This document shows, one piece after another, positions 1 through 64,000 of a stretch of DNA of 64,000 bases. The stretch is taken from positions 124,001 to 188,000 of the IMG/VR virus record IMGVR_UViG_3300047558_000137. One strand, 5' to 3'. The notes under the pieces were generated by a model. It had not been told where the DNA came from. It did no database searches and was given only the letters and a program-made list of their open reading frames with translations. The translations under genes were made by a program, and so were the position numbers. Each line of letters begins with the position of its first letter. The first letter of the stretch is position 1.

Positions 1-851
1 CTCCACCAATTGTTGCCAAACTCTCGACGAGTTTCTTCTATGTGTGCAGGCAACCACGGTAACATTATTTTTAATGCATCGGTTTCCTGTAAATCTGTAT
101 AAGCATACTCTTGAGCCTGTACAAACGCATTAAGTAAATTTTGAGCAAGCCATCTATGTTGTTCATATATCGATCTACGTATAACAATAACATGCATAGC
201 AGGAAATATATTAGTTAGCCGATAGTAATCTTTTTCTACGTTTGCAAAATCAGGAAACAATCTTATAACTTTCCCGTCACCTTTTAAAAAACTAGTTGGC
301 GTTCTGGCAGCATATAGTGCATCAATTTCGCCAGTATACAACATATTAGACAATGTTTTATTTGAGTCAATTGGGCTCACAAAATCTAAATCAAGTGGTA
401 CACGTTCTATTCTGCCGGGCTGCTCTTGCCCGCCGGTGTAATGTTTTTGCGTAGTTTGATCTACACCATAGTATTCTTGCAAAATGCCACGGATCCATAC
501 AGGTGCAGTCATTTGATATTCAGGGCTCGCTACACGTTTACCATTTAAATCACTCGGTGTTTTAATTCCTGACTCAGCATTAACGTAGATACAACTATGT
601 CTAAAGAATCTAGATGGAAACACTGGAATAGCAACAAATGGTCTTTCTTCAGTATGTAAAGACATGCAGTAACTAGATAAAGACATTTCTGCTACGTCAA
701 AATCTTGATATCGTGCCATTCTGAAGAATGTTTCATCTACAGGTAAATTGCTGTAATACAATTCTGCGCCCTCAACAGACACACACCCGTCAATTAACGC
801 GGCAATGCGATCATAGTTCCAACAGGCAAAACTTAAATTTAATTTTTTCAT
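1..851 (-). CDS. 4,5-dihydroxyphthalate decarboxylase-like / PBP2-fold substrate-binding family protein (runs off window start)
   Basis: Not in ORF track. Hand translation from ATG at 851 (TAATG overlap with upstream stop): MKKLNLSFACWNYDRIAALIDG...ETFFRMARYQDFDVAEMSLSSY...AIPVFPSRFFRHS, typical of this family. Confidence 0.7.
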   Translation of the reverse strand, partial: MKKLNLSFACWNYDRIAALIDGCVSVEGAELYYSNLPVDETFFRMARYQDFDVAEMSLSSYCMSLHTEERPFVAIPVFPSRFFRHSCIYVNAESGIKTPSDLNGKRVASPEYQMTAPVWIRGILQEYYGVDQTTQKHYTGGQEQPGRIERVPLDLDFVSPIDSNKTLSNMLYTGEIDALYAARTPTSFLKGDGKVIRLFPDFANVEKDYYRLTNIFPAMHVIVIRRSIYEQHRWLAQNLLNAFVQAQEYAYTDLQETDALKIMLPWLPAHIEETRREFGNNWW

Positions 852-2071
852 TAAAATCTATTACCTAAGGTAATATTAAATTTTTGTCTAGTATTATCAA
901 ACATTACAGCATCACCAATATAGTAGAACGGAGTTAAGAACCCAACAAAGCCTACCGCACGGCCAAATTCAATATTAAAGTATTTTCGATCAATATTACG
1001 TTCAACAAAATTAATGCCAGCCATCCAACTATTGTATAGTTTATGTCCTTGAAAGTTATTGTAAAACCAAAAGTCCATTTCGCTATAAAAGTTAGTACCA
1101 GGTTTAGATACTTGAAACGTCATTGGATCGTAGTCAGGATAGACCAATGGCTTAACCATTTGTTCGTATGCTGTTCGCTGAGCGTTACTATGATTAGGCC
1201 AACGCACTAGGTATTGTAAATGCTGATTAGCTGGCATACTAAACCAATTGCGTACTAGGTGTGCTTGCTTTACACTGATCTCAGGCAAGTCCGGAGACCA
1301 GAAGAAGTATTCGTTTGTAATATTAGTATACTCACCTATGTCTGGATTGGCATAGTTAGCCTGGAAGTCGATAAAATACAAATACCACTTGTCGTCACGT
1401 ATACACATCTTAGGTTTGTCAATGCCGTATAACACACAGATCTTTTTACCCGAGTCTGCTAATATGCGTTGGTCAATTGTGTGGTAGTTAGGAAACTTAG
1501 TAACGTGTGCTGGTTGTAGGAAGTCTTTGGCTGCATAAACCCACGACTCATCACGGTCTTCATTTTCTAACATGTCTTCGCTGTAGTCGTGGACTGTAAC
1601 TTTAACCTTAGGGTAATGTACCTGCACCCATTGTAACAACGGTTTAGTTGCTAACTCAGCTTCACTTAGAGTATTTTCAACTTTATAGTTACCGGCATCA
1701 ACGGGTATAGTTTCGCCTCCGGCCTTTGGATAACGAAATACAACTTCGTCGATATGAATACCATTAAGTAGAAAACAAAATAGGGTTTGTGCGCTATCAC
1801 TGCCACCTGAACATTCTAGTCGAATATAATCGTAACGATCCCGTAACTGCTGTGCCCTGATGCGATATAATTCTTTGAGATTTACTTCAGGCTCGTGTGT
1901 CCAATTTTGGGCACCATATACTTCGTTATTAAAATTCCAGTTTGGAAATTGATCTGTGCGAGTGCCTTCTATTAGGGCCTGCACCTTACTGTAATATCGT
2001 GTGTCTCCAACTTGATAATAGCCTAGTTTGCTATTCTGTTCAAGGGTAACATCGTAAAATTTATTATTCAT
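851..2071 (-). CDS. PP-loop (adenine nucleotide alpha-hydrolase-like) protein, paralog 1
   Basis: YDYIRLECSGGSDS (SGGxDS PP-loop); similar to 5437-6567 and 60080-61186. Confidence 0.6.
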   Translation of the reverse strand: MNNKFYDVTLEQNSKLGYYQVGDTRYYSKVQALIEGTRTDQFPNWNFNNEVYGAQNWTHEPEVNLKELYRIRAQQLRDRYDYIRLECSGGSDSAQTLFCFLLNGIHIDEVVFRYPKAGGETIPVDAGNYKVENTLSEAELATKPLLQWVQVHYPKVKVTVHDYSEDMLENEDRDESWVYAAKDFLQPAHVTKFPNYHTIDQRILADSGKKICVLYGIDKPKMCIRDDKWYLYFIDFQANYANPDIGEYTNITNEYFFWSPDLPEISVKQAHLVRNWFSMPANQHLQYLVRWPNHSNAQRTAYEQMVKPLVYPDYDPMTFQVSKPGTNFYSEMDFWFYNNFQGHKLYNSWMAGINFVERNIDRKYFNIEFGRAVGFVGFLTPFYYIGDAVMFDNTRQKFNITLGNRF

Positions 2072-2194
2072 TATCTATAATTTAGCCAGCGCAGGAATTG
2101 ATCAGTTTTTTCTGTCCGAATGCCTGTTAGTTGAAATGTGACTCTTGGATTGTAGCCTGCATTGGCTGTGCCCGACTTGTTTCCCAATTGCTTT

Positions 2195-2815
2195 TCATAT
2201 TACTGTTACTCTTACATCGCTTGCGCCATAGTTCTGTTGATATTCTTCGGGTGGTACTTCTATGCCTAACATCCTTGCTAACTGTTGATTAGTTAATGGA
2301 TGCTGCCCTGGATACTTTAGTGCGGCGGCAACAATACCTTGATTCTGCTCTTTGATCTTTACAGCCATGGTCTTAAGATTTACGTAATAGTCAGCGTAGT
2401 TGGGATAGGTAATATCAAAGTGCCCACATTTAACCCACCATCCTAAACAGGCATCGTCGGGTCGATGTACTAGAACAACAGGACAGTCGGGCCAGGTTTT
2501 CTTGATATAATCGATATGATTTGCAAACACGTGGCTCTTAATAATACGAACTCCTGTGCCTGTAAATGGTTCATTGAAGTCAGCTTCTAGTGTAGCTTTA
2601 TCGTACATAGAAAGTCTATGAAACATTTGTCCAAATTCCATGCCAGGGTCATAGTATGCACCAAGATGCATTAGTTCAAGTTGACCGCTGGCATCATGAT
2701 AGTATAATCTATCTTCGCTGTAATCTGTACGATCGACGCTTGGGCTGTAATAAATGTTCTTAACTACACTGCTCCACTTTGAACCAGGAGCGCCGGCTAC
2801 AAAAATATATTTCAT
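2195..2815 (-). CDS. P-loop/sulfotransferase-like protein
   Basis: N-terminal IFVAGAPGSKWS loop and IIKSH motif loosely resemble sulfotransferases. Confidence 0.35.
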   Translation of the reverse strand: MKYIFVAGAPGSKWSSVVKNIYYSPSVDRTDYSEDRLYYHDASGQLELMHLGAYYDPGMEFGQMFHRLSMYDKATLEADFNEPFTGTGVRIIKSHVFANHIDYIKKTWPDCPVVLVHRPDDACLGWWVKCGHFDITYPNYADYYVNLKTMAVKIKEQNQGIVAAALKYPGQHPLTNQQLARMLGIEVPPEEYQQNYGASDVRVTVI

Positions 2816-3783
2816 TTAATATCCTTACTCTTGCTTAGTTCATTAATGATAGGAGAAAAATTCTTTCGAAGTGCAATAGAGTATTTTTTAACACCGTCGG
2901 GGGTTAATTGATCTTCTGGGGATAGAATGTAATTGTCTCTGGCCCAACTCTGATATTCTGCAGATTTAATAGCTCGGGAAAATTCTTGCCTATACCATTC
3001 TAAAATTTCTTTAGGGGTTTCTGGGGGCAAACTAACCATCCAACCTGCGTATACACTGATACCAGGTACGCTATCTTCTAATAGTTTTGCACCAGCAATT
3101 TTTTCAGGCACTTTATTTCCCGTTAATCCTACTAATTTTACCCGGCCGGCGTCAATTAAGGGTCTTGCAATAGCAATGGGCATAATACCAAATTCAACAT
3201 CTTTGTCTCCTGCTACTGCTGTAACTGCCTGTGCAGGCCCTTGGTAACGAACTGCTTGGATTCGTGTTTTGTCACCAGCAAGTTTTAACATTATGTATTC
3301 GTAGGCCATTTGGTGTGCACCACCGCCGACTGCAATGTTGATGCTTCTGTGATTCGATTTCACTGTGGCTAAAAATTGCTGTGGAGTATCAACTAAACTT
3401 GTAGCCTTTGCTACTAATGCCAAGGGACTTTGACCAAGTGTAACAACGTTATTAAATGAATCATACTTAAATTTTTTAATGTCTTGTTGCCAAATGTCAT
3501 TGGTCACAAACAAACTCATGTGACTCGGAACACTAATGGTTAATCCATTTTTCTCTGAGGTAACTAATAAATTTTGAGCTACAACCGCGTCTGCCCCGGG
3601 CCTGTTTTCTACAATAAAGTTTACACCTGGGTTATTCTTTTCAACTATCTGCGATGCTTTTCTAAATGATATTTCGTTGCCCGATCCAGGAGCAAACCCA
3701 ATTAATACACGAACTGGCTGATGTGGTTGCCAAGCAAATGCCAGCGAAGGGATTAATGCCAATATGGCTAATAGTTTTTTCAT
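2812..3783 (-). CDS. tctC: Bug/TctC tripartite tricarboxylate transporter substrate-binding protein
   Basis: Signal peptide MKKLLAILALIPSLAFA; GFAPGSGNE, VENRPGA, YQGPAQAVTAV, GRVKLVG. Confidence 0.85.
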   Translation of the reverse strand: MKKLLAILALIPSLAFAWQPHQPVRVLIGFAPGSGNEISFRKASQIVEKNNPGVNFIVENRPGADAVVAQNLLVTSEKNGLTISVPSHMSLFVTNDIWQQDIKKFKYDSFNNVVTLGQSPLALVAKATSLVDTPQQFLATVKSNHRSINIAVGGGAHQMAYEYIMLKLAGDKTRIQAVRYQGPAQAVTAVAGDKDVEFGIMPIAIARPLIDAGRVKLVGLTGNKVPEKIAGAKLLEDSVPGISVYAGWMVSLPPETPKEILEWYRQEFSRAIKSAEYQSWARDNYILSPEDQLTPDGVKKYSIALRKNFSPIINELSKSKDIK

Positions 3784-3861
3784 GAGTTGTTCCTTTGATT
3801 AAATACTTATAGAAATTTTTGCGTAATGCAAAAATATTTACCAAATACGGAAATTTTTTTA

Positions 3862-4584
3862 ATGAATACTAAAATTTTTACGCTTCTAACAAAAAAATTG
3901 CATGAAGCCTTTAATTTACCCAAGTACTCTAACATAGTAATAGACGAAACAACTGTAGTGGATCAACTACCCTGGACGCCTGCAAGATACCGCAAGTTTA
4001 AAGATGCAGTAGAAGCAGAACTAAGTCTACCCTGCGACTATGTGGGAACACTTCGGGACATAACGCACGATCTAAGTGAGCGTTACATACACCGCTTCTT
4101 TGCGGAAATTTGGAAACCAAGGACAAATGACTATGACTACACTGGCTGGCAACTTGCCGACGAAATTAATGCGCTATCTCCTAGGTCCGTCCTGGACGTG
4201 GGGTGCGGCTATCACCCATTTAGAGGTCGGATATCTAATTTGGTCGGTATCGATCCTTACAACAACTGCGCTGATTATATGGTTGATATTTTGGATTATG
4301 TGGGTAGCCATGACGTCATCATCGCTTTGGGATCTATCAACTTTAATGACCGTGGTGAAATCGAATCTCGCTTTGCAAAATGTGTCGAACTACTAGATGT
4401 TGGTGGGCGTTTTTATCTACGTGCTAATCCTGGAATTACACACAAGACTGGGCCGTACGTAGAAATCTTTAATTGGACTTTTGAAGTTGTAAAAGAGTTA
4501 GGGGACAAGTACAATCTTAAACTAGAAACGTTTAAGAAGGATGCTAACGAAAGACTGTACTTTGTATATTCCAAGTTAGCCTAA
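3862..4584 (+). CDS. Class I SAM-dependent methyltransferase with N-terminal extension
   Basis: VLDVGCG motif, LVGIDP, IIALGSINF; start set at MNTKIF. Confidence 0.7.
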   Translation: MNTKIFTLLTKKLHEAFNLPKYSNIVIDETTVVDQLPWTPARYRKFKDAVEAELSLPCDYVGTLRDITHDLSERYIHRFFAEIWKPRTNDYDYTGWQLADEINALSPRSVLDVGCGYHPFRGRISNLVGIDPYNNCADYMVDILDYVGSHDVIIALGSINFNDRGEIESRFAKCVELLDVGGRFYLRANPGITHKTGPYVEIFNWTFEVVKELGDKYNLKLETFKKDANERLYFVYSKLA

Positions 4585-4690
4585 TACTTAGCCTCTTTTT
4601 GTCAACAAATAAACACAGTTTATTGGTTTGGCATGTGCCTTTTAAATAGTTTTGTGAACGCAAAGTTCACAAAGACATTAGGAGGCACAC

Positions 4691-5440
4691 TTGTCAAAAA
4701 GACACCGTAGAGCAGAAGCTCTAGTAGCAACAGAAAGTAGTTTTAGTAGTAACAACACAGTCCGTTTAGATGGATACAGAAAAACTCAATCCCGTCCAAT
4801 CACCCTCCTTCCCAAAAGTCTCACACAAGAAACATATATTGATCTGTTAACTGATCCTAGTAAACTTATAGTGTTTGCTACAGGTCCTGCTGGCACAGGT
4901 AAAACTATGCTAGCCGTACTTGCGGCACTAAAGGCTTACCGGGCCGGTGAGATCAGTCGCATAGTTGTGACCAGACCAGCGGTGGGTGTAGATGATGAAG
5001 ACCATGGATTCTTACCAGGCGATTTAAATGAAAAAATGGCGCCGTGGACTAGACCTATTTTCGATATTATCGGCGAATATTATCGTCAAAGTGAAATCGC
5101 AAAGATGCTAGATGAACAGACTATCGAGATATCTCCCCTAGCATACATGAGAGGTAGAACATTTAAAAATGCGTGGATTATTGCAGACGAAATGCAAAAC
5201 GCGACACCAAGTCAGATGAAAATGTTACTCACGCGATTAGGCGAAGGCAGCAAAATGATTGTCACAGGAGACACTCGACAAGCTGACCGCAAAGAAGCTG
5301 ATAATGGGTTGCTAGATTTTAAACGTCTAGTAGAAGATTACAAGAAATGCAAATATGTGTCTGGAGTAGATTTCGATCATCGAGATATCCAACGACACCC
5401 TGCTGTACTTGAAATCTTAAAGATCTACAAGGAGGTTTAA
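4691..5440 (+). CDS. phoH: PhoH family ATPase
   Basis: GPAGTGKT Walker A, GFLPG, AYMRGRTF, IADEMQN, GDTRQAD; GGAGG SD upstream. Confidence 0.95.
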   Translation: MSKRHRRAEALVATESSFSSNNTVRLDGYRKTQSRPITLLPKSLTQETYIDLLTDPSKLIVFATGPAGTGKTMLAVLAALKAYRAGEISRIVVTRPAVGVDDEDHGFLPGDLNEKMAPWTRPIFDIIGEYYRQSEIAKMLDEQTIEISPLAYMRGRTFKNAWIIADEMQNATPSQMKMLLTRLGEGSKMIVTGDTRQADRKEADNGLLDFKRLVEDYKKCKYVSGVDFDHRDIQRHPAVLEILKIYKEV

Positions 5441-6567
5441 ACGATATCGCCAATATAGTATTCAGGACTTAAACACGCCTCAAGACTTGACTCACTAGAA
5501 AACAAGTCTGAGTGTATATGTTCTTTTAGATATTTAATACCAAGGCTCCAATTTTTTCCAGCCTTGGTATTAATAAGTTGAGTTGTAAACCAGTAATCAT
5601 ATTCACTATACCAATCCCCAACAGGTTTAATTACCTGGAATGAGTTATCCCATGTAGTATATAAAATATTTTTAAGTAGATCTTCTCTTACTTGGTTTGC
5701 GCCTGCAACAAGTCCATCCTTTGCCCAAAGTCTTTGTAACTGTGGCGATGCCTTTAAAAAATTAAGTATGGCATGGCATTGCTTAGATATCATGTCGCAG
5801 GATTCAGGACTCCAATAGAAATTCTCAATGGTATGATTATCGTATTCGTCCATGTGTACACCAACTGGGATGATATTGGCTATAGTATCCATGAAAACAA
5901 GATATAACTGGTTATTAGTTATCCAGCACCTAGGTTTATCAATTCCAATTATCGTACAAACAGAACGTTGTCTATCTATTCTTGTCCTTATGTCCTTAAT
6001 ACTTAGTGAATTATATCGTTGAACCGCAGCCGGGTTAACAGGGCCCATTGCATCTAGGATCCAATTTTCTTCCGCGTTTGAAAAATATTTGTATACATTA
6101 GATCCACAATCATATATGCTAATTTTTGTTTTAGGCATATTATCAGTGATCCACTGCAACTTTTCTTTAGCATTTAATTCAAATTCAGCATTTTGATTCC
6201 ATGCTGCATTAACTCTAGGATCAATGACAGTTACATTTTTACTAGCTTCAAAAATCCAATTAGACACTACTTCGTCTAACAATAAACCTTGTCGATAAAA
6301 ACTCTTTAGAATATTATGGCAATCTGACCCACCGCTATAATTTAATACCACATAGTCATATTTCTCTCGGATCTCTCTGGCTCTACGGTCATAGAGTTGA
6401 TCTAATGTTTCTATAGGCTCAACATGCCATTTGTGTTGCTGAAAGGCGTCATTGTTAAACTGCCACGCCAATGGCTGATTAACTTCGCTGGCATGCAATG
6501 CACATCGAATTTTACTACTAAATTCTTGTCCATTACATGTGTAGTAACCTAATTTTTTATTAATCAT
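5437..6567 (-). CDS. PP-loop protein, paralog 2
   Basis: YDYVVLNYSGGSDC; shared KLGYY...W.FNN...EP...L..LY..RA N-terminus. Confidence 0.6.
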   Translation of the reverse strand: MINKKLGYYTCNGQEFSSKIRCALHASEVNQPLAWQFNNDAFQQHKWHVEPIETLDQLYDRRAREIREKYDYVVLNYSGGSDCHNILKSFYRQGLLLDEVVSNWIFEASKNVTVIDPRVNAAWNQNAEFELNAKEKLQWITDNMPKTKISIYDCGSNVYKYFSNAEENWILDAMGPVNPAAVQRYNSLSIKDIRTRIDRQRSVCTIIGIDKPRCWITNNQLYLVFMDTIANIIPVGVHMDEYDNHTIENFYWSPESCDMISKQCHAILNFLKASPQLQRLWAKDGLVAGANQVREDLLKNILYTTWDNSFQVIKPVGDWYSEYDYWFTTQLINTKAGKNWSLGIKYLKEHIHSDLFSSESSLEACLSPEYYIGDIV

Positions 6568-7463
6568 TTAAGTGAATTTAATTTTTCTGGCCAGTATTTT
6601 TTCCAACGATTAAAGGTTTTTACTGTATCAACGTATGCCGAATTAGCAGGAATACATCTATCAGCTTCAAATAAAGCTGGCAACGCTGTTGCACGTTTTG
6701 CTGCTTTGGTTAATATGCTGTTTAATTCTTTAACCAACTGTGGATTCATAGATGAAGGTGCATAAATCCCGTACCCACTTACCATATCTTCGAATCCAGT
6801 TAATCCTTGACTAGTAAATGTAGGATACCCTGGATAACTATGTTTTCCTGACGATCCTATTACATTAATTTTACCTATTTCTACGTGCTGTTGTGTGTCT
6901 GCCGGAAGTCCGATACTAAGGTCAAGTACTCCGGATTGTAAATCAATCATAGGCTTAACAGTTCCGCTATATCCAATAAAATTTAATTTAGTATTGGGTA
7001 ATTTAGTTTGCAATTCCCTGGCTACAGCTTCAGTTAAACTACCGATCCCGACTCCTATGTTCAGGATGGGTTCTTTTTGTATATCATTTAATGATTTATA
7101 TTTAGAACTAATCACACTGTATGGTTGCCCATTGCATTCAATCATTACAGGTTGAAAATCATCTACATTATGGCTATCCGCAGGGTAGAAAAAAGGTCTA
7201 ACAAAGAAACTACTACTTGAACTCAATAAGGTTATGCCATTGGCACCTAATACATATTTTGCACCAACACTTCCGCCGGCCCCGGGTTTATTATCATAGA
7301 TAAAAGTATATTTGTTTTGTATCTTATTGGCTTCTTCATTGATAACTCTAATAAAGTTAGCTTGGTTACTACTGGTATCAAATGGCCAGATAATAGTTAC
7401 AATTTCTTTAGCGTGTACGGATAATGACAATACCGCCAGAATAATAGCAAATAGTTTTTTCAT
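6564..7463 (-). CDS. Bug/TctC-like substrate-binding protein (divergent)
   Basis: Signal peptide; DNKPGAGGSVGA, YSGTVKPMIDLQSGVLD, GKINVIG. Confidence 0.75.
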   Translation of the reverse strand: MKKLFAIILAVLSLSVHAKEIVTIIWPFDTSSNQANFIRVINEEANKIQNKYTFIYDNKPGAGGSVGAKYVLGANGITLLSSSSSFFVRPFFYPADSHNVDDFQPVMIECNGQPYSVISSKYKSLNDIQKEPILNIGVGIGSLTEAVARELQTKLPNTKLNFIGYSGTVKPMIDLQSGVLDLSIGLPADTQQHVEIGKINVIGSSGKHSYPGYPTFTSQGLTGFEDMVSGYGIYAPSSMNPQLVKELNSILTKAAKRATALPALFEADRCIPANSAYVDTVKTFNRWKKYWPEKLNSLK

Positions 7464-7469
7464 GATTAA

Positions 7470-7498
7470 ATTATAAAGGAGGAAATAGAAAAAGTCAA
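7470..7498 (-). promoter_or_regulatory. sigma70-type promoter TTGACT-N17-TATAAT, 6 nt before ATG (leaderless)
   Basis: Minus strand ttgact ttttctatttcctcctt tataat ttaatc ATG. Confidence 0.75.
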
Positions 7499-7517
7499 CT
7501 GACCGAAGCCAGTTGAC
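7489..7517 (-). terminator. Intrinsic terminator with UUCG loop
   Basis: GTCAACTGGC-TTCG-GTCAGTTGAC followed by TTTTT, just after ferritin-like gene stop. Confidence 0.8.
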
Positions 7518-7522
7518 GGAGA

Positions 7523-8218
7523 TTAAGCGTGTAGCTCAGACATTGGGATGTGTTGTTTAATACAGCGTAGGTCCCAAAGAATTTCGATAAATTGATCGGC
7601 AAGTTTTTGTGCCTTTGCCTGTGTTTCTTCATCAGTAACTAATTGTTCTAAAGAACGACGGCCTAGACTAGCATGAAACTTTTCGTCACGAGCAATTTCT
7701 TCGTACTTTTCTGCAATTAGTTTATTCGGGGCACACTTAGCCTGCATCACCCAATTACGATGTGCCATGCCTTCGGCAATAAATTGATAGATAGCAAGTG
7801 CTAGTGGGTCATCTGCACATTCAAATCTTTCCAACAATTCAGCCGGGCGAATTGTTTCGTATTCACTGTTTAGTTGTGCTACTCGAATATCTTCTAATGT
7901 AGCGGCCACATCAACTTCATGGCCCAACATATCTTCAACAATATCTTTAACATATTGAAAATGTTTTGCTTCGTCCAACGCCTGCTTGCTTAACAAGAAC
8001 ATTTCTTCTGCAGGAGTATCATACGGCAAAGCAGCTACACGTTTGCTAATCTGTGTACAGTTCATACGCTCGTTAATCATGCGACGACTAAAATAGCCGA
8101 TCATTTCTTCTTTGCTTGGCTTTGCATCAAAGTAACTCTTAACACTATTTTCGTGATACTGATATAACTCTTCGCAATCTTTTTCTATTTTATTTGTAAA
8201 TTCGCGTGGGGTTAACAT
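7523..8218 (-). CDS. Ferritin-like diiron-carboxylate protein
   Basis: Paired ExxH motifs DEAKH and DEKFH with upstream Glu (NERMN, IAEG). Confidence 0.7.
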   Translation of the reverse strand: MLTPREFTNKIEKDCEELYQYHENSVKSYFDAKPSKEEMIGYFSRRMINERMNCTQISKRVAALPYDTPAEEMFLLSKQALDEAKHFQYVKDIVEDMLGHEVDVAATLEDIRVAQLNSEYETIRPAELLERFECADDPLALAIYQFIAEGMAHRNWVMQAKCAPNKLIAEKYEEIARDEKFHASLGRRSLEQLVTDEETQAKAQKLADQFIEILWDLRCIKQHIPMSELHA

Positions 8219-9177
8219 TATTTTTTTCCTAACATTAATTGGTCTAATAGACCTCCGCTAAAGTATGTGTTTAGATTAGTATACATACCTTTAATTGCAT
8301 CTTCGAAACGAGCAAGTTCTGTTGCGTTCATGCGTACGGTCGGAATGCCTTGCTTGGCAGCTTGTGTTTGAACAACAATATTGTCTGCTAGGCTTTCTTC
8401 ACGTTCAATCTTTGCGGCAGCTAAGGCAGCACGGGCAAATATGCCTTGTACCTTTTCACCTAGGCTGTTCCATAACTGCTTGTTGATGATCAAGCTGGTT
8501 AAGAATAGGCTGTGTTCGTTGTCGTTAATGTAACTTGTTTCTTGATCGTGACCAAGAATAAAGTAACGTGTGTACGTTGTTTCGCCGCCATCAACCTTTT
8601 GTTCTTGTAGACCTTTTGCTAGATCTTCAATAAACATAGGTACAGGGTTAGCGCCAACGCTTTGGAATGTGCCCATTGATACTGGGTTGTTACCGCAGCC
8701 AATGTTCATACGGTAAAAGTCTTCTAGCTTTTCAATTGCATGACGGCTAGGAACAATGCGGAATCCACCTGAGTATGTAAACACTAGACCGCGGATATTG
8801 CTTTTTTCAGCAACCTTGGCTAACATGTGTTGACCAACTGCGCCATCAAGTACTTGTTGTGCTTGATCGTGTTCACGGAACAAGAATGGCATACTTAGAG
8901 CATACATATCTTGATCAATTGTGCCAAGTGTATTTGCGTAGACTGTGGCTAGATCAATGCTGCCATTATCTACTAAGTTAATGATACGCTCACGGTCTGT
9001 GGTCAGCGTAGTTAAATTGTCTTGTGCCTGCTTGTTCCATTCAGTTAGATCGATAACGTTGATCTGATACTGTCCGTTTGTTTCTTCTGCTACTTCGCGG
9101 GCGAAGTTTTGGGCAGCTTTAATAAAAACGTGATAAGGTTCGTGGGCTAGTACCCAGTTTAGGGTGATTGGTTTCAT
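8218..9177 (-). CDS. TRAP DctP-like substrate-binding protein (atypical)
   Basis: ALSMPFLFR, GGFR, GANPVPM, KVDGGE; no signal peptide. Confidence 0.8.
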   Translation of the reverse strand: MKPITLNWVLAHEPYHVFIKAAQNFAREVAEETNGQYQINVIDLTEWNKQAQDNLTTLTTDRERIINLVDNGSIDLATVYANTLGTIDQDMYALSMPFLFREHDQAQQVLDGAVGQHMLAKVAEKSNIRGLVFTYSGGFRIVPSRHAIEKLEDFYRMNIGCGNNPVSMGTFQSVGANPVPMFIEDLAKGLQEQKVDGGETTYTRYFILGHDQETSYINDNEHSLFLTSLIINKQLWNSLGEKVQGIFARAALAAAKIEREESLADNIVVQTQAAKQGIPTVRMNATELARFEDAIKGMYTNLNTYFSGGLLDQLMLGKK

Positions 9178-9213
9178 TGGGATTCTCCTGATAGAGTGTG
9201 ATATAATTATTTA

Positions 9214-9801
9214 TCACTCCCGTGTAATCAACTCAAACACTTCCTTCCAGTTAGTTACTTTTTCAATACCATGCCCATAATGGTACATATTATGCCCGTG
9301 TTCCATTAGGATACTACGCAAACCCAACTGATAGCCCACTTCTGCGTTTTCGGGTTTATCTTCAACCCACCAGCACTTTGAGCCTTTGTAGGGTAATAGT
9401 GCATCGTGCTTGTCTGCGCCAGTATCTAAGCAGATAACCTTTTCAAATGCTGTTTCTCCAAACAGCTTTTTAAGGTTCATTTCACGCAGTTTGCCAGCAT
9501 TTGGATCTAGACTCAAACTGGTAATGCAGTGAAACACATAGCCAAATTCTTCATGCAGACGTTTAACGTAATACATGGCATCACGCAATGGTGGTAAGAA
9601 GCCAATTGCGGCACTTTCGTTAAAGATCTTGATTAGCTTTTTGCCCTGCTCGCGATCAATATTGTAGTTCTTTGCAATATCATATTCAAACTCGCTACCC
9701 GGGACTTTCTTAAATCCGTGTTGCTCCATCCAAATATCAAATGCATATTCCCAATTCAACAAGACGCCATCAGCGTCAACTAATATGACTGAATTTTTCA
9801 T
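9214..9801 (-). CDS. HAD-family 5'(3')-nucleotidase-like phosphatase
   Basis: ILVDADGVL (DxD) and WVEDKPEN motifs. Confidence 0.8.
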   Translation of the reverse strand: MKNSVILVDADGVLLNWEYAFDIWMEQHGFKKVPGSEFEYDIAKNYNIDREQGKKLIKIFNESAAIGFLPPLRDAMYYVKRLHEEFGYVFHCITSLSLDPNAGKLREMNLKKLFGETAFEKVICLDTGADKHDALLPYKGSKCWWVEDKPENAEVGYQLGLRSILMEHGHNMYHYGHGIEKVTNWKEVFELITRE

Positions 9802-9905
9802 TTATTATTCCAAAAGATTACTTAAAAATTTAACTAATAACACAATTAATACCAAACCCGGATGGCCGGCTAGCAGTAAAAACAAACAGGCAGTAAACAA
9901 GGCCA

Positions 9906-10379
9906 TTACCGATGTTCCTTTGTTAGTTCACACACCAACTGAAAATGTTCATATGCTTGTCGCACACTTTCGTGCCGCATCAGTTGGTCTGCTTCTACAC
10001 GCATAGCTTCGACTGCGGATTCACATACTTCTCGGGCGCTGGGCCATTCTAGAAAACGTGCATCTTCTCCAAACACTTCTACTAAATGTTCCCAAGCGGC
10101 TTTTTGTTCGTCGGTTAAGGGCTTTTGCTTTGGTCGCAGATTACTGGCCCGCATCAATGCTGAACTGATAGCATCCTCTGCTATACGCCCTGCGGCAATC
10201 ATTGCGGCATAGTTTGGTTCTATATTGTAGCGTGTGGACTTGCCGCCGGGGTAGCAGATAACCAGATGTGCGCCTTTAGGGAAAGCATCCATTAGTTCCT
10301 GATCGTACTCATACGCAGGCACATATTTGCGCCCTTCTTTTTTATAGAAGATTGTTTTTTTGTTGGTGTTGGTACTCAC
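9906..10379 (-). CDS. Hypothetical phage protein
   Basis: 157 aa ORF in co-oriented run. Confidence 0.6.
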   Translation of the reverse strand: MSTNTNKKTIFYKKEGRKYVPAYEYDQELMDAFPKGAHLVICYPGGKSTRYNIEPNYAAMIAAGRIAEDAISSALMRASNLRPKQKPLTDEQKAAWEHLVEVFGEDARFLEWPSAREVCESAVEAMRVEADQLMRHESVRQAYEHFQLVCELTKEHR

Positions 10380-10503
10380 GTTTTAACCACCATTTGTAAC
10401 GTTGAAAGTAATGTTCAGGCTTTGCCATTGGCTTTTGCTGGAATGTCTGACATTCATCTAAGTACTCAAACCATTTTTCTCTGCACCAGAATCTAAATGT
10501 CAT
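10342..10503 (-). CDS. Small Trp-rich hypothetical protein (53 aa)
   Basis: Hand translation MTFRFWCREKWFEYLDEC...KWWLKREYQH; ATGA overlap with upstream stop. Confidence 0.55.
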   Translation of the reverse strand: MTFRFWCREKWFEYLDECQTFQQKPMAKPEHYFQRYKWWLKREYQHQQKNNLL

Positions 10504-10841
10504 GAATACTCCTGATGATCTTGTTTAAGTGCTTCCCACGTTGCCATGCGTTCTTTATCATAAATTTCATATAGTGCAGCTAGCCAGTTGTATACATAGA
10601 ATGCCGGTACCATGTAGATTGCAGTTCGTAATGCAAAAAATATGTCATCCCGTTCTTCTAAGAAGTACATAGACAAACAGAATGCAACCATAAACCAAAG
10701 TAGTCCAGCAAAGATCGTGGTCATAATTGAGTAGAACTTATCTTCCATAATGAGGCGGCGATACTCATAAAGCCAACGCCATGGCCGTGCCGGCGTTATT
10801 GATGTTTTGATTCGGTTTAAAATCCAGATAGTGAAGTTCAT
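10500..10841 (-). CDS. Hypothetical membrane protein
   Basis: Two hydrophobic stretches; start MNFTIW. Confidence 0.6.
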   Translation of the reverse strand: MNFTIWILNRIKTSITPARPWRWLYEYRRLIMEDKFYSIMTTIFAGLLWFMVAFCLSMYFLEERDDIFFALRTAIYMVPAFYVYNWLAALYEIYDKERMATWEALKQDHQEYS

Positions 10842-10846
10842 TGTTG

Positions 10847-11227
10847 TTAGATCTCCTCTTTGTACAGTTCCGCGGCATCTTTGCTCTGTAAGATTTTGCA
10901 GGCCTTTTCCATAGTCTTCCAAAATACTTCAGCATCCTGCATACAACTCCAAAGTATGCCATCAATGTGCTTGGCAGGAATCACATCAGTCTGTCGGAAT
11001 GATTTATGGAATTGATAACCAATTGAGTGGCTTGCATCTTCTCCTTCGTATTGATCAATGTCCCACATTGCACCTTCAAGTGTTTCCTTAACATCTTTTT
11101 CGTATTGGCAGAACATATCGTAGATAATGCGATCTGTAGTACTGGATGTATAGTTGCGACTCATCTTTTCTTCATGTAGCTTAAAGAATAAGTCAGCAAA
11201 CTCTTTGCTGGTAAGATAAGTTTTCAT
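10847..11227 (-). CDS. Hypothetical protein
   Basis: ORF track, ATGA overlap. Confidence 0.6.
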   Translation of the reverse strand: MKTYLTSKEFADLFFKLHEEKMSRNYTSSTTDRIIYDMFCQYEKDVKETLEGAMWDIDQYEGEDASHSIGYQFHKSFRQTDVIPAKHIDGILWSCMQDAEVFWKTMEKACKILQSKDAAELYKEEI

Positions 11228-11517
11228 CGCTTTAATAACTCCACAAGTTTCTTTGGGTCTACTATTTCATGAACAGGCTTAACATTAGTTGGTACCGAAC
11301 GATATTCAATGACTTCCCAGTCACTCATATCGGTGTTGTTATATTTGTTCATGTGGCTAGTAATATGGGCACGTAGTTTACCCAGGGTGTCCCAGGTCTT
11401 GCCACCTTTTTCGACCCACAGCCCACCATGTCCATCGGCAGGAACATAGACGCCGCCCTTACTGTAACAGTTAGTCTTGCGGTGTCGTATTTTATAGAAT
11501 GTAACTTGATCACTCAT
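11224..11517 (-). CDS. Hypothetical protein
   Basis: ORF track, coupled overlap. Confidence 0.6.
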   Translation of the reverse strand: MSDQVTFYKIRHRKTNCYSKGGVYVPADGHGGLWVEKGGKTWDTLGKLRAHITSHMNKYNNTDMSDWEVIEYRSVPTNVKPVHEIVDPKKLVELLKR

Positions 11518-11699
11518 GGGAAATTAGGATCTCGTTCTGATTCAAGCGGAACATCAGTCCACTTAGACCATTGCATATTAGCGGTTTGATTCATCTGCTC
11601 CTGCGTAGGCATACCTGCGTATATAGTAGCATTATACTTCTGGCGATACTGCAAAACTTTATCGCCAACAACTGGCACGTACCAACGTAATTCAATCAT
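11514..11699 (-). CDS. Hypothetical protein
   Basis: ORF track, coupled overlap. Confidence 0.55.
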   Translation of the reverse strand: MIELRWYVPVVGDKVLQYRQKYNATIYAGMPTQEQMNQTANMQWSKWTDVPLESERDPNFP

Positions 11700-11944
11700 T
11701 TGTCATCCCCCGAATCTAGGTTCATGCAACCATCGCGCATTTCAGCTATTTTAATTTGTTGTATTTGTTTTTCCTCAACAGTCTTGTGTTGCCAGAAAAA
11801 AGTATCGTATCCTTGATTAAACTGTACTGCTTCAATCATGATGTAGATAATTGCAAACAGCCAAAATACGGCTGCACCAGAGATATGGATTTCAGTTCGT
11901 TCTGTCCGGAATAACATGTACGTGTCCTTCGGTGAAGTCTGCAA
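11696..11944 (-). CDS. Hypothetical membrane protein (true start probably internal)
   Basis: Hydrophobic segment VFWLFAIIYIMI. Confidence 0.45.
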   Translation of the reverse strand: MQTSPKDTYMLFRTERTEIHISGAAVFWLFAIIYIMIEAVQFNQGYDTFFWQHKTVEEKQIQQIKIAEMRDGCMNLDSGDDK

Positions 11945-12170
11945 CCTTTAAGGCTGGATAACATTGTAAACAAACACTACGGTAACCTGGGCCGCCAGTG
12001 CTACTAATAACGGATCCACACTCGCGACACATCCTAAGTGCCTGTGTAACAATGAACCCACGACCTCTTTCGTAGATGGGGTCAAATATGTATGATCTTC
12101 CTGTGTAGTCATATTCGCCATCTACTTCAAGTAGCCTTTCGTCGTAACCCAACAGTTTCTTCTGCGTCAT
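11892..12170 (-). CDS. Hypothetical zinc-finger protein
   Basis: CRECG...CLQC. Confidence 0.45.
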   Translation of the reverse strand: MTQKKLLGYDERLLEVDGEYDYTGRSYIFDPIYERGRGFIVTQALRMCRECGSVISSTGGPGYRSVCLQCYPALKVADFTEGHVHVIPDRTN

Positions 12171-12411
12171 AGTCTTTTAGTTTCCTAATATCTTTGTGCT
12201 TAACTACAATTATACTACAGATGTTATTTTCTGTCTTCATGGGCAAATCTAGATGCACAGTAACTTCGGGTCCAGTTACTGGGCTAATCAAACGATCATT
12301 GCCCACTGTACCGATAAAGGGCACCTTGTTGTAGTGCCCAAACACACGGTCGCCAATTTCATACCGGGCTTTGTATCCGTTACGTTCAAAGTATTCTGCG
12401 TAGTTTGCCAT
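12127..12411 (-). CDS. Hypothetical protein (SH3-like)
   Basis: YEIGDRVFG...FIGTV beta-rich pattern. Confidence 0.55.
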   Translation of the reverse strand: MANYAEYFERNGYKARYEIGDRVFGHYNKVPFIGTVGNDRLISPVTGPEVTVHLDLPMKTENNICSIIVVKHKDIRKLKDYDAEETVGLRRKAT

Positions 12412-12412
12412 T

Positions 12413-13450
12413 TTACTTCCATACAGTAAGTTGTTGAGTTCTTTCGGGAAATAGATCTACGGGGCTGTCTTCTCTGCGTATGTCAACTGTTAGACAATGC
12501 AGTCCGCCATCCCAAAAAGTTCTAGTCCTAAATGGCATGGCGTGTGCTGTTACACCATGTCGTTCTAGTTCTCTAAACACCTGCTCGTTTTCGCCAACCA
12601 TAAAAACATTTTTATCATCAATTACAAGACAGTTGATTTCAAAGAATGTTTCGGTATAGTCGCCTACCCAATCAAGTGCATGTTGTATTATATACTGGTT
12701 AAAGGTTTTATTTTTACCGGCGACACCAGATTCCCACCATTTTCCGTTTGCTCCAGGGCCGGCTCTACGCTTGGATGCAAACTCTGGGCGATTAACCTGT
12801 ATACGGTCCCACCCAGGAAATGTATTATCATAGTCCTTGTAATATCTGCTGGCCAGTATTAATCCAGGTTTGACCACAGCAAAGCAACCGTCTATATGCC
12901 CACCATTAAACAATAAATGAACTCTGTGGTCTTTAAAGTATTCTGTCTGTTCGAAATACTTTACAAATTGATCAAGGTCTTCAGGTTTTGACCCCCAATC
13001 TAAGTAAATGTCTCGGCCTATTCTAACAGTGTTTGCACTGTTAAATTGCCTAACAATTGGGTCTGAGTGTTCTTTGTTAACAAATCCTGTGTAGGTATCA
13101 ATGACAGAGGCCCATTCACGTGAACGGAATCCAAACATTGTTTTTCCAGCAACAAGATATTCATCCCGTGGCGTAATGCTGGGCTTGTGTAGGTTGCCTT
13201 CAATGTCAATGAAATTATCAATGCTATCGTATGTTGGTCGTTGGACCACGATACCTAACGCTTCAAGACTCTTTTGAATTACTGTTAGATCTTCTTTTGT
13301 CTTTTCAGTGATCTCCTGAAAGACATCTCGTACTTGGGAATCCAAGTGTTCGTACCAGCTAGCTGGATAAACGTCACCGAGCCAAACTTCATTTAACTTT
13401 CCCCAATTTGTATAACTGTTAATTTGGTACAACTTCGCACCCTTGTTCAT
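12413..13450 (-). CDS. Amidinotransferase (pentein) family protein
   Basis: NSYTNWGKLNEVWLG start, ITPRD, GGHIDGCF, WDGGLHCLTVDIRR catalytic Cys motif. Confidence 0.8.
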   Translation of the reverse strand: MNKGAKLYQINSYTNWGKLNEVWLGDVYPASWYEHLDSQVRDVFQEITEKTKEDLTVIQKSLEALGIVVQRPTYDSIDNFIDIEGNLHKPSITPRDEYLVAGKTMFGFRSREWASVIDTYTGFVNKEHSDPIVRQFNSANTVRIGRDIYLDWGSKPEDLDQFVKYFEQTEYFKDHRVHLLFNGGHIDGCFAVVKPGLILASRYYKDYDNTFPGWDRIQVNRPEFASKRRAGPGANGKWWESGVAGKNKTFNQYIIQHALDWVGDYTETFFEINCLVIDDKNVFMVGENEQVFRELERHGVTAHAMPFRTRTFWDGGLHCLTVDIRREDSPVDLFPERTQQLTVWK

Positions 13451-13679
13451 AATCCCAATATACTTTACTACCTAAGGCTTTGAGCACATTATACTTCTTA
13501 GCTTCTTCTACGCACTCTCGTGGTTGAGCAATGCTACCCACAACTGTGCCACATTGGTCACAGCGATAACTAATGCCACTGTCAACATCAAATGTTGCCC
13601 TATTTCCGCAAGGCAAGTATTGATACAATGGCGTCGGGCTACCGTCGAATGCCTGCGTAACTCTGTTAGGTAGTTTCAT
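13419..13679 (-). CDS. Hypothetical zinc-ribbon protein
   Basis: LPCG...YRCDQCG...C. Confidence 0.5.
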   Translation of the reverse strand: MKLPNRVTQAFDGSPTPLYQYLPCGNRATFDVDSGISYRCDQCGTVVGSIAQPRECVEEAKKYNVLKALGSKVYWDYEQGCEVVPN

Positions 13680-14034
13680 TTCGACGTTTGGCCTGTGTAC
13701 GTTTGCTCATAATTTGATAGGCTGCGTTTTCTTTAACAGCATCAATATAGTCTTGAGGTGGTTTTACAATACGGCCTTCGCCAGTCTCCGGATCAATTAG
13801 GCGCCAGCGTTTGCCTACTAGTTGAGGATAGGGCTCGCCTTTGGCAAACAACAGTGTTTTACGATAGTTGGCCTCGGCTACCATACGGTTAAGGGCAGTT
13901 AGTGGATAGGAATCGGGATTATCAAGTATCCAATTAATCACGTTAACTAAATGGCTATCGGCCATGTCTTTAACTGCAATAGATCGGCCATCTGCTGTAC
14001 GCCATACACGACCACGTTCGGATTCATGACTCAT
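13666..14034 (-). CDS. Hypothetical protein
   Basis: ORF track. Confidence 0.6.
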   Translation of the reverse strand: MSHESERGRVWRTADGRSIAVKDMADSHLVNVINWILDNPDSYPLTALNRMVAEANYRKTLLFAKGEPYPQLVGKRWRLIDPETGEGRIVKPPQDYIDAVKENAAYQIMSKRTQAKRRNETT

Positions 14035-14236
14035 CCTTGCCCCCGAGCAGTTTTACGATTTCATCTGCTAGCCAAGTACGGTGCGAGTTACTAGTGTAAC
14101 GCCAGTCGTAATTAACCTGTGCAATAGTAAATTCTTCTTCACCTTCGTGTTGCATTTTGATAGCAACGCCGCCGAACATGTCGTACTCTTTCCAGATCTT
14201 TGTTGGAAGAATTTTGACTATCTTTACTTCTTCCAT
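14024..14236 (-). CDS. Hypothetical protein
   Basis: ORF track, coupled. Confidence 0.55.
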   Translation of the reverse strand: MEEVKIVKILPTKIWKEYDMFGGVAIKMQHEGEEEFTIAQVNYDWRYTSNSHRTWLADEIVKLLGGKDES

Positions 14237-14436
14237 TAGCGCACCTGGCCTTCGTAGCGGGCCATCATATACCAGTCTGGTACATGTTCGGGCAAGTCCT
14301 TGTTGTAATCATTTACAAAACGAATAGCATCGCCTTCGCTGTCAAAGTATTTGACTTCGTCAACTTTAGTGCCCCATCCACGTTCACTTTCAATGATGAT
14401 AACCTTATAGGCTGCTGTTAGTTTAATTTCTGGCAT
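14236..14436 (-). CDS. Hypothetical protein
   Basis: ORF track, coupled. Confidence 0.55.
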   Translation of the reverse strand: MPEIKLTAAYKVIIIESERGWGTKVDEVKYFDSEGDAIRFVNDYNKDLPEHVPDWYMMARYEGQVR

Positions 14437-14437
14437 A

Positions 14438-14677
14438 TTAGTTCTTTAGTAGATAAAGTGTTACTACACTGCTGTCAAGTTTGATTAGATCGTCGGGATA
14501 TTTGTTCCACTCGCTTCCGTATGATTTGCTACCAACTTTTTGCACTTTAACCATTTTGTTGTTTAGCTTAATAACTTTACCAATTATTAAACTGTTATGT
14601 GCAGGAAAGGTAACACAGTCATCTACTGCTAGATCCTGTCCTAACTTGTCTTTATGTTGTGGAATTTCTTTAACCAT
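14438..14677 (-). CDS. Hypothetical protein (KOW/SH3-like)
   Basis: DKLGQDLAVDDCV...IGKVIKL. Confidence 0.55.
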   Translation of the reverse strand: MVKEIPQHKDKLGQDLAVDDCVTFPAHNSLIIGKVIKLNNKMVKVQKVGSKSYGSEWNKYPDDLIKLDSSVVTLYLLKN

Positions 14678-14867
14678 TAAAATATTCCTCTGCTTTGATT
14701 GTAGCTTCTTCTATAGTTTCTGCGTAGACCTGCACACGGGCAACGCCATCTTCTATAGTCATGTCAAACGGTACTACGCCTGTGAACGCAAATGTCTCAG
14801 GTAATGGAACCTCCACTTCAAATATCTGCAATCGCTTGATGCGATTAATTACATCTTTTGCATCCAT
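14670..14867 (-). CDS. Hypothetical protein
   Basis: ORF track. Confidence 0.55.
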   Translation of the reverse strand: MDAKDVINRIKRLQIFEVEVPLPETFAFTGVVPFDMTIEDGVARVQVYAETIEEATIKAEEYFNG

Positions 14868-15040
14868 GTTATGCCTTACTTGCCAACCCTATTAGGTTGA
14901 TTAGATTGTAAATGCCTAGCAGTGCTAGTCCGATAGACCACCATAGGCTATGTTTCTCTTTGAAATTATCAAAGACTGCCCAATGCATACCAGCTAGAAA
15001 TATCAGTGCAAAACAAACACACATCGAAATTAAAATCATA

Positions 15041-15352
15041 TTAAACCTTTAGTAATGCCCACACGGCTGTTGCCTGCAGGTCGTTTTCAAATTCAGGATA
15101 AACTTCGTCAAGATTATCAACAGTTTTGTATCCGCTATCGATCTTCTTATCGCAAAGTTTGTGGGCATTGTAAGTGTCAATGCCCTCGTGAATTTTTGTT
15201 TGTAGTTTCTTGCCGCGGCGGCCCCAGAATGCCACGTAGTTGTTTGTACGGTAACCGTATTTTAAGTGATCATCAGTTCCGTTAAGACGGATCAAGCCCC
15301 ATACTTTATCTGAGGTGCCTTCTTTGTAATGTCCAATCCAGAAGTAGTTCAT
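15041..15352 (-). CDS. WGR-domain-like protein
   Basis: SDKVWG...VAFWGRRG...KKIDSGY. Confidence 0.55.
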   Translation of the reverse strand: MNYFWIGHYKEGTSDKVWGLIRLNGTDDHLKYGYRTNNYVAFWGRRGKKLQTKIHEGIDTYNAHKLCDKKIDSGYKTVDNLDEVYPEFENDLQATAVWALLKV

Positions 15353-15756
15353 ATTGTAAATCCTACGTTACGCAACCCTGCTACTGCTTTGTGATAGTCT
15401 TCGGGATTAACTTTGATAAACTCATTACTAGTACCGCTATCAAACCTACGGTCACGCAAACGATCGTACATGTCCTTGCTTTCTTTAAGTCCAAGTCCCG
15501 ACCATGCGCGAATCTCTTTAATACAACCCACAGCATTGTTCATAGCGCCCTGCCCCATGCCTTTGAGATGCACACGGTCGTTGTATGTGCCAGTGATCAT
15601 AGCAAAGAAGATCTGTCCTTTAACATCAGGATCAAGTGCAGACGTGATACTTTCCCACAATTCCATACCTTTCTCTGCGCCGTAGGCTTCCGATATGCTA
15701 CGCATAAAATGAATTCCGTTACAGATAATTGCGGTCTTGTGGTCTTCGGGAATCAT
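15349..15756 (-). CDS. Protein with ribosomal bL12 (L7/L12) C-terminal-like motif
   Basis: CIKEIRAWSGLGLKESKDMYD resembles bL12 VIKAVR..TGLGLKEAKDLVE; GGAG SD before MIPED. Confidence 0.55.
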   Translation of the reverse strand: MIPEDHKTAIICNGIHFMRSISEAYGAEKGMELWESITSALDPDVKGQIFFAMITGTYNDRVHLKGMGQGAMNNAVGCIKEIRAWSGLGLKESKDMYDRLRDRRFDSGTSNEFIKVNPEDYHKAVAGLRNVGFTI

Positions 15757-15918
15757 TCTGGTACTCCAACAGCACGACAATTTTGATCACGTGGCAGTGT
15801 GCGTTCGCACTCTCTAATGGCCTTGCGATACTTTTCAGCATCAGCAAAAGGCATAGTATTAAGGATACTACAGATAAAAAATCCTAGTACCACACACCAA
15901 ACGTTATCTCGTGTCATA

Positions 15919-16182
15919 TTAGATCCGTTTCAAATATACAAACAAATTCTTCTTGCTACGTGGTTCCCATGCTGTTGCATCAGGTCCACATACAGATCTT
16001 GTGACCCGAGCAACACCACAGCTATCATAATAGCCTCGTGTAGTTGTGCCGTCAACTGGATTATACTTAGGCTCGGTGTAGGACTTGCTACACTTCCATG
16101 TCCATGCGTTCATTTTAAATCGGCGCTCAATCCAGCTGGCACGATTGTGTACGCAGTCCTGGCATGTTACTTGTTCTGTCAT
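15919..16182 (-). CDS. Hypothetical Cys-rich protein
   Basis: CQDCVH...C...C...CG. Confidence 0.55.
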   Translation of the reverse strand: MTEQVTCQDCVHNRASWIERRFKMNAWTWKCSKSYTEPKYNPVDGTTTRGYYDSCGVARVTRSVCGPDATAWEPRSKKNLFVYLKRI

Positions 16183-16829
16183 TTTTCTTCCTTAACATAG
16201 TTAAGATAAGTCACGTTTGCATCTTGTAGTGCATGGCGCCCTTTGGCGTGTGACTTTACTTTAGCATGTATTATACTACCAGTTGGAATTTTTGTTTTGC
16301 AGTAAAAGTGAATTAAGTTGCCATGTTCATCATGGCCAGTGTGTACAAAAGTGTTATAATGAGTCAAATAACGTGTATCAATTTCCGTATATGTCAATGT
16401 GACCTTGGCATGCAGTTGACCAATGAATCGACTGCTAAGTCCCATGCGGTAGACTTGATCTTTGATTTCATGTCGCTTACGCAGGTCGTCTGCCAACTTA
16501 GGAGCCCATGCAATCACACCAAAGTTCTTGTTGGATACTTCTTTGTTTTTAATGGCCTCGTAAACAACCATAGTAAATTCAGGAATTGTTTTGCTAGAAA
16601 TACTGGCCATCAAGACTTGATGTTCGATTATCTGCTTAACTTGATCGGCTGCTTCAATGTCTAGATCGGCAATGACATCTTTCTGTTCAAAGTGTGAAAG
16701 GATCAGTTCTTTATTACCGGGTTCGTTGTTGTTGAATTTAACAACACGATCGCCCTGCTGTCGGTAGACAGCCAAAGCTACCGCAATGGCGTCTAGTGTA
16801 TCAACCTTTTGTTGCGGATGACGTGGCAT
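16179..16829 (-). CDS. Hypothetical protein, C-terminal OB-fold-like
   Basis: 216 aa ORF; C-terminal beta-rich segment ending T.LNYVK. Confidence 0.55.
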   Translation of the reverse strand: MPRHPQQKVDTLDAIAVALAVYRQQGDRVVKFNNNEPGNKELILSHFEQKDVIADLDIEAADQVKQIIEHQVLMASISSKTIPEFTMVVYEAIKNKEVSNKNFGVIAWAPKLADDLRKRHEIKDQVYRMGLSSRFIGQLHAKVTLTYTEIDTRYLTHYNTFVHTGHDEHGNLIHFYCKTKIPTGSIIHAKVKSHAKGRHALQDANVTYLNYVKEEK

Positions 16830-17113
16830 TACATACTCCAGTAAGATTCGCTAGCAGGGTTACAGCACCAAGGTGTGTCACGATCGATTTGAACTTCTTT
16901 GCCAGTCATTAAACTTTTAACAGTTTTCATTGTAGCATAAAACACAATGCGATACTTGTCCACAGTATAAAGTCCGGACAGTAAAAGCTCGTTAACTTCA
17001 CGTTTCATGCCTGCTTCATCACGATCACGCCATACAGTAGTACTAACCAAACGCTCACCGGTTTTGCAGCGACGATCCAGTTTGTAGATATACATTGTGT
17101 AAGACTGTTTCAT
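16829..17113 (-). CDS. Hypothetical protein
   Basis: Start MKQSY after AGGAG SD. Confidence 0.6.
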   Translation of the reverse strand: MKQSYTMYIYKLDRRCKTGERLVSTTVWRDRDEAGMKREVNELLLSGLYTVDKYRIVFYATMKTVKSLMTGKEVQIDRDTPWCCNPASESYWSM

Positions 17114-17187
17114 GATAGCTCCTGTGTGTTGCAATAACTGTATTATACAATAAAAAAGGCCCAAAATGGGCCAATTTATCTGATTTT

Positions 17188-17205
17188 TGTTGTATTTTTG
17201 CAACA
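17188..17205. promoter_or_regulatory. Imperfect palindrome TGTTG-N8-CAACA upstream of a TATAAT promoter
   Basis: 17 bp identical (inverted) to 56844-56860. Confidence 0.45.
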
Positions 17206-17221
17206 AACTAGTACTAGAGTA

Positions 17222-17467
17222 TTACTTTTTTCTAACCATATGCTGCATCTGCTGATGCACAGCGTTTAGGTATGCTGTTTGATTGATGTTTTTGCGCTCT
17301 AATGTTTCTACACGGGCAGTTAGTACACGCACAGTCTGCTCCATTTGTTCAATAACAGCCTTTTGATCACGAATAACTTTGTCGTGACTCATTAAGTTTG
17401 GGCGAGGAGGAGCATTGGGATCTACTTCCCGCTTCTTCTTTGCCCTGTACATGTCAAACATACTCAT
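17222..17467 (-). CDS. Coiled-coil hypothetical protein
   Basis: Heptad-rich; ATAAATA 6 nt upstream. Confidence 0.6.
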   Translation of the reverse strand: MSMFDMYRAKKKREVDPNAPPRPNLMSHDKVIRDQKAVIEQMEQTVRVLTARVETLERKNINQTAYLNAVHQQMQHMVRKK

Positions 17468-17790
17468 ACTGTATATTTATCGTTTAATGGGCCCGGCACT
17501 TTAATGACCATTGTTTCTGTATCTTCGAGGTACTCGCACTCACAAACATCACCGGGATAGAAGATTATTCCCATCCCTTCACTAAAGATCTCACCGTTTA
17601 TTTTAACAAGACCCCGGGTAATGAGATTGATTTCTGTAGCAACTTTGTGATAGTGCGCTTCGCTGACTTCACCTGCATAGTTAATTTGATACGCAGCCTC
17701 AAGGTCTGTAGTCTTAAACGCAGCCCTATCAAATCCACCGACAAACCATCCGCGGTCACCGGTTTCACGCAGATGGAACTTCTTTGGCAT
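17464..17790 (-). CDS. Cupin-fold protein
   Basis: EAHYHKVATEINLITRG, FYPGDVCECEY cupin pattern. Confidence 0.7.
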   Translation of the reverse strand: MPKKFHLRETGDRGWFVGGFDRAAFKTTDLEAAYQINYAGEVSEAHYHKVATEINLITRGLVKINGEIFSEGMGIIFYPGDVCECEYLEDTETMVIKVPGPLNDKYTV

Positions 17791-18184
17791 CTGTAGTCTC
17801 TTCAGAAGTGGCCTGAGTGCTTACTTCAGACTCGATAGCTTTATCTTCTTCCTTGGGGATGAACTGCTCAAGATATGGTAAGTCCAACTGTGCCATAACC
17901 TGAATAACGTATTCAGGATATCCTTCTAAGAAGTATTTAAACAGCCGATCAAAGTTACCATCTAATGCGCCATAGCGATTAGCAATAACAGTTTTCTTAG
18001 CTAGGTTTAGGATAACGCCAGCATAGGTTTGATCCTTGGGATTAAGCCCACGAGTAAACTCAATGCGCTCATCATAACGATGATTTTCGGGGTTAGTCAT
18101 GTAGCCCTTTTCCCCTGTACGCTTAGGATCCTTGGGTTTGATTACATAAAATGCTAATAGGTGTAGGTCTTTAGTTTTCGTCAT
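17765..18184 (-). CDS. Hypothetical protein
   Basis: ORF track. Confidence 0.6.
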   Translation of the reverse strand: MTKTKDLHLLAFYVIKPKDPKRTGEKGYMTNPENHRYDERIEFTRGLNPKDQTYAGVILNLAKKTVIANRYGALDGNFDRLFKYFLEGYPEYVIQVMAQLDLPYLEQFIPKEEDKAIESEVSTQATSEETTDAKEVPSA

Positions 18185-19107
18185 TATTCTTCAATCTGTG
18201 TTAATTCTACTAGAGTTGCGCTTACATTAATTTCTGGGTCTGCAACTTGTCCGTGATGCAGTATACCTTTCTTAATAACAAGAATGGCAGCATCTTGTCC
18301 TTCTGGGGTAGTGGCCCAGAGTTCTAAGTTATCATACATCCAACGGAACATTTCGTTAATGTCCTCAGTTGATGCTTGATTACAAATAATTTCTCTAGCT
18401 TCGCGGATCTTCTTACGCTTTAATAATTCAACAGCTTCTAGTTTCCATTCCTTAACGCCACGATCGTTTGAGCTCGGGTTAATTAGTTTTCCTGTTGTGC
18501 TGTTGGGTTGCAATAAATTTAAACATTTACGCAGATCTGGGTATGTTGCCTTAACATAACTGTCTAGTGTGTCTAATTCAAAATCTACGCCTTCTGTTAC
18601 AAGAATAGTTGCAACACGGGCAGTAAATTCAGTAATGTCAGTTTTGTCAATGTGGAATCCTTGGCAACGACTATGTAACGCTGGCATAATCTTTTGCGGC
18701 ATATTACAAGTAAAGATAAAACGTGCTTGGCTTGCGTAGGTTTCTAACAGACCACGCATAATTCCCTGTGCGTTATAACTTAGAAAATCTGCTTCGTCTA
18801 GTAATACAACTTTAAATCGGCCAAATGGCATTGTTTGTACAAAGCCTTCAACCTTGGTTTTAATAAAGTCTACACCGTTATCACGACTTGCGTTAATTTG
18901 TAATACATCGTACTCGTCGATGCCTAGCTCGTTAATTAATATCTTAGCAAGAGTTGTTTTACCAGTACCTGGACTACCGCTTAGTAAAATGTGCGGAATA
19001 GTTTTGTCTTTAATCCAACTTAACACCTGTTGACGTTGGCGCTCATCTGTAAAGACATAATCGTCAACAGTCTTGGGTCTATATTTCTCGGTCCATAATT
19101 CTATCAT
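18184..19107 (-). CDS. Sliding-clamp loader AAA+ subunit (RFC small / T4 gp44-like)
   Basis: WTEKYRP, GSPGTGKT, INAS, LLDEAD, SRC, PDLRK. Confidence 0.92.
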   Translation of the reverse strand: MIELWTEKYRPKTVDDYVFTDERQRQQVLSWIKDKTIPHILLSGSPGTGKTTLAKILINELGIDEYDVLQINASRDNGVDFIKTKVEGFVQTMPFGRFKVVLLDEADFLSYNAQGIMRGLLETYASQARFIFTCNMPQKIMPALHSRCQGFHIDKTDITEFTARVATILVTEGVDFELDTLDSYVKATYPDLRKCLNLLQPNSTTGKLINPSSNDRGVKEWKLEAVELLKRKKIREAREIICNQASTEDINEMFRWMYDNLELWATTPEGQDAAILVIKKGILHHGQVADPEINVSATLVELTQIEE

Positions 19108-19278
19108 ACGTTTCTTAATCCTATTCTACTGTATCCTAAACTGCTACGTAATTCTTTTTTGTTTGCACGTTCTTCGACTCTACGCTTTTTCTCAGGGTCT
19201 TCCATGCACACCCAGCAATCACAATACCGACGATGCCTTTGTTGATTTCGTTTTTGCCCTAGATCTCTATTGCGTCTA

Positions 19279-19491
19279 TCACTCATATCTGCTTCCCGGT
19301 TGTCCTGGATCGTTGCTGTTTGTGCAGGCCAGGTTATGATCTGTTGCTCTAGGGCATCGTTTATTGCCGCATGTGGGACATACAATGAATCTACTCATAG
19401 TAACTGGCATTAGTGTAACAGGATCTATTAACTTGCTCAAACAGTTATAGCACCAACACTTCATACCAGTTCTTCTAGTATTCCCAAACAT
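19279..19491 (-). CDS. Small Cys-rich hypothetical protein
   Basis: CWCYNC...CPTCGNKRCPRATDH..C. Confidence 0.55.
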   Translation of the reverse strand: MFGNTRRTGMKCWCYNCLSKLIDPVTLMPVTMSRFIVCPTCGNKRCPRATDHNLACTNSNDPGQPGSRYE

Positions 19492-19736
19492 TCTGCTAAT
19501 CCTAGTAGGCCTGCTGTTACCTTAAGCCATGCACCCAACAATGCAGGATCTGCACCTGCTAGAAATAATGTTACACAGGCAGTAAGGCGTAGAAAACTTT
19601 TTACAAGACTAATGTAAAAGTGTCCGGGGCTAGTATCTTTTGGTTGAATTTCTATCATAGGTTTCCTATGTGGACAACGTCCTTGATTGTAGTCGCAATC
19701 AGCATGTATTTCATGCCTGCAGGTATCACACTTCAT
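19461..19736 (-). CDS. Hypothetical membrane protein
   Basis: HFYISLVKSFLR...LGILEELV hydrophobic C-terminus. Confidence 0.5.
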   Translation of the reverse strand: MKCDTCRHEIHADCDYNQGRCPHRKPMIEIQPKDTSPGHFYISLVKSFLRLTACVTLFLAGADPALLGAWLKVTAGLLGLAECLGILEELV

Positions 19737-19965
19737 TAAAAAGCTCTTTTAGTTTTTGAGTTGCAGCAGGATCTAAGATCCATGTAAATTTTACTTGTTC
19801 ATCGTCGGGATTGCGAGCGGCATTGTATACTGTTGTTACCTGTAAATGATACCAGCCTGCATGTTGTGGATTTTCAAGCGGAGTTAACTCTGCGTAAGTG
19901 TGGATCTCACCACTGTTGTCAATTAGTTTTTTCATTAAGTCTTTTCCACATGATAGTTTTATCAA
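19726..19965 (-). CDS. Hypothetical protein
   Basis: ORF track. Confidence 0.5.
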   Translation of the reverse strand: MIKLSCGKDLMKKLIDNSGEIHTYAELTPLENPQHAGWYHLQVTTVYNAARNPDDEQVKFTWILDPAATQKLKELFNEV

Positions 19966-20164
19966 GTTGTTCTATAAATTCTTCTTCGCCGGCGAATACG
20001 GGTGCAGTTCTTAAAATTTCATCGAGTTGATATTTTAGTATAAGCAAGTCTTGTTTACAATGCCATTGAGTAAATCCATCATTGTAACCACTATTCATTT
20101 GTGCCGCGCAGGCATCGACTTGACGCTGGAGATCTCCAACATCCCATCTTTTAATAAAACTCAT
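19919..20164 (-). CDS. Hypothetical protein
   Basis: ORF track. Confidence 0.55.
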   Translation of the reverse strand: MSFIKRWDVGDLQRQVDACAAQMNSGYNDGFTQWHCKQDLLILKYQLDEILRTAPVFAGEEEFIEQLDKTIMWKRLNEKTN

Positions 20165-20166
20165 GT

Positions 20167-20538
20167 TTACCAGCGGTCTTTTGTGTCAGACAAAATAGCA
20201 TCGCTAATATTGTCATCACTTGGTTGTTCATCGGACACCATTAAAATATCATTAGTGTCGATGCGTCGAATTGTTTTTTCGCCTTCTGCATCTTCAATCT
20301 TAACACCACGTGTCCAACGACCGTGACTGATTAAGATCCATTGTCCGACTGTAATATCTTTCTGCTTTGGGCCAATAGCATATACTTGTGCCCAACGTGG
20401 ACGAATGCCGGCTGTACGTAAATCGTCGCCAAGTAATAGTAGTCCACTGCTTAGTGTGCGCCCACCAAAGTTCATATCTGCAACCAATACATGGTCGTTT
20501 AGGGCTCGAATATCATTTACTTTAATTGAATCAAACAT
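20167..20538 (-). CDS. groES: GroES-like co-chaperonin (T4 gp31-like role)
   Basis: IRALNDHVLV...SSGLLL...VYAIGP...ITVGQWIL...IDTNDIL. Confidence 0.75.
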   Translation of the reverse strand: MFDSIKVNDIRALNDHVLVADMNFGGRTLSSGLLLLGDDLRTAGIRPRWAQVYAIGPKQKDITVGQWILISHGRWTRGVKIEDAEGEKTIRRIDTNDILMVSDEQPSDDNISDAILSDTKDRW

Positions 20539-20540
20539 AA

Positions 20541-20987
20541 TTAAATTCTTGTAGGTCCTGATGCTTTCTTAGGGTTAGGCATTGGCGCCTGTGTAACTGT
20601 TTGTGTTTTAGCAACACTACTGGCCAAACTACCACGTGCAGATGGTTGAATTGGGCTGGACTGATCTGGAATAGGGGTAGACTCGGGACTAGTTGTTTGA
20701 ACTAGATTTTGTGCCAAATTGTGCAATTCTTGTGCTCTATTTTGCTCAACGATAGATTGTGTGCGAGCAAATGATGTTGGGTCATTGGGACTATATGGTG
20801 CTTCTTCAACAGCGTATACTTGATCCATTAACTGATTTCTTCCAGCAGCAATAGTGCCCTGGGCACCTAATAAGTCACCACGAGCGTTAACTCGCATATT
20901 TCCTACCGCAGTGGTATCTTCGTTTGACAATTTAATTTTGTCAAAGTCGACTGTTTTTCCTCTGGCAGTTTTATATAGTTTAGACAT
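20541..20987 (-). CDS. Hypothetical protein
   Basis: AAGGAG SD and TATAAATA upstream. Confidence 0.6.
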   Translation of the reverse strand: MSKLYKTARGKTVDFDKIKLSNEDTTAVGNMRVNARGDLLGAQGTIAAGRNQLMDQVYAVEEAPYSPNDPTSFARTQSIVEQNRAQELHNLAQNLVQTTSPESTPIPDQSSPIQPSARGSLASSVAKTQTVTQAPMPNPKKASGPTRI

Positions 20988-21023
20988 AAGTCTCCTTAAA
21001 ATGGTATTTATAAACTACGTAGT

Positions 21024-21536
21024 TTACTTTAAAAATTCCTCTATTGGTAGATCATAATAGATACTATCAATTTTGTGTACTCCTATTAAGTACAACACAT
21101 AACTTGCAACACTAGATCCTCGACCTAGCCCCCACACTATGTTATTTGTTCTAAATGTATCCACTAGATATTTTAGATAACGCAACAAATTAAATGCATC
21201 ACGCTCTTGAAATAATAATAACTCTTGGCCAACACGCTGTAATTCGGGCTCTGTACTGCATTGATCTAATACCCATTTAGCAATATCCATAGTTTTATAT
21301 TCTTCAGGCATGTGCCAATGGCTTTGCATGGCCTGATCAAATTGATCTATATCAATGTCATTGGCTTCGTATTTTTTCAACGAGGGCATGTCTGCATACA
21401 TGGCACGTACTGATGAATTATAGTATTCTGGATCTAGTACAAAAAACTTTGAAAGATCTAGATCAGGATTTTGATATAACAAATCAGCAAGTTCCTTAGT
21501 ATCAGTGTATGCTACGCCGCATTGATCGTACATCAT
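21024..21536 (-). CDS. DNA polymerase III alpha (DnaE) fragment, stand-alone 170 aa
   Basis: WGLGRGSSVASYVLYLIGVHKID...EEFLK aligns to DnaE GRGS.AGSLVAY.L.IT..DP...L.FERFL. Confidence 0.8.
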   Translation of the reverse strand: MMYDQCGVAYTDTKELADLLYQNPDLDLSKFFVLDPEYYNSSVRAMYADMPSLKKYEANDIDIDQFDQAMQSHWHMPEEYKTMDIAKWVLDQCSTEPELQRVGQELLLFQERDAFNLLRYLKYLVDTFRTNNIVWGLGRGSSVASYVLYLIGVHKIDSIYYDLPIEEFLK

Positions 21537-21769
21537 TGAATGTCAATAATATTCTTAAATTGCTTGGAGTTCTTTTCCATATCAGCAAGAGCTTTGGCAT
21601 TACGCCGGCTAATTTCTTCCTGGTATCCTACTTGCAACAATTGTAACTGTTGTACCATGTCAGGTCTACCCCACTGGTAGGCCTTGGTCATCCGTGATAT
21701 AAGATCACCATATTGTTTATGTAAGTCATCATTTGATAACTCAGTTAGACTTGGTTGTAATGGATGCAT
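21533..21769 (-). CDS. Hypothetical helical protein
   Basis: ORF track, coupled. Confidence 0.6.
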   Translation of the reverse strand: MHPLQPSLTELSNDDLHKQYGDLISRMTKAYQWGRPDMVQQLQLLQVGYQEEISRRNAKALADMEKNSKQFKNIIDIQ

Positions 21770-22053
21770 TATTGTGTACAGGTTCTAGTAATAGTTACAG
21801 TACCGTCCGGCTGTTGTATCTGTGTCCACGGACTGCAATTTTGCTGTTGCTGTATGATCACAGGTGGTTGTTGTGTAACTATTACAGGAGGCACAGGTCT
21901 TGTTGCTTCATAGACAATAATGCCGCCAACAACAGCCGGCGCCATCCAGTACCAATTACTTCCGCCGCCACGGTGCCAATGCCCGTGATGATGATGTTGG
22001 GCAATGGCTCCAGAGCATATAGTTAATAATGCAATTGCTAAGATTTTACGCAT
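21769..22053 (-). CDS. Secreted His/Gly/Pro-rich small protein
   Basis: Signal peptide, HHHHGHWHRGGG, PVPPVIV. Confidence 0.55.
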   Translation of the reverse strand: MRKILAIALLTICSGAIAQHHHHGHWHRGGGSNWYWMAPAVVGGIIVYEATRPVPPVIVTQQPPVIIQQQQNCSPWTQIQQPDGTVTITRTCTQ

Positions 22054-22061
22054 AGAGTTCC

Positions 22062-22250
22062 TTAAGGATTGTCTAGGCCGTTAAGATCTATCCAGTTTAC
22101 AGTTTGCTTAACTTCTTCGCCTTTTATATATGCCTGTAAATCTGACATTGTTTGTTCTGGCATCACACAAACCCAATTAGCACCTTGCTTTTGAAAAGCT
22201 AATTTTGCGTGTCCACCTTCAAATTGAACATCAATGTACTTTAAATTCAC
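22062..22250 (-). CDS. Hypothetical protein
   Basis: ORF track. Confidence 0.5.
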   Translation of the reverse strand: MNLKYIDVQFEGGHAKLAFQKQGANWVCVMPEQTMSDLQAYIKGEEVKQTVNWIDLNGLDNP

Positions 22251-22660
22251 AGATCACCTTCTTTGCGATTTTCGCTGTAGTGTGCATCAAATGTGCCACC
22301 TGGATAACGGCTCTCTAACTTATTTACGTTTTCTTGAATAACATCATTAGGATTTAAGCCCAATGCAGTACATGCATCAGTCCAATACCAAATAATATCG
22401 CCAAGTTCACGTTTCATATGAAAGATTTCTGCGTCAGTAAGTGGCTTGCCCTGGAACAAGATTTTCTTAACAATCTCACTAAATTCGCCGCCTTCGCTGG
22501 CTAAGCCAATACTAGCAGTCATTAACAAGCTGATGTTAACGTTAGTTGAATTACGTAGTTCGTTAATTCTACGTAGCAAATCATCAAAGTTCATTGACTC
22601 TCTGCTGGTCACTGCTGCGACAAATTTTTGATATTTTTCTAAATCGATTTGATTACTCAT
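22247..22660 (-). CDS. mazG: MazG-like NTP pyrophosphohydrolase
   Basis: GLASEGGEFSEIVKK...RELGDIIWY...NVNKLESRY. Confidence 0.85.
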   Translation of the reverse strand: MSNQIDLEKYQKFVAAVTSRESMNFDDLLRRINELRNSTNVNISLLMTASIGLASEGGEFSEIVKKILFQGKPLTDAEIFHMKRELGDIIWYWTDACTALGLNPNDVIQENVNKLESRYPGGTFDAHYSENRKEGDL

Positions 22661-22719
22661 AAGAAACTCCTAATGATGCTAGTATACACATACATCAATT
22701 AGGAGTCAATTAGTTTGGT

Positions 22720-24189
22720 TTAACGCAAGTACCAGGTGCTGTTTGGACTGTTATACAACAATTCAATGCTTAGGTTACCACTGGTAAACTTGTTGGTTGG
22801 AACCCAAAGGATAGCTGAACTATCACTGGTGTTTACGTTAGCGTAGGTAATCGGGCTGGTTGTACTAATTCTAAATGTCTGTCCATTTGCAGGATATGGT
22901 GGCAATGTGATGTTAGCCACGGATACTGTTGCAGAACTTGTACTTGTAATAATAACACCACTTACATAAATGTTAGCAACAAACTGGTTGTTACCTACAG
23001 TGTTAAATGTCTTAACCATTGTACCAGCATCAACACGGGCACCATTTGATATTAATTGACCCTGTACTGTAACGTTGCCCATTGCTGTCATGCTTTGGTC
23101 ATTGTTAATACTTACGGCCTGTAGTTTTTGTTGCTCAACAGTTCCGCCATCTGGGCTAGTAAAGAATGCAATATTACCACCTAGACCGTACTGTACGTTT
23201 GAGCCTGTAGCAAAGAAGTCAATACTGGCTGTTTGTTGGAATGCATTACCGCCAGTGATGCCTGTGCCATTGCCAGTAAATGCTAACGCATTAACATAAC
23301 CTAGTAGATCAGCACTCTTAACTGGTTCTATAGATGCGTATGACTGTAAACTACCACGTGCGGCTGTAACAGTATATCCACCCATTGGGCCATTGTCTGT
23401 TTGATAATAACTTACGTTAGCCAATGTTAAGTTACCGACCATAACACTATTATGACTTCCGTATGTGCTCACAACATCTTGACCTTGCTCAAGAGCTTTA
23501 ACTGTGTTTAGATCATTATAATCATTGAAGCCAATTAACAATGTGCTGTTTTCATCGGGGTTGTAGTAAATGTGGTGATCACGGAAACTGGCACGATCTC
23601 TAGTTAAGTCAAAAATCAAATAGTTAGTACCACCATCAACACTACTAATATCAAAAACAAAATCGCCGGTGGCATCAAATGTTATGCTGTTAGTGCCAGA
23701 ATCATATCCTGCAATATCGCCGACACCAACTGAAACGCTGGCAGGTAATGTTAGAGTGTGGTCAGTATCTGTAATTACAACCCATATACGCATTGAACCA
23801 TAGCCAATTGCGTTTGCACCAGTACTTGCTGGCCAATTAGTAAAATCAAGACTAAATGAACTACCTGAAGTAATTTTATGAAAGTTAGCAACGTTAAAGT
23901 CTAGTGTAACACTGGTACTAATAACGTTATGATCAAATAGTGTTTCAGTCCAAGCAGCCAATTGTGGTCTGCGTAGCACTGTACCAGCCATGTCATTTTC
24001 AAATTGAGTTTGGCCATTTAGTGCGCTGGTTAATACAACTTTACCTTGCAAATCGTTAATTTCGTTTTGTGCAAAGATAAAGTTATTTTTTATGTTTGTA
24101 AAGTTATCACGAAAGCCCTGGCTTGAGTTATCTTGCCCAGCTACCGGATAGGTACCATCAATGTTGTATGGATTAATGTTTGATGCCAT
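22720..24189 (-). CDS. Virion structural protein (baseplate/tail)
   Basis: N-terminal YPVAGQDNSSQGFRDNF shared with next gene; Gly/Thr/Asn-rich. Confidence 0.6.
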   Translation of the reverse strand: MASNINPYNIDGTYPVAGQDNSSQGFRDNFTNIKNNFIFAQNEINDLQGKVVLTSALNGQTQFENDMAGTVLRRPQLAAWTETLFDHNVISTSVTLDFNVANFHKITSGSSFSLDFTNWPASTGANAIGYGSMRIWVVITDTDHTLTLPASVSVGVGDIAGYDSGTNSITFDATGDFVFDISSVDGGTNYLIFDLTRDRASFRDHHIYYNPDENSTLLIGFNDYNDLNTVKALEQGQDVVSTYGSHNSVMVGNLTLANVSYYQTDNGPMGGYTVTAARGSLQSYASIEPVKSADLLGYVNALAFTGNGTGITGGNAFQQTASIDFFATGSNVQYGLGGNIAFFTSPDGGTVEQQKLQAVSINNDQSMTAMGNVTVQGQLISNGARVDAGTMVKTFNTVGNNQFVANIYVSGVIITSTSSATVSVANITLPPYPANGQTFRISTTSPITYANVNTSDSSAILWVPTNKFTSGNLSIELLYNSPNSTWYLR

Positions 24190-24227
24190 TTATGTTGTCC
24201 CAAATTATTAAGTATTTATCTGTTATT

Positions 24228-24521
24228 TTACCAGGTAGCAAATGTTGCTCTAACCCAGGTATTAGTTGCAATACAGATATACAGATGAGTGTTATCACGT
24301 GCCAATTGTCCGGTTATTCCGGTGTCTGACGCAGTAGTTGGCACACTAGTCCAAGTTGGGGTAGTATCTAAAATAGATTGTATGTTGGAAATTTCTGACT
24401 TAGCAACAACAAAGTTGTTTTTGATGTTACTGAAGTTATCACGAAATCCCTGCGTGTCATTGTCTTGACCGGCAATAGGATATGTGATGTCAATGTTTGT
24501 TGGGTTAATGTTAGAAGCCAT
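24228..24521 (-). CDS. Small virion structural protein
   Basis: MASNINP..YPIAGQDNDTQGFRDNF; C-terminal G..G.LA.D..HLYIC.ATNTW. Confidence 0.6.
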   Translation of the reverse strand: MASNINPTNIDITYPIAGQDNDTQGFRDNFSNIKNNFVVAKSEISNIQSILDTTPTWTSVPTTASDTGITGQLARDNTHLYICIATNTWVRATFATW

Positions 24522-27500
24522 TATTTAAATACTCCGTATTGTGGAAATTTAAGATATTTATCTTGACTTCCTGGTGCGTAATATTGATCACGACGTGATA
24601 TAAACTTAGTTGTACCACCATTGAATGTGGTTGGTTCACTAATTGCAGATTTAGTTAATAGATATGTTTTATATGACGGAACTGTTTGTCCGTTAAGTAG
24701 TATTGGGTCGTAGTAGAGAACTGAGCTGGCACGAGACTTGCCCCCTAATACTTGAACTCGATCATTTGGGGTTATTTCTTGTATAGAGCTCAAATAGACA
24801 ATGTCATTAATTATATTAATTTGCCAAACTCCGGCACGTTGATTTGTAGCAGCCGTTCCTTGTGCTTTTTCTAAATAACCAGGAACAACAGTATAAGAAT
24901 CATAGGCTGTGACACCATATCCTTCAACTACAGTAGTTGAAATGTTATCACCAATCCAGGCATCAAAATAATTTACCCATCCGTCGTACGGCCCCACGTT
25001 ACTAAAGTTTTCTTGTTTAGCAAAAACCATAGTAGAACCAGATGTGTAATTTAACACGCCATCGATACCTCCTCTGGCATTTATATAACTGATAGGTCGT
25101 CCATTTATTTCACTAAATGGTACGTTAACTGCGTAATCAACTCTAGCAACAATTGATCCAACGTTTTTAGTTGGCAGATAATCAAATGTAGTTTCTTTGC
25201 CCGGTAAGTAGGAATTTGAAACTGGATCAAAATATTTACTATATGTATCTTCAACTTGATAACGGTCTATACTAAATTCAATGTTATTAAAGTTTATTCC
25301 GGCATTCTTTAAACGGTATGCAATTAATTTACTTGTACCAGGAATAGTGTAGGCCAATACGGCCGCTTTAGTATATCCCAGTGGTGTTTTAAATTTTGTA
25401 CTGTCTGTTGGATCAGGCTGATTACTTGCCATCCATGGTGGCAAACTACTTTGGTCAATGTATCCTATGCCTTGCTCAAGACGCTTAATCATATTTTCTG
25501 AACTATTAGGATATACCACAGTGTATGGTTGACCATCTTCGTCTATATATGGATTAGATATATCTGCAGACAAATCTAATGTCAATGCTGCACCATGCCC
25601 ATCGGCATTTTCTGCTGGATCAACAATGTTTATATACACCACTTCGTATTTTACATTGTAATATTCATCCAATACTACCGCAGTTTGCACTCCGTCGAAA
25701 CTGTAACGCTTAGTCCAGTGGTTACTTGTTATGGCTGTTTGATAATCGCTTAATTCTTTAGTCGTCAATCCAGACAACATCAGCATTTCAATATTTTTTC
25801 TAACACCGAACCATGGGTCAGTGGGTCTATAGATAATAGCAGGATCAAATATGTTTGTATCAGTAATGATAGAATTATAAATTTGTCTTTGGTCGTTGGC
25901 CGGCAACGCTTTTAAATATAGATTCTCGTAAGGTTTAGAATTTATAATATTCAATGATATAGTAAATTCTTGTATAGAGGTAGCAGAATTATCATTTGTA
26001 CTTGCAAGAACTGTAAATTTATAAGTTCTGTCAATTGTGGTTGTGTTTTTATCAAACGTAGTTGTATAGTCATCAATTGTTGATGCCTCAAAACTAACTC
26101 TTCCGCTTATATCACCGGATGGTAATAGTGTTAGCCCCTGAGGTAATCTAGCAGATAAACCAGATTTATCATAAATTGAGTAGGTCAATGGCTTTCCAAT
26201 AATACTACGTGCTTTAACTGAAAGCTCGCTAACTGTACCATTATCAATTGACCCAAGATTTGGAGATGTTTGCCATTCAATGATATTGTTAATATCACCC
26301 AATACATTTAATGTAAAGTAAATCGGAACACTAGAGTAATCTACTTCGTCAACAGTCTTAGTTACAACAACACCAAATGTATATGATGTCAATGACTCTG
26401 TTTGTGGATCTAATTTTCCGTACAGCCATCCTGTGTTGGCATCCAATAATAATCCAGGTAAGTTATTAGTTCCGCTACCGCCGGGGTCAAAACTGTCGAA
26501 ACTTCCTGGTAATCCATTGTTAGTTGGCAATTGTTCCAGTGGATCAAATCCCGAATCATCATCAAATGTTCCAATGGTGTTTGCCAATGAATATGTTAAA
26601 TCATAATTTTGAAAATCAAATCCATCAAACTTAAAAGCATAATAGCTGTCTTGACGACCAACTGGTAAGACTCTCGATGTGTTTAATAAAACAGGTAGAT
26701 ATTGGTTTAAGCTATCAACTGTTATATACGTATCATTGATTTTGTTTGTACTGTCTGCTGTAAATCCACCGCGGCTAACAACCTGTAGTGAATAATCTTG
26801 TATGTCATAGTTAGCACCATCATACGCCTGTACAGTAAAACTATAGGTTAGGCTCTGATTTAATTGGTTAAAGTCGTAGGGACCGAAATCGTAATCCTGT
26901 ACATCAGTTTGTATACCACCTGAATCAACTACATCCCCGTCAAATCCTGCAGGCCCCCATGCACCTACTAGTTGCAATGGTTGTATATAGCCGCTTAACA
27001 AGCCTGTGTTAGATAAAGTTATACCTGTTGGCAAAGATCCACCAACAATAGACCACTGTATTACCACAGCTGGGTTAGATTCTAATACTTGTAACTGCTG
27101 ACTATAGTATCCGCCGTCAAAATATGTTCCTAGATTTTTAGAACCTGGACTACTTGGTTCAACTGTTGGGCCATATACGTTAGTTAATGTTATACTAAAC
27201 GAACGATCATTGATATGACCAAGATCGTTTGTTGCTCTGACACTAAATCTGAAATTTTGACTTTGATCAACTGCAATGGAATTTAAAAATGTAGGTACAC
27301 CTTGTAATATTCCAGTGCGTGTTAATTCCATTCCCGGCGGCAACTCGCCGGATATTACTTTGTATGTGATAGTTTGTCCAGATGGACCTTGTGCTGTTAA
27401 TTGTAAAGAAAAATATTCCGAGTTTGGTACAGTGGCTAACAGTCCGGGTGGGGTAACCCATTGAAAGTCTCGGTTAACTGTATTAGTGATAGATATGTAA

Positions 27501-27859
27501 AAGTTACCATCAATTACTTTTCCTTCAGCACTTCTCGCTCTTATAATAAAATTATAATCTAAGCGATCAAAGTAATTATTAGATGGAGTTGAGTAAACGG
27601 GAGTTCCTGATATTACACCAACATAGTCATGGGCAACAATTTGTCCATAGTATGGACTACCCGGGTCAGTGACAACAGGACCTTTATCAACAGTAGTTAA
27701 GGTCAGTCCCGGTGGCAAGTCTCCACTTATTTTAGTAAATGTATACTCTGTGCCGGGATAGTCAGTATCTGCCACTAGTAATTGTACACTAGCAGGCAAT
27801 CCGATAAGAAAATCACCTAAACTACCCGGTGTTGTTACCCAACTTAATTTTGTTGCCAT
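24521..27859 (-). CDS. Baseplate wedge-like protein with Ig-like repeats
   Basis: Repeated W.T.PG.L, SG.LP.GLTL...G.ISG.P, F.F.VRA modules; 1112 aa. Confidence 0.65.
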   Translation of the reverse strand: MATKLSWVTTPGSLGDFLIGLPASVQLLVADTDYPGTEYTFTKISGDLPPGLTLTTVDKGPVVTDPGSPYYGQIVAHDYVGVISGTPVYSTPSNNYFDRLDYNFIIRARSAEGKVIDGNFYISITNTVNRDFQWVTPPGLLATVPNSEYFSLQLTAQGPSGQTITYKVISGELPPGMELTRTGILQGVPTFLNSIAVDQSQNFRFSVRATNDLGHINDRSFSITLTNVYGPTVEPSSPGSKNLGTYFDGGYYSQQLQVLESNPAVVIQWSIVGGSLPTGITLSNTGLLSGYIQPLQLVGAWGPAGFDGDVVDSGGIQTDVQDYDFGPYDFNQLNQSLTYSFTVQAYDGANYDIQDYSLQVVSRGGFTADSTNKINDTYITVDSLNQYLPVLLNTSRVLPVGRQDSYYAFKFDGFDFQNYDLTYSLANTIGTFDDDSGFDPLEQLPTNNGLPGSFDSFDPGGSGTNNLPGLLLDANTGWLYGKLDPQTESLTSYTFGVVVTKTVDEVDYSSVPIYFTLNVLGDINNIIEWQTSPNLGSIDNGTVSELSVKARSIIGKPLTYSIYDKSGLSARLPQGLTLLPSGDISGRVSFEASTIDDYTTTFDKNTTTIDRTYKFTVLASTNDNSATSIQEFTISLNIINSKPYENLYLKALPANDQRQIYNSIITDTNIFDPAIIYRPTDPWFGVRKNIEMLMLSGLTTKELSDYQTAITSNHWTKRYSFDGVQTAVVLDEYYNVKYEVVYINIVDPAENADGHGAALTLDLSADISNPYIDEDGQPYTVVYPNSSENMIKRLEQGIGYIDQSSLPPWMASNQPDPTDSTKFKTPLGYTKAAVLAYTIPGTSKLIAYRLKNAGINFNNIEFSIDRYQVEDTYSKYFDPVSNSYLPGKETTFDYLPTKNVGSIVARVDYAVNVPFSEINGRPISYINARGGIDGVLNYTSGSTMVFAKQENFSNVGPYDGWVNYFDAWIGDNISTTVVEGYGVTAYDSYTVVPGYLEKAQGTAATNQRAGVWQINIINDIVYLSSIQEITPNDRVQVLGGKSRASSVLYYDPILLNGQTVPSYKTYLLTKSAISEPTTFNGGTTKFISRRDQYYAPGSQDKYLKFPQYGVFK

Positions 27860-27860
27860 A

Positions 27861-30074
27861 TTATAAAATCAACGCTTCGATCATCTTTTCGCCAACTTCG
27901 TCGCTAGATTCTAATGCTATAGCAAATACATCACTTGAATGTGGTACGCCTGCTACCGCACAACCGTTTGCACCAGCAATTAGTCGTTGGCCTTTTCTAA
28001 TAAATCCAATTACACGCACAGGAACTCGACCTTTAAGTGCAACAGCTTGACCATTGCATTCACTATTCATCAAGTAAGCAGGAGATTCTGATATAGCACC
28101 AATTGCTCTATCGCCAATTTGACATGCAGTTACTTCAGCTTCTCCGCCAACTGCAACCACTGTACCAATTGAGTACTCTTGGTCTGTTACATATTTCTCT
28201 GCCAAGTCGGCATACTTGGCCTGTGTAGATACACCATAGAATGTATTAAACCAACTAGTTGGACTACCTAGGTTATATGTTACGTTGGCACTTGGCATAA
28301 TGTTGCCGGTTATAATAATACCACTGCCGTTAGTAGTTGGTGCTACCAATGTAATATTGGCTGTGGAGTTTACAGACAGGTTACTTAATGTACCAACTGC
28401 GGTAATACCAGTCTGTACCGCTGTTCCTATAGTACCAATATGTACTGCACCAACGTTACCAATAGTGGCTGCATTAATAGTTGTTGAACTCAATGAGTTA
28501 ATATTGGCACTAGGTGTTTGTACATTTGCAACGCCTTGTATATAACCGCCGGTGATAACTGCATTGGCTGTGTTAATGCTACCAGCATATAATGTTGTTA
28601 CGTTACCGTTTGTACTATTTAGGCTGGTAATATACCCTGTAGCGGCAGTAATGTTTGCCAGGCCTTGTATATACCCGCCTGATATTACTGCATTGGCAGT
28701 ACTAAAACTGTTTGCAACCAATATTCCATGGTTACTTGCACCACTTACTGTTAATCCAGTCAGTGTTCCTAGGCTAGTTACGTTAGTCTGTGCCGCTGTT
28801 TGCAGTTGGCCATATACTGGACCAACAAATGCACCGGCAGTAATGTTACCACTAACACCTAATTGTGTTAGACCTGTTAATGAACCAGTGACAGTAATAG
28901 TGGTAGCGGTAATGTTAGTAACGCCAATTGACGTTGCTTGTAATGTGTTTGTGGAAGTTGTGCCGATAACAGTTAAGTTGCCCAGACTACCAACTGTGGT
29001 AATTCCTGTTTGCACTGGATTAGTTACGTTGCCCCACACGTTGCCTACAAATCCACCAGCTACTACGTTTCCAAATACTCCTAGACCACCGGCAGTGATT
29101 GCAATAGCGCCAGTTGATGAACTAGTAGAAGCTTCAGCTGATGTAAATCTTGCACTACCGGTAACAATACCTCCAATTAATGGAGTACCGTACCAGCCTA
29201 TTGTGTTAGCAGTAAGAACAGCGTACCCACCTGAGTATACATTTCCAGTAGACATTATAGATCCACTTACTGTAGCGTTCGATGCAACAGTTAGATTGCC
29301 GCCTGCGTTAACGTTACCTGCAATGCCTGCGCCACCTGCAACAATCAATGCCCCGGTTGCAGTGCTTGTACTTGGTGTGGTATTGCTTAATAGGCCGCTA
29401 CCAAAGTGTACGTTACCATATATACCACTATAAACTACACTGTTACCCAACATTGGGTCAGCATCATTATTGTTTGTGATTTTATAGACAAAATCGTTGG
29501 TTTGGTATTGATACCCAAAGAACGAATATGTGTTAACTGGATAATGGTGGCTAATGTTGCCAAAAATACCCACGTCTTTAACGTCACCTACTGCGGCGTT
29601 AGCATGAACTACCAACAGACCAGCATCAGTGGTCTGTGCAACACCACCAGAAACTGCTGATACATAATATAAATTTCTAAAAGGACGGGTAACACTACCT
29701 AAGTCGTATACGCCACTATCAGTTGGAATAATGTTACCCGATGTGTATACTGTGTTGGCAAAGTAAGTTGTACCGCCGCTATATAACCCAGTATTTGCAA
29801 TTACATTGTCGGCAGCTAAATTGGCAGAAAATGCCGCTGTAGTGCCTGTTGCGTTTGCTGTAAATGAATTAGTAAAACTAGCATTTACAGAAGTAAGTTG
29901 GTTGGATATAGTAGAGTTTAAAAAGTCTACCTGCGTTCCGTTTAAGAAAGCAGAAACGTTAGCGAAGTTGTCGTCTACCTTTTTAAACGCTTCTCGAATG
30001 TTGTCACCAGTACCGTCGTTGGGACTAGTACCAATATTAACGTCTGTAATCTTATTAGATTCCCACAATGCCAT
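27861..30074 (-). CDS. Tail fibre / baseplate protein
   Basis: N-terminal VNIGTSPNDGTGDNIREAF (T4 gp9/gp10-like), T.VG.L..L.V repeats, C-terminal ADLAEKY domain. Confidence 0.7.
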   Translation of the reverse strand: MALWESNKITDVNIGTSPNDGTGDNIREAFKKVDDNFANVSAFLNGTQVDFLNSTISNQLTSVNASFTNSFTANATGTTAAFSANLAADNVIANTGLYSGGTTYFANTVYTSGNIIPTDSGVYDLGSVTRPFRNLYYVSAVSGGVAQTTDAGLLVVHANAAVGDVKDVGIFGNISHHYPVNTYSFFGYQYQTNDFVYKITNNNDADPMLGNSVVYSGIYGNVHFGSGLLSNTTPSTSTATGALIVAGGAGIAGNVNAGGNLTVASNATVSGSIMSTGNVYSGGYAVLTANTIGWYGTPLIGGIVTGSARFTSAEASTSSSTGAIAITAGGLGVFGNVVAGGFVGNVWGNVTNPVQTGITTVGSLGNLTVIGTTSTNTLQATSIGVTNITATTITVTGSLTGLTQLGVSGNITAGAFVGPVYGQLQTAAQTNVTSLGTLTGLTVSGASNHGILVANSFSTANAVISGGYIQGLANITAATGYITSLNSTNGNVTTLYAGSINTANAVITGGYIQGVANVQTPSANINSLSSTTINAATIGNVGAVHIGTIGTAVQTGITAVGTLSNLSVNSTANITLVAPTTNGSGIIITGNIMPSANVTYNLGSPTSWFNTFYGVSTQAKYADLAEKYVTDQEYSIGTVVAVGGEAEVTACQIGDRAIGAISESPAYLMNSECNGQAVALKGRVPVRVIGFIRKGQRLIAGANGCAVAGVPHSSDVFAIALESSDEVGEKMIEALIL

Positions 30075-30129
30075 AGCTCAAATCCTTATATAGCTTATTT
30101 AGCTGGATTTGAGAAAGCAGGGTTTTGGA

Positions 30130-30453
30130 TTAAATGCTAAAACTGCTACCGCAACCGCATGTTGTTTGTGCGTTTGGGTTATTAATAGTAAAACTGCTGC
30201 CCATTAATTCTTCTTTATAATCAATGGTAGCGCCAGTTAAATACTGCCCACTCATAACATCTACTAGAACTTTTACCCCATCTAGGTCAAAATCCCAATC
30301 GTCATCAGTTTTTTCTTCGTCCAGTGTAAATCCATAGCTAAATCCCGAGCAGCCGCCACCTTGGACAAACACTCGTAAGTTAACGTTTGGATTGTTTTCT
30401 TCTGCTAAAATGTCTCGAATTTTAGCTTTTGCTGATTCAGTAATAGTAATCAT
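30130..30453 (-). CDS. erpA: A-type Fe-S cluster carrier (ErpA/IscA)
   Basis: [15 protein letters not shown] ... [14 protein letters not shown]. Confidence 0.92.
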
Positions 30454-30458
30454 ACAAA

Positions 30459-30677
30459 TTATTTATTGCGATATACTACACGACCGCGATTTAAGTCATA
30501 TGGACTCATTTCAACTTCTACACTGTCACCTAGTAGAATACGAATATTGTGTTGACGAAGTTTTCCGCCAATTGTGGCAGTAATCATATGATCGTTTTCG
30601 AGTTTAACTCTAAACATTGCATTGGGCAGTACCTCGTCAATTTTACCTGCCATGCGAATTTGCTCTTCTTTGGCCAT
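30459..30677 (-). CDS. infA: Translation initiation factor IF-1
   Basis: [25 protein letters not shown]...[25 protein letters not shown]. Confidence 0.95.
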
Positions 30678-30717
30678 TTTGCTTTTGCGTTATCCTTTCA
30701 TTATCTACGCTGTTTAC

Positions 30718-30993
30718 TTATGCCAAAGGTTTGGCAATTAGTTTAATAAACATGAACTTTTTCATGTGTTTTTCGCTGCCAGTGACGTAGCCCAACGGAT
30801 AGGTGCCGCGGCAGTCTTTAACTACCTTGACTCCACCCTTGGGGCCTTGGCGCCATATTACGTCACTGCATTGAACCGCGTCATAGTACGACCTAGTGGC
30901 ATACTTGTGGTCTGGAGAATCGAACGTATAAACGCCGCGGGGACGACTGGGACTGTCCCAATTGACTTCGCAGTAGTACTGGTAATTAGCCAC
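30718..30993 (-). CDS. Hypothetical protein
   Basis: Probable GTG start overlapping upstream stop. Confidence 0.55.
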   Translation of the reverse strand: MANYQYYCEVNWDSPSRPRGVYTFDSPDHKYATRSYYDAVQCSDVIWRQGPKGGVKVVKDCRGTYPLGYVTGSEKHMKKFMFIKLIAKPLA

Positions 30994-31381
30994 GGCGCAT
31001 ACGGCTGATTTCCACCGCCTCATCATCACTGAAGATGGGCACGGCGTTGCTTTTGTGCATGGTACCAATGCCAAGAATCTTAGTACCTGTATATTGTGGA
31101 ATAGCTTTTGTAGTTGCAATACCGTCGCCAGTATTACGACTAGGAATGTGGTTAGTAGTTGAACGGCCCGGCGGAGCTGACAACGAATAATTCAGTGGCT
31201 CAGCCTTTAAGGCACGTTGACGTCGGCGGTCTTCTTGTTCGGCGCCATGACGCTTTTTAAGTTCTGCCCATTCTTGATTAAGACGCTCATGCGCTGCCTT
31301 GGCTTCGGCGCTCTTAAACTTGATCTTGCCTTTTTTCTTACCAGATAGGCTCAAACTGGGGTGTGCTAAGTGCATTGTCAT
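30986..31381 (-). CDS. Basic hypothetical phage protein
   Basis: YTGTKILGIGTMHKSNAVP; leaderless TGCTATAAT-N6-ATG. Confidence 0.65.
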   Translation of the reverse strand: MTMHLAHPSLSLSGKKKGKIKFKSAEAKAAHERLNQEWAELKKRHGAEQEDRRRQRALKAEPLNYSLSAPPGRSTTNHIPSRNTGDGIATTKAIPQYTGTKILGIGTMHKSNAVPIFSDDEAVEISRMRRG

Positions 31382-31398
31382 AGCTGTATTATAGCATA

Positions 31399-31728
31399 TT
31401 ATTCAAATTGATCTGGCCAGTCTCTGTAGTAAGCATGTTGTAAGTTTTCGGCAAATTGATTAAAACTTTTGTGTTTAGTTTCTAGCTCGCCCTCTTGTGG
31501 GGCAACACGCTTAAATGCGGACTCTAGCTGTGTCATATCCTTAAAGTCCATCATAATGTGCCACTCGGGAATGTCCATACTACGAAACCCCATTTTACAA
31601 CGAGTAATTCTGTAGCTGACCATTTTGCCTTCTTTGACTAAATGATCTAAAAATCCCCGCATATTAGCAACCCACTGTGAGTCACTAATGTCGCCTTTCT
31701 TGTCACACCAAACGTGATAGATATCCAT
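31399..31728 (-). CDS. Dimeric alpha-beta barrel-like hypothetical protein
   Basis: Pattern YHVWCD...YRITRCKMG...WHIMMDF..QLESAF; fold inferred. Confidence 0.4.
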   Translation of the reverse strand: MDIYHVWCDKKGDISDSQWVANMRGFLDHLVKEGKMVSYRITRCKMGFRSMDIPEWHIMMDFKDMTQLESAFKRVAPQEGELETKHKSFNQFAENLQHAYYRDWPDQFE

Positions 31729-32153
31729 TATAAAGTCCCTAACATTTTAAACCCTTGCAGGCCTAGCATATAGGGTTCAGTTGATTCAAAATACATAAAT
31801 TGATATCCTCTATCTCGATAGATAGCACATTCATTTTGTAAACTGCGTATGCCCAATCTTAATTTAGGGTTGGCATAATCCCAAGCATGGTGGTCTACAA
31901 CAACGGTTTGGCTATCCCAAATACGATACATGCTCCATGCTATTAGTCGATCTTGTTCATAATATCCAAATACTTCAGTGTTAGGTACAGAGAATCTCCC
32001 TGGTACCATTGGCATAACACTTTTAAATTTTTTGTATAAGCAGTATTCTTTATAAACTCGATTGATTTCGTCTATTGGAACAGGGTTTAATAAATGTGCT
32101 TCTAATGTAATATTATAAGTGACCGTAGTTAAATCTATACGACCGAATTCCAT
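31728..32153 (-). CDS. GNAT-fold protein resembling the C-terminal domain of arginyl/leucyl-tRNA protein transferases (ATE/Bpt)
   Basis: LIAWSMYRI...HHAWDYANPKLRLGIRSLQNECAIYRDRGYQFMY. Confidence 0.5.
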   Translation of the reverse strand: MEFGRIDLTTVTYNITLEAHLLNPVPIDEINRVYKEYCLYKKFKSVMPMVPGRFSVPNTEVFGYYEQDRLIAWSMYRIWDSQTVVVDHHAWDYANPKLRLGIRSLQNECAIYRDRGYQFMYFESTEPYMLGLQGFKMLGTL

Positions 32154-32156
32154 GAA

Positions 32157-32636
32157 CTATTTGAATCTCCAGTTGACAACTTGATCTAGTGCAGCCTGGT
32201 CCCAGTTATTGTAGTAACCCTTAGATTTAAGTTGATCGGCTGCTGTATTTAACTTGTCTAGTTTCTGTACCACTAATAATCCAGCCAACCCAAAGTTCAT
32301 CTTTACGCCATTGACATATTCCTCAGCATCAGGATGATCTTCTAAGACTACATAGTTATGGGGCATTAAAATTTTATTGTATGCCTGTACAAGACTTGCT
32401 AATACAACTTGGTCCACCTGTGTGTGGTCAAACCAAACAACTACAACTTCTTTAGTTTCAAGTTCTTGTAGATTTGCTTCAACTGTATTAACAAGATTAC
32501 CAGGATCGCTTTTTACAATGGCTATTTTATTGTTTACCCTGGCCTGTCTTGCAAAAGGACAAGGCGCCCATGCGCCTAATGCAGGATGTGGAACTTCCAC
32601 AAACTCCTGCATCCATTTAATTAATTGCTGTTCCAT
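32157..32636 (-). CDS. Hypothetical protein with PCPFA motif (DUF1415-like)
   Basis: W..EFVE.P......APCPFA; LEDHP. Confidence 0.45.
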   Translation of the reverse strand: MEQQLIKWMQEFVEVPHPALGAWAPCPFARQARVNNKIAIVKSDPGNLVNTVEANLQELETKEVVVVWFDHTQVDQVVLASLVQAYNKILMPHNYVVLEDHPDAEEYVNGVKMNFGLAGLLVVQKLDKLNTAADQLKSKGYYNNWDQAALDQVVNWRFK

Positions 32637-33000
32637 CGCTGGTTAATTTTAATTTGGCAAGTGGGATTTCTTCTAAACGTGGACCTGCTAGTGCTCGCTC
32701 TTTGTCAATTAAAAAGATATGCCCTTTAAAACGCTCGAGCAGATGCTTTTTAATTTCTTCTTCATCACGACCTTGACCTAGAAATTGATCAGTTTCTGCA
32801 TCAAACCAGTAAGTCATATCGCCATGTTTTTCCGGTTTAATTTCGTGTATCATTTTAGATACACGCTTGTACATAGATTCAATTTCTGCTTCACTGGGGC
32901 GATTGCGCCAGCGATCAATTACACGAATCACTACAGACCAAAAGATAGCCCATAGAGTTAGCTGTAACATAAATCCTAAGAATTCTGCGATAATTTCCAT
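32617..33000 (-). CDS. Hypothetical membrane-anchored protein
   Basis: N-terminal TM helix; FLGQG motif. Confidence 0.55.
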   Translation of the reverse strand: MEIIAEFLGFMLQLTLWAIFWSVVIRVIDRWRNRPSEAEIESMYKRVSKMIHEIKPEKHGDMTYWFDAETDQFLGQGRDEEEIKKHLLERFKGHIFLIDKERALAGPRLEEIPLAKLKLTSDGTAIN

Positions 33001-33001
33001 A

Positions 33002-33718
33002 TTAGTCCCAAAGTGCCTGATAATACTTACCAAACAGTCGGAAGCCGTTGCTAATACGGTCTTGCACAACCTTCATGCCTTCGTAATCACATTTGTATGT
33101 ATCGTTTGGTCCACGATCCATTTGGTAATATTTATGTTCACCTTTTGGAACTTGATTACCATCTTTATCGACAGGCACCCACAGCATGTCTATCTCGCCT
33201 GAGCGAAACTCATCTTGCCAGCTTTCATCAAGTTCATGCTCAAAGGCAAATATCATTTCATCCATTACCCAATCCCAACGCTTGAAATGATTGTCGTCGG
33301 TGTCGTATTCATTTTCTTTAGGAGGTGCGCTGGTGCTACGCAATTCTTCCGGTACATCAGCATCATCTACAAATGGCGCACCGTGTTTATCACGCTTTAG
33401 CTGTCGTAGCATAGGCAAGGCAATCATGCCCAGCGTATGATCCATTGACCAAGTGTCCCAACGATCAATCTTAACGTATTCAATACGTGGGTAAATCTTT
33501 TCGCCAACCCACTGAATAGCACGACTAACGGGTACTAGTCGTTCAGCAAGTGCTTCTGCCCATTCGGGACGATCAAACCATTTACGGTTTTCGTCTAGTG
33601 CAGATTCAATGCTTTTATCGCGATGGCAACGACTCCAGTCAGTCCAAAAGAACGCCAAGTCCACGATAGTGTAGGGACTAAGCCAATGATCTCGATATTT
33701 GCTGATGTAAACTTTCAT
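33002..33718 (-). CDS. Hypothetical phage protein
   Basis: 238 aa; TATAAT-N6-ATG upstream. Confidence 0.7.
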   Translation of the reverse strand: MKVYISKYRDHWLSPYTIVDLAFFWTDWSRCHRDKSIESALDENRKWFDRPEWAEALAERLVPVSRAIQWVGEKIYPRIEYVKIDRWDTWSMDHTLGMIALPMLRQLKRDKHGAPFVDDADVPEELRSTSAPPKENEYDTDDNHFKRWDWVMDEMIFAFEHELDESWQDEFRSGEIDMLWVPVDKDGNQVPKGEHKYYQMDRGPNDTYKCDYEGMKVVQDRISNGFRLFGKYYQALWD

Positions 33719-33749
33719 AGCTTAATTATATATTTAATTGAATTTCTGG

Positions 33750-34019
33750 TCAAGCCCATCGTAGGGCAAACGCTGTGGCGTCTGCTGGATGTTCAAAATA
33801 CCAATAGTTTTGCACCAATTTATAGTCGCCTGTTGCACTAATATGGACCCAGGCTGCAATTTCTACAATGGTATTTGTAATTTTATATCTTTCCATGCTG
33901 ACATTGGCCCTAGTCCATCCATCACCAATTAGTTTTTCTGCCATTATATTATCAATAATCTCTTGATCTATTTGGCGGGCTAAATGTGTCGAAGCCTCGT
34001 TGGCCCAATCATCTTTCAT
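33750..34019 (-). CDS. FxLRW-array protein
   Basis: Ends ADATAFALRWA. Confidence 0.75.
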   Translation of the reverse strand: MKDDWANEASTHLARQIDQEIIDNIMAEKLIGDGWTRANVSMERYKITNTIVEIAAWVHISATGDYKLVQNYWYFEHPADATAFALRWA

Positions 34020-34267
34020 GCCCATTTCAGTACAAATGCAGTATAGTCTTGATCTTCATCAAAGTATACACGAATTCTATAACCTCGCTCTGTACTTTCG
34101 TAGGTAGCACCAACTTGCTCAAGTTCCTCATCTAGGATTCTTTCTAACATTCCAGGAGGTGCAGTTGGTGTGCCAATACGGCGTCGCCATACATCCGCAT
34201 ACCAACGCTCAAAGTAGTTCTTGGGCTTATTACAGTTGATGTTCTGATAATACTCTTTTACAATCAT
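34016..34267 (-). CDS. FxLRW-array protein
   Basis: Ends DYTAFVLKWA. Confidence 0.75.
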   Translation of the reverse strand: MIVKEYYQNINCNKPKNYFERWYADVWRRRIGTPTAPPGMLERILDEELEQVGATYESTERGYRIRVYFDEDQDYTAFVLKWA

Positions 34268-34515
34268 GCCCACCTCAACAAAAACATCGTAAACTTTTGT
34301 TCATCAATCACACGGTAATCTTTCATGTTGTAATCTTTGTCTAACTTTACTTCTACACCGTATTCGATCAACACATGATGAAGTTGTGCGTCATAAACAG
34401 GATTGCCTGTGACTACTTTTGCTTCTGGGAGAACTGACCAATAATGATTTGGTGACGGTTGTCCCATACTTTCCACAGCTCGTGCCAATATTAGTTGTAA
34501 GTCACAAGATTTCAT
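34264..34515 (-). CDS. FxLRW-array protein
   Basis: Ends EQKFTMFLLRWA. Confidence 0.75.
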   Translation of the reverse strand: MKSCDLQLILARAVESMGQPSPNHYWSVLPEAKVVTGNPVYDAQLHHVLIEYGVEVKLDKDYNMKDYRVIDEQKFTMFLLRWA

Positions 34516-34943
34516 GCCCACCTCAACTTATAAAACACAAAATCTTTTTCGTCGCGAAAGTAGATTGCCCCGACCCCGCACCACCACCGACTCCACGCAT
34601 CTGGTTTGTTTGGATGTTTTCCGAAATGTTCTGTACACCATTTGATGATTTCGTTATACTCGCGGCCCAGGGGATAGATGCTATTGCTAATGTCAACAGT
34701 GTGCCATTTAGCCCGACTGAATTGGTATTTGGGTTTTGTAACAGGATGCATTGGTAAAAAGATTTCTTTACATAAGTTACTATCGTAGATTCTGTTTTTC
34801 AAAATCTTTGTGTACAAACTCTTACCAGTTTGACGGCCCACGCTGATTACATTTATTGTGCCAGCTGGGATACCACCAGCGGTATTACCTAACACAGTTG
34901 GCATCCATGTTTCAAGATCAACGGTGATTGTTTTATTTTTCAT
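34512..34943 (-). CDS. FxLRW-array protein with N-terminal P-loop-like remnant (VGRQTGKS)
   Basis: Ends DEKDFVFYKLRWA. Confidence 0.7.
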   Translation of the reverse strand: MKNKTITVDLETWMPTVLGNTAGGIPAGTINVISVGRQTGKSLYTKILKNRIYDSNLCKEIFLPMHPVTKPKYQFSRAKWHTVDISNSIYPLGREYNEIIKWCTEHFGKHPNKPDAWSRWWCGVGAIYFRDEKDFVFYKLRWA

Positions 34944-35224
34944 GACCACCTCAACAAAAATGCAGTAACTAACTTCTCATCGTAGAAGTAAATATAGCCG
35001 CCGCGATAGTCCCAGTCGCTGTGTTCTCCACCTGCTAGATCACTAAGTGGGTTACCGAGTTCCCACAGCCACCTATACAATCCATGTGGCCAATCGATTG
35101 GCGTGCGATAAGTTTCCCAGCGTTCTTGGGCAGGATTATAATCAAACCTCCACTCATTTTTAGCATGTTTGTGACGAATAGTAGCCAAAATTTTCTCCGC
35201 CGGTGTCAACGGTGCTAACATCAT
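34940..35224 (-). CDS. FxLRW-array protein
   Basis: Ends EKLVTAFLLRWS. Confidence 0.75.
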   Translation of the reverse strand: MMLAPLTPAEKILATIRHKHAKNEWRFDYNPAQERWETYRTPIDWPHGLYRWLWELGNPLSDLAGGEHSDWDYRGGYIYFYDEKLVTAFLLRWS

Positions 35225-35505
35225 GCCCACCTCATCAGGAACACTGCCTTATCACGCTCGTGCTTGAAGAAGATTGTTTCAAATCTCCAAATCCAATCGC
35301 GTCCAAAATGTTCTTCACACCACAGCATGATTTCTTCAAATGGTGCAGCACCATTATACTGCCAGTGAGAGAAATACTGACACACAATATTAACTGCGTT
35401 TGCGTCATTTGTATATAGGCAAGGAGTCTCTGCTACAAACTCCCGTAGACGTTCGCGGAGAGTGCTGTAAATCGAATCAACTTGCAGTGTGTTCTTTACT
35501 TTCAT
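35221..35505 (-). CDS. FxLRW-array protein
   Basis: Ends RDKAVFLMRWA. Confidence 0.75.
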   Translation of the reverse strand: MKVKNTLQVDSIYSTLRERLREFVAETPCLYTNDANAVNIVCQYFSHWQYNGAAPFEEIMLWCEEHFGRDWIWRFETIFFKHERDKAVFLMRWA

Positions 35506-35732
35506 GACCACCTCAACATAAAAAGAGTTGCTTTTTCCTTGCTAGTAAATTGCCACCAGGTCCCGATATAATTGTGACATTCTCTCCAGCCTGCACATTT
35601 CTTTCCGTTGCCAAAAGTGTCCCGGCACCAATCAAACATGTTATCGTATCCGTTTCGATCTGCATGTTCAAAGTCTAAATGTACGTGCCATTGCCATTTT
35701 CTAGCATCTTTTCTACGTTGTTTTGAGTTCAT
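35502..35732 (-). CDS. FxLRW-array protein
   Basis: Ends EKATLFMLRWS. Confidence 0.75.
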   Translation of the reverse strand: MNSKQRRKDARKWQWHVHLDFEHADRNGYDNMFDWCRDTFGNGKKCAGWRECHNYIGTWWQFTSKEKATLFMLRWS

Positions 35733-35914
35733 GCCCACCTCAATAAAAATGCTGTTAAATCTTGTTCAGTCTTATAGACTATACCGGTTGCAAAAGCATC
35801 GTATTCAGGTCTGCTGTTACACCAGTCATAAATTTCATCCCACTCAGCCGCAGAGAAATGAAAACTAATACCAATGTAATTGTAGCGATGATCGATTGTA
35901 AACTTCTGAGTCAT
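35729..35914 (-). CDS. FxLRW-array protein
   Basis: Ends QDLTAFLLRWA. Confidence 0.75.
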   Translation of the reverse strand: MTQKFTIDHRYNYIGISFHFSAAEWDEIYDWCNSRPEYDAFATGIVYKTEQDLTAFLLRWA

Positions 35915-36108
35915 GCCCACACCAATGCAAATAACGTAGCGTCTACTTGACGCACAAACTTAAATGTGTAATCCCAGTCGTCTTTAAAGTAATCTGGCTT
36001 TGTGAAGTTCCAGTCCTTATGCTGAACCAAATTTTGATGCATTAGCCATGATAATATATCAGGAAGAACCTGATCACGTTTAATGCTAACACAAACATCG
36101 TAAGTCAT
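35911..36108 (-). CDS. FxLRW-array protein
   Basis: Ends DATLFALVWA. Confidence 0.75.
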   Translation of the reverse strand: MTYDVCVSIKRDQVLPDILSWLMHQNLVQHKDWNFTKPDYFKDDWDYTFKFVRQVDATLFALVWA

Positions 36109-36314
36109 GCCCACTTTAACCTAAACCACATGGCATCCTGCTCACGCTCAAACCAAACATAGCGACCAGCATAATACAGATAGAACTTACCAGGGCTGTC
36201 ATGCAGTTGCAGTTCACGCTTGAGATTTCGATCAAAACGATCATGCATATCGGAAACACTGACTTTGTGCCAGCGTAGTTGGCGAATCCGTTTATCTTTG
36301 TTCCAGTATTTCAT
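36105..36314 (-). CDS. FxLRW-array protein
   Basis: Ends EQDAMWFRLKWA. Confidence 0.75.
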   Translation of the reverse strand: MKYWNKDKRIRQLRWHKVSVSDMHDRFDRNLKRELQLHDSPGKFYLYYAGRYVWFEREQDAMWFRLKWA

Positions 36315-36631
36315 GACCACCTCAATGATAACCAAGTCAATAGTTCTTCGCTAATGATATAACGGTCCCAGAATCCGGGCCTTGTTGCTTTTAATTCACC
36401 ATGTTTCCACATGTATAGGGCTTGTTGCTCTATCCAGTGACTGACCTCTCTATTGACATCTACGACTACATACCCTTCGGGTACAGTTTCATTATGATTA
36501 GTAACCGTAACCCATTTGGGTGGTGTTAGATCCATAGGCTGTACACCCACAATATCTTGTGCTATTAACTTGGGAAGAATTTTCCTAATCATAGGAATCA
36601 TTATCATTGGATTTTTTAATGGGTCTGTCAT
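36311..36631 (-). CDS. FxLRW-array protein
   Basis: Ends EELLTWLSLRWS. Confidence 0.75.
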   Translation of the reverse strand: MTDPLKNPMIMIPMIRKILPKLIAQDIVGVQPMDLTPPKWVTVTNHNETVPEGYVVVDVNREVSHWIEQQALYMWKHGELKATRPGFWDRYIISEELLTWLSLRWS

Positions 36632-36855
36632 GCCCACCTCAACAAAAATGCAGATGCCTTGGCATCATCATTGAACTTAAAAACCACAGCCCACTGATTG
36701 AACTCAAGATATTGCTCTTTAGTACCGGAACGTCGGTTAAATTTAGCAAAACTCCAATCCCATGTGCGAACATCGTTACCGAAAGTCTCAAAACACCAAG
36801 TCAGCTGTTGTGTCAATCCGACATCAGACTTTGCGTCCACGTTTACTTTAATCAT
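36628..36855 (-). CDS. FxLRW-array protein
   Basis: Ends AKASAFLLRWA. Confidence 0.75.
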   Translation of the reverse strand: MIKVNVDAKSDVGLTQQLTWCFETFGNDVRTWDWSFAKFNRRSGTKEQYLEFNQWAVVFKFNDDAKASAFLLRWA

Positions 36856-37103
36856 TGCCACCTCAACCTACATATTGTAGCATCTTTTTCATGCAAGAAC
36901 CAGACACTTCTCATAAACATTTTGTATGTGTGCGGGTCAAAAGTTTCCCGGCACCACGTGTTAATTGTTTCAAAATCGTGTTGCTTCCAGTTTAGTGCAG
37001 TCTCATACTCTGCACCTAAATGCCATCCAAACTCCGGGGCCTCGCAAGGAGTCATAGGAATCATAACCTTTTTACCGTCAATGTATGTCCACACTTCTGT
37101 CAT
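36852..37103 (-). CDS. FxLRW-array protein
   Basis: Ends EKDATICRLRWQ. Confidence 0.75.
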   Translation of the reverse strand: MTEVWTYIDGKKVMIPMTPCEAPEFGWHLGAEYETALNWKQHDFETINTWCRETFDPHTYKMFMRSVWFLHEKDATICRLRWQ

Positions 37104-37327
37104 AGCTTTAATAAAAACATTAGATAGTGTTGTTCATTGTGAAATGTCAAATAGTTGCGACCTTCTTTCCAGTTGTAGTATTGTCCAACATCGTATTTGT
37201 CATTGAGCCAGCGCCAAAGATTACTGTATCGTATTTGATCCTTAAGCCAGCTATCTTTAATCTGCTCGATATGAGCATCAATTGGAATCTTGTGTTTGAA
37301 CCAATGATTAAACAGATGTACTTTCAT
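37100..37327 (-). CDS. FxLRW-array protein
   Basis: Ends EQHYLMFLLKL. Confidence 0.7.
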   Translation of the reverse strand: MKVHLFNHWFKHKIPIDAHIEQIKDSWLKDQIRYSNLWRWLNDKYDVGQYYNWKEGRNYLTFHNEQHYLMFLLKL

Positions 37328-37569
37328 GACCACCTCAATACAAATGCTGTATGACTAGATTCATTGTCCCAACGTAAATACCATCCTTGTGTTTTTGTTG
37401 CAACAAACCGCCCGCCAACGGGACGAAGCTCATGGTTCATTACTGTACCCGGATCCCACCCATTGGCACGAGCAATAGTCTGACAATGTTTAAAAAAGTT
37501 ATCAAAATACTTGGGCCATGCATCTTCCCAATAACCTTTAGTAACATGTACTATAAACTTGTCAGACAT
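37324..37569 (-). CDS. FxLRW-array protein
   Basis: Ends SHTAFVLRWS. Confidence 0.75.
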   Translation of the reverse strand: MSDKFIVHVTKGYWEDAWPKYFDNFFKHCQTIARANGWDPGTVMNHELRPVGGRFVATKTQGWYLRWDNESSHTAFVLRWS

Positions 37570-37787
37570 TATGCCCACCTCAACATAAACATAACATAAT
37601 CACGTTCATCTTCAAAATAAAACACCGGCGATTCTTGATCTTCTTCTACGGCATGCCACTTAGTTAATGCCTGCGTGATTACATCACCGTTCTGCATATC
37701 GAGTCCTTGTGCTGTATGGTACTCGTAGAAGTTGCGCCACCAGTTGGTCCACACGCCACGCTCATTAATCACATTTACTTCAATCAT
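37569..37787 (-). CDS. FxLRW-array protein
   Basis: Ends RDYVMFMLRWA. Confidence 0.75.
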   Translation of the reverse strand: MIEVNVINERGVWTNWWRNFYEYHTAQGLDMQNGDVITQALTKWHAVEEDQESPVFYFEDERDYVMFMLRWA

Positions 37788-37981
37788 AGCCATTTTAATG
37801 CAAACATTGATGCATCAGCTTCATCTCGGAAATAAAATCCAGTATTCCCAAATGACGATTCCCAGGACCAACGATCTTGATCTTTACGATGCCAGACTGC
37901 GTAACCAAAATGTCGGATACACCAGGCTCGGATGATATCTATTTCGTGATAGCGATCCTTACCTAATACAAACTCAGTCAT
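37784..37981 (-). CDS. FxLRW-array protein
   Basis: Ends ADASMFALKWL. Confidence 0.75.
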   Translation of the reverse strand: MTEFVLGKDRYHEIDIIRAWCIRHFGYAVWHRKDQDRWSWESSFGNTGFYFRDEADASMFALKWL

Positions 37982-38274
37982 TGCCATCTCAGACTAAACA
38001 TCATGGCATCAGCTTCACGACGGAAGATAAAGACCAAATCGCTTTCTTCATCATCGCTAGCATCAACGTGCTGTATAACACCTTCAGCTTCTTGCTCAGT
38101 GGTAAGCTCAGGAACCTGCTCTACACGTTCTTCGTAATAGAACCAGTCCTCGATGCCCATCCAGGTGTTTTTAACAAAGCGGCGCGAACCAAGACCAATA
38201 CTGGCTCGGCACCATTCTTCGATTTCCACGAGCTTGTCGTGGTGCTTACGGTCTAGTTTGATAGTGGTTGTCAT
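37978..38274 (-). CDS. FxLRW-array protein
   Basis: Ends ADAMMFSLRWQ; leaderless promoter upstream. Confidence 0.75.
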   Translation of the reverse strand: MTTTIKLDRKHHDKLVEIEEWCRASIGLGSRRFVKNTWMGIEDWFYYEERVEQVPELTTEQEAEGVIQHVDASDDEESDLVFIFRREADAMMFSLRWQ

Positions 38275-38322
38275 AGCTGTATTATAGCATTTTTTGAATT
38301 TACAAAAAGTAGTACTAAAGTA

Positions 38323-38568
38323 CTAGGAAAACTTTAGCTTCCAGAGCAGGTATAACTCTGGCGTTAGATACAAGGCTACATTGCTTTCGGGCTCAGAGTC
38401 CATTGGCTTCCAGTACTCAGCATCTTGGCTGCGTATCCATTCAAACATGCCTGCGGGAGTTACAATGGATTCAAACTCTGGATCGTCGTAACAACTTGTT
38501 TTACCTTTGTAGCTAAACAGTTCATACTGTCCATTACGTGGCAAAAATTGTTTGTAAGTTACAGCCAT
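38323..38568 (-). CDS. FxLRW-array protein
   Basis: Ends PELYLLWKLKFS (TAG stop). Confidence 0.7.
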   Translation of the reverse strand: MAVTYKQFLPRNGQYELFSYKGKTSCYDDPEFESIVTPAGMFEWIRSQDAEYWKPMDSEPESNVALYLTPELYLLWKLKFS

Positions 38569-38747
38569 TTCAAATTGAACCATTCAATATGTGATTGTAC
38601 CATAAAACTATATCCTTCAGGTCCCGAAGATACATGCATATGGGCAACATCATTTTCTAACAGCCAGAGGACCATTTCAAGCCACTCTGGCGTTGTGCCT
38701 ATAGTATAGCAGTTTGGACCGTATCCGTATTTTTTAGTTAGTTTCAC
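38559..38747 (-). CDS. FxLRW-array protein
   Basis: Ends IEWFNLKWL. Confidence 0.7.
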   Translation of the reverse strand: MKLTKKYGYGPNCYTIGTTPEWLEMVLWLLENDVAHMHVSSGPEGYSFMVQSHIEWFNLKWL

Positions 38748-38934
38748 GACTGCCCCATTTTAACTTATACCAGGTATAAACATCTTCATCCATGTAGAGA
38801 TTCTCAAGACCATAGTCATACTCTGTGCCCCAACGACTGCTGTTCTCTGGACCAAAGTTTAAACCTAGCCAATGCCTAACATCCTGCTTTAGTTTCCAGT
38901 CCCAGTGTTCGATAACTATGCCATGTTGCTTCAT
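38734..38934 (-). CDS. FxLRW-array protein
   Basis: Ends YTWYKLKWGSRETN. Confidence 0.7.
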   Translation of the reverse strand: MKQHGIVIEHWDWKLKQDVRHWLGLNFGPENSSRWGTEYDYGLENLYMDEDVYTWYKLKWGSRETN

Positions 38935-39191
38935 AACCATTTCAACTTTATCAAGGTCAACAAATCTTCACGCACAATGTAGATAGCACGATGACGGCCA
39001 CCATAGCTACGCCACGTTGTTGTGTCTTGTTCTTCAATCCAATCACCAAACCAGTAGCTACATTGTATACGATACCATACATATCCATCAGGTTCTTTAT
39101 AGCCGTACTCGCAACCAGGCTCAACTTGATAGAGTCTGCTACTGTATCCTTCTGGTGGGTGTTTGGTATGAAACCACTCCTCGTAACTCAT
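38931..39191 (-). CDS. FxLRW-array protein
   Basis: Ends EDLLTLIKLKWL. Confidence 0.7.
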   Translation of the reverse strand: MSYEEWFHTKHPPEGYSSRLYQVEPGCEYGYKEPDGYVWYRIQCSYWFGDWIEEQDTTTWRSYGGRHRAIYIVREDLLTLIKLKWL

Positions 39192-39403
39192 GCAAATCTC
39201 AACAAAAAATAAGTTAAATCTTCTTGGCTTTTCAACTCGACGTAATTCTTGGTAGAATCACTAACAAACACACCTTGGCGCCAACGACGATTATCCCTGT
39301 CTTCTTGGATCCAATTTACAATGCTCCAATGTATGGGCGTGTCGAATGGAATTTGATAAGCAAACCCATCATATAGCTGTTTGTTGAGATTGAAATACCT
39401 CAT
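39188..39403 (-). CDS. FxLRW-array protein
   Basis: Ends EDLTYFLLRFA. Confidence 0.75.
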   Translation of the reverse strand: MRYFNLNKQLYDGFAYQIPFDTPIHWSIVNWIQEDRDNRRWRQGVFVSDSTKNYVELKSQEDLTYFLLRFA

Positions 39404-39612
39404 GACCACCTCAAAGCAAATAACACAGCATCCTGCTCAGATCTAAAATGCCACACAGTTTGGTCCCGGCGAAACATAGCACCCCTATAATCGTCCTGAC
39501 AATTTTGTTCGCACCATACAAACCTTTGATCCTTGCCCCAGACCCAACCACCCGAATGTGGAACTTCCACTCGATGACGGAGATCTCGATTGCGACTGTA
39601 TTTTGATTTCAT
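39400..39612 (-). CDS. FxLRW-array protein
   Basis: Ends QDAVLFALRWS. Confidence 0.75.
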   Translation of the reverse strand: MKSKYSRNRDLRHRVEVPHSGGWVWGKDQRFVWCEQNCQDDYRGAMFRRDQTVWHFRSEQDAVLFALRWS

Positions 39613-39869
39613 GACCACCTCAGCGCAAACATCATAGCATCTTGATCACATTCAAACTCAATGAACTTTTCTTTGAGATATCCGGGACTGTGATAGTAAG
39701 GATGTTGGCAGTTGTCTTCGAGCCATTGATTAACTAGATAATCTTTGTAGCTAATCTGCCATTGCTTTGGTACACCGTCAAAAGTATGGCCATAGACAAC
39801 ACGGTGCAACTTGGGCACCTTGAGAGTTTTTCCAATACCAAACTTTGTGTCTATGTAAGTTATTGCCAT
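39609..39869 (-). CDS. FxLRW-array protein
   Basis: Ends QDAMMFALRWS. Confidence 0.75.
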   Translation of the reverse strand: MAITYIDTKFGIGKTLKVPKLHRVVYGHTFDGVPKQWQISYKDYLVNQWLEDNCQHPYYHSPGYLKEKFIEFECDQDAMMFALRWS

Positions 39870-40132
39870 CTTAGTACAAACAGTGTTAAATCCGCTTCGT
39901 TACGAAACCAAAACTTGGCGCTGTTGGCATACCAACGAGCTGATGGAGTCCATACACCGTCTTCTGGAGTAGGACCAAATGTATCGAAACACCATTTTAG
40001 CATATCATTCCAATATTGATTATACCATCCGTGCCCTGAACCAAATTCAAATACTGGTGCAACAGTGTAATAACGTGCTCCATAAACGCGGCCTTCATTT
40101 ACAGTAAGCGTCACGCCTCCATTATGTGCCAT
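39860..40132 (-). CDS. FxLRW-array protein
   Basis: Ends ADLTLFVLRWQ. Confidence 0.75.
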   Translation of the reverse strand: MAHNGGVTLTVNEGRVYGARYYTVAPVFEFGSGHGWYNQYWNDMLKWCFDTFGPTPEDGVWTPSARWYANSAKFWFRNEADLTLFVLRWQ

Positions 40133-40461
40133 ACATTGATCTTTTCTTCTAGATCACGATTTTTCTTTGCAATCAAGTCACGTTCTTCACGTGCAACTTT
40201 TGCAATGCGTTCTGCGCTTTCAGTTCGACGCACTAGTTCAGCAGCCATATCTTCAATGGTACGTGCTTCTAGCATTTTAATTTCGTAACGTGCTTCTTTA
40301 AGCTGTCGTTCGGCATAGTCAACATCATTCTTTAGATGATCTATTTCATCTTCAAGATCAATAACTTTATTGTCATTGAGAATTATTTCGCACAGACGGC
40401 GAACAACAGGATCGTCTGTATAACGAAGATGGTAGTCGGCAAATTCTTTATCGGTTCTCAC
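40111..40461 (-). CDS. Coiled-coil hypothetical protein (non-family insert in array)
   Basis: GTG start after GGAG; heptad-rich. Confidence 0.6.
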   Translation of the reverse strand: MRTDKEFADYHLRYTDDPVVRRLCEIILNDNKVIDLEDEIDHLKNDVDYAERQLKEARYEIKMLEARTIEDMAAELVRRTESAERIAKVAREERDLIAKKNRDLEEKINVWHIMEA

Positions 40462-40724
40462 GAGTGTGCTCCAAACTTTAATGCAAACATTATAGCAGCT
40501 TCTTCCCATTCAAATTGAAAGGTAGCATAATCAGTGCCCCAAATATTTTGATTGTCGTTTCCGTTACGCCAATCAATATAGTAGCGTTTAAAATAAGGTT
40601 TGTCGCCAGTAGCATATTCATTGCACCATTCCATCATGGCAGTAATATCTGCTTTACGACTTACACGCACCTTATATATAAAGTCTGGGTTACTGCGACC
40701 GCCCTCGCTGTAAAATAATTCCAT
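40458..40724 (-). CDS. FxLRW-array protein
   Basis: Ends EAAIMFALKFGAHS. Confidence 0.7.
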   Translation of the reverse strand: MELFYSEGGRSNPDFIYKVRVSRKADITAMMEWCNEYATGDKPYFKRYYIDWRNGNDNQNIWGTDYATFQFEWEEAAIMFALKFGAHS

Positions 40725-40728
40725 AATA

Positions 40729-41109
40729 CTATTTCTCTGTTAAGGCACGAATTGTTTCGTATCGTTTAATTGCTTCTTCGACATCTTTCCATGCATCTTT
40801 TACAGCAGGATGAACGTCATTGTAACTATGATCTTGCGGATTATAACCGGGTCGAATTTTTATACTAGGTGGATCTTGCTTAACCCAGCCCTGAGGATCT
40901 GCGTCAGTCCAATAATAAACAATAGCAGAATTGCCCAAGGTAGAGCTTGAGTAGTCACGCCACTCATCTTTACGCTTGTCGTACCATAGATAACCATGGT
41001 CGCTGTCGCCGTCGCCTTTACCGCCCATGCCCCAACCGCGGTAGCAGAGATAGTAGTCGCTCTTACTAGGCTGACGTTCTTCTACTCTATACCAAATGCT
41101 TGTTCTCAT
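40729..41109 (-). CDS. Hypothetical protein (non-family insert)
   Basis: WYRVEERQPSKS.YYL; TAG stop. Confidence 0.6.
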   Translation of the reverse strand: MRTSIWYRVEERQPSKSDYYLCYRGWGMGGKGDGDSDHGYLWYDKRKDEWRDYSSSTLGNSAIVYYWTDADPQGWVKQDPPSIKIRPGYNPQDHSYNDVHPAVKDAWKDVEEAIKRYETIRALTEK

Positions 41110-41342
41110 GTTGCATATTTTAACACAAATATCAAATATTTTTGCTCGTCAACAACTTCAAGTGTATCACGCAGGTTAAAATCATCCTCGGCCACAGTTA
41201 ATTTAATACCATAGTTTACATTTAGCCAGCGTACAAAATCCTGTGTGCTGGGCTCATAATATCCAGTAAAAGTGGTGTCATACTCTTTTTTGGCTGCACG
41301 TAAGAGCATGAATAACTCTTGCCAGGTTGGAGTGTTAGTCAT
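41106..41342 (-). CDS. FxLRW-array protein
   Basis: Ends EQKYLIFVLKYAT. Confidence 0.7.
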   Translation of the reverse strand: MTNTPTWQELFMLLRAAKKEYDTTFTGYYEPSTQDFVRWLNVNYGIKLTVAEDDFNLRDTLEVVDEQKYLIFVLKYAT

Positions 41343-41556
41343 CTTTTAGTATATCAAATAATTCAGCGTATTCAACTTCGGGCTCCATGTGAAACCCGTT
41401 CCCCCATACCGCCCAAAAACGTTGTTTATATACAGTCTTTAACCAAACATATCTCCCGCCAATTGTTTTAACTGGCCAAATGGCAAAGGTCCGGCGCCAT
41501 GGATAGCAGTCGGCGCCATTGTATATGCGTTGGGTTATCAACATGTTATTCTTCAT
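41335..41556 (-). CDS. Hypothetical protein (non-family insert)
   Basis: WRRTFAIWPVKTIGGRYVWLK. Confidence 0.6.
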   Translation of the reverse strand: MKNNMLITQRIYNGADCYPWRRTFAIWPVKTIGGRYVWLKTVYKQRFWAVWGNGFHMEPEVEYAELFDILKDD

Positions 41557-41782
41557 TTTTCTGGATACAATTTAGAAACAAAAATGTAGTAAACGATTCA
41601 GTGTAAAGATCTCTGCGGATATAGATAGTATGACCTTGAGTAAACCAAGGGCGTTCGATGAACTTTTGGTAAGGATCATTATCGCCGTAGGCCTTACGCA
41701 GGCTGTCAATTACAGGCACCCAGTCTTGAGCTTTAAATTTTAAGTTAAAGTGTGTTTTTTTATAATGATTAAAATAACTCAT
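41546..41782 (-). CDS. Hypothetical protein, degenerate array member
   Basis: ESFTTFLFLN near C-terminus. Confidence 0.55.
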   Translation of the reverse strand: MSYFNHYKKTHFNLKFKAQDWVPVIDSLRKAYGDNDPYQKFIERPWFTQGHTIYIRRDLYTESFTTFLFLNCIQKNEE

Positions 41783-41988
41783 GACCACCTCAGTGCAAAC
41801 ATTGCGGCATCTTGTTCTAGTGCAAAGTAGTATACACGATTATCAGTAAACGGATGGTCTACCCCATCAAACTCATAGTTATAATCCGATACATTGTCCA
41901 ACAACCAAATACGCAGGTCCCTAAAGTGTCCAGTACTACGCCATGGCACACTGACTGGAATTGTACACCAATATTTTACAGGTCTCAT
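41779..41988 (-). CDS. FxLRW-array protein
   Basis: Ends QDAAMFALRWS. Confidence 0.75.
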   Translation of the reverse strand: MRPVKYWCTIPVSVPWRSTGHFRDLRIWLLDNVSDYNYEFDGVDHPFTDNRVYYFALEQDAAMFALRWS

Positions 41989-42212
41989 GCCCACCTCAAC
42001 ACAAACTCTGTAGCATCTTTTTCATTGTAAAAAAAGTAGTCGTGCCCGCCGGGTACACTAAAGATTGCATACAGGTTACGAATATGTTCAGTTTCGAAAA
42101 ATTCAAAATAACTGTGGTCATTTCGAAGGTCCAACACTTTCGAATGATCAAAGTGTATGCAGGTCCATCCTGCATTTTTAAAATCTTGATGACTTTGTGA
42201 GATCTGTGTCAT
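41985..42212 (-). CDS. FxLRW-array protein
   Basis: Ends KDATEFVLRWA. Confidence 0.75.
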   Translation of the reverse strand: MTQISQSHQDFKNAGWTCIHFDHSKVLDLRNDHSYFEFFETEHIRNLYAIFSVPGGHDYFFYNEKDATEFVLRWA

Positions 42213-42439
42213 GCCCACCTCAACACAAACATCATGTGATCGTCTGCACGCCTAAACTCAAACACCCCTTCGCCAACAAAGCGCCAGTTGCCATCTTTGA
42301 TTTGTTCAGCACACCATGTAATACAAGGAGTCCAACCTTGATAGTATGTGTTAACAATACCGCTGCCAATTGAATTAGGACCAGGTGCCGGCACACTTGC
42401 TACAATCCAACCATTGAGTTCATTTCGTGGAAGTTTCAT
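42209..42439 (-). CDS. FxLRW-array protein
   Basis: Ends DDHMMFVLRWA. Confidence 0.75.
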   Translation of the reverse strand: MKLPRNELNGWIVASVPAPGPNSIGSGIVNTYYQGWTPCITWCAEQIKDGNWRFVGEGVFEFRRADDHMMFVLRWA

Positions 42440-42657
42440 AACCATCTCAAACTAAACAAGGTTGCATCTTCGCCACGCTTGAATGCAAAGTAAGGGCCAA
42501 CGTTGCGCCACTCACTGCTCTTAAAGTTTTCGTAACACCAGCGTTCTTTGGCACCAGTATCATCTTTGACTTCTACATGGTACGGCCAATATTTCTTGTT
42601 TAAAACTCTCATAAGGTGCATCTCATTTCGTTTCTGTGTGTAGTAACTTAACTCCAT
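42436..42657 (-). CDS. FxLRW-array protein
   Basis: Ends EDATLFSLRWL. Confidence 0.75.
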   Translation of the reverse strand: MELSYYTQKRNEMHLMRVLNKKYWPYHVEVKDDTGAKERWCYENFKSSEWRNVGPYFAFKRGEDATLFSLRWL

Positions 42658-42878
42658 TTTAACACAAATTCCATTAAAGTTATATCATCGGCAAATAATA
42701 CAGTCATACCTTCTGATATTACTGTGTCTCTAGCATCGCACCAATCAGCAAATGCGTCGATATTATCTGCCCAAAATTTATAATCTGTCAGAATGACTAG
42801 TCGCTCGTCTGTATCCAATAATTCACTTGGAGCAATAATAAAACGGTGATGCCGCCACTCTTCAAATATATCTGTCAT
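42648..42878 (-). CDS. FxLRW-array protein
   Basis: Ends TLMEFVLKWS. Confidence 0.75.
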   Translation of the reverse strand: MTDIFEEWRHHRFIIAPSELLDTDERLVILTDYKFWADNIDAFADWCDARDTVISEGMTVLFADDITLMEFVLKWS

Positions 42879-43114
42879 AGATATTTGATCCTAAAGAATG
42901 TTTCTGCAGCCTCATCGTAGAAGTCTAAGCAGATCATTTCTCTATGTTGATGGCGGCCATCTGTATCGGTGACCCAGTCTTGGTGGTAGCGTGTAGTGAA
43001 TCCAAGTTCGCGCCGCATAACTTCGCGAATCATAAAGACGCTGGGCTTGGTCTTATATTCTTCTTTAATTCGTTTGCGTATGCGTGTCCATTCACGCTCA
43101 TTTAAGGATATCAT
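42875..43114 (-). CDS. FxLRW-array protein
   Basis: Ends AAETFFRIKYL. Confidence 0.7.
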   Translation of the reverse strand: MISLNEREWTRIRKRIKEEYKTKPSVFMIREVMRRELGFTTRYHQDWVTDTDGRHQHREMICLDFYDEAAETFFRIKYL

Positions 43115-43349
43115 ACTTTAACTTAAACCAAGTTGCATCAGATTCAGTTAGTGTTGCTACAATTTTGTACCTATAACTGTAGGTTGTATTATCTAAGTGC
43201 AGGGCCCAGTAAGGTTCTTCAACGGCATTTTCCATTACCCACTTACCAGCGTCAGTCTGTTGCCATTCCCAAATTGGTTGGGCAGCATATATTTCTGGGT
43301 CGTCTACATCGCCCATGCTGAAGGTGTGAACTATTAATTTTACCGCCAT
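43098..43349 (-). CDS. FxLRW-array protein
   Basis: Ends DATWFKLKYDILK. Confidence 0.7.
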   Translation of the reverse strand: MAVKLIVHTFSMGDVDDPEIYAAQPIWEWQQTDAGKWVMENAVEEPYWALHLDNTTYSYRYKIVATLTESDATWFKLKYDILK

Positions 43350-43522
43350 CGTAATGCAAATTCTGTGGCAGCTTTTTGGTCTGTAAAAGTAAACCTATAC
43401 TGCTCATTAAAAAGTGTTGTTTCAAAGTCCAGGGACCATGCAGATTCATCCAAATTCTTATTGCACCAGGTGGCCGCGAGCGTAGCTCTATTTGCACCAG
43501 ATACTGTAATAGTACTAATCAT
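43340..43522 (-). CDS. FxLRW-array protein (first in array)
   Basis: Ends KAATEFALRWR; TATAAT 8 nt upstream. Confidence 0.75.
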   Translation of the reverse strand: MISTITVSGANRATLAATWCNKNLDESAWSLDFETTLFNEQYRFTFTDQKAATEFALRWR

Positions 43523-43562
43523 ATGCGTATATTATAACGTATAACATCTTTATAGTTAAAAA

Positions 43563-43937
43563 CTATTTCTTTAAAATGTCCCAGACCTTTTGTTTTTCTT
43601 TGTATTCTTTTACCATTGCTTCGTATTTTTCACGGAGTACGCGAATCTCTTCAAAGCTCTTTTCGAGATGTTCGTCTCTTTTTATCTTGTCCGGAATACG
43701 TAATGCTTCTTTAATTTCTTTAAGAGTTGCGTTTAGACTGTCGCCGTTAATGATTATATCGGCCTCTTCACCTTTGAGTTCAATTTGGGCTTTTTGACTA
43801 ACGGTCATTGGAGCCGAAGTCCATGTGCCTGTATTGTAATCTATCGCACTGGTTCCGTTTGCTACGCCAATAGTATAAGTTCCTGCGGCGCTTGTATTTG
43901 TATAAGGTAATGTAGTTGTATATACTGTATTTGCCAT
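43563..43937 (-). CDS. Hypothetical protein
   Basis: Thr-rich N-terminus, coiled-coil C-terminus. Confidence 0.6.
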   Translation of the reverse strand: MANTVYTTTLPYTNTSAAGTYTIGVANGTSAIDYNTGTWTSAPMTVSQKAQIELKGEEADIIINGDSLNATLKEIKEALRIPDKIKRDEHLEKSFEEIRVLREKYEAMVKEYKEKQKVWDILKK

Positions 43938-43953
43938 ATTAATAAGAGGCCAT

Positions 43954-43980
43954 AAAAAAGCCTATACCGTAGTATAGGCT
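43954..43980 (-). terminator. Intrinsic terminator
   Basis: AGCCTATAC-TACG-GTATAGGCT then TTTTT on minus strand. Confidence 0.8.
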
Positions 43981-44003
43981 GTTTGTTAACTAAAGTCAAC
44001 AGT

Positions 44004-44555
44004 TTAGAAATTACGTGTGTAACTAACTTTGACTACATTATTTTCTGTATCGCCTCTGATTCTATCAAAGCCAACTGTTACAGAATCGTTCTTGTTTAAT
44101 GGATAAGTTAAACTGGCACGAGCAGTATGTGTCTGGTCGGAATCGAGCTGCGTTGCTGAACGATATCTCCATCCCAATTTTGCAGTAAATGGACCAACTG
44201 GCATACTTACACCTGGTTCAACACTGTAATATGTAAAGTCTGTAGTGTTTGTATACTTCTGACCTACCCCGATACGAGTATATCCTTTAACTGATCCAAA
44301 TATAGTGTTTGTTGCAGTTAGACCAGCCTCAAGGCGTGTGCTTAATGCACCAGTGCCATCAGTAACTTGGTTACCAAAACCTACATCGGCAGCAAGTGTA
44401 TTGCTTAAATCGTGTTTGACAATTAAGCTGTACAGTTTACTATTTGCACCACCGGCTACTTGATTTGTGTAGTCAGCAAATTCAACAGTTGCACTTGAAC
44501 CTGCAAATGACAAGCCAGAGGCAACTAGCGATAACATTGCTAAAATTTTCTTCAT
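44004..44555 (-). CDS. Small outer-membrane beta-barrel (porin-like)
   Basis: Signal peptide, alternating amphipathic strands, C-terminal YTRNF. Confidence 0.7.
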   Translation of the reverse strand: MKKILAMLSLVASGLSFAGSSATVEFADYTNQVAGGANSKLYSLIVKHDLSNTLAADVGFGNQVTDGTGALSTRLEAGLTATNTIFGSVKGYTRIGVGQKYTNTTDFTYYSVEPGVSMPVGPFTAKLGWRYRSATQLDSDQTHTARASLTYPLNKNDSVTVGFDRIRGDTENNVVKVSYTRNF

Positions 44556-44575
44556 TTATTTTCCTTAAAATAGAG

Positions 44576-44599
44576 AAAAAGCCCAATGATGGGCTTTTT
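44576..44599. terminator. Bidirectional intrinsic terminator
   Basis: AAAAAGCCC-AATGAT-GGGCTTTTT. Confidence 0.75.
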
Positions 44600-44616
44600 G
44601 TTTTTGTTAGTCTTAA

Positions 44617-45168
44617 TTAGAAATTAAAGCCTAGACCAACACCAAATGCGTTTTCTTTGATAGTCTGACCTGAGCGGCTAGCATTCAAGTTGAACGAAAC
44701 ATCTTTTGTAACTGGAATGCTGTATGTAGCAAAACCAACTGTCTGTTTGGTACGTGCGCCAACTTCTGTTGAACCAACGCGAGTCTTAACACCGGTTAGC
44801 AAGAAACCTGGGCCAACTGGCAAACCGTATGTTGCACCAACTAGACCATAGTTGTAAGCTGTGCCACCGTTGAAGCCATTGTCATGACCTGCACCAACAA
44901 ATGGTGTGATGCCTTTAAAGTTGATACCGTTCTTTGCGGCAGTAACCTCAACACTAGACAAGATACCTGAATTGTCTTTCATTGTGGCTGTGCGGCCTTG
45001 CAAGCCGTATTGGATTCCGCCAATTTCCTTACCAGCACGAATGTATTGTGCTGTGCTATCGCCAGAACCATTACGACCTAAAACGTTATCAACGTCAACG
45101 GATACATAAGATACTGCAAAAGCAGAACTAGAAACGGCCAAAGCCAAGATTGCTAAAATTTTCTTCAT
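44617..45168 (-). CDS. Small outer-membrane beta-barrel (porin-like)
   Basis: Signal peptide MKKILAILALAVSSSAFA, C-terminal GVGLGFNF. Confidence 0.7.
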   Translation of the reverse strand: MKKILAILALAVSSSAFAVSYVSVDVDNVLGRNGSGDSTAQYIRAGKEIGGIQYGLQGRTATMKDNSGILSSVEVTAAKNGINFKGITPFVGAGHDNGFNGGTAYNYGLVGATYGLPVGPGFLLTGVKTRVGSTEVGARTKQTVGFATYSIPVTKDVSFNLNASRSGQTIKENAFGVGLGFNF

Positions 45169-45234
45169 TTATTTTCCTTTTATAAAAGTATGTAAAAACT
45201 ACACATTGTAGTTATAAGATAACCTGTGCCCAGG

Positions 45235-46083
45235 TTAAATTTCAAATCCAAAAGTTGGATCGAAATCAGCGGCTCTTGACTCGTATCCTGCATAACCGCG
45301 TGGATTGCAAATAATACGAGTATCGCCAATTTGGTAGTCAAACGGATCATGTGTATGCCCGTGTGTCCAAACTCGAATTTCTGGATTGTCTAGAATAAAC
45401 TCTGACAAGTCACTGCTGTAGGCACCATTCATAATAGTGTCGTCGGCATAGTGCGGATGTGTAGATAACTTGCTAGGTGCATGATGTGTTAGTACAACCA
45501 CAGGCAAGGGGTTGTCACGTTTGCGGTTTTCTTCTAGATAAAACTTAAACAACTGTTTTGTCTTAACGTGTTCGGTAGTAGTATGCTCAGGAACCAAGCG
45601 ATGGTAAACACTCTTAGCTTCGTTAAGCATGGTAATCTGTCGGTAATCATTCATCATTGACTTCATATGATATAAGGTCAATTGATCAAAGTTGTTCATG
45701 TCGGTCCAGAGTGTGCCACCTAAGAATAATACTCCATTATATTCACAGGCTTCTTTTTCAAGCACTGTAATATTTTTAGGCAGCATATCTTTTAAGTGCG
45801 GCACAGTCTTATGGTAAGTGTAACCATAGTGCTCGTGATTGCCTACAACGTAGAATACCTTGTCGTACTTGCAACATTCTTCGTGGAAGAAGCGTGTCCA
45901 ACGATCCATACGCTTCATGTTGCCAGTGCTTGGCCCACCTTCGTTTAGAATGTTGTTTACATCGTACTCAGCTTTAACGTGCTTGGCTTCGCAGACATCG
46001 CCGGACAATAGTAGCACTTCGCCGCCAGGTAATTCGAGGTCAGCAAATTCAAGGTGCAGGTCAGAGATCACATTTATTTTCAT
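45235..46083 (-). CDS. Calcineurin-like metallophosphoesterase
   Basis: SDLH, GD, GNHE, THHAP, HGHTH motifs. Confidence 0.9.
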   Translation of the reverse strand: MKINVISDLHLEFADLELPGGEVLLLSGDVCEAKHVKAEYDVNNILNEGGPSTGNMKRMDRWTRFFHEECCKYDKVFYVVGNHEHYGYTYHKTVPHLKDMLPKNITVLEKEACEYNGVLFLGGTLWTDMNNFDQLTLYHMKSMMNDYRQITMLNEAKSVYHRLVPEHTTTEHVKTKQLFKFYLEENRKRDNPLPVVVLTHHAPSKLSTHPHYADDTIMNGAYSSDLSEFILDNPEIRVWTHGHTHDPFDYQIGDTRIICNPRGYAGYESRAADFDPTFGFEI

Positions 46084-46107
46084 ACACAGATTATAGTACT
46101 AAATTGA

Positions 46108-46476
46108 TTAGATGTCAACGAAACGGCGACTAGTTAATAGCCAACCAATTTGATTTAGATCTTGTTCAATTTCTTCTGTTACATAGCTTTCTTCGACAAA
46201 GCCAGCAAAGTCGGTTCCTTTGAACCCCGATCCCGATCCGTACCAAGAACGATAATCTTCGTGCTGTCGTATTTCAGAAACTATTATTGCGGCATTGTGC
46301 CAGGTTGTGTCCCAGGTAATATTAGTTAATATGCCCCAGACATCTTTTGGTTGATAAACATTGTTGCACAGAGCAGCGTATAAGTTCTGTGCGTATATTT
46401 CTTGGCGCTGAATCTTATCAACTACCCATGTAGTTGTTCTAATGTCACGTTCCAGATTAAAAACCCTGCGCCCCAT
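46108..46476 (-). CDS. Hypothetical protein, paralog of 52713-53093
   Basis: YAQNLYAALCNN...W...EDYRSWY...V.EE...DL..IGW. Confidence 0.6.
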   Translation of the reverse strand: MGRRVFNLERDIRTTTWVVDKIQRQEIYAQNLYAALCNNVYQPKDVWGILTNITWDTTWHNAAIIVSEIRQHEDYRSWYGSGSGFKGTDFAGFVEESYVTEEIEQDLNQIGWLLTSRRFVDI

Positions 46477-46497
46477 ATTGTATTTAATACAGGCAAC

Positions 46498-46525
46498 AAA
46501 AAAGCCCGCCTAAGCGAGCTTTTTG
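46498..46525 (-). terminator. Intrinsic terminator
   Basis: AAAAAGCTCGC-TTAG-GCGGGCTTTTTT on minus strand. Confidence 0.7.
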
Positions 46526-46549
46526 CTTTTAAAAGAAATAAGTCTAGTA

Positions 46550-46816
46550 TTAGACCAAACCCATTGCCAGGGCCTTGTAACCAGCGGCAATGATCTTGCG
46601 GCTAGCTTTACCATGACGGTACTCAGTAACGTGAACGCCGTTCTTGGCCTTACGTTGGTTTGCATAAATTGCAAAACCTGCTTGGCGCAAACGAGTTGCT
46701 TCTGCACTCAAGTTACCAATGCCAAAACGCTTTTTAGCTTCTGCGGCTGTCAAAGACTCACCGTCAACAACCAATGCCTTATAGGCTTTACCAGTTTTAG
46801 TTTTCAAATCAAACAT
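46550..46816 (-). CDS. Small winged-HTH DNA-binding protein
   Basis: LTAAEAKKRFGIGNLSAEATRLRQAGFAIY. Confidence 0.65.
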   Translation of the reverse strand: MFDLKTKTGKAYKALVVDGESLTAAEAKKRFGIGNLSAEATRLRQAGFAIYANQRKAKNGVHVTEYRHGKASRKIIAAGYKALAMGLV

Positions 46817-46899
46817 ATTAATTTCCTTAAAGTATTTGCTGTTAACGCAACAGCTAGATCTATTGTAACAACAGCAACACTACAAATCAAATATTTTGG

Positions 46900-48702
46900 T
46901 TAAACTCGTGTAATTTTATTTTTCGTTGAATACAACTTACGGAATATAAACTTTTTAAAGTCTTTAATATTTGGTGTGCTCGGCTCAATTTGGTACTGGA
47001 ACGCACCCCGATCCCACGTTTCTATATCAACATCAGTATCAACTGTTAAAGGATAAGATACAGAATCCCGATACATTGAATTAGTCTGTAGCTGATAGAT
47101 AGAATCGGGTATATTGGTTAAACTTCTGGCAACACTGGTTGTTAGGTCAAATGTAAGATCCAAATGATCGTAGAGATATTCGGAATTTAAGTTATGATAA
47201 AGCCCATGCCCATTTTTTCGAAATGATTCAAGATCCTTTATTTCCCCAGTTGATAGATATTGGTGTATAATATTTCTAGACTTGACAAACTGTTCGGCAA
47301 AGTCTCCTATGCGGAATTGTTCGAACAGTTGATCGTAGAATTGTCTATAGGATATACCTAATACGTTTCTGCAATACTTGGCATACAGATGACTATAGCC
47401 ATGTATGTGAAAATTAATAACAGTGGCCGCATATAGATAACCATCAACAATGTCATCTAGGCTCATAGTGTCGGTTGACTGTACCAATTCCATATCTTCA
47501 TCGATACCACGCCAGTCATCTTGGTGATATAGTGTAACAAAATCTCTTACTGTTACAGATTTAATACCATACTGCTGTCTGCTGGCAGGTTGAGATAATT
47601 CACTGTTTTCCAATAGTTGAGCAAAAAATACTTCAATGGTTTGATGCTGTCCCATTTCTAGCGTATCAGCTATGCCCTGCTTCCAGGACTCTAGTGTTTC
47701 ATTGGGCAGACCAATAATTAATTCTGTATAGGTTGGTATCTTGTGCTGTTGGCTCAACTTCATTAACTTCTGTACATCATTAATGGCAAGATTTTTACGT
47801 TTGATTGCATCTAAGGTATTGTCGTTGTTACTTTGTAATGCCACAGTAACACCTTTGCTATAAGGACCTATTACTCGCGCAATTTCAAATGCATTTTCTG
47901 AACTGTTCTTAGGATACTGAATATTGACAGAACTGATCATACTGTTATCTGCGGCCTCACGTATCATGTGTGCTATTTCAAGATCTCTTTTGAACAATAT
48001 ACCAAAGTTGGCATCTGCTACAAATATATGCACAACAGGATTTGCTCGAGCCCAGTCTAGTTCTGCTTGTATATGCTCTAACTGAAACTTTTTTATTTTT
48101 GAGTATGTAACTCCGCCCCAATCGCAAAACGTGCATGAATAAGGGCATCCACGATTGGTTTCTAATGTCATTGCCCAGACAAAGTTGGGATTGTCTTTGA
48201 CGATTTGATCAAACACTCCTGAGGTATATGCACTTGGAATGTCTAGGTCTTGTAGTCGTTGTCGTTGATAAAACGGTTCTATAGGTCGATTGGCAGCAAT
48301 GTCTCGAAGTATGGCAGTGAAGTTTTCCTCACCTTCGCCCATGATAATGCAGTCAATGAATTTATGCTGTATTAATTTACCGCTGGGTTCTGCTCCACCA
48401 AATACAATAACACAATCAGGCCAACGTTGTTTAATTTCTTGGGCCAATGTTAGACAATAATTTTTATTCCATATATAACAGCTAAACCCGCATAAGACAG
48501 GATCCGACATTCGTGCCAATACATCTTCAACAGGTTCTCTGCGGAATATAATATCAGCTAAATGGAATTGTTCACGTATGTCAGAAAAATGGGTTGCATA
48601 ACTCCATATGCAACCCACACTGTACGGTAGCCAATAAGTATTTTCGTCTCTATATTCAACACCGTACTGTGGTTGAAATAGATATACGTTTGATTTTGTC
48701 AT
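46900..48702 (-). CDS. B12-binding domain radical SAM protein
   Basis: LCGFSCYIWN, VFGG.EP, IMGEGE, ETNRGCPYSCTFCDWG (CxxxCxxC), ELIIGLPNET. Confidence 0.9.
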   Translation of the reverse strand: MTKSNVYLFQPQYGVEYRDENTYWLPYSVGCIWSYATHFSDIREQFHLADIIFRREPVEDVLARMSDPVLCGFSCYIWNKNYCLTLAQEIKQRWPDCVIVFGGAEPSGKLIQHKFIDCIIMGEGEENFTAILRDIAANRPIEPFYQRQRLQDLDIPSAYTSGVFDQIVKDNPNFVWAMTLETNRGCPYSCTFCDWGGVTYSKIKKFQLEHIQAELDWARANPVVHIFVADANFGILFKRDLEIAHMIREAADNSMISSVNIQYPKNSSENAFEIARVIGPYSKGVTVALQSNNDNTLDAIKRKNLAINDVQKLMKLSQQHKIPTYTELIIGLPNETLESWKQGIADTLEMGQHQTIEVFFAQLLENSELSQPASRQQYGIKSVTVRDFVTLYHQDDWRGIDEDMELVQSTDTMSLDDIVDGYLYAATVINFHIHGYSHLYAKYCRNVLGISYRQFYDQLFEQFRIGDFAEQFVKSRNIIHQYLSTGEIKDLESFRKNGHGLYHNLNSEYLYDHLDLTFDLTTSVARSLTNIPDSIYQLQTNSMYRDSVSYPLTVDTDVDIETWDRGAFQYQIEPSTPNIKDFKKFIFRKLYSTKNKITRV

Positions 48703-48714
48703 CAACCGTATTTA

Positions 48715-49233
48715 TTAGTTACTTACTACCCTTGCTACAGAATTAATAACACTGGCAATACGTCCGATATCGCGAAGTTGTTCTACGGTGTAGCCCATCT
48801 TCTTTAATCCTTCATAGTGTGCCTTAACACAAAAGTGGCACTTACCAACAATACTTGCAGCCAAACTATAGGCTTCAAAACGTTCTTTGGTTGTACCGCC
48901 ACTGGTACTGATAGCGTTCATACGCAACTGTGCCGGCAATCCTTTTAACTGCTCATCGTCGGCCATTTCAACATAAGGATACCATATGTTGTTTTGTGCC
49001 ATTAATGCGCCAGCCGTAAGTGCTGCCTGTGTTTCAGTTTTGTTGGCAATTTGGCTTTCCATCCAAGTCCATAGCTTGCTGTTACCTGTTGCAAAAGCTG
49101 CCGCTAAGGCCACAGCTTCTGCTTCTTCTACTGGTAGTGTGCTACGCTTGATTACTGCGTCAATGTTTAATTTTGTATCTTTTGCATAGTCAGGAATACT
49201 GGCTTCCTTTAATGCATCTACCCATGCTGTCAT
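48715..49233 (-). CDS. ahpD: Alkylhydroperoxidase AhpD
   Basis: IPDYAKDTKLN, MAQNNIWY, LAASIVGKCHFCVKAH. Confidence 0.9.
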   Translation of the reverse strand: MTAWVDALKEASIPDYAKDTKLNIDAVIKRSTLPVEEAEAVALAAAFATGNSKLWTWMESQIANKTETQAALTAGALMAQNNIWYPYVEMADDEQLKGLPAQLRMNAISTSGGTTKERFEAYSLAASIVGKCHFCVKAHYEGLKKMGYTVEQLRDIGRIASVINSVARVVSN

Positions 49234-49243
49234 TTTGTTTTCC

Positions 49244-49471
49244 TTACGTTAATGCTTTAAAAGAGCCTACTAGATAGATTACAACCACAACTAGTTCTAC
49301 TATGATTAGGCTCCATTTCTTCCATATAAATCCTAACCAGAGCCATAATAGATTGGCAGCTAGACAGACAAATATATTAATAGGATAATAGTTAAAACTT
49401 GTTAACCAAACACCCAACAACAGTATTAGTGTAGCTGACCATTCTACTATAAACTCTAGGTTAAATTTCAT
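49244..49471 (-). CDS. Small membrane protein (3 TM)
   Basis: Hydrophobic; EWSAT...YP.N...W..WG. Confidence 0.55.
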   Translation of the reverse strand: MKFNLEFIVEWSATLILLLGVWLTSFNYYPINIFVCLAANLLWLWLGFIWKKWSLIIVELVVVVIYLVGSFKALT

Positions 49472-50016
49472 TAAAGTGTTTCACCACCGATTGGGCGTGA
49501 GCATGGGCACAACTCGCCAGTTTGCAATGCATCTAATACACGCAATGCTTCGTCTGGGTTACGGCCAACATCCAAGTTGTTTACTGTAACGTGTTGGATG
49601 ATGTTGTCTGGGTCAACAATAAATGTTGCACGTAGTGCGGCACCTGCTGGACCATAGAAGATACCCAATTGCTCGGCCAAGCTGTTTTCGTCGCGAGCTA
49701 CGTCAGCAAATGACCAGCTGTTAGTTTTCTTCAAGTCTTCGTGTGCGTTACGCCAAGCCAACTTGCAGAACTCATTGTCTGTTGAGCCGATTAGCAATAC
49801 TGCATCACGGTCAGCAAAGTCCGAATTCAACTTGTCGTAGGCTACGATTTCAGTTGGACATACAAAAGTAAAGTCCTTTGGATAATAAACGATTACTTTC
49901 CATTTACCTTCAAAGCTCTTGTCTGTGATGGTTTCAAATGCGCCGTCTGGTGTCAATGCGCCTGGCTTAACGCCTGTTACTGCAAAACTTGTGATTTTGT
50001 CGCCGATAGTTTTCAT
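49471..50016 (-). CDS. ahpC: Peroxiredoxin AhpC
   Basis: YYPKDFTFVCPTE, ALRATFIVDP, VGRN, TGELCP. Confidence 0.95.
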   Translation of the reverse strand: MKTIGDKITSFAVTGVKPGALTPDGAFETITDKSFEGKWKVIVYYPKDFTFVCPTEIVAYDKLNSDFADRDAVLLIGSTDNEFCKLAWRNAHEDLKKTNSWSFADVARDENSLAEQLGIFYGPAGAALRATFIVDPDNIIQHVTVNNLDVGRNPDEALRVLDALQTGELCPCSRPIGGETL

Positions 50017-50041
50017 TTTAGTTTCCTTTAAGTTAATGAAT

Positions 50042-50386
50042 TTATTTTTGTGATCTGCAATTTGGGCAAATCAATTCTAAGTTAGATTCGTCATTATTGT
50101 AACTGTTGTTGTCTTTGTATTCTACTACCAAAGGTGCAGGTTCTCCTTGCCATTCTGTAATACCGCAACGTTCGCATTTGTGACCACGTTCTTGGATCAA
50201 ATATTTTTTAACCCAATCTGGCACTTGCCTCCAAGCTGATGGCTCTTTGGCCATTTTCCAATCGTTAACCAATTGGCGGCTGCGGTGTTGTTGTTGACAA
50301 CTATTGTTGCAGTATTTGTTAGTATAACTATTACCTTTGATAGGATTGTTACGACCACAATTCAAACAAGTAAAACAACGTGACAT
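50042..50386 (-). CDS. HNH-like zinc-binding protein, catalytic His residues apparently lost
   Basis: KCERCG...LVVEYKDNN..NN..SNLELICPNCR. Confidence 0.65.
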   Translation of the reverse strand: MSRCFTCLNCGRNNPIKGNSYTNKYCNNSCQQQHRSRQLVNDWKMAKEPSAWRQVPDWVKKYLIQERGHKCERCGITEWQGEPAPLVVEYKDNNSYNNDESNLELICPNCRSQK

Positions 50387-50497
50387 ATCTTCTTTCTCTA
50401 GAGCTAATCTAAAAGCACTATGTAATTACTTAGTGCTCTATACTTGGTAATTATATACGCATATAACTATAAATCAAGTCATTTGGTTAAATACGTT

Positions 50498-51136
50498 GTG
50501 TTCAAGCCAACCATTGCACTTTATCAACACCATCCCGAAGCTTCCCGAGATTGCGGGCAGGGAATAATTTTGTCAATGGCTGATAGATATAACATTGTAG
50601 AGTTCGCTGAGCAGGACTGCACAGATGAATTTCTAAGCAAAGTGGACCTGCTAGCATTTCCCGGGGGAATAGGAGATGCAGACAAATACTACGAATTCTT
50701 CCGACGCAAAACGGCCAATAGAGTGGCCGATTTTATTGACCGTGGTGGCCGCTATCTAGGTATCTGTATGGGCGCATACTGGGCTGGCCTTAACTATTTT
50801 GATATCCTAGATGGAGCAGACGCAGTACAGTATATCAAACAACCCACTGCTGACATACGCCGTAGCTACGGAACTGTGGCTCCTGTTACTTGGAATAATA
50901 CAGGCTATAATATGTATTTCTACGATGGCTGTACGTTTACGGGCAACAACTTTGAAACCGTGGCACGTTACGCAAACGGTGACCCAATGGCTATAAGAAA
51001 AGGCAGTATAGGGTTAATTGGCTGTCATCCCGAAAGCCAAGAATATTGGTACGATAAACCCTACTTAAAGGGCCATTGGCACAATGGGCAACACAATCGG
51101 CTGTTGCTTAATTTTGTTGATCAGCTGATGCTCTGA
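50498..51136 (+). CDS. Class I glutamine amidotransferase-like protein (biotin-protein ligase N-terminal type)
   Basis: FPGG, YLGICMGAY nucleophile elbow, GCHPE; GTG start just after TTAAATA. Confidence 0.75.
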   Translation: MFKPTIALYQHHPEASRDCGQGIILSMADRYNIVEFAEQDCTDEFLSKVDLLAFPGGIGDADKYYEFFRRKTANRVADFIDRGGRYLGICMGAYWAGLNYFDILDGADAVQYIKQPTADIRRSYGTVAPVTWNNTGYNMYFYDGCTFTGNNFETVARYANGDPMAIRKGSIGLIGCHPESQEYWYDKPYLKGHWHNGQHNRLLLNFVDQLML

Positions 51137-51365
51137 TCTTCATACCTAGTAGTGTGCCAAAGAACGCACCTAGTAAAGCAAACACTAGAGCAAAGTGATC
51201 AGTAACATAGTTAATTACTGCTAGGCTAGCAGTGAATGTTACAACCACACTCCACAAGGCTGCTACCACAGGACGATTGTGTTGTACACTCTTTAAGAAA
51301 TAGATGTAAATTACATCAGTGAAAAACACAGCCAAAAACGTTATTAGGTATATATCCCAGGTCAT
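51108..51365 (-). CDS. Small membrane protein
   Basis: Three hydrophobic segments. Confidence 0.6.
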   Translation of the reverse strand: MTWDIYLITFLAVFFTDVIYIYFLKSVQHNRPVVAALWSVVVTFTASLAVINYVTDHFALVFALLGAFFGTLLGMKIRASADQQN

Positions 51366-51510
51366 TTGGCTTTTTCCACTTCTGCTTTCTTTTCAGCATA
51401 GATAGGTTCAGGTAGGTGCGGGGTAATAACATAGTAGTTAGCACCCCACCACCCAATTGCCGATAGTCCGCCGGCTACAATTAATTCGATGATTATCATC
51501 GAGTATTTAA

Positions 51511-52077
51511 TTAATCATCGATGTCCTCATAATATTCTTCGTCCTCATAAATGTAGTCTTTGTTATCATAGTCCTGATAATAGGCTTCATTTGGTGCAAG
51601 GATTCGGAATTGTCCTGCGTACTTTAATGCAGCCATAGTAAGATCGTATTCTTCTCGGATATCGCAGATAGCCCATCTGCTACCACACGACCCGATAACT
51701 TCTTTCAGCTTACTGTGTTTAAATTCATTATCTTTAAGGGCTCGGTGAATACCAGACCCTTGACTTAAAATAATACGCCCAGCTCGCTGTTCGGGATGTT
51801 TGAGCCATGCATCCATAATACCCAACGAACTAATCGTGGCATTATTGTCTGGATCAATGGTTAACTTACACTTCTTGAATTTGATACTACCCTTGGTCTT
51901 TTCATTACCAGGAGTTTCCTTGGTGCTCCAAGGCATATCTGAGGTTACGTGATTGACGTAGAACGTGACGCCATGTGCTTTTACAACCCACATTGGTATG
52001 GTTGGATCTGCCAAGTGTCCTTTGTTAAAGTGAAACACTAGGTCTTTACATTTGTATTCAATCTATTTTTGTGACAT
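51511..52077 (-). CDS. Hypothetical protein with in-frame amber codon at position 5 (readthrough candidate)
   Basis: AAGGAG-N6-ATG TCA CAA AAA TAG ATT GAA TAC AAA TGT AAA GAC CTA GTG, in frame with ORF-track 51511-52038. Confidence 0.7.
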
Positions 52078-52113
52078 GCTGTTCTCCTTGGTTATGTCAA
52101 TAATATTTATAAA

Positions 52114-52189
52114 TGGTGCGCTAGACGGGACTCGAACCCGTACATGGGAGTTTTAGAGGCTCCTGCTCTAACCTTTTAGCTACTAGCGC
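52114..52189 (-). tRNA. Amber suppressor tRNA (anticodon CUA)
   Basis: 76 nt cloverleaf: acceptor GCGCTAG/CTAGCGC, A73, encoded CCA; anticodon arm GGAGC-CT CTA AA-ACTCC; T-arm ACGGG-TTCGAGT-CCCGT. Confidence 0.88.
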
Positions 52190-52423
52190 ATGTAGTAATT
52201 ATACAAGATTTTGATTTAACTGCAAGTATTTTGGTTATTTTTTATTGCAGTCTTTGCAGGGTGTAGTTCTTTTGATGTCACAATCACCGCAGGCACCTTT
52301 ATGTGCTAGCCAACGTGGAGCATAGACTATAGGTTCGTATTTTGCGGGTTTTGATTCTGAGCATTGCATACATGTCTCCGTAACTTATATATAACGTTTG
52401 ATAGCTACGTTACGTTGACATGT

Positions 52424-52735
52424 TTAACGTTTTTTTGCACGTTGGGCAAAGACATCATTGGCTGTGGCAACCACGGTCTGCTGATATACCTTAGGTGTAG
52501 GCTTTGTTAAATCGACCACTTCTGCCACTGTGTGCTCATGGCAAATACGTTCGTTTTCAATTACACGAAGTGTGGCACAGTCCTGCCCTGCTACATGACT
52601 TAGTGCATGATCTGCTGGACCTTTACCTGTTGCAGCCATAACAGCCATGCTGGCGCTGGTAACTGGATACTCTGCAACCACAGCGCATCCAGTTAGTTGA
52701 ACAAGTAATAGGCTATACCAGATCTTCGTCATCAA
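52424..52735 (-). CDS. Putative lipoprotein
   Basis: Lipobox LLLVQLTGC. Confidence 0.6.
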   Translation of the reverse strand: MMTKIWYSLLLVQLTGCAVVAEYPVTSASMAVMAATGKGPADHALSHVAGQDCATLRVIENERICHEHTVAEVVDLTKPTPKVYQQTVVATANDVFAQRAKKR

Positions 52736-53093
52736 ATGGTACCGGTTGCCATCCTAACTTTAGAAAGTCTTCACGAACATCGTCAGCAACAAATCCTTCG
52801 TTACCTGAACAGTAGTAGTCCATGTAATCTTCGTTGCGTCTAGCTATATGTGCCATCATGCCTCCTGCATAGCGCCAGGTACATGACCAAGTGTCGTCTT
52901 TAAGGATAGGCATAACTTCACGCTTTTGCCATTGCATATTGCAGAGTGCCGCATAGACTCTCTGTGCATAATCATAGTCTGTACGAATCTTTGCAACAAT
53001 CCAGTCGCAATCTTCTAATTCATGCTCTAGACTAGGGCTTGTCATGACAGTACTCGAATGTGTGTTACATTGGCGGTACGGAAACTGCGCCAT
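52713..53093 (-). CDS. Hypothetical protein, paralog of 46108-46476
   Basis: YAQRVYAALCN...WSCTWR.AG...EDYMDYYCSGNEG.V..D. Confidence 0.6.
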   Translation of the reverse strand: MAQFPYRQCNTHSSTVMTSPSLEHELEDCDWIVAKIRTDYDYAQRVYAALCNMQWQKREVMPILKDDTWSCTWRYAGGMMAHIARRNEDYMDYYCSGNEGFVADDVREDFLKLGWQPVPFDDEDLV

Positions 53094-53341
53094 TCACTTT
53101 TATCCAAACACCAAACACTCATTGACTTTGGATCGTGTATGCGTGTTTCATGTAGTTTGGCTGCATCACGTGCAGGCAATGCTGATGCCATTAATGTGCA
53201 GGGCATTGTACGCTTTTCGCCATTTACTTTTGTAAAGGTTACTTCGCATTGATGTTTCCAAAGTAAGTTTTGGATTTCGCGGAATCGTGTATCCAAATCA
53301 AAGTCTGGATTGTCATTGTTAAATTCGTAGTCTAAACTCAT
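53042..53341 (-). CDS. Sm/SH3-like (WYL-related) phage protein
   Basis: VTFTKVNGEKRTMPCTL...VWCLDKSEWRSFR. Confidence 0.65.
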   Translation of the reverse strand: MSLDYEFNNDNPDFDLDTRFREIQNLLWKHQCEVTFTKVNGEKRTMPCTLMASALPARDAAKLHETRIHDPKSMSVWCLDKSEWRSFRTANVTHIRVLS

Positions 53342-53952
53342 TGTATACCTCGTCCTAGTATTGTACCATATTCTGGATTTTCCTCAGTGTACAAGACCTG
53401 ATATCCGTTGTTTAACAGCAACGGAACCACAGCGCCACATTTGCCACTGTAATGTCCCCAGTATTTGTTGTACCAAGTGTCATCGCATACCACAATACTC
53501 TGTTCAGCCATTGCAGGTAGTGCGTAGACCATTTGTTGCAGATGTGCAGCCTGACTATTGACGTTGTTCATTTCAAAGCCCAACTGTTTATAGCGGACCT
53601 GTTGATCACGTACAAAGTCTTCAGTCTTTTCTGGGTGCCAGTCCCAATCAAAGTTATCCAAGTACAAAAAGCTAATGTAAGCAATATGACTGGGAAAATG
53701 TTTGAGATAAGATTCGCCAGTTTGGTTAATGACCTCTACGTTGGGGATGTCTTGTTCAATAACAAAGTTACAGTTATTGATGTCCATATCCACTGTAAAC
53801 AGGCTTTTACCAAATCTAGAGGCCCACTCAGCAATGGTTTTTGTACTACCGTCATCGCCATTACGACTTGTGCCAATTTCTACAAACTGGCCAATGTAGT
53901 CCGGATCAAATTGATCTAGATACTGCTCGGCTCGACGGAATACTTGTCCCAT
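53338..53952 (-). CDS. SAM-dependent methyltransferase-like protein
   Basis: FVEIGTSR..GST, FTVD, FLYLD, VVCDDT, GKCG.VVP. Confidence 0.65.
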   Translation of the reverse strand: MGQVFRRAEQYLDQFDPDYIGQFVEIGTSRNGDDGSTKTIAEWASRFGKSLFTVDMDINNCNFVIEQDIPNVEVINQTGESYLKHFPSHIAYISFLYLDNFDWDWHPEKTEDFVRDQQVRYKQLGFEMNNVNSQAAHLQQMVYALPAMAEQSIVVCDDTWYNKYWGHYSGKCGAVVPLLLNNGYQVLYTEENPEYGTILGRGIQ

Positions 53953-54169
53953 TACTTAGACTGATTGCGGCTAGTGCGTTGGCGGCTTTCGCTTTGAAGA
54001 ACTTCAACAAAGCTACGGACAAATGCGCCACGAACGTGACGATCTGGGATAGTGCTAGCCCGGCGCTTTACTTCTTTGGTCAGTTTAACTGCCTTGGGAT
54101 CGTAACCTTTACATGTCATTTTGTTTTCCTTAGTTAAATGAATATTTTACAATAATTATCTTAAAAAGT

Positions 54170-54403
54170 CTAGGCTTTGTCAGCTAGAACGTTGAAAGTT
54201 TGTTCGTGTTTATACACGTTGGCAATAGGAACTACATATCCACGATCAAGTGCCCAGTTAAGTGAGTCTCGGACCGATGTTGGGCAATCGTGTTTAATGG
54301 CCAGCATTGCCCGTGGAACAAGCCTTACTCCGTCAACAAGATTGTAACCTTCATCTCCGGGTTGCAAGGCAGTTGTGTTGGATTCGTGCAGGATATAAGT
54401 CAT
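54170..54403 (-). CDS. Hypothetical protein
   Basis: ORF track; TAG stop. Confidence 0.55.
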   Translation of the reverse strand: MTYILHESNTTALQPGDEGYNLVDGVRLVPRAMLAIKHDCPTSVRDSLNWALDRGYVVPIANVYKHEQTFNVLADKA

Positions 54404-54445
54404 TTAATGACAAACTCAATTACCATGATTAGAATAGCAGCCATT

Positions 54446-54676
54446 TTATACTCCAAAATGTTTTTGTATTGCTTCTAGGTAGTTGTCAGTTCCAAGATGT
54501 TGGTTACCGTTGTCAATCTTGTCATAGATGCCGGCACATTCTTTGACAATCAACAGGGCGAATTTTTCCATATTGTCGGTAATAGGCAAATGCTCTAGTT
54601 TGGCAGTATAAATCCCGGTACTATCTAAACTAAAGCCACTCTTTTTAGCAAGTTCTCGAATTCGTTCGCTCATCAC
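54446..54676 (-). CDS. HFGVEE-family small protein
   Basis: MSERIRELA...EKFALLIVKEC...KHFGV. Confidence 0.7.
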   Translation of the reverse strand: MMSERIRELAKKSGFSLDSTGIYTAKLEHLPITDNMEKFALLIVKECAGIYDKIDNGNQHLGTDNYLEAIQKHFGV

Positions 54677-54909
54677 TTACCCCATAACATTAAGAAACGC
54701 CAGATAACAAGTTCGTACATGGTCTGTCCCTGCATGTTACGCACTCGACCGAAAAGAAAATAGCTGGTCTTTTCTTTTTCACGATCAGTAATATGTGTCC
54801 AACAATCGTTGGCCCAATTTACTGAAAATAAATAACCAAACAGAGTAAAATACCTAGGCTCATTCGGGCAAGGATAGGTATTAAAGTATTCTCGGGCACG
54901 TTCACTCAT
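54673..54909 (-). CDS. Hypothetical protein
   Basis: ORF track, coupled. Confidence 0.55.
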   Translation of the reverse strand: MSERAREYFNTYPCPNEPRYFTLFGYLFSVNWANDCWTHITDREKEKTSYFLFGRVRNMQGQTMYELVIWRFLMLWGK

Positions 54910-55139
54910 TCTATCAAACTCCTTATAAGTTCTTGCTGAGATTGCTCTTTGTTCATAGTTGACAATAAGTATAGCATTTGCGATTCGTCTGCAATAACTT
55001 CTTCGTCTTCCCCGTTAGGGCTTTGGATAATTTTGCTTTCAATAAATTGATACTGTGCGCTGTCTTCGCCGAAGAAGAGTTTACACAATGTCTTGTATGA
55101 CCCTAGTGTGCTAGGCATGCCAGTACTAAGAGTTATCAC
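54906..55139 (-). CDS. Hypothetical protein
   Basis: STLGSY...GEDEEVIADESQM. Confidence 0.6.
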   Translation of the reverse strand: MITLSTGMPSTLGSYKTLCKLFFGEDSAQYQFIESKIIQSPNGEDEEVIADESQMLYLLSTMNKEQSQQELIRSLIE

Positions 55140-56437
55140 AGTTTTTCTCCTGGGTTAAATCCGCGGAATCGCAGGAATCGGGGGAAGCGCAAACTATAGG
55201 TACCATCTTGGTTCTGTGTAATAGCATCTGCTCTTACTTCAACAATTTGACCAAGGCACTTAGTACGATGATTCCAAAACTCAATTCGATTATCATCGCT
55301 AAAGCCACTACCAACGTTGACTGTAATCTTGCGTTCGTCGTCCACACCTGAGCAAACAAATGCTCCCAGGCGTCCGACATTACGTCCAGTACCTTCTTCA
55401 ACATCAATGACCTCCAAACTAACCTCAATAAAAGGTTTCTGCTTGAGCCAGGCCACACTGCGTTTACACTCGTAGACAGCATCGGGATCTTTGATCATAA
55501 TGCCTTCATACCCTCCAGCAATGGCAGTGGCGTTAATTTCTTTAAAGCGAGCAAGTCCTTGGTTAGTGTCTAGATCAACAAGTTCTTGCCCTAGTACACT
55601 TACATTGGGCATGTGTTCTGCAATAGGTGCAATCCACGCACGAAGTTGGGCACTGCGTTGGTGTTGCGTTTTAGTGCTAACACCTGCTTGGAACTCGCTT
55701 AGTGGCAGAATGTCAAACAGATTGAGTACTGCATCGTCGGCTTTAACATCACCTTTGCGATGGATCTGCTTCATTAGATCTTGGAAGTTGCCTGACATAA
55801 TCTCACCGTCAAGCACCATTGGCTCTTTAAAGAAGATAGCATGTTTGGCAATCTGTTGCTTAACTGTTTCAAAGTTAACCAGCTCTTTGCCGTTGCGGCT
55901 ATATTGATCAACCTGTCCATTGGGATAGGCGATTGTGATAACACGGACACCGTCTAGTTTAACTTCAATGAGTTTTTGGCCCGAAACCTTGCTTTCGTGC
56001 TTGGCCCCATCATGTGCTAGCTGGCATTCAAATACAGGCACATGATAGCGGGCATCTGCGTGTTTGTTGACAGTTGAGTCACTAGTACCACAGCGCATAT
56101 CCTTAATAAGAATACGGCGGTACCAACGATTCCATTCAGCTTCGGTTGCCTTTTGGCGCATATGGTTAACTGCGGCAATGGCGTTATTACCAGTTAGTTC
56201 ACGTTTACGAAGTTGTTCAGCAAACAGCCAAAATGTTTCGGGCTTGAGTCCGGCTCCGTCGCCAGTCTTTTCTTCGACCTTTTTAACACCAAAGGTAATC
56301 ATAGCATCGTAAGCATAACGAAAGCCTTTAAACAGCTCGTCATTGCCTGCGGCACTTTCACGTTGGATAACAGATTCCTTAAACAGGCGACTGTTGTCGC
56401 TTTCAAGTTCTGCAATTACATCCCAAGGTTTATTCAT
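55136..56437 (-). CDS. lig: ATP-dependent DNA ligase
   Basis: EVKLDGVR (KxDG), LDGE, EGIMIK, WLKQK, GSGF, SLRFPRF. Confidence 0.95.
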   Translation of the reverse strand: MNKPWDVIAELESDNSRLFKESVIQRESAAGNDELFKGFRYAYDAMITFGVKKVEEKTGDGAGLKPETFWLFAEQLRKRELTGNNAIAAVNHMRQKATEAEWNRWYRRILIKDMRCGTSDSTVNKHADARYHVPVFECQLAHDGAKHESKVSGQKLIEVKLDGVRVITIAYPNGQVDQYSRNGKELVNFETVKQQIAKHAIFFKEPMVLDGEIMSGNFQDLMKQIHRKGDVKADDAVLNLFDILPLSEFQAGVSTKTQHQRSAQLRAWIAPIAEHMPNVSVLGQELVDLDTNQGLARFKEINATAIAGGYEGIMIKDPDAVYECKRSVAWLKQKPFIEVSLEVIDVEEGTGRNVGRLGAFVCSGVDDERKITVNVGSGFSDDNRIEFWNHRTKCLGQIVEVRADAITQNQDGTYSLRFPRFLRFRGFNPGEKL

Positions 56438-56777
56438 AGTCGTACTCTTTGTTCAATTGTTCCACTGCCGCGTCCATGATGATTTCATCAAATGCCAGTT
56501 CAGTTCGATTATACATTACTTGACTATATTCTTTACCATAGTTGCCAGTGATTTTGTATTGGCTGGCACCAAATTTAAATGCCTTAGGAAACTCACGACC
56601 ACGATTGCCCAATCCGTTGTTGTACAGATCGTAGTAGCAGTTCATTGCAATACGAAAACGTTCTAGAGCAGGATTGTTTTTAACATCAACTACTGGACCC
56701 ATTGTGGGAATACGCTTGTGCAGAGCATCTGCAAGTGCTTGATATCGACCGTTGCCGCTCCAGTATGTTTTTTCCAT
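56430..56777 (-). CDS. Hypothetical protein
   Basis: AGGAG SD; TGTTATAAT promoter upstream. Confidence 0.6.
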   Translation of the reverse strand: MEKTYWSGNGRYQALADALHKRIPTMGPVVDVKNNPALERFRIAMNCYYDLYNNGLGNRGREFPKAFKFGASQYKITGNYGKEYSQVMYNRTELAFDEIIMDAAVEQLNKEYDYE

Positions 56778-56843
56778 TTCCAACTCCTGTTGTGTTTTGC
56801 TATGTCTAAATTATAACATGATTTTGGGCAAATTTTACCCAAA

Positions 56844-56860
56844 TGTTGCAAAAATACAAC
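56844..56860. promoter_or_regulatory. Second copy of TGTTGCAAAAATACAAC element
   Basis: Identical to inverted copy at 17189-17205. Confidence 0.45.
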
Positions 56861-56866
56861 GTAGTA

Positions 56867-57181
56867 TTAAGTATTACTTTTGCCCGCTTCTTTTAGCGTA
56901 TCAAACAGCATGAGCTTTTCATGTGCCGCTTTGATTGTATCAAAACGATCCTGCAGGTTTACAATTGATTTGCCAACCGAATGTAATTGATTTACATCAA
57001 GTGAGCGCAGAGCATCTAGTGTAGAGTAGGCTGCGGCCAGATCAATTTCTGCGCCAACCATAGCGTATTCTTTACGCCACTCATTGTCGTAACTGCTAGA
57101 GTAGCCGCGTAGGCGAACAATTTCTGCTTCAGTTACTTCGCACATACGGCGCCCATGGCCCATGTCTGCAATAATTTTCAT
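56867..57181 (-). CDS. Hypothetical protein
   Basis: Starts at conserved GGAGTTGAAGAATGA junction. Confidence 0.6.
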   Translation of the reverse strand: MKIIADMGHGRRMCEVTEAEIVRLRGYSSSYDNEWRKEYAMVGAEIDLAAAYSTLDALRSLDVNQLHSVGKSIVNLQDRFDTIKAAHEKLMLFDTLKEAGKSNT

Positions 57182-57384
57182 TCTTCAACTCCAAAATGTT
57201 CTCTAACAGACCCACCAGGATCAACTCCTCCCCTGTCTGCTTGGTTAGCGCAGACTTGGATTATCATTATCGCAAAGTCATACAATGACTTTCGGTCAGT
57301 TTCAAACAAGCCAGTGCTGGCATCGTATTGCAGTCCTGGCACCATTCTAATGTAGTCATTGATACGGTGTATATTTTCGTTCAT
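57178..57384 (-). CDS. HFGVEE-family small protein
   Basis: MNENI...FAIMIIQVC...REHFGVEE. Confidence 0.7.
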   Translation of the reverse strand: MNENIHRINDYIRMVPGLQYDASTGLFETDRKSLYDFAIMIIQVCANQADRGGVDPGGSVREHFGVEE

Positions 57385-57387
57385 TCT

Positions 57388-57636
57388 TCAACTCCTTGGA
57401 TATCGAGTAAATCCAAAATTCTTCAAAACTTCTCGGGTAACATCAATCTCGGGATCAATGCCTTGTGTTTGATATGCCCGTGTTAGACGGCCAAATTCAG
57501 CAACTTGATCTAATGTATCACGCACAATCAACTCGGCGAACTTTTCTTTGTCAAACGAGTAATATACTGTTTCATCAACACCAATTGAGTCTACATAAGT
57601 GCATGACTCAATAAGCTGTTCAATTCGTTTGTTCAT
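57388..57636 (-). CDS. HFGVEE-family protein, junction motif out of frame
   Basis: MNKRIEQL...EKFAELIVR; ends PRS. Confidence 0.7.
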   Translation of the reverse strand: MNKRIEQLIESCTYVDSIGVDETVYYSFDKEKFAELIVRDTLDQVAEFGRLTRAYQTQGIDPEIDVTREVLKNFGFTRYPRS

Positions 57637-57857
57637 GGTACCCTCACAAAATCAACATTTTCCACAGCATCGGTAGCAAACACTCCACTTTGATTGCGAC
57701 TGCCGACGACACCATGCGTACTCAGGTAGTATTGGTTATTTGGCATTAGTGATGCATAGATTTCGTCACCTGATTTCACGCCTTCTCCGGCAAACTTTCG
57801 TAATGCCTTTGCTTTAAAAACAACAAGAAGGTCGGGATTACTGTTTCGTATAATCAT
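57633..57857 (-). CDS. Hypothetical protein (unrelated cargo between junctions)
   Basis: Starts at junction motif. Confidence 0.55.
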   Translation of the reverse strand: MIIRNSNPDLLVVFKAKALRKFAGEGVKSGDEIYASLMPNNQYYLSTHGVVGSRNQSGVFATDAVENVDFVRVP

Positions 57858-58069
57858 TCTTCAACTCCAAACTGTTCTTTTAATTCTGCGAGAGCATCTT
57901 CTGCCAGGTTATCATCTTCTATGAACGGAGATATTGTAGTCCAACAATCACGAATAATCAACTCGGCGAACTTTTCAGCAAAAAGCATTGTCAGTTTCAT
58001 TTCACCGAATTTCCCACCAAATACTTGTTCGCAGGACTGTTCAGCAAGTAGTTTAATTCGTTCGTTCAT
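57854..58069 (-). CDS. HFGVEE-family small protein
   Basis: MNERIKLLAEQ...EKFAELIIRDC...EQFGVEE. Confidence 0.75.
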   Translation of the reverse strand: MNERIKLLAEQSCEQVFGGKFGEMKLTMLFAEKFAELIIRDCWTTISPFIEDDNLAEDALAELKEQFGVEE

Positions 58070-58236
58070 TCTTCAATACTGAAATGTTTCTTAATCGTAG
58101 CCAATTGTAGTATAGCCTTCTTATCCCAAGGGTTTCGTTTTACTTTGTCCTCAAAATAACGAATGTCATCCACTGTAGCATGTTCTGGGACAGTGTTCAT
58201 ATCAACGTCTGTAGTAAGTTTATATTCTTCGTTCAT
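58066..58236 (-). CDS. Mosaic 56 aa protein with family ends and unrelated middle
   Basis: Hand translation MNEEYKLTTD...IKKHFSIEE; ATGA overlaps on both sides. Confidence 0.65.
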   Translation of the reverse strand: MNEEYKLTTDVDMNTVPEHATVDDIRYFEDKVKRNPWDKKAILQLATIKKHFSIEE

Positions 58237-58433
58237 TCTTCAACTCCGAAATGTTCTTTGTATCGGTTTAGCATCCGTTCAAAGGCGTTGAACGCCAACT
58301 CTTGTTTGTTCAGTTCGATGCATTCCTTGATAATCAACTCGGCAAATTTTTCAAAATTGAATCCGATTTCGCCACAGTCACAAATAGTTCGACCTTCGCA
58401 TTGGTCGGCAAGTTCTAAGATTCGTTCGTTCAT
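58233..58433 (-). CDS. HFGVEE-family small protein
   Basis: MNERILELA...EKFAELIIKEC...EHFGVEE. Confidence 0.75.
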   Translation of the reverse strand: MNERILELADQCEGRTICDCGEIGFNFEKFAELIIKECIELNKQELAFNAFERMLNRYKEHFGVEE

Positions 58434-58678
58434 TCTTCAACTCCGAAATGTTCTTCAATCTCGTTTATAATCTCCTGGTACGGAGTAGCCCTGCGGCACA
58501 TTTTCGCACCCATACCTGTTTGATCGTCATACACTTTATCTACAATGTCAATACATTCACGCACAATCAACTCGGCAAACTTTTCAATATCTTCAGCATG
58601 CCAAGGCCCAACTATATAGAATTTAGCAAAGTCTGGGTTGGCCTGTTCAGCAAGTAGTTTAATTCGTTTGTTCATCAT
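58430..58678 (-). CDS. HFGVEE-family small protein
   Basis: MNKRIKLLAEQA...EKFAELIVREC...EHFGVEE. Confidence 0.75.
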   Translation of the reverse strand: MMNKRIKLLAEQANPDFAKFYIVGPWHAEDIEKFAELIVRECIDIVDKVYDDQTGMGAKMCRRATPYQEIINEIEEHFGVEE

Positions 58679-58878
58679 TCAACTCCGAAATGTTCGTTCA
58701 AAACCATTGCCCAATCCAAGTCACTGCGTCCAATAAACTCAGGAGAGTTAAGATATTGACCACATTCCTGCACAATCAATTCGGCAAACTTTTCCATAAA
58801 CTTTGTCTGCCCCGCCCAAGAAGGATCGGGTTCGAGTTTGGCTGCTTGGTCCCAAAGTTGTCGAATTCGTTCGTTCAT
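58675..58878 (-). CDS. HFGVEE-family small protein
   Basis: MNERIRQL...EKFAELIVQEC...EHFGVE. Confidence 0.75.
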   Translation of the reverse strand: MNERIRQLWDQAAKLEPDPSWAGQTKFMEKFAELIVQECGQYLNSPEFIGRSDLDWAMVLNEHFGVE

Positions 58879-59081
58879 TAATATTTCCTTAATTGCTTAA
58901 GACCGATTACACCACAATGATCACATTTTCGTGCCTGGTAATCAATATCGTACCCGCCTTCTCTGCGATGCATAGGTTTAGACCACTTAGTCCACTTATG
59001 TAATCCTAGCCAACACCATCGCCCCGTGGCTAGGAGCTCTTCGTCCTTTAGGAGACGAAAGGTGTTTTCGGCTTCGTTCAC
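58878..59081 (-). CDS. Hypothetical protein
   Basis: CWLGLHKWTKW...CDHC. Confidence 0.55.
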   Translation of the reverse strand: MNEAENTFRLLKDEELLATGRWCWLGLHKWTKWSKPMHRREGGYDIDYQARKCDHCGVIGLKQLRKY

Positions 59082-59365
59082 GATGCATTACCTGCACTAT
59101 CATAGTTGTAGAAGCGACCCGCTTCATCATTCCAATGGCGTGTGTCGTAGTACTGTGCTGATACAGTATATCCTAGTAGGCCAAGTTCCAAGTTCATGCC
59201 AGCGTGATCTTGTCTAATAGCCCATCTAAACGATAAGCTAATAATTGTAGTATCACGATAGACTTCAAATTCTACAGCCTTCTTGCCAAGAACTGCACTG
59301 CGGTTGTAGATATTGTCCCAACGATCACTAAATGGATTGCTTAAATTAAAACTAAAATTAATCAT
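59078..59365 (-). CDS. Hypothetical protein
   Basis: QDHAG...YDTRHW. Confidence 0.6.
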   Translation of the reverse strand: MINFSFNLSNPFSDRWDNIYNRSAVLGKKAVEFEVYRDTTIISLSFRWAIRQDHAGMNLELGLLGYTVSAQYYDTRHWNDEAGRFYNYDSAGNAS

Positions 59366-59702
59366 TTTTCAACTCCGAAATGTTTTCTTCATACCACTTA
59401 TCAGTTTGTTCCTGGATAAGTTCTTCCAATGCAATAACACTATTGACCCCGCACTCAACAACGCCTTCTTCACGCTCAGTGCGAACCTTGAGTTGTGGGT
59501 GAAATGGATTTGTTCGCCCTTCAACGGTTGAATCCCGAACAGGAATATACTGACTGCGAACACGCTCAATACATTCCCGAATAATCAACTCAGCGAACCT
59601 TTCGTTGTATAGTTGGTCAAACTCTTTGTCACCACGTTTACTGCCAGACAAGACAGTATCACGAAATGCCTGTTCAGCAAGTTTTTTAATTTGTTCGTTC
59701 AT
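59358..59702 (-). CDS. HFGVEE-family protein, junction motif out of frame
   Basis: MNEQIKKLAEQA...ERFAELIIREC; CATTTCGGAGTTGAAAAATGA read in another frame. Confidence 0.7.
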   Translation of the reverse strand: MNEQIKKLAEQAFRDTVLSGSKRGDKEFDQLYNERFAELIIRECIERVRSQYIPVRDSTVEGRTNPFHPQLKVRTEREEGVVECGVNSVIALEELIQEQTDKWYEENISELKND

Positions 59703-60034
59703 GCTTTCTCCTGTAAGATTTCCCATACATGCGCTTTTTCAATTCGATCAGCGTACTCTGTTCTACATCCGTCAACATCTTTAAGCCAACGATGAACTGA
59801 TGATGTGCTACCCCATGCAGCACTAGGAATAGCGTGTCCAAGAAACTTGACAATATCTATTAGTGCTTCTCGATTAATATGATCGGCGCTCCAAGCCGCA
59901 CCTGCTAGGTCATTAGACAATACTGACGTAAGAAACCTTCCGGGCTCGTAGCCGCGTAACAGATAATCTTCTAGTGCCCGTGCTGTGTGCTCAGGAACAC
60001 CAGTGCCATCGTATTTGAGAAGTAGTTTTGACAT
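59699..60034 (-). CDS. Hypothetical protein
   Basis: YLLRGYEPG.FL..VL.NDL..A; leaderless TGCTATAAT-N6-ATG. Confidence 0.65.
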   Translation of the reverse strand: MSKLLLKYDGTGVPEHTARALEDYLLRGYEPGRFLTSVLSNDLAGAAWSADHINREALIDIVKFLGHAIPSAAWGSTSSVHRWLKDVDGCRTEYADRIEKAHVWEILQEKA

Positions 60035-60079
60035 GTGCTAATTATAGCACAGATTGGATTTTATTCTAGGTAATACTTT

Positions 60080-61186
60080 TTACTTACCCAAACAGTAATG
60101 CTTACTGAATACACCCTTGGTACGCAATAACTGGTTTGGCGATACTGCCACAAACGCATTTAGGTACTCTAAGAATGGTTTATCGGATGCAAGATTGTAA
60201 ATTCCCTTGATGTAATTTAATGCCAACGGATCGTGGCTTTTAAATTTCTCTTGCAGTACTGGCTCAGCAGTAGACAGATCTGTGTTATCTACTATTCCAT
60301 TGGAATCTAATGAAATTGACAATATCTTAGTGTGTACTTGTTTCTGTAATGCACTAACGCCGGGTGTTAATTCATCGTGGCGTCCACACGAACGAGCAAA
60401 TCCCCTGTGCCCAGAAACACCTTCAGGGAATAGGTGTTCAGCTTCTGTGCCTTCATATAATTCAACTGGCAACTTAGACACAGCCTGTTTTAATAAATGG
60501 CTTTGTTTAAGTAAAATTTTGGGTTCTAAAAAGAAACATTCTAATCTGTTGTCAGCACCAAATACCTGTCGCATTGGTAAGTCTTTTTGTCTAGACCACC
60601 ACAGACCATTTTTGTATATTAGGAATGGTTTTTCATGTCCCGAAATCATTGCCCAATTTCGGCCATTATATTTTTGTTCGCATTGAATATTAGCAACAGG
60701 GTCAGTTACACAATTAGTAAATGTTCTAATGTCTCCGAGATTTTTGTAAACCCAGTCTTCACTGTCGATAAACTGTTCTCTAATACTGCTATCTAATTTG
60801 TCAACAAATGATAACTTAGTCGTTTTATCCCAATGATTATTAATTAGCCAATTAAATTGAGATGCTGGCATATATTTGAGATCGGCATTGCCAACACATA
60901 TAATTTCATCTATGTGAATTTTGTTTCTAGCAAATACATTATAAATTGTTTGGCTATCAGTGCCGCCGGACCAATAGAATACTAGTATGTCATACTTGTC
61001 CCTGATCCTACGTGCATGTTGATCCATCAATTCTTCAATTGATTCAGTTGGATTAACGGTCCAATCTAATTTGTCGTACTCGGCGGTATTGCAATAGAAT
61101 TGTACAGGTGCACCGCTTAGATAACTTTCGTATTGGGCCAGATATATATTATGGAAACGTTTTCCATTTACTATATAGTAGTACAT
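60080..61186 (-). CDS. PP-loop protein, paralog 3
   Basis: YDILVFYWSGGTDS, IHIDEI. Confidence 0.6.
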   Translation of the reverse strand: MYYYIVNGKRFHNIYLAQYESYLSGAPVQFYCNTAEYDKLDWTVNPTESIEELMDQHARRIRDKYDILVFYWSGGTDSQTIYNVFARNKIHIDEIICVGNADLKYMPASQFNWLINNHWDKTTKLSFVDKLDSSIREQFIDSEDWVYKNLGDIRTFTNCVTDPVANIQCEQKYNGRNWAMISGHEKPFLIYKNGLWWSRQKDLPMRQVFGADNRLECFFLEPKILLKQSHLLKQAVSKLPVELYEGTEAEHLFPEGVSGHRGFARSCGRHDELTPGVSALQKQVHTKILSISLDSNGIVDNTDLSTAEPVLQEKFKSHDPLALNYIKGIYNLASDKPFLEYLNAFVAVSPNQLLRTKGVFSKHYCLGK

Positions 61187-62124
61187 TATTGTTTGATATT
61201 ATAGTCGCGAAACAGTTGCAAATAACTATTAGCAATTCTGTTTTGATCGCGCATTAGATCTGTCGGCGGTGTGCTGTTAGGGTCAATAATAAATGAACGT
61301 ACTAACTCCTGCTTAAATTCGCCTGCCATAAGGGTATGTATCTCTTTACGTAGACGTTGTACAACATCAGCCGGAGTTCCTGCAGGTGCCCAGACTCCAA
61401 ACCATTGGTCACGGCCAGCAAACTGTGGGTATCCTAAACTACGCAATGTTGGTACTCCGGGCAATTCACGATATGGCTGGTCTGCTACTACAGCAATAGC
61501 TCGTAGTTTGCCTGTCTGTACATGAGGTAACACAGCCTGAGGAACAGCAGTCATAAAGTCTAATTGACCACTTAACAAATCCTGTGTAGCCAATGGCTGT
61601 CCCTTATAAGGAACGTGCGTCATATTGGTGTTAGTAATTTGACTTAGCATAGCAGAGAATACGTGTTGAGCATTACCTGCGCCAGGCGAACCATAATTAA
61701 GAGTTCTTGTACGTGCAAGTTCAACTAACTGTCTAATATCCTGAATGCCTGAACTAGAATTTACTGCAACTACCATAGGTAACACTGTCCCAACATAGGC
61801 CACAGGAATTAAATCTGTTTTGTAGTCGTAAGGCGGATCAGTCATAAAGTGTGTGCTTATGGCCAATACTGCCACCGAGCTTAACAACAATGTGCGACCA
61901 TCTGGTGTGCTTTTTGCCACGTGTGCAGAACCAATTGTAGTGTTTGCACCTGGACGGTTTTCTACAATTACAGGACGTTCTGATGTGGACATATTTTTTG
62001 CTAGTAATCTAGCAATAGTATCATTACCGCCGCCGGGACTATATGGAACTACAATTTTAGTTTCGTTTGCATGAACACACAAAGAAATTGCCATAGAAGC
62101 AATTACAATTATTTTTTTAATCAT
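61186..62124 (-). CDS. tctC: Bug/TctC substrate-binding protein
   Basis: Signal peptide; VVPYSPGGGNDTIARL, VENRPGA, PDGRTLL, HVPYKG, GKLRAIAV, WFGVWAPAGTP. Confidence 0.92.
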   Translation of the reverse strand: MIKKIIVIASMAISLCVHANETKIVVPYSPGGGNDTIARLLAKNMSTSERPVIVENRPGANTTIGSAHVAKSTPDGRTLLLSSVAVLAISTHFMTDPPYDYKTDLIPVAYVGTVLPMVVAVNSSSGIQDIRQLVELARTRTLNYGSPGAGNAQHVFSAMLSQITNTNMTHVPYKGQPLATQDLLSGQLDFMTAVPQAVLPHVQTGKLRAIAVVADQPYRELPGVPTLRSLGYPQFAGRDQWFGVWAPAGTPADVVQRLRKEIHTLMAGEFKQELVRSFIIDPNSTPPTDLMRDQNRIANSYLQLFRDYNIKQ

Positions 62125-62142
62125 TGGATATATGTATTTGAA

Positions 62143-62475
62143 TAGTGGTAGCTTATTCTGTTACGAGGAAAGCTACCGAAACCCTAGGCGGCGTTTAGGC
62201 TACCAATGCGAACTGTGAGTCGTTTGCGTTTACTTTTTTGCTTCTACGGCCGGGAAACCCCAACCCTAAGGGCTTTCACATTGCCCTGCTGTCCACTCTG
62301 TTACTCTTGACCCAATCGATCCTGTGTCAGGCCCATTATAAAACACACTAAGCACGACTACATTGCCAAAAAGACCTGGAAGTCAAAAACAATGTACATA
62401 ATGTGTTTTATGGTGGACCTGGGCGGCACTGCCCCGCCGTCTTGAATCCTTTTCTCTTTGCTTCATACAGCAATA
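62143..62475 (-). ncRNA. ssrA: Circularly permuted (two-piece) tmRNA
   Basis: Acceptor piece ending CAGGTCCACCA at 62411 precedes coding piece starting GGGCCTG at 62334 (G3:U70, A73); tag ANDSQFALVA* at 62227-62195; outer limits approximate. Confidence 0.88.
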
Positions 62476-62477
62476 AC

Positions 62478-62921
62478 TTAATACTCTTCTACTTTAACAA
62501 TCTTTGCGGCAGTTGTCAAATATTCCCACACACTTTCATTGTAGTGTGGCTTACCTGCCCAATAGTTTTCTGCCGCTGATTTAACTTCAGCACTGTCAAT
62601 TGCATGTCCGTCACCGATTAACATACTTACTTCACTGCCCCAGTTTAGATCGTGACGTTGCACAGGACCTTCTGGGACTACAGTAAATAACCAATCAGTT
62701 GCACCACCAGCTAAATCTACATCATCTGGATCGCTACACATAAAAACACTTTGCTTATGTGATAGCATGTTTTGTGGACGATACATTTCCAATGGACGAT
62801 AAAAGTCCGTATGCCCCCAATTGGCCTCATAGTTGTTGCGTGGGGTTAGAACTGTACCTACTGGTAATTCTGTGGAACTGCCGTGGTAAAATGTTGGACT
62901 AGTAATCTCTGTAATACGCAT
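62478..62921 (-). CDS. ADP-ribosyltransferase-fold protein (Arr-like)
   Basis: FYHGSSTELPVGTVLTP, VFM, E-Y near C-terminus. Confidence 0.5.
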   Translation of the reverse strand: MRITEITSPTFYHGSSTELPVGTVLTPRNNYEANWGHTDFYRPLEMYRPQNMLSHKQSVFMCSDPDDVDLAGGATDWLFTVVPEGPVQRHDLNWGSEVSMLIGDGHAIDSAEVKSAAENYWAGKPHYNESVWEYLTTAAKIVKVEEY

Positions 62922-63027
62922 TTTATATTTATATCCAAGTTGGTCAACAATCTGACTTGACAGATAGTAGGCTCAACCAACCTAGTGTTCCGGGCTCATT
63001 TCGTGTCTTCTTGGATACAAATAGGTT

Positions 63028-63045
63028 GCCCTACCGAAGTAGGGC
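63028..63045 (-). terminator. UUCG hairpin after 63075 gene
   Basis: GCCCTAC-TTCG-GTAGGGC; weak U tract. Confidence 0.55.
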
Positions 63046-63074
63046 TACCACATTAACTAAGGAGAAATCCGCAA

Positions 63075-63398
63075 TTAAGCGGCTGCTTTTTCTGCGGCAC
63101 GAGCTTGGATAGACTCCATGCTAGGCTTAACAGCCTTGGCCTTAACAGTTGCCACAGCATTATACTTGGCATCTGCTGTGTCAATGGCTTCTTTGTATGC
63201 GGCATTAGAATACAAGTCAGTTGTTTTGAGATGGCTAACCAACTCAGCTTTGGTCATGGCCTTGGGCAACTCAAACAGTTGCACATCTGTGTCTGTCTTT
63301 GCCAAGATCTTGACACGGGTCATGTCGGTTGCAAAGCGAACTTTGTAACCAGATTTGCACTTACTAACACCACCAACTTTAAAAAGTTTATCAGTCAT
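63075..63398 (-). CDS. Basic Ala/Lys-rich hypothetical protein
   Basis: GGAG SD; own sigma70 promoter. Confidence 0.65.
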   Translation of the reverse strand: MTDKLFKVGGVSKCKSGYKVRFATDMTRVKILAKTDTDVQLFELPKAMTKAELVSHLKTTDLYSNAAYKEAIDTADAKYNAVATVKAKAVKPSMESIQARAAEKAAA

Positions 63399-63453
63399 AA
63401 TTTACTCCATAAAAAGACTGTTGTTGAAATGTCCACACACTGGACATATTCAA

Positions 63454-63482
63454 ATTGTAGTTGAAACCGAATTTAGCGTCAA
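63454..63482 (-). promoter_or_regulatory. sigma70-type promoter TTGACG-N17-TACAAT
   Basis: Read directly on minus strand. Confidence 0.65.
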
Positions 63483-63509
63483 CCACAATTTGAACCTTGT
63501 TTGCCCATT

Positions 63510-63638
63510 TTACTGGGCCAATTCCTTGCTGTGCTCTTTAACAGCACCAATACCGTTGTCCAGAATTCGAGCAACACCGCTAAAGCCGACTGTGGCTACA
63601 ACGATGCCCAAAATGAATCCAATTAGAATGTTACGCAT
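63510..63638 (-). CDS. Small membrane peptide (42 aa)
   Basis: MRNILIGFILGIVVATVGF... Confidence 0.5.
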   Translation of the reverse strand: MRNILIGFILGIVVATVGFSGVARILDNGIGAVKEHSKELAQ

Positions 63639-63652
63639 TTTGGGCCTCTTGA

Positions 63653-63988
63653 TTAACGGGTAAGTTTGTACATTGTGCCTTTGGGAGTAACTTTACCCCA
63701 GACACCTTCTTTGGCCCAATCTGCTTCGAGCAGTTTGAGAGCTTGGCCATCTGTAATACGATAGCCAATTGCAACTTTTACATAGGCTGTTTTCTTGTCA
63801 TAGCTAACAGGGTAAATAGTTCCTTCAATAACCTCGCCAAGTCCAATTTTGACTTTTTCCAAAAGGAGACTCTGTTTATCAGTATAAAGGCTACGATTAA
63901 CGCTGTTCTTCATACGACGGTCGAGCCATGCGCCGCCCTTGCGGGTAGGGGGTGCTTCGTTTGAAAAATTAGAAACAATAACTTGCAT
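63653..63988 (-). CDS. Hypothetical protein
   Basis: AGGAG SD upstream. Confidence 0.55.
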   Translation of the reverse strand: MQVIVSNFSNEAPPTRKGGAWLDRRMKNSVNRSLYTDKQSLLLEKVKIGLGEVIEGTIYPVSYDKKTAYVKVAIGYRITDGQALKLLEADWAKEGVWGKVTPKGTMYKLTR

Positions 63989-64000
63989 TTTTACACTCCT

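What the first reader, a model, noticed from the sequence alone, without database searches (positions are those of the whole stretch)
57178..59702. Second cassette-like array with a junction conserved at DNA level, even out of frame
Genes start MN[EK]RI, carry EKFAELI..EC and end HFG[VI]EE, joined by GGAGTTGAAGAATGA (SD plus stop/start overlap). In two genes (57388, 59358) the motif persists although read in another frame. Unrelated cargo (57633-57857, the middle of 58066-58236, 56867) is bounded by the same junction. This points to a nucleotide-level role as a coupling and recombination module, independent of the FxLRW array but with the same logic. A detached member lies at 54446.
Basis: partly seen in the sequence, partly recalled or inferred. 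Interest (0 to 1): 0.7.

Follow-up and report, generated by a model that had tools for sequence, protein, structure and literature searches.

The report
Shuffling gene array joined by ribosome-site junctions
A giant T4-type freshwater phage carries head-to-tail arrays of tiny genes whose stop/start junction (ribosome binding site plus overlapping stop and start codons) is kept letter-for-letter across hundreds of phages and marks the places where genes and half-genes have been swapped between phages.

Summary
Window 56867-59726 (minus strand) holds 8 members of a small helical protein family (MNERI / EKFAELIVREC / HFGVEE) plus 4-5 unrelated small ORFs. The joining 15-mer GGAGTTGAAGAATGA occurs exactly 5 times in the window (0.1 expected). 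The 374-kb genome, a T4-type jumbo phage, has 17 exact copies in three arrays.

The 15-mer is a GGAG ribosome binding site, a 7-nt spacer and an ATGA stop/start overlap.

Its conservation is at DNA level:
- Synonymous sites are fixed: GGA 19/19 and GTT 19/19 in loci not chosen by DNA pattern.
- Copies persist out of frame or after non-family ORFs (49 of 255 contexts).

The family is large and unannotated (9,250 clusters at 50% identity, viral, freshwater).

Between related metagenomic phages, blocks of high nucleotide identity start or stop at the junction (65 ends against 7.8 expected). They also stop at a second island inside the gene, the FAELI island (39 against 6.4). Cassettes appear in permuted order, and half-gene chimeras outnumber whole-gene matches (49 to 2).

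There is no promoter, stem-loop, inverted repeat or integrase.

Best reading: a translational-coupling junction that also serves as microhomology for general recombination. This resembles T4-type PeSL shuffling but uses a different element. The proteins' function is unknown.

The parts
59358..59726 (-). First family member, long variant; the likely start is the ATG at 59702 (MNEQIKK..ERFAELIIREC). Its tail is read out of frame through the junction copy.
   Evidence: family HMM E 1e-29. The homologue L125:8301-8648 (73% nt) ends ENILGDEA* with its own GGAG/ATGA.
59362..59376 (-). Junction copy with 1 mismatch (GGAGTTGAAAAATGA). It is read as SELKND by the upstream ORF and serves as the start region of cargo 59078-59365.
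   Evidence: A homologue of the same cargo (MINFNF..) in L047 is also preceded by an exact 15-mer, with only 6 open codons upstream.
59078..59365 (-). Cargo ORF, 95 aa, not a family member.
   Evidence: 39% homologue in L122; no family HMM hit.
58878..59081 (-). Cargo ORF, 67 aa, GTG start, not a family member.
   Evidence: homologues in L124 and L129, at other positions.
58675..58878 (-). Family member ending HFGVE*.
58672..58686 (-). Junction variant with 2 mismatches (GGAGTTGAATGATGA); it still has an ATGA overlap.
58430..58678 (-). Family member, 81-82 aa; this is the member that was modelled.
   Evidence: all-helical, pLDDT 86; the FGVEE tail has low confidence.
58430..58444 (-). Exact junction 15-mer.
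58553..58585 (-). FAELI island: a second nucleotide-conserved island inside the gene. Equivalent islands lie at about 59571-59603, 58762-58798, 58321-58353, 57944-57976 and 57518-57546.
   Evidence: Intragenomic blastn. Crossover enrichment at this island.
58233..58433 (-). Family member. Its 3' half (58233-58343) is 91% identical to the 3' half of array-B gene 203354-203578, while the 5' halves are unrelated.
58233..58247 (-). Exact junction 15-mer. An independent contig (L202) is identical to this genome up to the last base of this copy and then continues as array-B cargo.
58066..58236 (-). Mosaic ORF, 56 aa: family-like start (MNEE) and end (KKHFSIEE) with an unrelated middle. It ends in a degenerate junction.
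   Evidence: no family HMM hit.
57854..58069 (-). Family member ending QFGVEE.
57854..57868 (-). Exact junction 15-mer, serving as the start region of cargo 57633-57857.
57633..57857 (-). Cargo ORF, 74 aa (MIIRNSNP..VDFVRVP). A paralogue lies in array B (genome 203133-203357) between different family members.
   Evidence: 73% over 268 nt, running from the junction into the next gene's first codons.
57388..57636 (-). Family member whose own end has decayed (NFGFTRYPRS*). It stops inside the next junction copy, out of frame.
57381..57395 (-). Exact junction 15-mer, not read as GVEE.
57178..57384 (-). Divergent family member (MNENIHR..FAIMIIQVC..HFGVEE).
   Evidence: E 1e-22.
57178..57192 (-). 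Exact junction 15-mer, serving as the start region of the last cargo ORF.
56867..57181 (-). Last ORF of the array, 104 aa cargo, followed by non-coding DNA.
54446..54676 (-). Detached family member, ending KHFGV* with GGAG, 6 nt and ATG.
   Evidence: (E 1e-26).

Best explanation
The region is a promoterless, co-directional array of small genes in a hyperplastic region of a T4-type jumbo phage.

Most genes belong to one very large, unannotated family of roughly 70-aa helical phage proteins. The last four codons and stop of each gene (GGA GTT GAA GAA TGA) are also the ribosome binding site (GGAG), a 7-nt spacer and the ATG of the next gene. Each gene therefore hands ribosomes to whatever follows it (translational coupling).

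This junction island, the first codons after it, and a second roughly 30-nt island inside the gene (FAELIVREC) are kept at nucleotide level, while everything between them has diverged.

Because the same 25-55 nt recur hundreds of times, within a genome and across co-infecting relatives, they act as patches of microhomology for the phage's general recombination machinery. A RecA/UvsX-type gene is present. The outcome is:
- whole cassettes moved or replaced;
- unrelated ORFs dropped in behind a ready-made start region, often inheriting a GVEE tail;
- half-genes exchanged at the inner island.

Shown: the anatomy, the DNA-level conservation and the breakpoint positions. Inferred: that coupling operates, that general recombination is the agent, and that selection on translation start keeps the sequence fixed.
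For: Anatomy:
- Searches show the array and its junctions.
- The genome has 17 exact copies in three arrays and 18 family members.
- GGAG-to-start spacing of 7 nt is the genome's mode.

DNA-level constraint:
- In members ending GVEE*: GGA 251/253 (background 0.26), GTT 250/253 (0.40), GAA 252/253 (0.73), TGA 252/253.
- In loci selected through the ligase rather than by DNA pattern: GGA 19/19, GTT 19/19, CGA 23/27 of Arg codons (0.24), AAC 27/33 (0.40). The Phe codon just upstream varies freely, TTC 14 / TTT 5.
- Neighbouring genes of pattern-selected loci are only about 45% aa identical to this genome, yet the 23-mer is exact.
- Of 255 distinct junction contexts, 25 follow a non-family ORF in frame and 24 are out of frame or intergenic. 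137 are followed by a non-family gene.
- The modelled protein's FGVEE tail has low confidence.

Recombination:
- Of 575 internal ends of blocks at least 150 nt long and at least 85% identical between different contigs, 65 lie at the junction island (null 7.8, maximum 16 in 1000 draws) and 39 at the FAELI island (null 6.4).
- Identity begins exactly at the 15-mer in L096/L012, L053/L017 and L025/L087.
- L042 and L075 share four cassettes at 91-96% in permuted order. L032 and L042 are 87-92% collinear for 7.4 kb and become mosaic inside the array.
- Among 220 family genes, 33 pairs match only in the 5' variable part, 16 only in the 3' part, and 2 in both.
- Inside this genome, the 3' half of 58233-58433 is 91% identical to that of 203354-203578. 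The MIIRNSNP cargo is duplicated between different neighbours.

Context:
- Gp23 capsid and T4 portal genes are present, as is a RecA-like gene.
Against: - No relative close enough to this exact genome was found to map an indel in array A itself. The only candidate (the end of L202) is equally explained by an assembly tip across a 51-nt shared stretch.
- The mosaics come from short-read metagenome contigs, where chimeric joins at repeats are possible. Several arrays are nevertheless re-assembled identically in independent samples.
- A generic ribosome binding site in this genome does not need the particular spacer letters. Translation start alone therefore does not fully explain why GTT and the first codons of the next gene are fixed.
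- Coupling and recombination were not observed directly.
Confidence: 0.7

Rival explanations
1. The fixed letters are an RNA-level recognition site, for example for a translational repressor or for an endoribonuclease that cuts at GGAG start regions, as T4 RegA and RegB do (own knowledge). That would co-regulate all genes behind the junction. Recombination at the site would be a by-product.
For: The spacer and the first codons of the next gene are fixed, although generic GGAG start regions in the same genome tolerate any A/T there. One identical start region serves more than 130 unrelated downstream genes.
Against: No regulator was identified. There is no RNA structure (z-scores -0.7 to +0.8) and no Rfam match. 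This reading does not explain the conserved FAELI island inside the gene.
Confidence: 0.13
2. The mosaics are assembly chimeras. Short-read metagenome assemblers joined different strains at the repeated islands, so there is no real shuffling. The junction is then only a conserved start region of a paralogous family.
For: All comparison loci are metagenomic contigs. The islands are repeated 30-55 nt stretches. L202 ends 32 nt beyond a 51-nt stretch shared by arrays A and B.
Against: Arrays with several junctions are recovered identically from independent samples: L004/L066 over 8.4 kb, L017/L028, L081/L166, and L202 against this genome over 10.4 kb through four junction copies. Chimeric genes and the duplicated cargo exist within one 374-kb contig. 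The enrichment also holds for blocks of 85-95% identity, which are not strain-level variants.
Confidence: 0.07
3. Conservation is purely at protein level. HFGVEE is a functional C-terminal peptide, and the DNA identity follows from codon bias and recent duplication.
For: H and F are nearly invariant while their codons vary, so part of the motif is protein-level.
Against: GGA and GTT are fixed against backgrounds of 0.25 and 0.45. There are out-of-frame, intergenic and non-family copies. The copies sit in phages whose other proteins are about 45% identical. The tail is predicted with low confidence.
Confidence: 0.04
4. A dedicated site-specific cassette system of the integron type, with the 15-mer as the recombination site of a specialised recombinase.
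For: Promoterless cassettes lie in one orientation. Identity between contigs starts exactly at the 15-mer.
Against: The genome has no tyrosine recombinase. The array has no inverted repeats or hairpins. Crossovers are equally enriched at an island inside the coding sequence, which fits homology-driven rather than site-specific exchange.
Confidence: 0.03

Closest known systems
PeSL (promoter-early stem-loop) cassettes of T4-type phages (Arbiol et al. 2010, PMC2839356; Comeau et al. 2014, PMC4122927)
   Same: Short conserved regulatory sequences repeated at gene boundaries in hyperplastic regions of T4-type phages. Insertions, deletions and replacements of small ORFs of unknown function between relatives have their end points at these sequences. 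Exchange is attributed to homologous recombination. This genome is T4-type by capsid and portal.
   Different: A PeSL is intergenic and is made of a sigma-70-like promoter plus a terminator stem-loop. Here the element lies inside overlapping coding sequence and has no promoter and no stem-loop. It acts at the level of translation. It comes with a second crossover island inside the gene, so that half-genes are shuffled too. It is tied to one very large protein family.
Translationally coupled genes with an ATGA stop/start overlap and a ribosome binding site inside the upstream gene (general bacterial and phage operon feature; own knowledge)
   Same: GGAG 7 nt before an ATG that overlaps the upstream TGA.
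   Different: Ordinary coupled junctions are not identical letter for letter across hundreds of unrelated gene pairs and different phages, and they are not known as mosaic end points.
Integron gene cassette arrays
   Same: Promoterless cassettes in one orientation, unrelated cargo, and a repeated boundary sequence.
   Different: No integrase and no attC-type folded site. Exchange points also lie within genes.
Conserved boundary ('linker') sequences at mosaic joints of lambdoid phages (own knowledge, not checked in the paper library)
   Same: Short conserved sequences at gene borders where otherwise unrelated modules meet.
   Different: Those join large functional modules. Here single genes of about 200 nt and half-genes are exchanged, and the sequence is itself the translation start signal.

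Membership tests
PeSL cassettes (T4-type phages) | A sigma-70-like early promoter within the repeated motif | tested here: not met
   The promoter scan of 53000-62500 found 20 sites against 22.5 expected, and none at the junctions. The junction lies within overlapping coding sequence.
PeSL cassettes (T4-type phages) | A stable stem-loop (terminator or attenuator) in the motif | tested here: not met
   Folding of five junction contexts gave z-scores from -0.74 to +0.81. No inverted repeats of 12 nt or more within 120 nt. Terminator-like sites are not above expectation.
PeSL cassettes (T4-type phages) | Located in hyperplastic regions of a T4-type genome, next to small ORFs of unknown function | tested here: met
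   Gp23 and T4 portal genes are present. Gene content around the ligase differs in every relative examined. No Pfam, PHROG or NCBIfam hits for the array genes.
PeSL cassettes (T4-type phages) | End points of indels and replacements between relatives coincide with the motif | tested here: met
   65 block ends at the junction against 7.8 expected. Exact starts of identity at the 15-mer. Permuted cassettes.
PeSL cassettes (T4-type phages) | Small circular DNAs formed by exchange between neighbouring motifs | not testable with these tools
   This needs PCR or long reads on phage DNA. Joints seen in other metagenomes had sides under 35 nt and are unreliable.
Integron cassette array | An IntI-type tyrosine recombinase | tested here: not met
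   PF00589 gave no match in the 374-kb genome, while the controls were positive.
Integron cassette array | An attC site with imperfect inverted repeats that folds as a hairpin | tested here: not met
Integron cassette array | Promoterless cassettes in one orientation | tested here: met
   All array ORFs lie on the minus strand with overlapping stops and starts, and there is no promoter excess.
Translationally coupled junction | Stop codon overlapping the next start, with a ribosome binding site 5-9 nt upstream inside the upstream ORF | tested here: met
   GGAG + 7 nt + ATGA. Seven nt is the modal spacing genome-wide.
Translationally coupled junction | Downstream translation depends on upstream translation | not testable with these tools
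   This needs reporter fusions or ribosome profiling.
Any described protein family (Pfam, PHROGs, NCBIfam, PDB) | A significant profile or fold match | tested here: not met
   Only uncharacterised proteins of uncultured phages match by fold and by language-model features.

The most novel reading that the evidence does not exclude
The junction island and the family genes together form an integrase-free capture-and-express system. The island acts as a portable adaptor that travels with a gene as its start region. It lets the phage's general recombination insert that gene behind any family member in any co-infecting relative, where it is expressed at once by coupling. The family's conserved ends and inner island are maintained because this evolvability (cassette and half-gene shuffling of a host-interaction protein repertoire) is itself selected.
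Probability: 0.25. Interest if true: 0.75.

Novelty: new variant of a known kind. Interest (0 to 1): 0.55.

Why it matters
- It extends the idea of regulatory-motif-mediated modular shuffling in T4-type phages from transcription signals (PeSLs) to a translation signal that lies inside coding sequence. It also shows the same process working within genes, at half-gene scale.
- It flags a very large viral protein family (9,250 clusters at 50% identity) that has no annotation. The family's hypervariable middle and tandem expansion are what one expects of host-interaction or counter-defence proteins.
- It gives a simple reason why unrelated phage proteins can share a C-terminal peptide: the tail is the translated ribosome binding site of the next gene. 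That matters for annotation and for motif-based family calling.
- The 23-nt junction is also a practical marker for finding such arrays in freshwater viromes.

Tried and rejected
**No match or no signal**
- blastn of the region against GenBank phages: no match. tblastn of one family member: no match.
- Pfam, PHROGs and NCBIfam on family and cargo proteins: nothing significant.
- PDB by sequence profile: only chance hits to designed helical repeats.
- Foldseek against PDB: best E-value 2.
- Search for relatives through the 368-aa upstream gene: none.
- Rfam: none.
- RNA structure at junctions: none.
- Inverted repeats: none.
- The sigma-70-like promoter repeat that bounds a module replacement in relatives L105 and L160 is absent from this genome.

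**Inconclusive**
- Laying contigs of four other freshwater metagenomes on the region showed very high summed depth on the islands. It gave many 'joints' with sides under 35 nt, among them one that skips exactly 58069-58233. I do not count these as evidence, because they can come from other family copies.
- The end of contig L202, an array A/B hybrid, is ambiguous between a real recombinant and an assembly tip.

**Considered and rejected**
- A diversity-generating retroelement as the source of the variable middle. The differences are complete non-homology and length changes, not point substitutions.
- Another genetic code or programmed frameshifting. Nothing calls for either.
Full report
**What is there**

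On the minus strand of window 56867-59726, thirteen small ORFs follow one another with overlapping stops and starts. Seven share the pattern MNERI..LAEQA, EKFAELI(V/I)REC and HFGVEE, and match a family profile at E 1e-20 to 1e-29. An eighth member lies detached at 54446-54676. The ORF at 58066-58236 has family-like ends and an unrelated middle. Four ORFs are unrelated cargo: 59078-59365, 58878-59081, 57633-57857 and 56867-57181.

GGAGTTGAAGAATGA occurs five times exactly, and twice with 1-2 changes, always on the minus strand. Shuffles predict 0.1 copies.

The window is part of a single 374,314-bp virus record. That record has a T4-type major capsid and portal and is rated complete. Genome-wide there are 17 exact copies of the 15-mer, all on one strand, in three arrays: genome 181-183 kb (this window), 202.6-203.6 kb and 236.3-238.3 kb. 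There are 18 family members in all.

**What the junction is**

Read in the upstream gene, the 15-mer is G-V-E-E-stop. Read for the downstream gene, it is GGAG, seven bases, then an ATG whose A-T-G-A overlaps the TGA. Among GGAG-preceded genes of this genome the commonest spacing is also seven. By sequence, it is a translational-coupling junction.

The array region has no excess of promoter-like or terminator-like sites, no Rfam match, no RNA structure around the junctions and no inverted repeats.

**Conservation is at DNA level**

- *Inside the genome.* Paralogues are alignable as DNA only in two short islands. One is the junction with the first 10-15 codons of the next gene. The other is about 30 nt encoding EKFAELIVREC. 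Everything between them has diverged.
- *Across other phages.* The family has 9,250 clusters at 50% identity with E up to 0.001. These are viral and unannotated. In those loci only about a quarter of the neighbouring ORFs have a homologue in this genome, at about 45% amino-acid identity.
- *Codon counts in members ending GVEE.* The codons are GGA 251/253, GTT 250/253, GAA 252/253 and TGA 252/253. Backgrounds in the same genes are 0.26, 0.40 and 0.73 for the first three.
- *Control for how loci were chosen.* Those loci were chosen by the DNA pattern, so I repeated the count in 80 loci fetched through the neighbouring DNA ligase. The result was GGA 19/19, GTT 19/19, GAA 19/19, Arg CGA 23/27 (background 0.24) and Asn AAC 27/33 (background 0.40). 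The Phe codon just upstream varies, TTC 14 and TTT 5.
- *Where the motif sits.* Of 255 distinct junction contexts, 206 end a family member, 25 end a non-family ORF in frame, and 24 have fewer than 35 open codons upstream. 137 are followed by a non-family gene.
- *The two out-of-frame copies in the window.* Both fit this picture. The copy at 59362-59376 precedes a cargo gene whose homologue in L047 also carries an exact 15-mer behind only six open codons. The homologue of the upstream gene in L125 ends in a different, in-frame tail. The island therefore travels with the downstream gene as its start region.
- *What remains unexplained.* Generic GGAG start regions of this genome show only an A/T preference after GGAG. 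A ribosome binding site as such does not explain every fixed letter.

**Recombination at the islands**

No near-identical relative of this genome is available, apart from contig L202 from another sample. L202 matches for 10,446 nt through four junction copies. It parts from this genome exactly after the 15-mer at 58233-58247 and continues for 32 nt as the array-B cargo gene. Arrays A and B share 51 identical bases at that point, so this is either a real A/B recombinant or an assembly tip.

The comparison among the 198 fetched loci is clearer:

- Of 575 internal ends of blocks at least 150 nt long and at least 85% identical between different contigs, 65 lie at a junction island. Random placement gives 7.8 (largest of 1000 draws 16). 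A further 39 lie at a FAELI island, against 6.4 expected.
- In L096/L012, L053/L017 and L025/L087, unrelated flanks give way to 93-95% identity at the first base of the 15-mer. The identity ends at the next junction, at the FAELI island, or after the next gene's first codons.
- L032 and L042 are collinear at 87-92% for 7.4 kb and become a patchwork inside the array. L042 and L075 share four units at 91-96% in a different order.
- L105 has 1.09 kb, including two family genes, where L160 has 179 nt.
- Among 220 family genes, 33 pairs are at least 85% identical only in the 5' variable part and 16 pairs only in the 3' part. Just 2 pairs match in both.
- Within this genome, the 3' half of 58233-58433 is 91% identical to that of 203354-203578, while their 5' halves are unrelated. 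The MIIRNSNP cargo occurs in arrays A and B between different family members.
- Several arrays are assembled identically from independent samples. That argues against wholesale chimerism, though short-read assembly remains a caveat.
- The genome encodes a RecA/UvsX-type protein and no tyrosine integrase.

**The protein**

A model built from 83 sequences is all-helical (helices 3-12, 27-53 and 65-77; mean pLDDT 86). The last residues have low confidence. It matches nothing solved. Its only matches are uncharacterised proteins of uncultured phages. Its function is unknown.

**Interpretation**

The best-supported account is a coupling junction conserved as DNA, which serves with two neighbouring coding islands as microhomology for general recombination. 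The result is cassette-level and half-gene-level shuffling and the capture of unrelated ORFs behind a ready-made start region.

It works like the PeSL system of T4-type phages (PMC2839356, PMC4122927). It fails two of PeSL's defining features, the promoter and the stem-loop, so it is not a member of that class. It is not integron-like either.

Three points remain open:
- whether the fixed letters are held by translation, by an RNA-binding factor, or by the spread of the island itself;
- whether the shuffling is selected or incidental;
- what the proteins do.

Noticed in passing
window 33750-43340, minus strand: The other array (FxLRW family): at least 25 ORFs of 63-114 aa ending ..F.LRW[AS]*. 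The end is TTGAGGTGGKCATGA, that is a GAGGTGG ribosome binding site plus an ATGA overlap. The logic is the same as here: the conserved C-terminal peptide is the translated start region of the next gene. Relatives (L122, L123, L130, L132) carry long arrays of it.
   Followed up: partly
window 58233-58247 / locus L202 (JGI sample 3300043451, contig of 28,167 bp): An independent contig is identical to this genome for 10,446 nt. It diverges exactly after a junction copy into the start of the array-B cargo gene (genome 203357 downward) and ends 32 nt later. Arrays A and B share 51 identical bases there. It could be a recombinant or an assembly tip.
   Followed up: partly
window 61186-62124, minus strand: A 312-aa protein with a signal-peptide-like start that matches PF03401 (TctC/Bug periplasmic binding protein). 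This is an unusual auxiliary gene for a phage. By own knowledge the family is expanded in Burkholderiales, which may hint at the host.
   Followed up: no
L105:820-1400 and L160:9590-9630: Relatives carry a repeated sigma-70-like promoter (TTGACGGGT, spacer, TATAATACA) that bounds a replaced module, much like a PeSL. The motif is absent from this genome.
   Followed up: partly
window 36527-36604 (G000:160527-160604), minus strand: A weak second match to the Gp23 capsid profile (27.8 bits, profile positions 7-32 only) in a 117-aa open frame inside the FxLRW array region. It is probably a chance or N-terminal-peptide-like match.
   Followed up: no
window 48700-50100 (locus L201:18663-20249): Auxiliary genes downstream of the ligase region: AhpC/redoxin, a CMD-family protein and a B12-binding radical SAM protein. 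A WYL_2 domain protein lies further upstream (L201:15338-15637). These come from precomputed Pfam hits.
   Followed up: no
loci L056:7149, L111:9406, L022:7655 and others: Larger non-family proteins (75-120 aa) end in ..FKEHFGVEE or ..GVEE. This suggests the family's last 4-8 codons have been grafted onto other genes along with the junction.
   Followed up: partly
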